A stretch of 64,000 nt of DNA from Tubulanus polymorphus (taxonomy: Eukaryota; Animalia; Nemertea), in contig NC_134031.1 of the NCBI RefSeq assembly GCF_964204645.1, positions 6,200,001 to 6,264,000 of the forward strand. The letters run 5' to 3'. Position 1 is the first letter of the stretch, and each line of letters begins with the position of its first letter. The notes under the pieces are model-generated. The model ran no database searches and was not told the origin of the DNA. It worked only from the letters and a program-made list of their open reading frames with translations. The translations under genes and the position numbers were made by a program. Shown in pieces: positions 1-64,000 of this stretch.

Positions 1-3000
1 CGTGAGACAAGTACCCAGTCTTCCTCGTCGGACCCATCGTCCGCTACTTCAGCAACTATTTCCTCTGGCATATTAGTATTACCAACAGCGACTTTCTCCG
101 AAGTAACATGCTCCGGGTTTGCTTCCTTTACTCGGAATGATTCCTCACTGTCACGCAAAGGAGTAGCCAAAGGTAATAACTTGTTCCTATGCAGAATCCT
201 CCTACCCCCATCTTCAATTCTTTTTACCTCGTAAACAGGTACATCTCCAGTTACCTTGCTTTCTACGATATAAGGCACCGATTCCCAGCGGTCAGCTAAT
301 TTATGTCGTTCCCTAAATCCTTCACGCTTGACCAACACCATATCACCGGGCGTTAATTCTGCACTCTTAGCTCTCCTGTCATATAACTCTTTCCGTCTAT
401 CCCCTTGCCTAGACAAGTGATCTGCTGCCAAATTCCACGCCACTTCCAATTGATTTTCCATCTGCTTCACATACTCTGTTGTCGACGTCACACTTTCTTC
501 ATTACCCCAACCAAATTTCTTATCAACTGACAGTCTGGGTCTTCTTCCGAACATAAGGTAGAATGGCTCAAAGCCTGTCGACTCGTGGGGCGTACAATTA
601 TACGCATACACCAATGCATTAATATGCCTCCGCCAGTTTCTCTTTTCCTCGGGCGGCAAACTACCCAGTAGTCGAATCAACGTACCATTAAACCGTTCCA
701 CAGCACCATTGCCCGCAGGGTGATACGGTGTAGTTCGGGTTTTCCTCATACCGGTCAACTCGCATAACTCCTTGATCACACGACTTTCGAAGGCAGGCCC
801 CTGATCCGAATGAAGTTGAACAGGCGCTCCGAATTTCAGCACCACTTCGTTGAATAAACACTTAGCCACCGTTCTAGCCGTCTCATTTTTAGTCGGAATA
901 GCCATCGCAAACTTAGTGAAATGATCGGTCATAACAAGCACCTTTTCGAAACCTTGACTCGGCTCCAATGTTAAAAAATCAATGCACAGTAACTCCATAG
1001 GGTACGATGTCTCAATGCTGACCAGCGGGGCAACTTGTGTAGGCGTCGAAGCCTTCAGCAGCACACAGCGCTTACAACTCTTCAAATATTCCTCGACATC
1101 GGATTTCATTCCGGGCCAATAACATCTTCGTCTCAATAACGCCAACGTTTTGTCACGGCCGGGATGCCCCAACCGATCGTGCAAACAGTCAAGCATCTCC
1201 GCCCTCTCCGAATAGGGCAACCAAACTTTCAGCTCTGACACTCTATTTTCAACAACTCTGCGGTACAAAACATCATCCAGAAGTTCCAGCGACTTAAAAA
1301 CCCGACAGATCCCGTACTCCCATGGCTTAGCTGGCCGGAATCTTGTCTTGGTCCTTAAACAAGAAACAACGCGTCGAATAGTCGGGTCTCGCTCCTGCAA
1401 TTTCCGCATGTCTACCTCTGCTACCCCTCCGGCTTTCGTCACAGGGACTGACGGACTTACGGTACAAATTGCTGCAAAGACGTCAGCAGTGATCCGATTT
1501 AATGGACTTCGACTCAGCGCGTCTGCATCCCGCATATTAGCGCCACTATGGTATTCGAGTTCCAAATCGTACACTGATAAAGCCTGTAGCCAGCGATGTC
1601 CCGTGGCATCCAGTTTCGCAGATTTCAACACATAAGACATGGGGTTCGAATCAGTATGGACACAATATTTGTTACCATACAAGTAATCGTGGAACTTTTC
1701 CGTCGCCGCCCATTTCAGAGCCAGGAACTCAAGCTTGTGCGCAGGATACTTCTTCTCTGAAGCATTCAATCCTCTACTTGCGTAAGCGATTACCTTCTTT
1801 ACTCCCTTTCCATCTGTTTGGTATAGGATCGCACCTAATCCATCATGAGCTGCATCCGTATGAAGCTCGAAGGGTCTATTAAAGTCTGCGAACCCTAAGA
1901 TGGGGCTTGACGTCAACATCTCCTTCAACCTCGTGAATGCGTTTTCTTCATCCTGTCCCCACTGTACCTCAATCCTCCGTTCCGCTGTCTTACGTTTCCC
2001 CTTAAGATTCGTGACTCCCGTTAACAATTTCGTTAACGGAGCAGCTACTCTGGCATAGTCCTTTATAAAGCGTCTATAATAGCCCGAAAACCCCAGGAAT
2101 TGTCGCACTTCAGTTACGGTTCTAGGGGCCGGCCAATCCTTCACAGCACTTAATTTCGCTGGATCGGGTTCAACTCCCTTTTCAGAGATCCTGTGCCCGA
2201 GGTAAACAACTGCTGACCGTAAAAACTCACATTTTGAGGGTTTCAACTTCAGTCCTGCAGCAGCAAGTCGATCCAACACATGCTCCAACCGCTCAACATG
2301 CTCCTCGAATGTGTCCGAAAAGATAAGTATGTCATCGATGAAAACCAGACATTCACGGAGGTTTAAATCCGCCAGAGTCCTTTCCATTAAGCGCTGGAAC
2401 GTTGACGGTGCATTTGTCAACCCGAAGGGCATCACGTTAAACTCCCAAAATCCATAACCCGGCCCGACATTGAAGGCAGTTTTCGGCTTATCCTCCTCTT
2501 TCACTTCGACTTGCCAATATCCCGCCTTCAGGTCGAGAGTGGTGAAATACTTGGCACCGGCAACACTTTCAACTAATTCATCCGCGCGGGGAAGAGTCTG
2601 CCGATCTTTCACGGTCCTCCGATTGAGGGTCCGATAATCCACGCAAAATCGAAGACCGCCATCCTTTTTCCGGACGAGAACTACCGGTGATGACCATGAA
2701 CTAAAAGATGGACGGATGATTCCTGTGGACGCCATCCTGTTAAGGTGATCCCTCACCTCGTTCACCATGGACGGAGGAACTCGTCGATACCTCTCCTTGA
2801 ACGGTACATTATCAGTCAAATTGATCTCATGTCTAATCGCGGAAGCACGTCCAGTATCTTCATCAGCGACCGAAAAAATTCCTTTATGCTTTCGCAGAAC
2901 GTCTTTCAACCGGAGAAGCTGCCCCGGAGTCGTCTCGCAACCTTCCCAGTTGAAAAAGTCAAAAAACTTATCATCTGCTCCTGACCCTATTGCACCACAC

Positions 3001-3029
3001 TGTCGCTGCAGAGGATTCGCACTATTCAT
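1..3029 (-). mobile_element. pol: Ty3/Gypsy LTR retrotransposon pol ORF (RT - RNase H - integrase), open through the left window edge
   Basis: Minus-strand translation from ATG 3029: SPVVLVRKKDGGLRFCVDYRTLN, TTLDLKAGYWQV, CLVFIDDILIF (RT), ELHTDAAHDGLGAILYQ (RNase H), HDRLGHPG...CKRC zinc finger, LCIDFLTL / LHSDQGPAFES / GNGAVERFNGTL (DDE integrase). The ORF track lists no minus-strand ORF here, consistent with no stop before position 1. Lies in an intron of the CAT gene, antisense. Confidence 0.95.
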
Positions 3030-3443
3030 CAGCTTCGGCTCCACTCGACGCACACCCTCAATGCGGAACGTTTAGTTTTCCAACAATAATGAGGGGTGGT
3101 AGGTTGTCATGCAATTCAAGTCATCATTTATTACACGTTACTTCCGTGTTGTTGAAAATCTCGTGAGTCCTGGACCAAACCCCATTGAACAATGTGATCT
3201 GTGTGCTGGCCACAAATGCACACAGATCACACTACACTACTACCCATTACACACTCCAGTACCCAGAGCTTTCATATATCCATCCAAATATTTAGAGTGT
3301 CTTTCTTCCTGGATGTACATGTATGAGTCCCATGAGAGTCCCATGCGTACCCAGGTTCAATGTGGAATAAACTCTTCTTCTTTAAGTAGGGTTTCTAAAA
3401 CGTGGGTTTTGCGGAAAACTCTTGCATTTAACCCATGGGGCCA

Positions 3444-3560
3444 TGTTTCTAGCGTAGTGTAGATGCGTAATGCGGGTATAAGAAGCAAGTGCAGACGAGC
3501 CTGTAGTTGTTCATGCTTATTATTTGATGTATCGGTTAGACTGATATTAATCTCAGTACA
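3444..3560 (-). repeat. Candidate short 5' LTR (117 bp, TG...CA) of the Gypsy element
   Basis: Minus strand reads TGTACTGAG...CTAGAAACA followed immediately by TGGCCCCATGGG (PBS-like TGG start). The second LTR is outside the window, so unverified. Confidence 0.35.
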
Positions 3561-3818
3561 TGTATTTCAGAGTTGATAAGCAAAACTTACAGTTGTTGAT
3601 ATAACGGCTTATTCCGACATTTTCGAAGTTTTGACTGGAAATAAAAATTGTCGTTTCATATTCGTCTCTCTGGTGACGTAGTTTAGTCAAAACTTCGAAA
3701 CTGTAAGAATAAACTGTTAAATCATCAACTGTCGGTTTGCCCATATATCTTTAACCGTTTATGCACTATTCCCTACTTGTGTCACGCTTATTTCACGCTT
3801 TTCGGTGTCTTTTTTTAG

Positions 3819-6800
3819 TCGTTCTGTCGCTCGGTGTTAAAGAGTCGTCTCGGTTTAATAACATATTCACCGGCGTGAACCTGCTCGTCGTTCTGTACGT
3901 CATCGTTTGTGGATTATTCAAAGTCGACATCAAAAACTGGACGATACCCCCTGAAGATGTAAGTGAAATACCCTCTTACGCGCGGCCACTTTTATGGGAA
4001 ATCCACCTCGTGAATTATTGATATTATATGAAGCTGTAAAAGCAAACCTTGTAGAAATTTTCATTGTAATTCATTTCGTTGAATTTTTTGCCTTAGTCGT
4101 ATTTGCGATATCTTCGGTGTTTGAAAGGGGGAAAAATGAACCAGTCTTTGTAATATTGTATCAACCATTGTTTCCGTTGTAATTTCAGGTGCCTCCTAGT
4201 TCCGACCCGCGTTATGAAAACGGCGAAGGGGGATTTTTTCCGTTCGGCTTCAGCGGAATGATGTCCGGTGCTGCCACCTGTTTTTATGCATTTGTTGGCT
4301 TTGACGTTATTGCGACCACAGGTAGTGTATCGCCAACAAATTAATAGCCAGGAAAAGAATAATAATAATCATAATAATGATAAACATTTATAAAGCACCT
4401 GAAGAATGATTGAATGAAATTAGTTTATTTTCAACGAGTTAACTCTTGAGTTAGATCTTACAACTGTGGAACCGGGTCCTGTACTACTGCTGGTGGTTTT
4501 TCCATAGAATAGATCATAGTAGCCTATATTATAGAATCCTAACGCTTGCTTTTTGCAGGTGAAGAAGTTCAGAATCCGCAGAAAGCTATCCCTATCGGAA
4601 TAATCTTGTCGTTAACCGCGTGTTTCTTGGCGTATTTTGGATTGTCGGCCATCGTTACGTTGATGACGCCGTATTTTATGTTACACTCAAAAGCGCCGCT
4701 ACCTCTGGTGTTCGAAAGCGTTGGATGGGGTATAGCTAAATATATCATAGCTATTGGCGCTGTTTGCGGACTGTCGACCAGGTTTGTATAACTTAGAAGT
4801 CAATTCTATTTTCCTTAACAATCATTAGTGAATCAAAAATTGTGGTTTATATTGGTTGTTTTTCTCGGTATTAGCAAAGCAATACGCCCTATAATCTTAA
4901 GCGTAGTAGATTTTAGTGTATGTTGCGAAATACTTTTGCGCAATTAATAGGCTGAAGTTGTTTTCTTGAAGCATGGAAATTCCTCACGGTTGATATAAAT
5001 AGTATAAATACTACAAAAATATTTTCTATAGAAATGATTCGTTCATTTACTGGCATTCATTCATATTCGATTATGGCGGGAACTGCTGGTATATTGGAAT
5101 TGTGCCAGCGCATTGTTTTCTATCTATCATAGCGCAAAGGATATTCATTAAGACTGATCGGTTTTATTCAAAACGAAACATTCTTTTATCCTTGGGGACT
5201 GGTTTACTAGAAAAGATCAGTATAAAAATGTTATCGCGGCATTGAAAATGTGTATTTATTTGACATTTTGTTTTCATGTGACACTTGGCCTTGTACTATA
5301 GCTTGGTTTTGTTGACTGTACTGGATATGCACTCTTGTACTATTAAATTGAAATGCTGCCAACTTAAGCGTTATGTTAAAAAAAAATTCACTCATTCGTG
5401 TTTCAATTTGTTATGTCGCTCCGTTGTGGGGGGTTGATATTTTCTTTTTATTCTACCATGCTCTCCTGCCTCTTTTAACACTCAGTACATGTAAGATTGT
5501 TAAAAATCTTGGAGTGATTTCAAGTTTCTCGCTCTTCCAATACGGCTGCCAGAGCAGACATTTTGAATTTCTTGCTTCAGACACTTGAAATGATTTGTAG
5601 TTTTCTTGAAACTTGGTATTTATGATGGTCCATAGATGACATCTTCTAGTATTGAAAATCAAGTGTCTCGTTCTTTCGACTGCATACCTTTTAGCATTAC
5701 CGACGGAGGTGACGTACGTAGTGTTCTGCCACTTTCTATGTCAAATTCAATTTCAACATGATGGTATTGATAATACTAATAGTAAATACATTTCTATAGC
5801 GCCCTATGTACCTATAATCTCTTTTTTCCAAATTTCAGTTTGCTAGGTGCTATGTTTCCGCTACCTAGAGTTATCTATGCGATGGCGAGCGATGGACTGC
5901 TATTCAAGTTTTTAGCCAGAATCAACGAACGATTCAAAACGCCGCTCATCGCCACTTTCCTGTCTGGACTTTTAGCCGGTAAGACTCAGCGCTCAGTTAC
6001 GTAATGCTCTTCGTTCATTTGTTAATTGGTTGGTGTTTAGCCAAAATGTAAGTGATTGTGGAAGTAGTCACATGATTAACATTTGTCAAGTCTGACCTTC
6101 ACGGGAAAATAATTTTTTCATGGATTCTCGATTAAGGCTCAGAAATCAGAGTAAAGTAATCTGAGTATACAGGTGCGGATCCAGGGGGGTAATTGAGCAT
6201 ATTTCATTCCTAATATTAACCAGGAACATGCTCAGAACGCACCAAAATGCATCTGATTTTTCAAAATTTTCTGCAGGGGTACCCAAATTTTTGATGCTCC
6301 GTGCCTGAGGCGCTCGCAGGTGATGGCTGCGTTGTCATTACGAGCAACAAATGCGTCTAATAATGACCCAATACATAAAAGCCCACTCTATGTATATCAA
6401 TACAATTTAAAGTGAATTTGAAGGAAGAAACAACACTATTACTCTCGATTGAGACCATTGACGGTTTAGAACTTTTACAATATCCGAAATGCGTTGTCGT
6501 AACATTTTCCTCAATGAAAACTTCATTTCGTGTTTGAATCTTGTAAATCCAACCGGTGATAAGATTTCTTGTATGATTCGGTAGAGTATGCCTTGTCGAG
6601 TGTTTCGTGATATTCATTGTGCATTTGTTTACAGGTATAATGACGACAGTGTTTGATTTAAAAGAATTAGTCGATATGATGTCTATCGGTACTCTATTAG
6701 CGTATACGCTAGTCGCTATATGCGTTCTAGTATTGAGGTATGTTTGCGTACTTTTATCACCGATAGCTTATCGGTCGTAGTTGTGTTTTTAAATGATCAA

Positions 6801-9800
6801 TCGGTACGATATAATTATATTTTTGCTGCAGATATCGGCCGGATCCAATCAGCTATCCGCAAGGCGATGATCAGAGTCCTGTGAACAGCGACGATCTTAT
6901 CGTCGGCAGCGTCGAGTTGGATACTGCCGAGGGCGCCGGACCGGGCAAGAACACGATTATTAATCCGAAGTAAGTAAGAGCATTCGAAACGATCCACCAG
7001 ATAAAGCCTGAGGTTAGGCTAAAAGATTATCCATTTTGAAAACTGCGATAGAATTTGTCATCACTAATCCGTTCATTTCTACAGCTACTGGGTCTGTAAT
7101 GGTTAGCTTGATTACAAAAAGTAATGTACAGGATAGATACCGGTAGGCAGCCGGCCGGTTGGGTCAACTTTAGAATAGCAAAGAATCTACCCGGTATATC
7201 AAAGAATGCTCAAATGTTATAATTTTGCAGTTGTATATGAGGCTGAATATATGGCAAAAAAATGCAACTGTATACCCTTAATGGGCTTCACACGCCTGAA
7301 AGAAATATGTGAAAATAGAAATTAGTGATGCTCGTTGCTTTCGTACTTGACCTTCATTTTGTTGACGAGTGAGAATTATAAAGTAGATTCAAGCATTTAA
7401 TGCTGAATGACATGTTTCATAGTGATTTATGGTTTGCAGGATAGAAATGGTTGATTTAAACCCAGACAGCAGGCATGTATAATACACACTCGTGGAATTC
7501 ATCATAATGTTTTGATTATGGCTTTAGCATTAATTAATTCTCCTTGCAATACGACGTTTTCCGAAACTTTTGTTCAGATTCTTAACATCCTCTTGACTAC
7601 CACCAACGGCATCAGTGGCGGAATTATGCCACGGCATGGGGGTTGGCGCACTTTTCGGATATTGCATCAACTGCACATTATTAGATCGAACTAAGCCATA
7701 TGTACCGGTATATAGATAGCAATATTCCCCAAAAAAAAAATCAGAAAAATATCTCGCACGTGGTTTTCGCGGCGGTTCGGTAATTAAGAGGTTTAGAAAT
7801 TTCATCGCGCGCTTCACAAATTTATGTAATTGTTTCGATGACACGATACGTTGCACCATGTTTATTCAATTCCGATCAACTTCAATTTTTCATCAGATCG
7901 ACTAATATTGAATTTTGGGGATTAACCCTTAACCTGCCGCAGGTGACTTAAATCGACTTACTGGGGAGTTATGTCTGTAAGTGACTTAGTTGACAAACTG
8001 ACCTCTCATGCGTTAAAAGTTTTTATTCTCTATGTCCATAGAGAGTATAACCATTGGCAAAATGCTATTCTGTGTTGTAATGATATATAGAGAATCCCAC
8101 ACTAATAAACCGAGAAAGATGAAGTCCGAAAAGTTTCCTTCAAGCTAATGATTTATTGAATCAACGTTTCGCATATAACCTAATACGTAGTCATCTTCAG
8201 GAATGGAAGATTCTAGATGACGATAAAGTTATAGTCGAAACTTTGATTCATTCATTCATTAGCTTGAAGGATACTTTTCGTACCTCATCTTTCTCGTTTT
8301 ATTAGTGTAGGATTCTCTATATTAAAAGGATATTTGTGTGTTTTTCGACCCCCAGAAATTACCCTGCCCAGCAGACCTTTTGGAATCAAAGGTTGATTTT
8401 TTTGCCACCATTCCATTATAAACTACACTTGTGAAGTTTCATTTCCCTATGTTATAAAGATTTAATACGTAAATGTTAATGTCATGCCATTCACTTGGTA
8501 TAGACCAAACTCTTTAAAGATTTACGCCAGCTGTCTTCCTGACACTCTAGACCAGACTAAGCAGGTTAAGGGTTACGGTTTCACTGATTTGACTCCATCA
8601 TTCGTTCCAGTCAAGATGTTCGATAAACGATACTTGTTGTGATGCCTCTTTTGCTGATTTGATTTCAGTTTCCGAGAAGACGCGATCGGGCCGGACGAAA
8701 TACGTTCCAGCGATCCGATCTACAACAAACCGGCCCAACTTTCCTATACCTCGCACGAAATTGTCTATCAGTTATTTTTGCCGTCAAATATAATTGCTAC
8801 CGAATTATCGGCGAGTATAGCTGGAGGATGTGTGGCAGTATTAGGTAAGTAGTATCCTGTGAATGACCAATCTTAACCCTTTCAGTGCTGACTAGTTAAT
8901 ACCCTATAGGGCTAGAGATAATTTGAAAATTTTTGAAAATTCCACCCTTGTGTGTTGAATAACGGGAATACCACTATAGTGTGTCTACAACGCGGCGCGG
9001 TGTATCGTTAGTTACTAATATTTCACTATGTTTGACACGTGCTGCCATTTTTCAAGGAGATAATTACTAATTACTAATTAAATCAATACACTGCAGCGCG
9101 GTGTACTAGCAAAATCCATCACCGATTTATACACCGCACTGAAAGGGTTAAAGTCATGCCTAAATCGTTTTGGATTAACCAGTTTGTACTTATGACGCCA
9201 TTTTCAAATGTCTTTATACAGGGTTCCTCATAATTGCAATAACTGCAATAATGATATTTCTAATGGATAATCTGATGGCTCATGATGGCTGGGTAATAGC
9301 TATCATAGTCTTACTGTCCATTCTGTTCTTACTGGTGTTCATCTCTTTATGGAGGCAGCCGCAAAATGTGCGAAATTTGAGTTTCAAGGTGGGTTTTGAT
9401 TTCCGAATAGCTTCGATATGATTTCGAAATGGTTACCAGCGCTTACCTGCAACTATTTCATTCATTTTTCAGGTTCCATTTGTACCAGTTCTACCTGTAG
9501 TCAGTATGTTCATAAACATTTATCTCATGTTGAAACTATCATCCGGTACATGGATCCGATTTGCCGTCTGGATGCTTATAGGTATGTAGAAGTAATAGTA
9601 GAAGTAATAGTAGTAGTGCTTCGCGCTGTATCGTTATCTTGGCTGGTGATCAATTTCGCGAAGTCAAGCTTTATGTCATTAAAACTACCTTTAAAGCATT
9701 AAAAAACTGGCTTTTTAAAGGCTAGTTTATTGCTTTGATTTTTATGGTAAAACTCTTATAATTAGCTTTCATACTATTTTAAATTGTGTTACCTTCACCC

Positions 9801-10448
9801 ATCAAATATCTGTTATTCTTTGCCACTAACGAAGCTGATTTACCAAGCGTCGTATACATTGGATTGTTGGTATAAGTGGACTTCAAAATCTATACGATCA
9901 AGTCTTTGCACTTATTCAAACCAAGACCATTGACGCAGTTCCGCAGAGAATTTGTTTGTAAATTGACAGCATCTGGGGACTCTAGGCCTAGTGGGCATAA
10001 ACAAATGCTTTGTATGACTCGACTTCAGTTGAGCTGCTATGTGGAAGTTTGAAAGAGTCTATCGAAAAATGAATGCAGGGAACTTTTTTTCACGATTACT
10101 TATTTCTAGTATATGAAATATAATGGAAATGAAGTGATCTTGATGTATTTGTTGATGTATTGATGTGATCTTGATGTATTTTTCGATGTATTCTATATAT
10201 GAATCGATGTATTTGTAGGTTTCCTGATTTATTTCGGGTACGGTATGGCGCACAGCGAGGAAAACAAACGCTATCAAGCGGATAAAAAGCGCAGGGCCAG
10301 CATTCCTGAACCGACGATCGTCAGCAACAGTTCGCAGGCGTATCTTGTGAAGAACAACGTCTCGCTGGCTGTAGACGGGATTACCGACAATGAGATCGAC
10401 ATTATCAATCATCACCGCAATTCTGGTTCATACAATGGCGATATTTAA
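3819..10448 (+). CDS. Cationic amino acid transporter (SLC7A1-4/slimfast-like, APC superfamily), 5' exons outside window
   Basis: GT-AG exons in continuous frame: 3819-3958, 4189-4321, 4559-4781, 5839-5978, 6635-6737, 6832-6969, 8669-8844, 9222-9388, 9473-9581, 10219-10448(TAA). Motifs [102 protein letters not shown]. Confidence 0.95.
7926..8572. mobile_element. piggyBac-type non-autonomous element with a nested fold-back insertion
   Basis: TTAA|CCCTTAACCTGC ... GCAGGTTAAGGG|TTAC: 12-bp TIR, CCC termini, near-TTAA target duplication. Confidence 0.65.
8085..8322. mobile_element. Fold-back Penelope-type miniature element with degenerate hammerhead motifs
   Basis: Imperfect palindrome ATATAGAGAATCC...GGATTCTCTATAT; minus strand CTGAAGA...GAAACGTT at about 8163-8200, eroded mirror copy on plus strand. 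Confidence 0.6.
8877..9147. mobile_element. piggyBac-like MITE family A, copy
   Basis: TTAA|CCCTTTCAGTGC...GCACTGAAAGGG|TTAA; near-identical copies at 26284, 27999, 32635. Confidence 0.9.
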
Positions 10449-10534
10449 GTCGCGTGAATTTAAAAAAAAAAAACGGATTACAAATTTTTCTGCGTCAAAA
10501 AAATTAAAACAAGCTTTACAGGTGTTATAACATA

Positions 10535-10755
10535 CAGAGCTGCCAACTGTTCTCGATTTTCAGTATTTGTTACTATTTCATAACGAGAAATACTGATTTG
10601 ATTTGTTTGATACGTACAGAAATATGAACGATATAACTGAGGGTCTTACTGTTGATTACTGATTGATTTGAACATTTTCTTTCATATTTCGATGAAATGT
10701 TACTGAAAAAAATTCAATTTGTTACTGATAGCTTTTTTAGTGGTTGGCAGCCCTG
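10535..10755. mobile_element. MITE with CAG(A/G)GCTGCCAAC terminal inverted repeats
   Basis: CAGAGCTGCCAAC ... GTTGGCAGCCCTG, internal TTACTGA repeats. Confidence 0.6.
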
Positions 10756-11372
10756 GACACCATCTTAAAGCCTAAAGCCTACTGCCGGGCTGAAGCTGAT
10801 TACTTTTGAACCATCAAGTATAGTAATAATCATTGCAGGGTTTTCACAGATCAGGAAAAGCAGGGAATTCCCACATTTTACCTCATTGGGACAATCAGGG
10901 AATTTCATCCCTGGGTCGTATCTCTAATCGACCTGTTTTTTTTCGTGTTAACAGCTTTCGATGACGATCCACTTCAAACTGAATTACATCGGCCTGCTTA
11001 TAAACAATAAACTGAGCAGCTGCTGATTGGAAGAAATCCAGGGGACTTATGAGCCAAGTCCGTTAGAATTTGTTTTGAGTGTCCCTTTGCATTTTGACAA
11101 CATAGATAATTGGTTCATTGGGACATCAAAGTTCCCTTTTGGGATGTGACAAGTTCTTCAAATTTGGCCAATAATCTGTATTAATGGATCATGTGGTTGG
11201 TGAATTTGAAACTTCTGAATGTCCTTGATCTGTGGCGACCCTGTGGACAGCCCGTGTATCATGTAATCGTTGCTTTCCAGACACACGTGGAAAACAAATA
11301 GATTTTGATTGTTTTTGTCCCTGATCCATTGAAATAGACCTTATACTACTATTCACATGGTGATATTCAACC

Positions 11373-11694
11373 TAGGGATCATTCATTTATTACGTACGCA
11401 TAAGATTTGAATTTTTCAACCCCCTCTGTATGCAAAATTGGCCATTTTTTCATATACGTTAAGCATTACAGTACGCAATTGCTCTGACCCCTCCCCCCTG
11501 CCCTAATGCGTACGTAATAAATGAATGACCCCTACAGCTATCTATGAAGTGCTGAGAAGTACTGAGCACTCGGGATCATTCATTTAATGTGTACGCATAA
11601 AATTTGTATTTTAATATACATTAAGCATTACAGTACGCAATTGCACTTACCCCTTCCCCTGCCCTAACGCATGCGTAATAAATGAATGACCCCT
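11373..11694. mobile_element. Two adjacent copies of a short MITE (TIR GGGATCATTCATTTATTACG)
   Basis: Copies about 11373-11534 and 11572-11694, each ending CGTAATAAATGAATGACCCC and sharing TTAAGCATTACAGTACGCAATTGC. Confidence 0.75.
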
Positions 11695-13700
11695 GTTATC
11701 TCAGTGATGACACTAACTTGACGACCGTTTCGACAGTCTGGACTCACCCCTGAAGTTGTCGCTGTTGTATTTGGTGGCTTGAATTCAATGCGATATTGAA
11801 TTGCAAACATTCCATCAATATAGAATTCATGGAAGTAGCAATATTTGCATTTATGAGCGGTGACAGGGATTCAAATACAATTTCATCATTTTCCAATGCT
11901 GTGTCACTAATTTTGTGCACACGTTACCGATAAAAAGAGCAAATAAACGGGAGAAATGATCGCTTGCGTAAGAAATCTATTTCATGCTACTAAATGAGTT
12001 TGTACGGTCAAATTCACCTCGGTTTACGGAAATACGTTTGAAATTAAAACATACTGGTATTACACAGTTCTAGTCCACTTAATCCAGTCATTACTGGCGG
12101 GATATATTTCTCGATCTTGCGCTATGACGGCCGAGATTTTTATTCGGGAATATAATAGATAAAGAATCCACAGCTTCCTAGAAATCATGCCATTATTTTG
12201 GTATTTGCACGCCCATTTCATATTATTACGATGTATTTTATAAGTGCCAATCATGATTTTGAAGTCTGGACACATGAAGAGATTCATATTGCTGAATGCC
12301 AAGCTCAAGAGTTCAATGCTCGTGAGATTCTACCTGAAAAGGCCGGCAAAGAACCGTTGCGCGCAAATATTGCAATGGGCTATATGGGTTGGGCGAAACA
12401 CATAAAGAGCCCACAGTGGCAGCACAACTAGCCAGCTACGAGTACTGGACAGCTCTGAACTTGATACAGACAGGAATATGAATTTTGTCGTCTGCATGAG
12501 GCCCTTGCAGCTCAGCTATGTTAGATGACATACTTTATTGGCTTTAAATCATTAACTCAGAAAGATACCAAGGGCGGATCCAGGAGGGCCTGTGAGACTT
12601 GTACAACTCCATCAAATATTTTTGAGCGTGCTTTTCTATTTTGTCAACAATGATTATTGGAAATTAGCTTTTTCGACATCCAAGTGGCCTTTTGAGAGTT
12701 GACAAGTCGAGTCCTTCAAAATTGGCCTGAATCCGCCCCTGATATGCCTGGTCAGGGTAATTAATAGATTGTATGATCAACCATTTATATGATCGGTAAG
12801 CGCCTTATTGTTTCTGCAAGTATGACAATTTAATCCTTTTGCATGTTGACTATACTTGGTATGGTTACTCTAGCGCGAACTTCTAGCGCATGTGTAGATA
12901 ATGTTGCCTTGTAAATAATTGGGATTTTAGCTTTTTCAATTGAATTTTTATCGGTGTGTGAATTTGCTTTGTGTTTGTTTTGTAATTAGTCGTTTTGCTA
13001 TGTGATTGCAAAGTTATTCCATCGGCCTTCTGATTTATGGGTTACAGGGGCTCGGCGGTCTATATTTTTTATCCATAGCCTACTGATTTTCGGGTTACAG
13101 TGGCTTAAAATTTCGCATTGTTGTAAATATTTTGTAAATGAAACGAGAAAAAAATTTGATAATGACCAAAAAAAAGAGAATTTAATTCAGTAATGGACAT
13201 CAGTATTTAAGGTTATTTGAACAGAGGCTATAGTACATATACATATATGCACCGGCCATGACTTCGTGTGAGTCTCTCAAATAAGTATTTATACATGTAC
13301 TGCTAAATGATTTGTACAGAAATAGAAAACGATTTTCTGATTTCACTATTTATTGTAAATGATAGTGTTTTAGGTGCCTTTTCTATGCTACATGCTACCA
13401 AGTTACCAAACAATATCAGGTAATGTAATATAATGTATGACCTTCATTTATGCCGTGGTTCGATTTTGCTTATCTTGCACTTGGCGTAAATCCTTTAACA
13501 ATTTTTACTCCGTTTTAATGATCACGGAGATTTTGCTTTTGATTTAGAATCTTTGATGACCTACCGGTATGTTATAATGTTCTGCCATTGCTTACGACCC
13601 TAGGATAAATCATGAAATCATTTCTGACTTGAGCAATTTATTCCGTGTGAAGCCCCCATACATATCTGTGATGGGGGCGATAGGCCTATATATGGGCACT

Positions 13701-14003
13701 AAAGCCTAACTCAGGTCGCATAAGGTCCGACTGGATCATTGGATCGTAGGGAATCAGCGATCAAATCGGAACAGATCCTATGTGACCTGAGTGTACTTAC
13801 GACCGTAGCGAATGAACAGCGATGTACACATCATATGACTTAAAGCATTCGGTTCAAAAATGATCGCGGATCTCAGGTGACCTGTGTGTAGCTAAGATCC
13901 AACAAATGATTCGTAGCGGAATCAGCAACTCGCGATGTGACATTTCTAAAAACTGAATTGCAGATGATCGGATCGGATCTTAGTGCGATCTGAGTTAGGT
14001 TTT
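13701..14003. mobile_element. MITE (TIR AAAGCCTAACTCAGGTCGCA), Harbinger-like
   Basis: AAAGCCTAACTCAGGTCGCA ... TGCGATCTGAGTTAGGTTTT; related partial copy at about 32311-32460. Confidence 0.6.
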
Positions 14004-16658
14004 ACATGAAAAAGTTTCCTGTTTAAAATCGAAATATCGAATAATTTTGTCTGAAATAGTTAATACAATTAACTACCAGTACATTTTATATTCTCTTCAC
14101 ATGTTTGTTATCTGTAAAATACTGTAAAATTAGCAATTTTGCTTCACTTTCCTCAGAGAACTGTCTTAAATATGATACTACTTCTGCTGAAGTCGGGTTA
14201 GGCTCTCGGAAACCTTGCATATCAAAGTCCTAAGAAAATAACTGTGCCTCATTTTCTTTTGAGAATGAGCCTTGTTATGCATTTTATGAGATACTAGTGG
14301 GGTGAGCAACGATGTTTTTTTCTTTCAGTATATTCGATCCGGAAGTTTTTTCTAATGGATCACAAGTTCAAACTATTTTCGTGTTCATATTTCGTTGTCT
14401 CGAGGAGTATTTTCGTGTTGCACACGTTTCACGAAAAAGCGAATTGTTTATTTTTTCATGAACTATTGCGACGTATATGCAAGACAAGGTGCGTATAGTA
14501 TTACCGGTAGTACGTAGTAGTAGTACATTTATATGATGTATTTAACCTGAAATACTATTGAAAAATGAAAGATTTTAATTTTTGAATGAATAATTTATTT
14601 TATTACATCAGAAATTTATAAACACGATCAGGCAGCTGGTGAAACCAAATGATGATGTGAATGAATTATGAATTGTGAATATTATGCATACTACTATCAA
14701 AAATTCATGGTCTTTATGAATTTTGGTAATAGAAATAAAGCTTATGGCGTTTGAATTCTTGTTTTATTTTATTTCGATCGATCGGCTGGACTCTTTATAA
14801 AGTCTGACTTTCTATAGGTATTATTGTCAACTCTATTTCCCTCCCATGCCATATTGGGTGTTCTGCAATCTGCAATACTTGGTGCTAATTAAATGCTCAA
14901 TTCGAATGGTGGAAATGTAAGCAAATGTAGCAAGTAAGACAAGCCTGAGTTTACAAAAACGAATCAGTCGATAATGAATTAGATGACGGATATTTTGCCA
15001 GTAATAAGTGAATAAATCAATCGATGATATTAATACTAATTTGTTTACCGCTACTAGTAATCATCGCGCTTTACACAAAAATTATTAAAATGCCATTGCA
15101 AAACAAGAACATAAAAACACTGAAACTGTAGACATTATTCAATTAATGGTAAAAAGCTTTCCTAAAAAGATGTTTTGAGGTAAATGATAAACAAACTTCG
15201 TTGTAACCAAGGGTCTGAAAACGACCAGTTAATTTTCAAGGCGGCATCATCGCAGCATTGGAGCAGTGCATGGGATTCAAATTGTTTGCTACAGTCAACC
15301 TCGGAAACCTGGCCGAATTGTCAGATAAAGCAATTCTGTTGTGTTTAGTAGCAATAAAAAGCGATAAAGATCTTAATAGATCCCCGAAAAGTGGATATAC
15401 CGGTAAGGATCGTAGCTATATCGGCATGCCCAGTTTTCAATGAACAAACAGTACATAATTAGGCTGTGAATAATTCACATCTACAAACGGGATTCGAACC
15501 CACTTTCGTGTTGTAAGTTTGACTGATCGACGTAAGGTGGCGAGTTTTTTCTTGTTTCAGTTTCATTTCGGTGCCGGTCGGTCAGTGCTGGTTCGGTTGA
15601 TAAAAGCGCCTGCGAGAATCGTCGACCCGAGTCTATGATACGGTCAACAACGAGGTTAATGTTCGGAGGTGCTGTTGATAGCCTGAAAACATGTTGACAC
15701 CTTCATTCATATCATATCATAAACGATACAAAAGAATAAGTGAACCTTCTTTTATCCACGTCCACCATGTCCATGCATTATTGTCAGTAACCAGTTACCT
15801 GTCTGTTGCTGGTTGTATAGTTTCACGATCGGATATTTTCACTAACCATATAAGTTCATACCCGGATCCGAATAAAAGCTTCACCAATGATTAAATAACA
15901 TGATAACTTGAAAGATGAAATCCTGAAGAATCAGTGCAATGCCCTTTTGTTGAAAATATCTGCCTATCTTGTCTTATATATCTTGTAAAAATATGCTCTT
16001 TCCTACTTTTTGGATTGATAAAAACGACTAAAAGTGCCCTTTCTTGTTTTTTTTTCTGAATTGATTGATTAACGAATGTGCCTTTTTTGAAGTTATCTGC
16101 CTCGTCCTGTAAAAAATGTGCCCTTATCTACATTTCTGATTGATGGGGACGACTACATGTGCCCCTTTAACTATGGGGATGAGAAATTATAGAAAAAATT
16201 ATACAGCAAAAATTTGAAAAAGGGCACTTTCACCAGGGGTTCTTCTGAACCCTTCCCCACGAACCCCCACGGACCTGCATAGGACTAATACACCCAGTTC
16301 GCAGAGACAGAGCTAACAACTGCAGTGTGGTGTGAATGAAAGTAGGGATTATGCCCCCCAGTTCTCCAGCCCCATTTTCAACTTTTTACCCACAGATGCA
16401 CACCTAGCTGGCCTGCTGCAAACCACTCTAAAACACGCTTCTTTTGCCTTGTTAATTCCGACATCCAATGAATAGAGGCGCCAGCAGTGAAATCGAGATG
16501 TAGAAAATACATTGGTGATCAGTTCTTGAAATTGCGAAGTTAGGCTGCTCTCAACACATCCTACAAGATTGATTATGAATGGTCAAATCCTGATGATTTG
16601 TGATGATTTGCTTGTTGCTTGTTTTTAGAAGCATTTTGTTTTTTTTTTTACTAGAAAA

Positions 16659-32073
<15,415 letters not shown>

Positions 32074-32634
32074 TACGACGAACTGGTCGGAAATACCGTA
32101 GCTGGATTTCCAGGGACTGGAAATCTGTTCAGTAAAACTAATAATTTATTGCACCCAGTATGATGAAATCGGTGCATTTCAATGCGGGGGTGCATTATAG
32201 GTATCGCCTTGTCAGTCTGTCCGTCCGGTTTTACGTTTCCGGACGATAGCTTGTATCGTTCATAACGTATGTTGGATCTTCAAATTATAGTTGTTCGGTC
32301 AAACTCGCTTAAAGCCCAACTCGGGTCGACTAAGATCTGATCGGATCGTCGGATCATAAGCAGTGAAGTCTGCGATTTTTTAATCGGGAACCTTTTCGAC
32401 ATGAGTGTACTTACGACCACGGCGGATTGATCGCAGACCGATCGTAAGCCGAATTGTCAACTTTTTCAACTTGGGACAATGTAGGTCATCCAAGATGGCC
32501 GCCACATTCTATCACTTGTTTAGTATGTACTGTATATATTAATGATGATGTTTAATAAAAAAAGCTATGGTATAGATTCGATCTCATGAAATTTTTGTTG
32601 GTGTTTTTTCGAGCTTTTTGCCCTAACCACTTAA

Positions 32635-32909
32635 CCCTTTCAGTGCTGACTAATAAATACCCTATAGTGCTGGGGATAATTTGAAAATTTTGAAAAATTC
32701 CACCCTAGTGTGTTGAATAACGGGATACCACTATAATGCGTCTACACCGCGGCGCGGTGTATCGTTAGTTACTAATATTTTACTATGTTTGACAGGCGCA
32801 GCCATTTTTCAAGAGAGATAATTACTAATTACATCAATACACCGCAGTGCTGTGTACTAGCAAAAGCTATCACCGATTTATACACCGCAGTGTAGACGCA
32901 CTGAAAGGG
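32635..32909. mobile_element. piggyBac-like MITE family A, copy
   Basis: TTAA|CCCTTTCAGTGC...GCACTGAAAGGG|TTAA. Confidence 0.9.
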
Positions 32910-34575
32910 TTAAGGCCGGTGAGCTATTATGTTTTATTTTTGTCCATCCGATTGTCCATAGACAGAATCCAGTTACTTCGGGAAGAATCCAATATCTCAA
33001 AACATATTTTAGATGCTTATTTTTAAGCTATTTTTGCTGATTAAGTGGTTCGTTTGTTTTAAGAAAATTTCTTTATTTTCTCGAATGCTGTAAAGCGTGG
33101 AGACTATTTTATGGTTCTACGCTACATGAATAGATTATTATTATTATCATTATCAATTCAGCGGAAAGCGAGTTCAGCCTTGATTGGAATTGATTGGCAT
33201 GATTCAATAAAACAGTGATAACATCTACACTTGAAAATTAACCATCAGATGCACCTTTGAACATTGTATCACATTGATGTTAAGGGCAACATTGTTATTA
33301 ATACAAGTTGAATAGACACGACCAACTCAAAAAGTCGACTTATTTACTCGAAAAGTCTAGTTACGAATTCGAAAAGTCAACTTAATATCTCGAAAAGTCA
33401 ACTGAAAAAGTCGGAAGTCGACTTACTAATTCGAAAAGTCGGTTTTTTCAACTCAAAATAAAGTGTGTTGTTAGCTGAATTGCTCTTCCGTACTATGACG
33501 AGATGATTTCTATGGTGGTTGATAAGGGCCACAGGTAATAATGTTTACGTGACCTCGATTATAGAAAAACGCAAAACGAAACTACGAAACTAAGCAAAAA
33601 CGATAACTGCATTTTTGCTTCCGCGCAAAAACGAAAAGATTCTTTTTTTGCTCCATGATTTTTCGTTTTTGCTCCATAATATTCGTTTTTGCGCCCTTGT
33701 TTTTTGTTTTGCATTTTTCTACAATCGAGGTCATATAAAAAATAATTCATTAGAGCAAACACGAAAATATTACTTGAAAACGAAAGCAAACGAAAATATT
33801 ATGGAGCAAAAACAAATATTTTCCTTTTTCCTAGATGAAATTTCGTTTTTGTGCGAAAGTTCGCTCTTGCGTTTATGTAGTTCTTCTGGTGATCACGCGA
33901 AGCACGTTTATTCGCTTACGCTTATTGCTCTATCTCGACTAAATCCATTGTTGATCGGCATGCTTTTCAGAGTAATTTTTTGTGAACGATTTTCGTTTTT
34001 TTCATCTCGTCTGAAAAATTGAAATAAGACGTGCAAGCAGGATGCATATGAATTAAAACATTCATAGGGATGGGCCAGCCTAACTGCAGATTTTATATAT
34101 AGAACGACGACATTTTTATCTAAATAAAGAAAGCTATAAATCACTCGCCTATGCATCAATTTTAGACTATAAACCTAGGAGAGAATAAATTATTTAACTG
34201 TCATCCCTTCCCCCATTGCACCATGCACAGGGTCCAGTGCCTTAATTCTAAGTACAGCCAGTTGGCCAGCACTGGATCCTTCGTAACCGTATATAGTGCA
34301 CACTGACCTACTAACCTAATGTTCCACTAGATGGCGAACTAGTCAAACCTGACAGCCCAAACTGATTAAGCAGTAGAGCTGCCTTACAGTCGTTTAGATG
34401 CATAAAACACTGATAGGTGGCGCTAGCATTTGGAATTTGCGCTTTTGAAAAATGCGATTCAATGTTTTTCTTTTTAGTAATCCCACACGAAAGAGTTTTT
34501 TGGCAATCTACGAGGTATTGTTTTCGTTGAGAACGTGATAAATTTCATGACTTTCAGAGGTCAAAGATAAGCTTA

Positions 34576-34784
34576 CAGTCTTAAGTCCGTTATAACGCCA
34601 TCTTTTTTTAATGGCACTGCTCGCTTATAGCGCCAACATTTTTCAACGAACAATTTTTCTTAAGGAGTCCATGATCCAACTTCATTTCAATTAAAATTCC
34701 ATTTTTCATAACACCAAATTTATTTCAACGCCACGTTTTTCATTGGCGTCCCAATATTGGTGGCATTATAACGGACTATAACTG
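34576..34784. mobile_element. Tc1/mariner-type MITE
   Basis: TA|CAGTCTTAAGTCCGTTATAACGCCA ... TGGCATTATAACGGACTATAACTG|TA. Confidence 0.65.
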
Positions 34785-35681
34785 TATTGGTAAGTTCCAC
34801 TGGTATATACCGGGGTAATGTAAATTAACGGTAGAAATTCTTACCCACTGGTTTGCTCTTCAAATCATCGATTTCTTTTTCGCAAATGCTTGTAACTATA
34901 TCAATTAAGCAAACAGAACTTTTTACATTTTTTTGCGAATGGCAATCATTAAGATTGAGTAACCATGTCCAAACTTTAGCGTAAGGCATCGGGTATGGAT
35001 AGTATTGGCCCATCTGTTCCATCTGAGGCAAGATGACGGCTTGCTTATATTTGGAAAATATTGGGAATTTGTCTCAGAAATTATGGTGAAACTTACTTTG
35101 CTTTGTAATGATGACGAGGCTTTCATCAGCTGGAAGTGAAAAGTGAAAAGAAACGTAAGTATTCTGTTCAGTCTCCATTTATTGAACTACGTTGGAACCT
35201 CGTTGATACGAATCTTGTGGGCAAAAATGGAATTGTCGTAATAAACGGGTTTCGAATTATCCAAATCTTAATACAAATATCTTAACCAGATAATGCTGGT
35301 AAGAATCGTAATAACGAGGTTCTGTATCGATTCAATATCAAAATGGTACCTCCGATATTTTCTTCGTCGATCTGTTTAATAAGAGCCTCTACAAAAGACA
35401 CATTTCCAGTAAGTAAGTAAACTAATAGAGAATGAAAACGACATAAATAAATCTAGACCGATGTAATCGAGTTGGCAAATCTATCAGCGTATAGTGTTCT
35501 GCTTTTTTTCAAAATTCTTCTTTATCGAAATAGTGTCACAATAGATATAGAAATATTCTGCAAAATCTAAAGATTACAAATATCATATTCATTCTCAAAT
35601 CAAATTCATTTTTTTAGTCTCCAAATTTAGTTTTATTCCAAATTCTATTAATATCTTTATGCAATATGGCAGACACGCCTT

Positions 35682-36407
35682 TGTTATGGGTTTAGTGTCA
35701 GGATGTTTACATGCCATTCGTCTCTAAAAATCTAAAGATTAACCAAGCCTGACTTTGAAGACAATCAATAATTAAATCCCTCGCTCCCTGTTTGTTTAGT
35801 GTTGTTTACCGAGGTCAGCTGTCAGATTTGTGAGTCTGGTGGCTAATCAGCCAATGATATGTGCCTCCGACCCCGAGCTTGTTTGGGGTGGAGCTTGAGT
35901 CAAGGATGTCCAGCTCAGGCCTGGCTTGGTCATTCCTGCTCATGCTCTCGTTGAATAAAGATATCAACTACATATTCATTGGTTTGTCTTCAATCAAATT
36001 TCAGGTAAGCCATACTCAGATTCTGCTATATTTTTAGACTCTTTAGGCCTTTTCTTAATAATAATTATTCTAGGATTTATATTAGATTTTAAATTCTAAT
36101 CTCAGACTTTCAATTAGCTTTTAGCTAGTTTCCATTAGATTTGAGAAACAATTATTTTCACACAATATCCTTCCCGATCTTCTGTCAAAGCTAGCTATCT
36201 AAATTAGCTTAATCTTTATTAGTGTAATCTATATAAAATAACAAGATTATCTACTATCTAGAATAATGAATATAGATATATAGAAATTTATAGAATTAAT
36301 TGAAAAGGGAAATATAAATGATTAAAGCGCATATCTATAGTACCAATCTAAACACTAGTGTCATGTAAATATTTATAATCGTACTAGAATAATAATAATA
36401 ATAATAA

Positions 36408-36450
<43 letters not shown>

Positions 36451-36699
36451 CATTATTATTATCATTATTATTATTATTGGTTATCTTCATTGCTGAAATA
36501 CGAAACTGTTATTATAATTATTTCATAATCATATTTTCTAATTCTTAATTTTCATATGATAATTAATTATTGCATAATCACATTTCTTACTTAATACTTC
36601 TTGAAAACTTGTCATTCCTGCTCATGCTCTCGTTGAATAAAGATATCAACTACATATTCATTGGTTTGTCTTCAATCAAATTTCAGGATCGCTATAACG
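35682..36699 (+). mobile_element. Solo-LTR-like element with exact 76-bp internal direct repeat bracketing an intron-like spacer
   Basis: TGTTAT...ATAACG termini; 35929-36004 identical to 36611-36686, each with AATAAA; (AAT)n/(ATT)n microsatellite at about 36388-36478. Confidence 0.5.
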
Positions 36700-36899
36700 T
36701 AGTTTATTGTGGTAATATACACAACACTACAAGCGCATTAATCCATGACCAGTTTCACAGTTGTGAGTAAAGATTTGACTCGGAGTTAACTAATCGAAAA
36801 TTAACTAATTTTAACTCGGAGTTAACTCTAACTGATGACTGTGGAACTGGATCCACCACGTTAAGGCTTAGTATCTAATTGCCGAGAAAGATTTACCGG

Positions 36900-37087
36900 T
36901 ACAGCGGCACCTCGTTATAACGAACTCGGATACAACGATTCATCGGATATAACAAATATAGAATCTCATCCCAAGTAAGAAAACTTAATCGATTTCATAC
37001 TGGATATAACGACGAACTATCCGTTATAACGAACTATCGGTTATAACGAACAGATTTTCTGATCTCGTGAAGTTCGTTGTAACGAGG
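36900..37087. mobile_element. pogo/mariner-type MITE
   Basis: TACAGCGGCACCTCGTTATAACGAAC ... GTTCGTTGTAACGAGG with internal TATAACGA repeats; relative at about 35178-35326. Confidence 0.6.
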
Positions 37088-37237
37088 AAGCATTTTGTGA
37101 AAGTTTTGTAAGTTCATACACCTCTCTCAGACACATTTAAGTCATAGATCTTAGGAAGAGAGTTCAAATATCCGAATAACCATAGAAGCGATAACATTAA
37201 AAACCTCATTTTCTAATGAGTAAATACAGTTTATTAA

Positions 37238-37274
37238 CACGAACGTTTTCGGGATCATATCCCCTCATCAGGTG
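37238..37274 (-). ncRNA. Minimal hammerhead ribozyme in inverted Penelope arm
   Basis: Reverse complement of 38882-38918. Confidence 0.8.
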
Positions 37275-37616
37275 AAATACAAGTGAATCAAATGATTAAA
37301 CTACAGGTTTATATACAACATAAGTTACAAAATTACAAGTGCTAAATTCTAAGCTAATTACAAACCAAGTATTTAATTACAAACTAATTATTTGAATACA
37401 TTTAGGATAAAGGATGAGCCGTTTTGAAATAATTGTTGATTTAAAGAGGGTCGTTGCGCTTTAATAAACAGGGCCTCCCTAATTTTACAGTCGAGATCAG
37501 ATGAACCTTTGTCCATAATTTTGAATTTGTTGTTACTGAATTCCTGATCACAAGTGTGACAAATTGCGAGATGTTGTCCAATCGCAGAAGTCTTTGATCT
37601 GTGTTCCTTAATCCTG

Positions 37617-38768
37617 ATGGCCAAATGTCGTTTAGTTTTCCCATATGATCAGGCTACATTCAAAGAATTACTTAAAATCGCAACTTCGGGTTTGTTTATG
37701 TACAATGATCGTATTTTCAAGCAAGTTGATGGGGTCATCATGGGCAGCCCCTTAGGCCCAACCTTAGCGAACTTTTGTCTTGCCCATTTTGAAAACTTGC
37801 TCCTCTCCAAAACTAATTACAAACCGACATTATACCTGAGATACGTGGACGATATTTTCGGCATATTTCGAAATGTATCCAGTTATAGACTATTTTTTGA
37901 AGAATTGAATCGCCTCCATTCTAACCTTAAATTCACTTTTGAACTAGGTCCTAATCTATTACCTTTTCTCGATACCGAAATACAAATTCCGTTAGAAACC
38001 GGTAGTGACTTTATATCTCGAGTGTACAGGAAAGCTTCCAACACAGGCCTACTTTTGAACTTCAACGCCATGTGTCCGTATAAATGGAAAATAGGACTCA
38101 TCAATACCATGCTTTTTCGTGCCTACAATATTTGCAGTGATTGGACCATCTTTTCAGAAGAAATCAATTTCTTGAAAAATCTGTTTAAATCTAATGCGTT
38201 TCCTATTCATGTCATCGATCAATGTATTAATAGATTTTTGAAATCAAAACAGAACTCAGAACCTCAACCGAAACCTGTTGAAGATGGAATTGATCTATTC
38301 ATTTCATTACCGTATATTGGTAACCCGTCAATCCTATTTGCCCGAAAATTAAAATATCTATTTAAAAGGAATTTTGAAATCAACTTGAAATGTGCATTCA
38401 CTACGACCAAAATTAAGAATTTTTTCTCTTTGAAATGTGCTACCCCTAAATCGCTGAAGGCTAAAGTCATATATAAATTTAATTGTTTATGTGATATAAA
38501 CACTTCCTATATTGGGAAAACTAAACGACATTTGGCCATCAGGATTAAGGAACACAGATCAAAGACTTCTGCGATTGGACAACATCTCGCAATTTGTCAC
38601 ACTTGTGATCAGGAATTCAGTAACAACAAATTCAAAATTCTAGACAAAGGTTCATCTGATCTCGACTGTAAAATTAGGGAGGCCCTGTTTATTAAAGCGC
38701 AACGACCCTCTTTAAATCAACAATTATTTCAAAACGGCTCATCCTTTATCCTAAATGTATTCAAATAA
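37617..38768 (+). CDS. Penelope-like RT (C-terminal part) plus GIY-YIG endonuclease; start codon is a junction artefact
   Basis: FKQVDGVIMGSPLGPTLAN, YLRYVDDIF, LPFLD, VYRK; VIYKFNC...SYIGKTKRHLAIRIKEH...IREALFI...PSLN. First 9 codons derive from the inverted arm. Confidence 0.9.
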   Translation: MAKCRLVFPYDQATFKELLKIATSGLFMYNDRIFKQVDGVIMGSPLGPTLANFCLAHFENLLLSKTNYKPTLYLRYVDDIFGIFRNVSSYRLFFEELNRLHSNLKFTFELGPNLLPFLDTEIQIPLETGSDFISRVYRKASNTGLLLNFNAMCPYKWKIGLINTMLFRAYNICSDWTIFSEEINFLKNLFKSNAFPIHVIDQCINRFLKSKQNSEPQPKPVEDGIDLFISLPYIGNPSILFARKLKYLFKRNFEINLKCAFTTTKIKNFFSLKCATPKSLKAKVIYKFNCLCDINTSYIGKTKRHLAIRIKEHRSKTSAIGQHLAICHTCDQEFSNNKFKILDKGSSDLDCKIREALFIKAQRPSLNQQLFQNGSSFILNVFK

Positions 38769-38881
38769 TTAGTTTGTAATTAAATACTTGGTTTGTAATT
38801 AGCTTAGAATTTAGCACTTGTAATTTTGTAACTTATGTTGTATATAAACCTGTAGTTTAATCATTTGATTCACTTGTATTT

Positions 38882-38918
38882 CACCTGATGAGGGGATATG
38901 ATCCCGAAAACGTTCGTG
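38882..38918 (+). ncRNA. Minimal hammerhead ribozyme in Penelope pseudo-LTR
   Basis: CAC-CTGATGA-G-GGGAT-ATG-ATCCC-GAAA-ACGT-TC-GTG; palindromic AACGTT stem III. Confidence 0.8.
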
Positions 38919-40998
38919 TTAATAAACTGTATTTACTCATTAGAAAATGAGGTTTTTAATGTTATCGCTTCTATGGTTATTCGGACATTTAAGTCATATT
39001 CATTACAAATCCCGTCGTTTAAACATGTAGTGAACGAAACCGCAATACGAGGTTTCACGATTAAATACTTTTGTTTAGGACATCTATAATCTTACCAGTG
39101 TGACTTTGAAGCCTCTGTCGGATATATGAACCTGAAAGACGTGAAAAACCACTAAACGTAATTATTTGTATATATTTTTACATAGCATATACCATCGATC
39201 CAAAGGTTTTGATTAGGTAATTCAGAGACCTGACTAAGACTACTATTTGAGAGTGGTTTCTATTCTTTAAATAGCTCAACTACTCCCGAAAATCTCGAAA
39301 TGCTCTCAAAATCTGAATAATTTTGAGTGCATTTTTAATTAAACTATTTTTTTAATCTCAGAATACTCTCGTTTTGTTTGTGAAAACTATTAAGAATAGA
39401 GCTATATCAGGAAATCTGGTCAGGGTATCATAAGAACTGGTATAAGCATTGAGCAATTGAAATACATTTATCATGTATGAATTATTATTACTACTTTAAA
39501 TATGTCTATCATACGATGAATATCGCTAAGTGCAGCAAAGAGGTAATAACAGGGTTCTCATGTGATCGAACATCCAGCGGTAGGTAATGATATACTCACT
39601 TGCATTCTCAGCAGAAAAAGTAAAGTTTTTATCTGAAACCGAATTCGTAATAAAGATTTATTCGTGTTAGATATACGGTACACATTTTGACACCTGGATT
39701 AAACGAGTCGATGACAAATGCCATTGCCCTTGCCGTCACGAGCAGAAACGGGCGCAAAAATTATCGCGTTACAATCGAAGGTTAATTTTTGGCAATTTTC
39801 ATTTGGATTTACATACCACAGTTCTGATGCACGTAACCGAAAAGCAAAGTCCTCATTCGAGCTGAAAATACATGCAGAAGTACCATATTCACGGGGTTTT
39901 ATTGTTCTGGACGCTTTGTTTCATAAATCTGGCTAATTGTTAGAATGCCACGTCCAGATTGGCTAGAAATGTTGTCTTTTAAAAGTCACTTTAACCTACG
40001 AAAATATCATGTTTTTTAATGTTGTTTTAGATATGGTTTGAAAGAGTGAGAGCCGAGAAACATAGATATTTCTGTATATAGGAATTTCGTTTAAATTGCT
40101 ATAAAAGGTCTTTGGGTCTTTAAGGTCATCATGATATTTCTATAGAAAACAGCTAGAGTTTCATATATATTTTGTACAGATCCTGTATATCTATCTGCTT
40201 TCACGTTCATACCTTTATTAATTTCGATGGCTTCGCCAATGGCATTCCGAGCATGTTCCTCTAAAAAGAGAATAAAAAACAACATTTAAAACGCAATTCC
40301 TAATATGCATTTATGCTGATGACTTGGAAATAGTAGAGCAATCGAACAGTTCGATCTTACTAGCCGACCGACCGGCTGGGGTCCCGGATACATAATACAC
40401 ACCCTGACCGGTCACCAGTCACCACACCTGACTGGTCACCAGTCACCACAGCTTAATGGGTCACCATACTGACCAGACAAACTTAGAAGCTCGGGCGGTC
40501 ACCGGAACTTGGTGGTCTAGTGGTTAGATGACAAAGCTGGCTAGGGTTAGGGTTAAGGATATCCCCTGTTTGAATCAAGGTTTAGGTTCATGTTTTGATG
40601 CTATTTTGAACTGTTTTTCCTGTATAGGACTGATAGACATTTTTCAACCTGTTCATATGTTATACTATTATATATTTCATCATTTACAATGAAGTTTTGT
40701 ACAAGGAATATTCATATTCAAATCAGTTACATTTATATTTCACACAATAGTAAACTTCCACAAATCTGGGTTAATTGTGTTGAATTCGTGAGAATTGATT
40801 TTCTATTCGCTGTTAACAATAAATCTTACAAATAAATTGTAGCTGTCGCAAAGTCTTAATAACATCTTAACATTAAAGTTAAATCAATTTTCCAATACGT
40901 GTGAAAACACGGTCAGTTCCAGATCATTCCTCAACCAGTTAATAGACTCTCAGTCAGTCAGTACCCACTCAGACAGTCGGTACACTCTCTTGAGCCTC

Positions 40999-41949
40999 AT
41001 GAATTCCACTCAGATTCAAATTGGTGGAACTTATAACAGTTACATCGTTCTCATGTCTGTGGTAAACAGGTCTGGAATCCACCGCACTGTGTCACTGGTC
41101 ATTCTGCCTATCTTGTTCCTGCTTGGAGCGTTTGGAAATTCAGCTACTTTCCTGATAATGATAAGTCGCAGATTCCGCAGTTTATCCTACGCGAACTATC
41201 TTATCGGTCTTTCAGTGTGTGATTCCATATACTGTACAAATTCTACACTGATGCCGGTTTTACAGTTCGTTCTCTTGCATTTAAAAACAGGTCCTATATT
41301 CATGATGAATTCACTGATCAGTTGTCAAATCTATGAAATTGTATTCGCGGTTGCAGTCATCAACAGTTCGTGGTTTATAGTAGCAATATCTCTAGAACGT
41401 GCGGCAGTTGTGCTCTTCCCGTTCACATCTCGTTTGATATGTACACCGAGATTCGCTAGATTTGCTATATTGATAATTACTGCAGTGAATGTACTGGTTC
41501 TATATCTCACACCCGGTTTGTCGATGCTTTTCACCAACCAGTTCATAGGATGTTACTATAAATTATTTGACCAAATAAGATTTTTCCTCATAGTTGTGAT
41601 CCACGTGTACCTTTTACCGTTAATTTTTATCATTATATCAAATTCTGTTATAATAATTCAGTTATTCAGAGGTTCAAAAATGGTTTCGTCTGATCAGAAA
41701 ACTACGAAATCAAAACGTACAACAATAATGCTTGTAACAGTTTCACTCGCATTTGCAATGTTTACAGTTCCAAACACTATTACTGCAATATTACCAGTCT
41801 CGCCGGAGCAAAGAGATTTTCTTTATGACATTTCCACACAATTCTTAATGTGTAACTATGTGGTAAATTTCTACATATATCTCTTATTGGGGCGAGAAAT
41901 TCGTGAATATTTTTGTACGAAAATCCGCTGTAGAAATTTAATCAAATAA
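40999..41949 (+). CDS. Intronless class A GPCR, divergent peptide-receptor-like/chemoreceptor-like, 316 aa
   Basis: Seven hydrophobic segments; GN in TM1, LSVCD in TM2, Cys atop TM3, SLER (DRY equivalent), P in TM5/TM6, NFYIY (NPxxY equivalent). First ATG at 40999. Confidence 0.88.
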   Translation: MNSTQIQIGGTYNSYIVLMSVVNRSGIHRTVSLVILPILFLLGAFGNSATFLIMISRRFRSLSYANYLIGLSVCDSIYCTNSTLMPVLQFVLLHLKTGPIFMMNSLISCQIYEIVFAVAVINSSWFIVAISLERAAVVLFPFTSRLICTPRFARFAILIITAVNVLVLYLTPGLSMLFTNQFIGCYYKLFDQIRFFLIVVIHVYLLPLIFIIISNSVIIIQLFRGSKMVSSDQKTTKSKRTTIMLVTVSLAFAMFTVPNTITAILPVSPEQRDFLYDISTQFLMCNYVVNFYIYLLLGREIREYFCTKIRCRNLIK

Positions 41950-44719
41950 CCATTGATTTCGAGTATGATGAAACATACAATTTTTTTTATTCAGTAAAAC
42001 GTAGACACAAATAGTACTTTACAAATTAACTGATGCTATTTTATTTCTATACATATATTTAGTAGCTTCATCAGGTAAATGAGTCACTGTATGAGTAAGC
42101 TATAAAGTGAAGTCTTTTACGTTTTACTGAGGTTGCGACACTTATTCTAGTTTTATATTGTATGGTTCCTGACCAGACGTCTTATTTTTAACTTCATAAA
42201 GCACACTAACGACAACTAATCATCATTAGTTGGTTAACTGTATGAGTTTACAACCAGTAGGAGTCAATCTCGTTTTCTGTATAGCTGTATTATGGGGCTT
42301 TCATGACATATATTATTTGGCTTTCGTGAATTATATCAATGGGCTTTCAGGAAATCTTATTGAGCTTCAGTTATCAGCGGTTAAACTAATACAACAAGTA
42401 ATATACAGAAGCTGGAGTTCATGGCCTGTGTTGCTATTATTACGAGACAACCTGCGTTGATGCTTGCGTCATACATAAACAATAAATATGTAATGTAAAT
42501 AAACATGTCTGGATGTGACGTATGTATCCGCGTAGGGAAACCTTAATATGGCGCGGCTGAGCTCTGGCGAGTGCAAAAGGTATTTTTAGAATATTATGAA
42601 GAGTGTGGAATATAAACACTCCATACATGGGGCGGTAGAATGTTGTGACGCATGAATGCGTCGCAATCCGTGCATGCCAAACCATATGCGGTGTTTCCTC
42701 AAGCGTTACTAAACAGTAAAACGATATAAAAAGGGAGGGTTTTTTAGTTAAGTTAGGTTTTAGAGTGAAAGGAGTCAAAGTTTAGCTTTGGGAAGAGATT
42801 GTAGTCAGACGAGAAGGAAAAGCAAATGCTTTATTTAGAGATAGAATGTATACATCCGGCTAAGAGAAAATAATGATGGATAGATAGACTCAGTTGTTCG
42901 AGTTGTTTTAGAGGATTACAAGTGGGTGAGATCTTTCCCAACATCACAAGTAAGAAGATTTACACTTAAAACCTGATACTGAAGAAAAGACACAACCACA
43001 TCGATGGTGGACATTTAGCAACCATAGCAGCTGTATCAAATTGGTATTCGATTTACGGAGACACTAATAAACGCGACGCTATAGTTCGTGCTTATTTGAT
43101 GGAGCAATGAAGAGCCTTTGTCTCGGGAGTGAATGACCGACAGGTCATTTGGAGTCATGTTGTTGGAGTCATGGAGTCATATAATCTAAACAAGTGTGCC
43201 TCGTCGGAGGAGAGAAATACTCAGAACGCACAATTCCAGATGGCCACCTCGAGTAGGGATGATGACATCTTGCAAGATGGTGAAAAACCCGAAGCACACT
43301 GTAATGGATGTACAAAATGCAGTAAGATTGAAAATCTATTACAGGCCGTATTGCAGAAAGTTAGTGTCCTGCCTGAGGTAAATGATAAAGTTGACAAAAT
43401 GTTGGTCTCCCGAAACGCCGTAGACTATCTATTTAAATCTTGCACGTTAAAGAAAATGATAGGGGTTAACTATTTCATGATTTTGAAAGGGTTAGGGTAG
43501 GGGGCGTGAGGAGGAGCTAGTAGCAATTCTGACTTACCTATATACGATTTGGTGTCTGAAGAATAAAGAAACGAATCTACATTCATGAATCTACATTCGG
43601 TCAATTTATTAACGGAAACATGTTAAATACGATGAATGAAAAAATTCTCACATTTTAAATGATGGATTTTCCGTGCCTTTAACAATTCTGAAATACATAT
43701 ACATATATTTATATATAAAACTTAATTTATTAGAATGATTTACTAGGTAGACACGAATGGGCTAGGGCATGCAAGCAGATAGGACGAAAAACAATGGCCC
43801 AGAAGCTATCTTACCGGTTGCACATCCATTCACAACCCAGATGGCCTCTTTAAGCATATTTTCCATGCGCGAAGTCAATGTTGATTGGCCAGTCACAGAT
43901 TCGCCCGCCTTTTCTGAAAGAAATAACTTCGAATGATTGTGACTGCATTTATCTATATCGATTCGGCCATCCTTCCGAATGCATACGTATCTCTTTAATG
44001 ACGACCTGCAGGGCCATGCCCCTATGTAGGGACTCCCAACACCAAAAAGCATGATTGCCTATTTTTGGAGTTTGGTCGTTACGTTGAAGATGAAACTACC
44101 CGACTGCTTGATGAGGCGATTTACTTAAAGGATAGCAATCTGGATACAAGGGCATGCTTTTTGTGACCTGATCCACCGAGTACGTATTCTGTCTGATGTA
44201 TGGTGGCTGATGAAGGCCATTGAAAAATCAAGGCCTGCGCAAGCCGATTTTTTTTTATGCGCAAAAAACGCGAGGAAACAATTATTCTGTATCGGTTTTC
44301 TTTCGCCAAGAAAAAAAAACTTTTTTGTAAATTTGCTTGTTTGGAACGCAATTTTAGGTTGACAGCTATCTGTTGAATTGTTACCGAAGTAAGAAGTCAC
44401 AGATGACCCCATTTTGACGGACTGATGCGTTTGTCAAAACGTCAGTCTACGCTGTGCGTTGATAATAGATGTACTGTAAATTTTCTAAAATATTTGCCCC
44501 ATGGCTATATCTTAAGTGAGTAAACTCTGACTGAGAAATTTTTTACAGTGTTATACATTTACAAATCTGTGCACTGTGTAAGGTTTCTGAGAATGGATTT
44601 TGCACGCTGTTGTAAATTGTACTTGATTCCGTTTCTTACAACTGCTATCATAAATATGACATTACGAATTTTCTCGGGTAATCATTCTTTAGTGTCGATG
44701 TTAGGGAGTTCTGCGAATC

Positions 44720-45673
44720 ATGAGGAATTTTACTGAAATGCTGGTTGCTAGACCTTACAAGAGTTACATCGTCGTCATGTCTTTGGTGAACAAATCTGGT
44801 AGCTACCGCGCGCTATCAATGGCAATATTAGTCATTCTATTCATGCTTGGTACCTTCGGAAATTTATCTACATTTATGATTATGATAAGTCGCAGATTCC
44901 GAAGTTTATCTTATGCCAACTATCTCATTGTTCTGTCTCTCAGCGATCTTATGTACTCCGTCAATTTTACGCTAGTGCCTTCGTTACAGTTGGTTCTCTT
45001 GCATCTGAACACCGGGCCAGTGTTCATGATCAATTCACTGATCAGTTGTCGAATGTATGAAATCTTGATGGGACTCGCTTCTTCTAATAGTTCCTGGTTG
45101 GTAGTGGCAATATCTCTAGAACGTGCGGCAGTTGTGCTCTTCCCGTTCACGTCTCGTTTGATATGTACGCCGAGATTTACGCGATGCGCAATCGTCCTTA
45201 TATTCCTAATGAACGCGTTGATAATCGGAATCTACCCAACATTAACGATGCATTATTCTAAGCAATACCTTTTTTGTTATTTTGAAATATTTCATCAATT
45301 TATATACTTCATGATCATCGCCGTCCATGTTTATCTGCTACCTTTATCGCTTATCGTCGTATGCAATGTCGTAATAATATTTAAGTTATTCAGAGGTTCA
45401 AAGATGGTTTCGTCCGATCAGAAAACTACAAAATCAAGACGCACTACAATAATGCTTGTAACAGTTTCGCTCTCATTTACAGCGCTTACACTACCGTCCT
45501 CTATTATTGTATTATTACCATTAGCCACGGAACAAAAAGAATTTGTTTTAGATTTACTCACTCAGTTCATTTTATGCAACTACTCAATCAATTTCTACAT
45601 ATATCTTTTACTGGGACGAGAAATTCGTGAACATTTTTGTGCAAAAATTCGCTGTAGAAATCAGGTCAATTAA
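44720..45673 (+). CDS. Intronless class A GPCR, tandem paralogue of 40999-41949, 317 aa
   Basis: Colinear with the first copy: MISRRFRSLSYANYLI, AISLERAAVVLFPFTSRLICTPRF, LFRGSKMVSSDQKTTKS, NFYIYLLLGREIRE. Confidence 0.88.
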   Translation: MRNFTEMLVARPYKSYIVVMSLVNKSGSYRALSMAILVILFMLGTFGNLSTFMIMISRRFRSLSYANYLIVLSLSDLMYSVNFTLVPSLQLVLLHLNTGPVFMINSLISCRMYEILMGLASSNSSWLVVAISLERAAVVLFPFTSRLICTPRFTRCAIVLIFLMNALIIGIYPTLTMHYSKQYLFCYFEIFHQFIYFMIIAVHVYLLPLSLIVVCNVVIIFKLFRGSKMVSSDQKTTKSRRTTIMLVTVSLSFTALTLPSSIIVLLPLATEQKEFVLDLLTQFILCNYSINFYIYLLLGREIREHFCAKIRCRNQVN

Positions 45674-45988
45674 CGATTGATTTCGTTATTCGTATTACTG
45701 TTCAACCGTACTGGTATTCATGGTGTAGATTCAGTTCGCCTAAAGTGATTGAAAACCCAATTGTCAAAGTCGTAGAAATAGTATTTTCCATAAACTTTCG
45801 AAACGTACTTACTCAGTTCCATCTCGGCCTGCCTTGTCAATTCTGAAACGGAGGAACACCGAATGTAAATAAATATGAACGAAAAGAAGGTTAAGAATGA
45901 GGTGGGTATACATCTACCTAACCAGTGAACATATAAAAAATGAATGAGCGAAACAACTATTTCGTCACAAGTACAGACATATTTCAGA

Positions 45989-46070
45989 GAGTTTAAGTGT
46001 TATTCTAGACTTCAAAGTAAGCAGCAGTGAGTTTAAGTGTTATTGTAGACTTCAAAGTAAGCAGCAGTGA
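45989..46070. repeat. Two-copy tandem repeat of about 40 bp
   Basis: GAGTTTAAGTGTTATT(C/G)TAGACTTCAAAGTAAGCAGCAGT x2. Confidence 0.85.
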
Positions 46071-46514
46071 TATGTTGAATTCTATAAAACATTCTAGATA
46101 GAATTTTGAATGGTCTTGGCATGCTGCCATGTCATGCCATGCCAGGTTACTAATCCCTTTCTAAAGTTGGACTAAAAGCAACGTGAAATTTAAACTGCAG
46201 TTCGGTTACCGCAGTATAAGTCTGCAGGTTTGTTTCTTAACTATGGAAGCTTATTTGAGAACAATAAAATATTCGAAGAATAGATATTATAGCTGCACAG
46301 CAGCGATAACAGGTCTTCTGCACAGCCTTGTGCGCAGTGTTGTTCTTGTCTGGATATTGTGTCGACCACTATCGCGTTTATCGACACAGCCGCACCAAGC
46401 TATTGAAAATTAAGGGAATTTTGAACGTGAACACGGTTTTATAAAAGGAAGGTCTACAAACAGTCAATTAGGCCTATTCGAAACGATGGATAACTGGACC
46501 AGATGCTTTAACTA

Positions 46515-46770
46515 TAGTCTCTATGGATTTCGAAAAAAAAAATTGATAAGGTACATCAGAGATAACAAGCAACTAGGAAACGGTCGAGTATCAATGATGT
46601 GATGCTTAAATGGCTCAGCAGTTTTATCCGATCGAAAACAGATGGTCAAAATCAACGGAACTGTCTCATTTCGGAAATAACTAGTGGAGTAACGCAAGGT
46701 AGTGCCCCAAGTCGTCTTCACTGGACTGATAAATGATATGCCAGATGGAATCTCCATAAAATTGGAAGAA
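46515..46770 (+). pseudogene. Decayed CR1/L2-type LINE reverse transcriptase fragment
   Basis: Frameshifted remnants of DFxKAFDKV and SGVxQGS...INDM motifs. Confidence 0.55.
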
Positions 46771-46844
46771 TAATGATGAATTTCTCGGCTTAGGCTGCAG
46801 ATTGATAACCACAGTATGATACGCGTGTTTTGCTAAGGGCTGGC

Positions 46845-47860
46845 TTACGAATATTTATTTACGAATATTTATTTACACTCCAACCATTTCCATGGTATAT
46901 GGAGGAAAACAGTATTTACAATAATTACATAAACAGTAATAAAAGCTACAAAACTTAATTAACTGGTCTCACACTTATGTACAAAATATACTATTTACTA
47001 TTTACAATACATATATTTACAATACATACACTACCGGAGGGATTTATATACATCTAGACCTATTTTGATGAATTTAGTTGGATTTTTTAATACATCTAAG
47101 TTCCGAAAGGTATTTATATCTAAGTGGTTTTCACGGGGTTCGGTAAGCAAATTACAATCGAAAATAAAATGTACCTCGTCTCCTAAAACGTTGAAGGCGG
47201 GGCATAATCTATCGGTTCTGGGTAGATGAAGGTTTGATAATCTATTTACAGGTAGGAGATAAGACCCAATCCTGAACTGGAATAAACTGGTCACTAAATC
47301 GTCATCAAGCTGATTAATATAGTTTTCAAATTTAATATCCTTCTTATATTGCCTAAAATTAGTGTATAGCGAGTTATTATTCAACTTAAAATCTATCTCT
47401 TGTACGTGCTGGTCTCGGAGTACACATTTTAATTTCTTTGAGAGTGTCATAGAGTTAACCATTAATTGCTGCGTCCAAATATACGATAGACCGCAGTCAT
47501 CAAAAATCTTCTTAATAAATAACAGCCAGGGGCTCTTAAACCTGTCATTAATATATAAATTGAGAGATATTTTATAAAGGATTGAACTTAGTTTAGTTTG
47601 CTTGCACGATACCGTTTTAGCCCAAAAATTGATCATTCTACGCTTTACGTCAATATACATAGGATAACGCCCTAGTTCTGCCAGCACTTGCACATTATGG
47701 GAATATTTCGTAACTTTCATAATAATTTTACAGAATAAGCAGTGGAGGTTTTCTAGTAAATCGAGATTCTCATAACCCCAGATTTCGCAGCCGTATAGTG
47801 CTACAGGAGCGACACACATGTCAAATAGTTTAAGCATTACATCTATCGGAAGTTTCAATG
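46845..47860 (-). mobile_element. 5'-truncated non-LTR retrotransposon (RTE-X-like ORF2 C-terminus plus 3' UTR)
   Basis: ORF 47858-47031: LKLFDMCVAPVALYGCEIWG, VLAELGRYP, QFRIGSYLLPV, RLC...GDEVHFIFDC; tail (TAAATAAATATTCG)x2 at 46845-46874. Confidence 0.85.
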
Positions 47861-47919
47861 TCGATCTGCGACGCGACGCCTACCGACGAAACTGAAAGGA
47901 ACCGCGATCGTAACCCAGC

Positions 47920-50900
47920 TTATGTCGACTGCGCTCCAATCCCAAACAACTGAGGCTGACTAGCGGGATATAAGATCCGCCGCTTCCCAATATCGGTTAC
48001 GATCACTGGCAACTCAAATGACTGCAGATGGTCATGCGATAAACATTTTGAGAATAAATTTAAATGCTGACACCGAATGCTTTTCAAAGGTTACGTAAAT
48101 AACTTACCTTCCAAGTTACGATCTATTTCTGCGTGGAATGTATCTTCCAGATAAATTACTAAAATTACAGATTATCTTAGAATAAGTTACCGTGCCCCAT
48201 TGATTCTAGAACAACTATCTAGGGACAATACTCACGGGCATTCTTCCAATTGATACACAAACATTTCCTCGGATCTAGAAATTCATGAACATGGAAATAT
48301 AAAGCTAATAATGTGTAAGCTAATGATGTGTAGGTTTATTGTAAATCCATCTTTTTCGGCTAGATAGATATCTTCGTTCGTACGATTTACGTGTTGGTAA
48401 ATGTATACAATTGGTCATATCAGGGCCGTCGGAACGGGGCGGCAGGGGCATATCTTTATAGTATATTTTTGCTGGACTGAAAAATTTTGATGTAGCCAAC
48501 TTTTGGCATGATGTACTTTTTATTTCTTTTATCGAATTCATATTATTATTATGTTTGGATATAAGACACCGAGATATTCAGAAATTTTTTTTAAATCTCA
48601 TAAATTCTTTTGTAGTTGATGAATATCGTTATCAATGTTATTTCCTCTCGTGATAGATATCACGATTTCCATGATCAGATTCAGTCGGAATCGATCTCAG
48701 AGCTTGGACAAGTCTTGGGGAGGTCCCCAGGCCCTCCTGGCGTGCCTTCACGCCTCTGGTGCTCAGCTGCATTTAATCACGTACTGGAACCAGTTCGATC
48801 AAAAAATCAATAGCCACCCTACTGCATATAGGGATATCAAAGTAATTTTGAATACATACCTGTGTTTTGTGGGATTTCTAGGTGATCGCCGGATAGATCT
48901 AGTATATTTTTGATTTTATCACCTGTAGAAAATGAAGTATTTGGTAAAGGTACCAGTATAGAAAATTTCGATTGATATTTTGCTTGAATACTTCACTAGA
49001 ACGAAATTGTTTTCACAAAATGTTGTATTTCGTGGTGGGGCGTTTCACTGGAAATCGAAAGATGAAAAACCGTTTAGGACAGGTCAATCCCCCTATCAGG
49101 CTCAGCCCCTAGGGCTTGGGGTTGTCCTTCTACATTACATATTTATCTATGAAATTATATTCAAAGAAACCATGTTCATAATCTTCTACATATTATAAGT
49201 AAATAAATCATCAACTATCCACTGTTTAACTCTAACCAACTTTTGAGCAACTGCAGCCCTTACTCCAAGCTACCGGACGTGATTTGTTTTTTCAGGGATC
49301 ATATAAACGACAACATATGTTAAATGTCAAGGGTCAGGATGGGTTAACCCCCATGCTCTCGAATCATTTCTTAGATTTAATTAGATGAGTCGTGATAGAC
49401 TGGGCAGATCTCAAAATTCGAGGCTCTTACCATTTCCTGTCACATTCACCAATTCATCTTGACTCTTTCTCTTTATATACTCGTCTGAAAAAAACAAACA
49501 AAACGAAAAACGATATTTGCTATATAAGTATGCAAATTGATCAAGCTTTCTTTTTTAAACGTGGTAGATATACAGTAGATCTTTATTCGGAATATCAGAA
49601 TCAAGAAACCCGTCAATCTCGGAAATTGCACCGAGGCAGACGAATCCAGACAGCCCCGGTAAATACATCGCCTACTAGAGTTGGCTACAAGAAACATCGA
49701 CATTGTTGAAATATCAACTTAATAAGTCATTTGAATGACGAATTCGACTGACTCTAAGTGCTAGATCATAAGTGACACCAGCTTTGCTGGACACTTGCCA
49801 TGAGAAATACGATTTTAAAAAATCTCAACTTAAAGGTTGTTTATTGTTTCGACCGTAACACGTGAATTTATACTTTTCAAAAAATAATATCTAGTGAACT
49901 TACCAACTGTTTTTTCCGTAGCTGAAAATAAAACATATACACATAAACACGTATTGATAAAAGTCTGCTACAAACAGCCGAAATTTATGAATCGGCGGCA
50001 GTCGCTGAAAATACCCGCTATGCACACGTTTAAAAGATGATTGAACGAGGGGTCTAGGTTGAACTAGGACAACATGCCCGCTAGGGAATTGGTTTGAAAC
50101 GCTCAGCAATCAGAAAATTTCAATATTCAATGCCCCTGCCCTGGTGAACATATCAAGAAAGAATGACCTTGAAACCACCGCAATCATAGAAAATGTCATG
50201 AGCTACGATTTTGCAATTGATTGTGGTGAAAGATATGCCTAGGGATCAAGTTATTTGGCTATTCAATGCCCCTTGGTGAATACATGTAGAAAGCAATGAC
50301 CTTGAAACTTAGCACAATCATAGAACATATCTCAAGCTACAATTTTACAAGGTACCAATATGATATATACCAATCTATATAATTCAATATTCAATTATAT
50401 TATGGTGGCGAGAAAGATTAACATTTTTTTCTACTTACGAATGAGGACTGGAGACACTAAGATGGCAGCTGATTGCGTCACGCTAGACTGATCAAAAGAT
50501 TAGTCTGATATCTTTAAGATCCCTTCCCGAAGTTTACCCATCACGAATTTCGATGAGAGAGCAAACCACTCGGAAGCTAAGTCTCGGGACAAAAATGACC
50601 TTTTTTAGGCACAAAAACATCACAGGAAGGCCATCTTGCGTTCGATTTGATACCAAACTGTAAAACCCATTTTTCTCATGCTGATGAATCATAAGGAGAT
50701 ACGAACTTACTATAAAAATCAAGATATATGATTGAAGTGTCTTCAAAATTTCCCTTGAAGACCTCAAAAAAATGTCAAACCGAGCCAGTTTTTGGACTGA
50801 ACATTGGTCCAGGATAGATACATGTATATACCAAAGATCAAGAAAATCCATCTAAGTGAGTGTCTTCAAAACATCCGGCAATAACGGGGTTCCGTCTATG

Positions 50901-53057
50901 GACGGACAGACGGACGACGAACACTAAGCGAACGCAATAGCTCGCTGGGACTAAAGTGCCAAGTGGGATAAAAAGATTCTAAGTGAAATGAAGATGACGC
51001 ATAGATGTAGTTAAGTCCTTATTTTCATGATATTTTAAAATTCCTAAAACGGTCCTATTCAAATAAGTAATGACGTGGGATAAAATTAGCGGATGAACGT
51101 CAGAACATCTTCTATATCAAGATACAGGGTTAGTTAAAACAGTTACCGGTACTTACGCTCAAGCAGAAGCATACCATTTTTGTTCAATACATCTGCAAGA
51201 CAATTTGAAAACAAAACCGATCACAGATATTCTCGGAACTTTTTCAATTAATGACTGATCTAATGATTCAAACTCACCGATATTAAGTGTTTCGTAGAAG
51301 TATTGCAGCTCAGCGCTGAGCATTTCTTCAACTAAAAGTTTTCAAAGAATAACGATTATGAGTGGCCGTGTCAGCAGTGATCAGGTTTGCTAATTATCAG
51401 TTACCATCAAGCTACGTGATCTACGGAACCCTTTTTTGGCGTTTTAGATTGAAATTGAATTTGATTTGTAGCTCCACACCTTCATCCTAGGATTTCTATT
51501 TCAGTAGGCCTGATACACGTAGTATTTGATATGCCGATGTAGAACAAAAGCGGCGATGCTTACTATCGTCGGCTTTTGTTGAGGCTGACATTCTTCCGAC
51601 CAAAGGCCCTAGCAGGATTTTCTGCATCGCTAAATCAGGATAGAAAATGCGCGATCGATTCATTTCGTACTATACCGGAAGGTATCATAAACACATACAC
51701 GATCGCTATCATATCGTTATATTTATGGAAGAAATATCGCGCTTACCAATTTCTGTAACGAGAGGCCTCACTTTCCAGAATTTGAGCGGAATATTAAAAT
51801 CATGATCTACAAAATACGAGTGAAGATATAACTTCGCGTTTTAGTATTAGTAAAAACTCGCAAACAAAAATAGAAAATAATGGAACAATATCTTAGTTAT
51901 TGATATTGAGCTACATCGTCTCGGTATTTGATACTAAGTTGAATGAAGAGAAATCAAACAAAGAACATTACTTGTAAATAAGACAAACCCTACAAGTAGA
52001 TAATATGATCATTTTCAAACATATTTCCGCGTGGGTGTTTTTCACACTTTAGGAGTATTCTAAGTTTATCTAAACCTTGATTGTAGAAGGCCATTGACTC
52101 AGGATCTGTCAAAACTTTGAACTGGAGTTTTATATGTATATAGGTAAAAATTTACAAACTGTAACGGTATTTACCAGGTAGATCCGACTTGTGAATGTCA
52201 TTCTTACGTGCCCACTGTTTTACCTTTTTTTCAATTGATAGGAATTCTAAAAATTTTAGAAACTACATGCATCACCTGGGACCCGATGTTGTACTGCGGT
52301 ATAGGATTTATTAAGCGAATATGATGCCAACCTTTATCGTAAAACCGATACCAAACATCATTACGTACGTCCCTAAATGACGACCGGTCTGCTAAAATGG
52401 AAAAAAAATTTTTTGAAAAAAGATTTCAATGTCCATCGATGTTTATCGAAAAATGCTGATCTATTGAAATAGGCGTTGATATTTGCGATATCTAGAAAGG
52501 TAATACAAAGTTCGTATGTTTTTATTGGTCCAAAGTTTATCATAACACGAACTCACATTTTTCGCTGTGATTAATGTCATGACCTGCAACACGAATCATA
52601 TTCTCATGTTTGGAGTAAACCCCATTTTTATCATCATATATTTGAGCGCCTAGTCTGTGTTATCTAGCTAGTAATTTCCAGGCATTCTACTTTTTCTTAC
52701 CGATTTGACCTTTTCGTCGCCATCGACCACAGAAAGTGGTCACGAAAAAGCAAAATATCGTTGCCATCATGGTAAAAAAGTATACAATAACAGCAATCCA
52801 TTTGGAATCCATCCCTAATTAAGAAATCAACAATTCTTATTTTTAGACGAGAAACAATGTACAACATTATACCCGAAGTAGGTAGGCCTTAGTGAAATGA
52901 ACGTATGAATTGAACCCGAATGGTATTCTGTGAAGATTTAGTCTATTAGTAGTTTGAGACATTCCAGAAACATATATAGATATTAGTCTGAACTAGCGAT
53001 CTCAGAAGCTTAAACGTTTATCTTACCGTCAACCGGTTTAAGCTTTTTTCCTCGCAT
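47920..53057 (-). CDS. Putative orphan single-pass membrane protein encoded by symmetric phase-1 micro-exons, about 270-295 aa
   Basis: Predicted exons (minus): 53057-53027, 52814-52701, 52583-52557, 52391-52365, 52246-52208, 52105-52076, 51989-51972, 51806-51747, 51629-51564, 51331-51278, 51192-51157, 49921-49904, (49684-49610 uncertain), 49484-49431, 48922-48860, 48274-48236, 48158-48108, 48005-47920(TAA). All AG/GT bounded, internal lengths multiples of 3, one open frame. Confidence 0.7.
50062..50973 (+). mobile_element. Helentron-associated (DINE/HINE-like) non-autonomous element
   Basis: Internal repeats with TGACCTTGAAA, (GGAC/GACA)n microsatellite at about 50900-50920, subterminal hairpin then A run at the 3' end; accounts for the single long intron of the micro-exon gene. 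Confidence 0.55.
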
Positions 53058-54789
53058 ATGTTAGTCTAAAATCTTTGTGTCGAAAATGAAAGGCACTTGG
53101 TGTATAATATTCAACGAGAACTTTGGTCGCTGTATGGCGGGTATCGATCGAGTGTGACATAGTTTCACATTAAAAATGATTACGAAACAGGAAGTATATT
53201 TTTTAACACGACGACACACTCTGTTGTTGTAGATACAAAAGCAAATATTTCGTTGATGGTAACCGGTCGGGGCTTTTATTGCCGTCCTACATCGTCCTCG
53301 GCCGAGTCATGAGCAAAGAAACGTCGTGTTCAGGAATCGTAGTCATTAACAAGAAAGCTAACTTGCAAGTTTATTGACGCTTTTAGGACACATATATTGC
53401 TTGATATTTTAGACTACATAGACGATATTAAGGATCAATAAAGTTATCTTCGATTCGAATATATCGATAATTGAATTGAATTGACCGTCAACAAGTCTAG
53501 CCCCGATATGTTGATGACGCAGTGAACGTCCTCTCGTTAATAATTATCAAAATTTATCAAAAATAAAATAAGAGACATGAAATACATTTTATTACAAAAT
53601 AGATGCCAAAATTCACTATTGCGAATTTTTATTTTGAAACGCCAATATTGATGACGTAGCGCACATTGACTCAGACAGAACCCTTCACTGAACACGAACA
53701 CGGTTTTCACGGTGTCAAAAATCATCTTATCACTTCCGGGAATACGGTCAGAAGTCGGGATCTGGATCTGGGCCGATTGGTAGTAAATGGAGCCTTGATA
53801 AAAAGGGCTCGATTCCCACAGTCGCATTCTTTGGAGCCAATGGAAAATAAGGCGTTCTTCCATTTTTACGTGTATTTATTTCAATTCAATTCAAATATGT
53901 TCGCGCGCAAAATGAATATCAATGTGACACAATATAACTGCGTTTAAATGATGTTCATACGGAAGCGTCTCGGGGACATCATTGACGAAACAAATTTGAT
54001 TTTCGGTTGTGGTTTTTTTAGCAAAACAAAATGACATGAATTGTTTCTTTTGCTCAGTTAGTTTACAAACCAATAATTCGTCAGTTTGTTGTTATTTATA
54101 TGTCTCGGAGCAAAGACCTGTCTGACAGTAATTGGTGTAATTAACAGTTTAGCAAAACATTAGTCTGTAATGAAGAATGTATAAAATGTATCATTTTTAA
54201 TGTAAAGGACAGCCTGTGTTTGGAGTTCTTTCTAAAAGGACATTCTACCAACCGGGCAATATTCAGCGAGTCGAAAATAAATACGTAAAATCTCATGAAC
54301 GAAAGCTTGACGAGTTGCTACTTGGAGTTCTGATCGGAGTATTCTACGGTAAACACTGAAGCGAGTTAACTGTTGTTAAAATTTAACTCAACAAAAATTC
54401 ATCTACGATTGATTTGATATTTTCTCGATTTTATATCGCGTTATTATCGACATAAGATAATTTACGAACAAAAAAAAAAACAAAAATCTGAATTAATGTC
54501 GAGGTGAAAACTGGATATAAAATCGGGAAAACCATGAATTAAGATACCATATAATTCAAATTTCTATTTTTCATAAATGATGTCACCAGGTCGATTCCGT
54601 AGTAGTGGTTGATGGTTAAGATTGTACGCTTTTCATTTGGGAAGCCTATTTTGCTCTTGACATTTTGTTCTCGAGTGGCTGAGGTGAAGTGCAAACGCGG
54701 TAAGAATTTGGTGTCGTCTAAAATTATAAATGATGTAGTAATTCCAGTTGCTCTGGTGAGAAAATACCTGATGCCGAAAACTGATGTTT

Positions 54790-56547
54790 AATAAAGAAGT
54801 TTCCAGTTTCTAGGCGCCATTTTGTGGCGGTCCCTCGAGGTCCCTATTGTTGCGATAATTTGCGCTCAATTATAAAACATAAGTTTAGATTGAATATCAT
54901 ATAGTTCTGCAGTCCCTTGTTTGACGAAATCAATTTATAAACCATTTTAAAGGAAATGAAATGCAGATATTTGCTGGCGATTCTTGGAATTTTTGAACGC
55001 AACAATTGAGAACAGTGACGATGTAAAACCAAGGACCGCATATCTTAACCGTGCGTAAAAGAAATCGCAATATTTATTAATTTTAAAATATCTAAGTATC
55101 TCTTCAAGCTATATTTCCTGTTTTCACAGAGGTTAAAGAGGGTTATTTGCAGTTTAAGCCTGCGTTGAATTTTTTAAAATATCTTTCCTGACGACTGATC
55201 TGTACCCGCTTGAGTTTGAGATTACGCGCAAAAGGGGTCTCCCACTGCGCACCGCCATTTCACTGAACATTGAGATTTGTGAAAAGAAATCGCAAAAATA
55301 AGATTTTATACTGGTTTGTAATTATCAATATTGCTTCTGATGGTTATATATTACCTTTATTTTCGTATGGTTGAAAATGGACTTTGAGTGTTTTGATGAA
55401 TTCGAGTTTTGTAGCGTTGGGAAATTAAAGGATTTCTTGTAAGAGTGGGGACTTTCTGTGTTGGTTGCAAATGTGGCCTAGTTGAGAACCTAATTTGCGT
55501 TTCAACCGAATGTACCACTCATGGTTGGACACTAGAAAAAAAATCTAAGTTTTTATATATTTTTGAATATGCGGCGCAGCTGAAAGTTGCCAAACTGGAC
55601 GTTGACCCCCTAAAACAGAATATCAAATGGGGACAGACATGAACCCCTTTAAATATTATATTGGAATTTTATATCAGTAAGGTTTTCTGGTCGATGTTTT
55701 CCAGCAAGAAGGTTGAGATTCATTAAATTCATCGTATGATCGTAGAATGAGAGATTACCAGAGAGAGATATATGTTAAATATGTCCTAAGCGTTTAAATT
55801 GACTGGCACATTTCACCATCGACTCTAAAACGTTTGATTTCACCGAACACAAAATCGGCGCTAGGCTGGACGGGCTGTATACGACAATTCCTCAACTGGG
55901 CCGTTCACACTTCAATAGCGGGACAAACCGGATCCCGAAACCAGATTAACGAATTGCCCCCGCCAAAATACGGTACAAAGAAGATATGGATTATCATCTC
56001 AAAATATCCCCATGGAAAATGTGAAGAAATCAAATTGCATTTAAAAATTTCTTGTCGCAAATCTCAATGTTCAGTGAAATTGCAATGCGCAGTATGAGAC
56101 CCCTTTTGCGCGTAATCTCAAACTCAAGCGGGTACAGATCAGTCGTCAGGTAAGATATTCAAAAGATTTTAACGCAGGCTTAAACTGCAAATAACCCTCT
56201 TTAACCTCTGTGAAAATAGGAAATATAGCTTGAAGAGATACTTAGATATTTTAAAATTAATAAATATTGCGATTTCTTTTACGCACGGTCTAGATATGCG
56301 GTCCTTGGTTTCACATCGTCACTGTTCTCAATTGTTGCGTTCAAAAATTCCAAGAATCGCCAGCAAATATCTGCATTTCATTTCCTTTAAAATGGTGTGT
56401 AAATTGATTTCGTCGAGCAAGGGACTGCAGAACTATATGATATTCAATCTAAACTTATGTTTTAAAAATGAGCGCAAATTATCGCAACAATGGGGACCTT
56501 GCGGGACCGCCACAAAATGGCGCCTAGAAACTGGAAACTTCTTTATT
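54790..56547. mobile_element. 1.76-kb non-autonomous DNA transposon with about 500-bp terminal inverted repeats
   Basis: 54790-about 55290 matches the reverse complement of about 56047-56547 (AATAAAGAAGTTTCCAGTTTCTAGGCGCCATTTTGTGGCGGTCCC). Confidence 0.9.
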
Positions 56548-57259
56548 ATGATCAAATAAATAGTACATATTATATGATAATCCGAATATTTTCACATTAG
56601 ACACTTTTGACCCATCGACATCCTTTAGGCATAATATTCGCCATCACGTGACTTCGATAAAAGCATATTCGCGACGGCTATTCTAACGCGCAATCTGCGC
56701 AGCACCGAACGTAGACATGTCCACTGACCGACCTGAACCTAAAACAATAGGTTTCATCCATGAACATGTTCAGTTGGGCTCACCCCTTGTAGCATTAACA
56801 GCCTATTCCGCCTCAACTTCAACAGATTTGAACATGAACCCCTTGTCCACACAAAACGACAAAAGCATCTGACATCATTGAGTGCTTGCAATATGTGCAT
56901 TAACTTATATACCATGATCATGTTCTTGAAACAATAACGCGTGTTTGGTGCAATGAATCGAAACAGTGATTGTAAATACATTTTCGAATGATAGTACATT
57001 GTAGGATACATATTCAGAATATAGCTATTATTGAATCGTGTTAAGGCAGGGATTATGTATATATCTTACGTTAGATGGTTATTAGATTCGACAAACAACT
57101 TTTTAATTCTTTTTCTTATCATATATAGTAATGTTTTCGTTGTGATATTTAACTTCTATTCTCATGAAAATAATATATATCGATATTATTAATCCCGGTG
57201 GTGATATATATACACGTCCTTGTTTCATTCTAAGGTATCTACCATCATTTGTAGTTGGT

Positions 57260-60200
57260 TTAAAACATGCCAAAAACAAGGACGACAATCAACATCGGTG
57301 TTATATTCAAAACTGCGATGCTAGTTCGAAAAGCTGATGCTGTCATTTCGCAGTGCGGCTTATCGTATTGTTCATACTCCGAAAATATCTCCGGGCGGGC
57401 GACCATTTTCCTGCGGTCCTGAAATCAAGTATTCCAATTACTGCGCATTACAAAACATCAGATAGTTCCATAATTTTTCATTACAAAATATGTAAAAATA
57501 TCTAGTTAGAAATATACATGATGCACGAAGTATATATGGAGTACTCACGGCATATTGATGCATGTCATCCGCGTAGCATAAATGTGAAATATTCACTTTG
57601 TTTATGGTTTCCTGGTATTGGCGCATCTGTGAATCTGTTGCATCGTTCGGAATTTCGCTGTAAAAATTTCATGATTATTTTCATAATTGCGTTGGGTGAA
57701 AAGCACATGGATGTTCTAGATACCTACTTTGGGGCCATTTTTGCTCGATTTATTGTACATTTATGTTTTATCTCATTGTATGCGAATATTATGAAGATAT
57801 AAAACATCGAGGAGAAAATCAGGGGTACGGATTGGTAAAATACCATCAAAACGTGTTGAAATCGAAATCTATTTTCATTGAAATGTTACATTATTGGCAT
57901 CCTCGCTTGCCAGGGTTTGATCGCCGCCCGCTGGAGCACACGCTTATACAAACCCGGGCCGCAAACCCTTCATTGCTCTATTACATCGCCCAGAATTTCT
58001 CGGGCAGATAGGCTAATGCTCAGCACCCGCCAGTCTATGTCTAGCCAATCCGATGCGTGGTATTTACAGAACAAACGTCGTGCTGGTAAAAAGGCACCTG
58101 ATTGGTTAGATATATAGACTGGTGGACGCTGAGCGGGAACCTGTCCGCCCAAGAAATTATGGGCGATGTTCTGTAGCTTGGAGTAATCAATCAAATGATT
58201 ACTCCAAGGTAATAGAGCAATGAAGGGTTTGTATTGGCGCGAGCTTCAGCGGGCGGCAAATAAAACCTGAAAAGCAAGGTTGCATTAATGGACGATATTA
58301 CTAATACATGTATAAGTTGACGAAGAAAAATGTAACAGGATAATAAAGGAGGATTGAAACAATTGATATTTTTATGTTTTTACTAAGATCGTCCATTTAT
58401 GACATTTTTCCAATCAACTAGCCTCCTTTCGTGTGGCAGTCGTTTTTTTCTCTATTTGATTGCTCATTGGCTTTTGTATAAATTCACCAATGGCCATTGG
58501 ATATTCAATTTGTCTGATTTTCAAGCGATTCCGAAATTGGCATCGTATTATTGAATGCTACGTAGTTCGCTTTTCATTCTTAAGAATTAGACGGAACTCC
58601 AAAAGAATAATCACAAATTCACCAACTCATTCGTGATGCGAAGCAAGGTATCCCTGGGAATTATTTGTACACTGTGATACTTAAGATAAGATAAAAACCC
58701 ACTATTTACAAATTAAAAGAATTCTAAAATCGAGAATTTATTTATTGAAACAATCTAGAATATTAGAACACGACGTTTCGATCTCACCCTAAAGATCATC
58801 GTATGATACTTACTTCTTTCGTCCGGGCCATGTTTGTGCTATTGCTTCAGATGTATTGGGATGTGTTGAGCACATGGCCAACGGGATTCGTGGATAGTAG
58901 TAGAAAAACACGTAACACATTTCTTCGCGTGTAGACTCACCTCCCTGTGTGGATTTTTTCATTACTCATTATTTTCATGTTTAGAAAATCTGACCCTCGT
59001 TTGCCAGGGTTTGATTGCCTCCCACCAAAGCTCTCGCCAACAAGTTTCTTTGGTGGACAGGTCTATGTATCAAGCCAATCAGATGCGTGATATTGATGGA
59101 GCAAATCTGCTGGTGAAAAACAACGCATCCGATTGGCTTAATGCATAGACTAGTGGCCGCTGAGTAGCAACCTGTCCGCCTTAGTAATCTTGGGCGGTGT
59201 ATTGGACTAATGACTCGGGTCTGCAGCCAGAGTTTGTGTTGGAGTGAGCTTCAGCGGAAGGCAATCAAACCCTGGCAAGCGAGGATGGAATAACTATGGA
59301 CTTCAAGTTAAATGGCATAACACGGATGACATGCCGGATCTATTCCTCGAAACCCGCGGACGATATGTCACTTACCCGACTCATGTCAGTCCTATCCATT
59401 GTATTGTAGGTGCATTCTACCAGCAAAGAGTCTCCCTGAAACAGTAAATTTAGATCAATCTTAATTTGCATAATCCGGATATAATATTTATCTTGTATAC
59501 CTGAGTGAGCTACCAGATCTCGGCGTCTACTAAGTATACAGGGTCTAATTATGCTGCTACGTACCTGTTTTATGGTTACCTTTGATGGCAGCCATCTCCA
59601 GGTTTGGTAGTCAAAATCGTACGACATATCCTCAACAATTGGTTTCAGCTCTTTACCGTTACGGAAATGACGTAGGCGAACCGCCCTGCCCAATAAGTGT
59701 GCGTGTGAGACGACGGTTATCACATGGATTTCAGTAACATTACTACGCTGAAGCGCCTGTAAAGGTTTGCATTCTTTAGCATCATCTCTTTTGTAATTTT
59801 CAATACAAGAAAATCCGTATGCGATCATAAAGATCAACTGTAATAGTACAATCCATTCCACCTGAAGATGGCCATTTGTCAACAGCCGAAACGTCGTGGG
59901 TTCAAACTGATAAATTCTATCGAATTGTGGGATTTCTTCATTTATTTTAGTACATACAATCCATGCATAATGGCAGCGAGGTGATGGCTAATATCGGACG
60001 ATAGAATCAACCAACACGCAGGGCGTCCCTTACTAGAACTTCCCCCCAGAAATAACGGATCCGCTCGTGCCCTCTTAAAAAACTTTTCTGTATTGAAATT
60101 TCGTCATTTGGGGCAGGCAATCAATTTTTCAGACACCGAACAGGGCTTCTGTGTTGGAGCCGATAGAATGAGTCGTTATATCGGAGTTCAACCCTTCAAG

Positions 60201-63200
60201 GTAACTGCCTTTTCCCCCCAGCAGTCAAATGCGTGGCATAGTCCTAACATGCCCCTTTGTGTCCCTAAGAGTTTAGTCTTTGTTGTATGTATGCCTCCGT
60301 GAGTTGCATCTATCGTATTATATTCAGCATCTACCTTATCTATACAATTCGAGGGGCACCATCCTTCTAACTCGAATTTCTGTTGTTTCGGAGGAATGAT
60401 CATAGCATCTTTTTGCCAGAATGTTATACCAGGGTACATGACACCAACATCGTGTGTTCTCATCTCACTTGTATAATGCACCCGCATACCGGAACTGTCT
60501 TTTACACCTACGTACATATATCGGAAGAAAGATTTCATTCGAATATCAAATCGATGAGATTTATATCTAGAATGTTGTTTCATTTTGATTATAATTTCCA
60601 CTTGTCCCTTTCGAGCCGAAATAGCACTCTCGACCACAGTTACGCATCAGAATAATTGCAACGCGATCAAAAATGATGGGTCAGTGGTGGTGGCGGTGAT
60701 GATGGTGTAGATGATAGATGATGATGACGATGGTGGTGATGATATTGGCCAACTGATCAAGAGGAGAAACGGAAAATGATCTTACACCGCGAAACTCGGT
60801 GCGATAGAAAGGTTCAAGGACGTCTGGTTAGTGTTGCAGGGTATAAACACTATATACGTACCGGACAGTTTATCGGGATTGTCGTAGTGAATTTGTAAAA
60901 GGTAGTATCTCGTTTCATCTGGGCCGCCAATTGGTAATCCTATGTGGTCTGGCATGATTATAGTCTGTCGGCAAAAAAGAAAATAAGTTTCGAGGTGATA
61001 AAACGCAGGAAAATCAAAAATTCTTAGTCCCACAAAAAACCCGCAAAGTTAAGATATCCGCTTCCTAAAATGCATTTGAAATCCGAATTTTCGATTTTTC
61101 AATTACTATTAACGAATGATTTTGCTTATGAGACTTAATTCTTGATTCGTGACAAATTGTGAGGTTCTACCTCATCGTAGCTGGGGCAATCTTTATTATC
61201 ACAGAGAAAATTGACAGTTCATATGATATGATTATGATAAAAACAATTTCTTACTTCGCCTCCGACTGCGAAACCTGCAACTACAGTCAAACATCTGCCG
61301 ATGTACCTTCTCATTTCCTGGCCGTAACAATGTCCATGCCTTCCGACTACGGAACTATAGTCAGCTTTTGGACACGAGTAGAGGAGCATGTGATGAACCA
61401 TACGTTCGTTACCTGGCTGCACAACGTGGTCAATCTGAAAAAATCATATACATTTTATGCTAACGAAACTGGTTTCAATGTGGCGTTAGCCAAGTAGGTG
61501 TGGTGGGCCTGTAAGAGACACCAATCAAATCAAAACATATCGAACAGAATCTACTAATTAGATACATAACAGGTTCAATTCCTACGTTGGTCCGAAAAAG
61601 TGTAAACTGAAGAAGTGTAAACTTCAGTTTACACTTCTATGGTTGGTCAATCCCCAAGATTAAAACTACCAGTTTTTAACCAAACTGCTACTAACGACGT
61701 GGCGTTAAAACAAAAAGTTCAAAATGCTAAAACGAAATTGGAGGAGATGAGTGTCATATAATTTTGTTTTTCTTATGTGGCCCGAATCAGCCACCGTTAC
61801 CGTCGATATACGGAACTTACCGCGACAGCGTGGTGTTTGGTTGGGAGATCGATCTCAAACATAGCGCAATAGTACGTCGTGTCAAGACTCGGAATTGTAT
61901 ACTAACGTAAAAATATAAAGTTAGATCGATAAGAAAATTTTCCAGTAATACTTATCGCCGTAAAATTTGAATTATATAATGCTTAACCGTTTGCTGTGAG
62001 GAATATTTTCAAATATACTTAGCACGGTTGTATTGGAAATGTATTGCAATTGAATTGTTGTGTAGTCGGAATTATGTTATGCAAACGGGTTTTATAATTC
62101 AACAGACGTTTTTGTAAACAAGATCCAGCGTTTTCATGTCTGGAGGAACTTTCGTCAGTTTAGGCTTGTCGAGCAGGTACAGCGTCTTCGTTCCGCGGGT
62201 GTGGCCGTGGTAATGTACTTTGGTCTCGTCGGAGGGATCGGTATCCGAGTAAGAATACACGATTCGCATAGCACTTTCCTGTGAAGAGATACGTAGATTT
62301 TTATGATCGGTTTTTTTTACTTGTGAAAGTGGAGAAAGATATAAATCCACTCTATCAATGCGCATGCTAGATCTTTTCTGGTATCGGGCAGAAATCGTTT
62401 AAGATTTTTTATCCCATCGAATTTAAAATCCTTTATACTACATCACTCACCTGTATTTCGATGTCGTTTTCCTTATCGCATGTGTCGAGATTTCGTCTGA
62501 AAACGAGTGTCGTTTTACCATCCGTTTCAGCACCCCGCAACAAATGCCAATCTTGCGATGTATCTATGATTGGCATGCCAATGCTAGTCGGGGCGTATCG
62601 ATCCTAAATTCGGGAGGCAAAATATTATAGAAACTTTCCGTTCAGAAATTGATATTGAAATTGAAATTGATAGCTTGATATCGTGTCCGTCGAAAAATAC
62701 GTTTAAGATATCTATACCCAATGTTCACCCATATCAAACTTACAACTTATGCAGCTATCAACCTGCACACACTTTGTACACACAACCCCAGGCTGCAACC
62801 CCCCTCAGACTTTCGACTGACATTCACCATTTTTGCGAAACATGTTCGTTCGGGCGTTTTTACCCCCTGCGGCGGCAGTACCCCGGACCTTTTTCTTCGA
62901 AAATGAATTAGGATGTCATGTCTGAACCATCAAATTTAAACAGACATTCACCATTTGTGAAAAAATGCGTTCGTCCAGACTTCACCGTTCAAAAGGTGAT
63001 TGCCTTGTTTATGCAATTGAGATTTCTTATGAGACATAACTTGATTTATATTTCCCCCGATGATGACTCTTTGTGGAGATTCGAAAAATTTTAGAGCATA
63101 AACTAAATGCGTGCACAATTTTGGGTTACCAGCTATCGTATTATTCGTTTATGTTTTTTTTTTAGATCATTTAGCCAACTATTTTCCGAATATTTTAGAA

Positions 63201-63900
63201 TCTATGTTCAACTATCATCATCATGCTATCGTATTTAATGAGCGGAAAAAAATCACGAAAAGGTGCACGTTTGTTGAGCGGTGTTAGTGGTTAGAGGGAT
63301 CGACTCTGAGAATCCAGGTTTTGTGTGTTCGAACCCTGTATATGACGGTAGTGCCCCGGGCAAGAGACTTATCCACATCGCCTCTTTCCACCCAGGAGTA
63401 AGTGGGTACCTGGTCTGCCTCCTGGGCGCCTAGTATAGCTGCTCGCACGTAACTTCTCCCCGGGTAGAGATGACTGTTACATGGTAAGAGTTATAGGCTG
63501 GGGGGTAATAATACCGATTTAATGCAAAGCGCTGTTAAACATTGTATCGGTGGAAAGGTCTCAAAAGAAATTTAATTACTACGTCTATATCGCTAGATTT
63601 ACGTACGTGAAACATAGGTGTTCCATCCTTGGTCACCCACCCGATCACCATATCTGAGCCTTTCATTGATCCGGTCGGAGACAAACCGAAACCGACGTAG
63701 CCAGTAGTCTCCACCGTCACCTTAAACGTGAGGAATCTCTTCCGGGGTTCGTCGGACTGGTCGTAGCGCCATTCTAACGAGTACTTCTTCGCGTCGCCAT
63801 CGAGAAACACTTTGTTGGGAAAGATTATCTGGCAATTTGCATCTTGGAAAAACGCCAGGGCTATCGCCAATGATATCGCGGATATAAGCAGGCTCCTCAT
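57260..63900 (-). CDS. MOXD1: DBH-like monooxygenase (DOMON + copper type II monooxygenase domains), 12 exons, about 601 aa
   Basis: Exons 63900-63607, 62603-62451, 62278-62108, 61901-61821, 61434-61255, 60964-60862, 60507-60335, 59756-59565, 59435-59376, 58944-58814, 57657-57549, 57418-57260; 1806 nt in frame. Signal peptide, GYVGFGLSPTGSMKGSDMVIGWV, VHHMLLY, QIHYDNP, DSSG, SHAHLLG, YDFDYQ, CTYNT, GGESTREEMC, hydrophobic C-terminus. Strict orthology among MOXD paralogues not established. Confidence 0.92.
57898..58282. mobile_element. Fold-back MITE family B (TIR CATCCTCGCTTGCCAGGGTTTGAT)
   Basis: Long imperfect inverted arms with AGCCAATC/GATTGG motifs; second copy 58992-59286. Confidence 0.7.
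58684..58803 (-). mobile_element. Penelope-type pseudo-LTR fragment with truncated hammerhead
   Basis: 9-bp TSD TGATACTTA (58675-58683, 58804-58812); minus strand ACGATGATCTTTAGGGTGAGATCGAAACGTCG lacking the CTG of the core. Confidence 0.65.
58992..59286. mobile_element. Fold-back MITE family B, second copy
   Basis: CCCTCGTTTGCCAGGGTTTGATTGCC ... GGCAATCAAACCCTGGCAAGCGAGG. Confidence 0.75.
59858..59899 (+). ncRNA. Minimal hammerhead ribozyme (Penelope-type), antisense to MOXD1 intron
   Basis: CCAC-CTGAAGA-T-GGC-loop-GCC-GAAAC-GTC-GTGG, followed by GTGGGATTTCT as in the 31196 element. Confidence 0.75.
63272..63535 (+). mobile_element. tRNA-derived CORE-like SINE, second copy
   Basis: Colinear with 27121-27441 (GTTCGAACCC, CCCCGGGCAAGA, CACCCAGGAGTAA, GAGATGACTG, GGGGTAATAATACC). 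Confidence 0.8.
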
Positions 63901-64000
63901 TTTGCGTTAATCTGAATATTTAAAATCATCGTTAACTGTGTATGTTCCAACAAGATGTTTTCGTTCCAGTCAGAATTTTAATCAACTATAGTAAAACCTA

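Follow-up and report, generated by a model that had tools for sequence, protein, structure and literature searches.

In schistosomes, micro-exon genes (MEGs) carry about 80% of their coding region in symmetric exons of 6-36 bp (PMC5825161). Their 5′ exon for hydrophobic targeting and their terminal 3′ exon enclose a long run of short symmetric exons, at least one of the small ones is subject to alternative skipping, and their lineage-restricted orphan products are small and are secreted or exposed. Genes with consecutive symmetric (1,1) exons are also known in human; all these exons belong to one phase class, so that any of them can be inserted, duplicated or skipped without loss of the frame. 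In the human survey of Schad et al. 2013 (PMC3632108), in which tau/MAPT is one example, successive exons are often homologous by tandem duplication and encode disordered regions, and alternative exons tend to be symmetric.

Here we analyzed a 64,000-nucleotide window of the nemertean Tubulanus polymorphus, the minus strand of which contains the RefSeq gene LOC141908058. This gene shares with the MEGs the general exon arrangement, an orphan product and a skipped small exon, and with the human genes the single phase class. All of its 24 internal exons are symmetric phase 1-1, whereas exons of 36 nt or less (nine of the 24) hold 267 of the 1257 nt of coding sequence, that is 21% compared with about 80% in MEGs. 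LOC141908058 is therefore MEG-like in architecture and not a member of the MEG family: it has no sequence relationship to the MEGs (among 5.8 billion clustered proteins it matched nothing but itself), its product of 418 aa has an anchor helix of 24 residues and a bulk that is probably intracellular, and it is an apparently single-copy gene of a free-living nemertean with two recorded splice variations. Unlike the exons of the human genes, those of LOC141908058 have no mutual similarity and encode a hydrophobic-rich protein predicted to be helical, and the run is exceptionally complete. No literature containing both 'micro-exon' and 'Nemertea' was found, and the gene shows that MEG-like architecture extends beyond parasitic flatworms. 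With moderate confidence, we read it as a single-copy, lineage-restricted gene for a membrane-anchored protein with a probably cytoplasmic bulk, its phase-1 uniformity reflecting exon accretion.

Gene structure

The region that had been noted for a chain of small symmetric exons (47920-53065) corresponds to the 5′ half of LOC141908058, which is catalogued as "uncharacterized protein" with isoforms X1-X4 of 408-418 aa. When exon 2 alone was used as the query, its translation was 100% identical to residues 12-48 of the 417-aa XP_074653960.1 (isoform X2), and three sister isoforms were found with it. Isoform X1 (418 aa) is colinear with the minus strand over 26 coding exons from 53057 to 33967 (Table 1), with AG/GT at every junction and a single solution for each, and an in-frame stop is located shortly 5′ of the ATG. 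Phase 1 is shared by all 25 introns; the internal exons, 18-114 nt long with a median of 46.5 nt, account for 94% of the coding sequence. The junctions are those of the RefSeq model, mapped protein-to-genome. Over 47600-53300 (5,701 letters), comparison with three genomic runs and one possible RNA run yielded neither a transcript contig nor a GT..AG joint. The model chose the weak donors GTTGGC, GTAAAT and GTACCA despite stronger in-frame alternatives. NCBI Gnomon models that choose such donors and isoforms imply transcript support, so that the weak donors, together with the NAGNAG and cassette isoforms, suggest that transcript evidence stands behind this model. We regard LOC141908058 as a genuine multi-exon gene, with its transcription and junctions taken from the RefSeq model.

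Table 1. Coding exons of LOC141908058 (isoform X1) and other features, in window coordinates
Feature	Position	Strand	Length (nt)	Phase	Remarks
Exon 1 (coding)	53027..53057	-	31		from ATG 53057-53055; donor GTAAGA, phase-1 intron
Exon 2	52701..52814	-	114	1-1	sole hydrophobic helix (~residues 16-39) and RWRRK
Exon 3	52557..52583	-	27	1-1	cassette, missing from isoforms X3 and X4
Exon 4	52332..52391	-	60	1-1	tandem TAG/CAG acceptor (52391 or 52388); weak donor GTTGGC
Exon 5	52175..52246	-	72	1-1	donor GTAAAT
Exon 6	51747..51806	-	60	1-1	
Exon 7	51564..51629	-	66	1-1	
Exon 8	51278..51331	-	54	1-1	
Exon 9	51157..51192	-	36	1-1	followed by a 1235-nt intron
Exon 10	49904..49921	-	18	1-1	
Exon 11	49431..49484	-	54	1-1	
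Exon 12	48860..48922	-	63	1-1	
Exon 13	48236..48274	-	39	1-1	
Exon 14	48108..48158	-	51	1-1	last correct exon of the initial annotation
Exon 15	45813..45842	-	30	1-1	
Exon 16	43815..43913	-	99	1-1	
Exon 17	43652..43687	-	36	1-1	
Exon 18	43538..43555	-	18	1-1	
Exon 19	40213..40260	-	48	1-1	
Exon 20	39817..39861	-	45	1-1	
Exon 21	39600..39632	-	33	1-1	
Exon 22	39096..39131	-	36	1-1	
Exon 23	35350..35388	-	39	1-1	weak donor GTACCA
Exon 24	35097..35129	-	33	1-1	
Exon 25	34845..34895	-	51	1-1	
Exon 26 (last coding)	33967..34010	-	44		includes TGA stop
AATAAA	33907..33912	-			likely polyadenylation signal, 54 nt 3′ of stop codon
Proposed micro-exon, intron 5	52105-52076	-	30		donor GTTTAG; frame-compatible, in none of the 4 RefSeq isoforms
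Proposed micro-exon, intron 5	51989-51972	-	18		donor GTAATG; frame-compatible, in none of the 4 RefSeq isoforms
Multi-copy repeat, intron 9	about 50066-50982				from the DNA paralogue search
Short interspersed repeat, intron 14	47858..48065	-	~210		multi-copy, raised depth
Multi-copy retroelement-like fragment, intron 14	46860..47858	-			275-aa ORF at 47031-47858

The initial annotation, made from the letters and their open reading frames, had described this gene as hidden. RefSeq already lists it, and it is indeed invisible to ORF scans, which overlook genes of such architecture altogether. Eleven of the 16 internal exons proposed there (114, 27, 60, 66, 54, 36, 18, 54, 63, 39 and 51 nt) are identical to RefSeq exons. 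Two more have the correct acceptor and an incorrect donor: the second 27-nt exon extends to 60 nt (donor after 52332, not 52365), and the first 39-nt exon extends to 72 nt (donor after 52175, not after 52208 at GTAAGA). The other three, namely the two micro-exons of intron 5 in Table 1 and a tentative 75-nt exon, are absent from the RefSeq model. The proposed extent was also about 14 kb short, because 12 further exons follow and the 3′ end is at 33967 rather than 47922.

Symmetric exons against the genome background

The density of candidate exons was compared with the genome background, using 200 kb of genome samples and the window as the null. Under strict splice-site rules, the whole gene has 12 open symmetric phase-1 exons where 0.88 would be expected (Poisson P = 2e-10), and the region first noted has seven where 0.24 would be expected (P = 7e-9). 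In 20 arbitrary 10-kb samples of the genome, 19 such exons were found in 400 strand-kb, with a maximum of three per 10 kb, and this background rate equals the one used for the expectation of the gene. The splice donors are similarly one-sided: in the region first noted, 16 GTRAG donors lie on the minus strand, 12 of them in use, against two on the plus strand. The core of the proposed exon chain holds, on firmer ground than first claimed.

These results exclude a chance origin of the chain and place the symmetric phase-1 run outside the default of this genome. The adjacent DBH-like gene, which uses phases 0 and 2 and has exons of 81-180 nt, agrees with the earlier remark that the neighboring conserved genes use mixed phases. 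For an orphan protein that lacks repeats, an uninterrupted series of 24 symmetric phase-1 exons is far beyond both chance and the genome norm.

The encoded protein

As the initial annotation had stated, a single hydrophobic helix is followed by RWRRK. The KD19 profile reaches its maximum of 2.49 at residue 17, within a segment of 24 residues near the N-terminus, and stays at or below 1.1 elsewhere. Judged by its sequence, this segment would serve as a membrane anchor and does not resemble a typical cleavable signal. According to the positive-inside rule, a positive cluster beside a helix faces the cytoplasm. The five residues past the helix carry a net charge of +4 and the eight preceding it about -1, and the position of RWRRK directly past the helix would place the bulk encoded by the mini-exons in the cytoplasm. 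This suggests a membrane-tethered intracellular protein, neither secreted nor exposed at the surface, although the 15-residue flanks, with a net charge of +3 on each side of the helix, count against it.

The X1 protein is hydrophobic-rich and is not of low complexity. Its best internal self-alignment scored 41, against a mean of 34.6 and a maximum of 44 for shuffled sequences, in keeping with the earlier statement that it has no internal repeat. AlphaFold without an alignment predicted helices throughout at a pLDDT of 41, which makes the model unreliable, and the protein past the anchor may tentatively be described as non-repetitive and helical.

The claim that this is an orphan protein held in Pfam, PDB sequences, clustered proteins, the ESM Atlas and the genome of the species itself. 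Among 5.8 billion clustered proteins, only the protein itself was matched, whether the whole sequence, residues 40-231 or residues 232-418 were searched. The only Pfam family to appear, CdiI_2, stayed below the threshold (18 bits for a cut-off of 26.7; E = 0.005) and was attributed to chance, and a PDB sequence match to MESD (E about 0.4) was rejected. Matches in the ESM Atlas had a best feature score of 0.77 and a TM below 0.3, which is in the noise range, with a model pLDDT of 0.38. A six-frame search of the T. polymorphus genome with the X1 protein returned its own exons only at E <= 1, at a sensitivity that is low for exons of 6-30 aa, so that distant relatives could escape; a search at the DNA level matched only intronic repeats. 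By these searches, LOC141908058 appears to be single-copy.

Origin of the uniform phase and splice variation

Phase symmetry is regarded as a signature of frame-preserving exon insertion (PMC3632108), and accretion of small exons in a phase-1 intron is the reading of the uniform phase that we prefer. The ancestral gene may have had an anchor exon and a last exon separated by one phase-1 intron, within which small exons would have been added one after another, enlarging the gene. According to the phase-compatibility rule, only symmetric phase-1 exons could be inserted there without loss of the frame, and as a by-product nearly every internal exon would be skippable in frame. Comparison within the gene found no DNA shared between introns or between exons, except overlapping flanks and nested elements, and exon duplication (no exon-exon similarity and no internal protein repeat) and an introner origin (no sequence common to the introns) were both rejected. 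Against accretion, the X1 protein is neither of low complexity nor obviously disordered, whereas the products of accretion of symmetric exons in human are mostly disordered or of low complexity (PMC3632108). A single-copy gene of this kind would offer a clean case for asking how young genes can grow by frame-compatible addition of exons, and whether splicing exploits the symmetry.

The composition of the protein resembles that of an ordinary folded helical protein, and this, with its lack of repeats, would also fit an intron-poor ancestral ORF that was invaded by introns favoring phase 1, with the present exons as pieces of the old coding sequence. The last exon base is G at 17 of the 25 junctions and the split codons are mostly GNN, which resembles proto-splice sites. 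We nevertheless judge such intron gain unlikely, because the introns carry no introner signature, the DBH-like neighbor has ordinary exons in two other phases, and the typical share of phase-1 introns is about 0.3, at which 25 of 25 introns in one phase would have a probability of 0.3^25 = 8e-14; we know of no insertion process that yields such a result. Less probable still is an annotation artefact, either splice-like signals in non-coding DNA or two genes fused across long introns. It would account for the lack of a homologue to anchor the frame in the clustered proteins, for the poor AlphaFold and ESM models, and for the long introns 14, 15, 18 and 22, which harbor other genes or elements; the introns among the 12 downstream exons contain two opposite-strand GPCR genes and transposons. 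However, the density of sites and the coherence of phase are far over the background (P about 1e-10), the donors are extremely strand-asymmetric, phase-1 symmetry and strong sites persist on either side of the long introns, a polyA signal follows the stop, and the isoform differences are of a kind that ab initio prediction would not be expected to yield.

Because of the symmetry, the omission of nearly any one internal exon preserves the reading frame, which stays open in 22 of the 24 single skips. As in the MEGs, in which this principle was demonstrated (PMC5825161), symmetric exons might have been retained for independent skipping, giving a large set of protein variants for recognition, immunity or secretion. 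The recorded 27-nt cassette, the tandem acceptor of exon 4, the in-frame alternative donors at exons 4 and 5 and the frame-compatible extra mini-exons in intron 5 are in line with such diversification. Nevertheless, we consider it quite unlikely, as RefSeq has only four isoforms from two events (the exon 3 cassette and the 3-nt NAGNAG, which accounts for the isoform difference of 1 aa), the gene has no family, its exons exceed MEG size, and the product has a membrane anchor with no obvious cleavable signal peptide and a charge pattern favoring a cytoplasmic bulk. Beyond the two recorded events, splicing is probably constitutive. A broader proposal, to which we would give equally little credence, is that T. 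polymorphus has a lineage-specific system in which strings of same-phase mini-exons build and vary proteins, and that this single-copy orphan, grown in one phase-1 intron, is its simplest case, with skipping in many combinations in particular cells. If true, a MEG-like variation system would have evolved independently in a free-living spiralian.

Intronic repeats

The terminal exon of the initial annotation (48005-47922) lies outside the coding sequence and wholly within the interspersed repeat of about 210 bp in intron 14 (48065-47858), of which at least 40 copies were scored among 323 candidates. A frame-guided manual model was thus misled by a repeat, which is a practical warning for gene models of this type. 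The 3′ 240 nt of the adjoining retroelement-like fragment are 90-99% identical to many further copies. In a second sample, the final base of exon 2 differs (52701 C>A), and this was the sole difference seen in unique sequence.

Gene structure of LOC141908058

When exon 2 alone (window:52702-52812, minus strand) was searched among 1.84 billion representatives, one protein matched, at 100% identity over residues 12-48. This protein, XP_074653960.1 (417 aa), is isoform X2 of LOC141908058 and has three sister isoforms of 418, 409 and 408 aa, so that the mini-exon gene is already annotated in RefSeq and is still uncharacterised. Isoform X1 (stored as P0003) was placed on the window in 26 coding exons, with a single AG/GT solution for each junction. 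Each of the 25 introns is in phase 1, and the 24 internal exons are symmetric without exception, with lengths of 114, 27, 60, 72, 60, 66, 54, 36, 18, 54, 63, 39, 51, 30, 99, 36, 18, 48, 45, 33, 36, 39, 33 and 51 nt (median 46.5 nt), and 94% of the CDS lies within them. An in-frame stop codon is located 5′ of the ATG, AATAAA is found 54 nt 3′ of the stop, and the locus is contiguous as genomic DNA in three sequencing runs. A fourth run, of 2015 and tentatively taken for RNA, has no contig at the locus, and no GT..AG joint showed up.

The initial annotation, which proposed part of this chain from 47920-53065, agreed exactly with RefSeq at 11 internal exons and had only the acceptor correct at two others; the remaining three (30 nt, 18 nt and a doubtful 75 nt) are in none of the RefSeq isoforms. 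The two misassigned donors (52365 versus 52332 and 52208 versus 52175 in RefSeq) are stronger, in frame and 33 nt upstream. The proposed terminal exon, 48005-47922, falls wholly inside a ~210-bp interspersed repeat, and 12 further exons follow downstream in the RefSeq mapping. About a third of the exon calls were wrong, and the 3′ end was wrong too.

The RefSeq model takes the weak donors GTTGGC, GTAAAT and GTACCA although stronger in-frame donors are present, and two features set its isoforms apart, the choice at a NAGNAG acceptor (TAG|CAG, 52391/52388) and the skipping of the 27-nt exon 3. The NCBI pipeline is not known to make such variants except from transcript alignments, and the weak donors and these isoforms therefore indirectly suggest that LOC141908058 is transcribed. 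In a second sample, one contig carries A for C on the plus strand at window position 52701, at full depth. Exon 2 ends with this base; the base preceding the donor changes from G to T, and the split codon GGT (Gly) becomes TGT (Cys).

The exon chain against chance

Scanning the minus strand for all AG...GT intervals that are a multiple of 3 and without a stop in phase 1 recovered every exon initially described, and the splice sites were good: the YAG acceptors are rich in pyrimidines, and most donors are GTRAG. GTRAG donors in the initially annotated stretch number 16 on the minus strand versus 2 on the plus strand; the chain uses 12 of the 16, and the four unused ones lie within repeats (three) or within an exon (one).

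A frame-blind rule was then applied, pairing each GTRAG donor with the nearest YAG acceptor having at least 10 pyrimidines in 15, and expected counts were derived from the remainder of the window. Symmetric phase-1 open exons numbered 12 versus 0.88 expected for the whole gene (Poisson P = 2 × 10⁻¹⁰) and 7 versus 0.24 for the initially annotated 5.1 kb (P = 7 × 10⁻⁹). The background was likewise low in 20 arbitrary 10-kb samples of the T. polymorphus genome, and equal to that of the window (a total of 19 over 400 strand-kb, with no 10 kb holding more than 3); length was a multiple of 3 in 31% of the candidate exons. Because the strict-site counts exceed both backgrounds, the phase-1 chain is neither chance nor a genome default; it is real, and stronger than initially stated.

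Origin of the uniform phase

Phase-1 introns typically make up a share of ~0.3, at which the chance of 25 in 25 is 8 × 10⁻¹⁴. In the neighboring DBH-like gene the exons are ordinary (81-180 nt) and the phases are 0 and 2, as Pfam matches to the exon translations confirm; this bears out the mixed phases initially noted for the neighbors. Tandem exon duplication finds no support, as no self-similarity was detected among the exons, the introns or the protein, the last in agreement with no internal repeat having been recognized initially; introner-type intron gain finds none either, as no sequence is common to the introns. The explanation that remains is phase compatibility, by which an exon inserted into a phase-1 intron has to be 1-1 (PMC3632108). 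Two processes, acting singly or together, are suggested by this: stepwise accretion, in which a young gene would have taken exons into a phase-1 intron, and selection for skippability. The initially proposed diversification by exon skipping is weakly supported at present: 22 of the 24 single-exon skips are computed to stay open, but the variation recorded in RefSeq amounts to two events, and skipping is recorded for exon 3 only.

Schistosome micro-exon genes (MEGs) have ~80% of the CDS in symmetric 6-36 bp exons, and their products are secreted or exposed, with splice-generated variants (PMC5825161). LOC141908058 shares exon symmetry and orphan nature with them; in contrast, exons no longer than 36 nt make up just 21% of its CDS, it has no sequence relationship to MEGs, and it shows just two splice-variation events. 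For these reasons the gene is MEG-like in architecture and is not a MEG member. In the literature collection searched, we found no paper joining micro-exons with Nemertea.

The encoded protein

The protein has a single hydrophobic segment, at about residues 16-39 (KD19 maximum 2.49), immediately followed by RWRRK as initially described. The preceding 8 residues have a net charge of -1, and the 15-residue flanks +3 on each side. By the positive-inside rule the mini-exon-encoded bulk is rather likely to be cytoplasmic, and the secreted or gamete-surface role suggested earlier would therefore fit poorly. Past the helix there are 5 Cys, and the protein has 4 N-X-S/T sites; K, L, I and E are abundant, and it is not low-complexity. 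AlphaFold without alignment predicted mostly helices (pLDDT 41), and the ESM Atlas model was equally poor. No family in Pfam, no relative in PDB, no homologue of the whole protein or of either half, and no further matching locus in the T. polymorphus genome was found; as far as these tools see, the protein appears to be an orphan, as initially supposed.

Genomic setting

The window is genomic DNA of the nemertean Tubulanus polymorphus with a G+C content of 37%, located at C7:6200001-6264000 in an assembly of 268 Mb. Besides the mini-exon gene it contains a DBH-like monooxygenase gene, GPCR ORFs that lack introns, and a Penelope-like element.

Coordinates of the mini-exon gene, neighboring genes and repeats in the window
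Feature	Position	Strand	Remarks
LOC141908058	53057 -> 33967	-	26 coding exons (X1)
DBH-like copper monooxygenase gene	59340-63900	-	DOMON, Cu2_monooxygen, Cu2_monoox_C; directly upstream of mini-exon gene
GPCR ORF 1	44720-45673	+	intact, intronless, rhodopsin-type; intron 15
GPCR ORF 2	40990-41949	+	intact, intronless, rhodopsin-type; intron 18
Penelope-like element ORF	37617-38768	+	RVT_1 and GIY-YIG, each under Pfam cut-off; intron 22
Inverted repeat	~38513-38990 / 37166-37643		478 bp, 99.4% identical; overlaps Penelope-like ORF
High-copy interspersed repeats	50066-50982; 49128-49318		introns 9 and 11
~210-bp repeat	48065-47858		
Retroelement-like fragment	47858 to ~46860		multi-copy; adjoins ~210-bp repeat
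(TA)n / (ATATAT)n microsatellite	18624-19470		~0.8 kb; G+C of that 2-kb bin down to 24%

The two GPCR ORFs, which encode 317 and 319 aa and match 7tm_1 at E = 8e-18 and 4e-15, run opposite to their host gene and are paralogues, with 73% identity across 945 nt. Forty scored copies of the ~210-bp repeat, among 323 candidates, are all ~80% identical; similarity ends exactly at 47858 in five copies retrieved, and the summed contig depth is 40-70x the single-copy level. For the repeats of introns 9 and 11, which are partly internal tandem copies, the summed depth is thousands-fold, with more than 4,000 first-look genome candidates.
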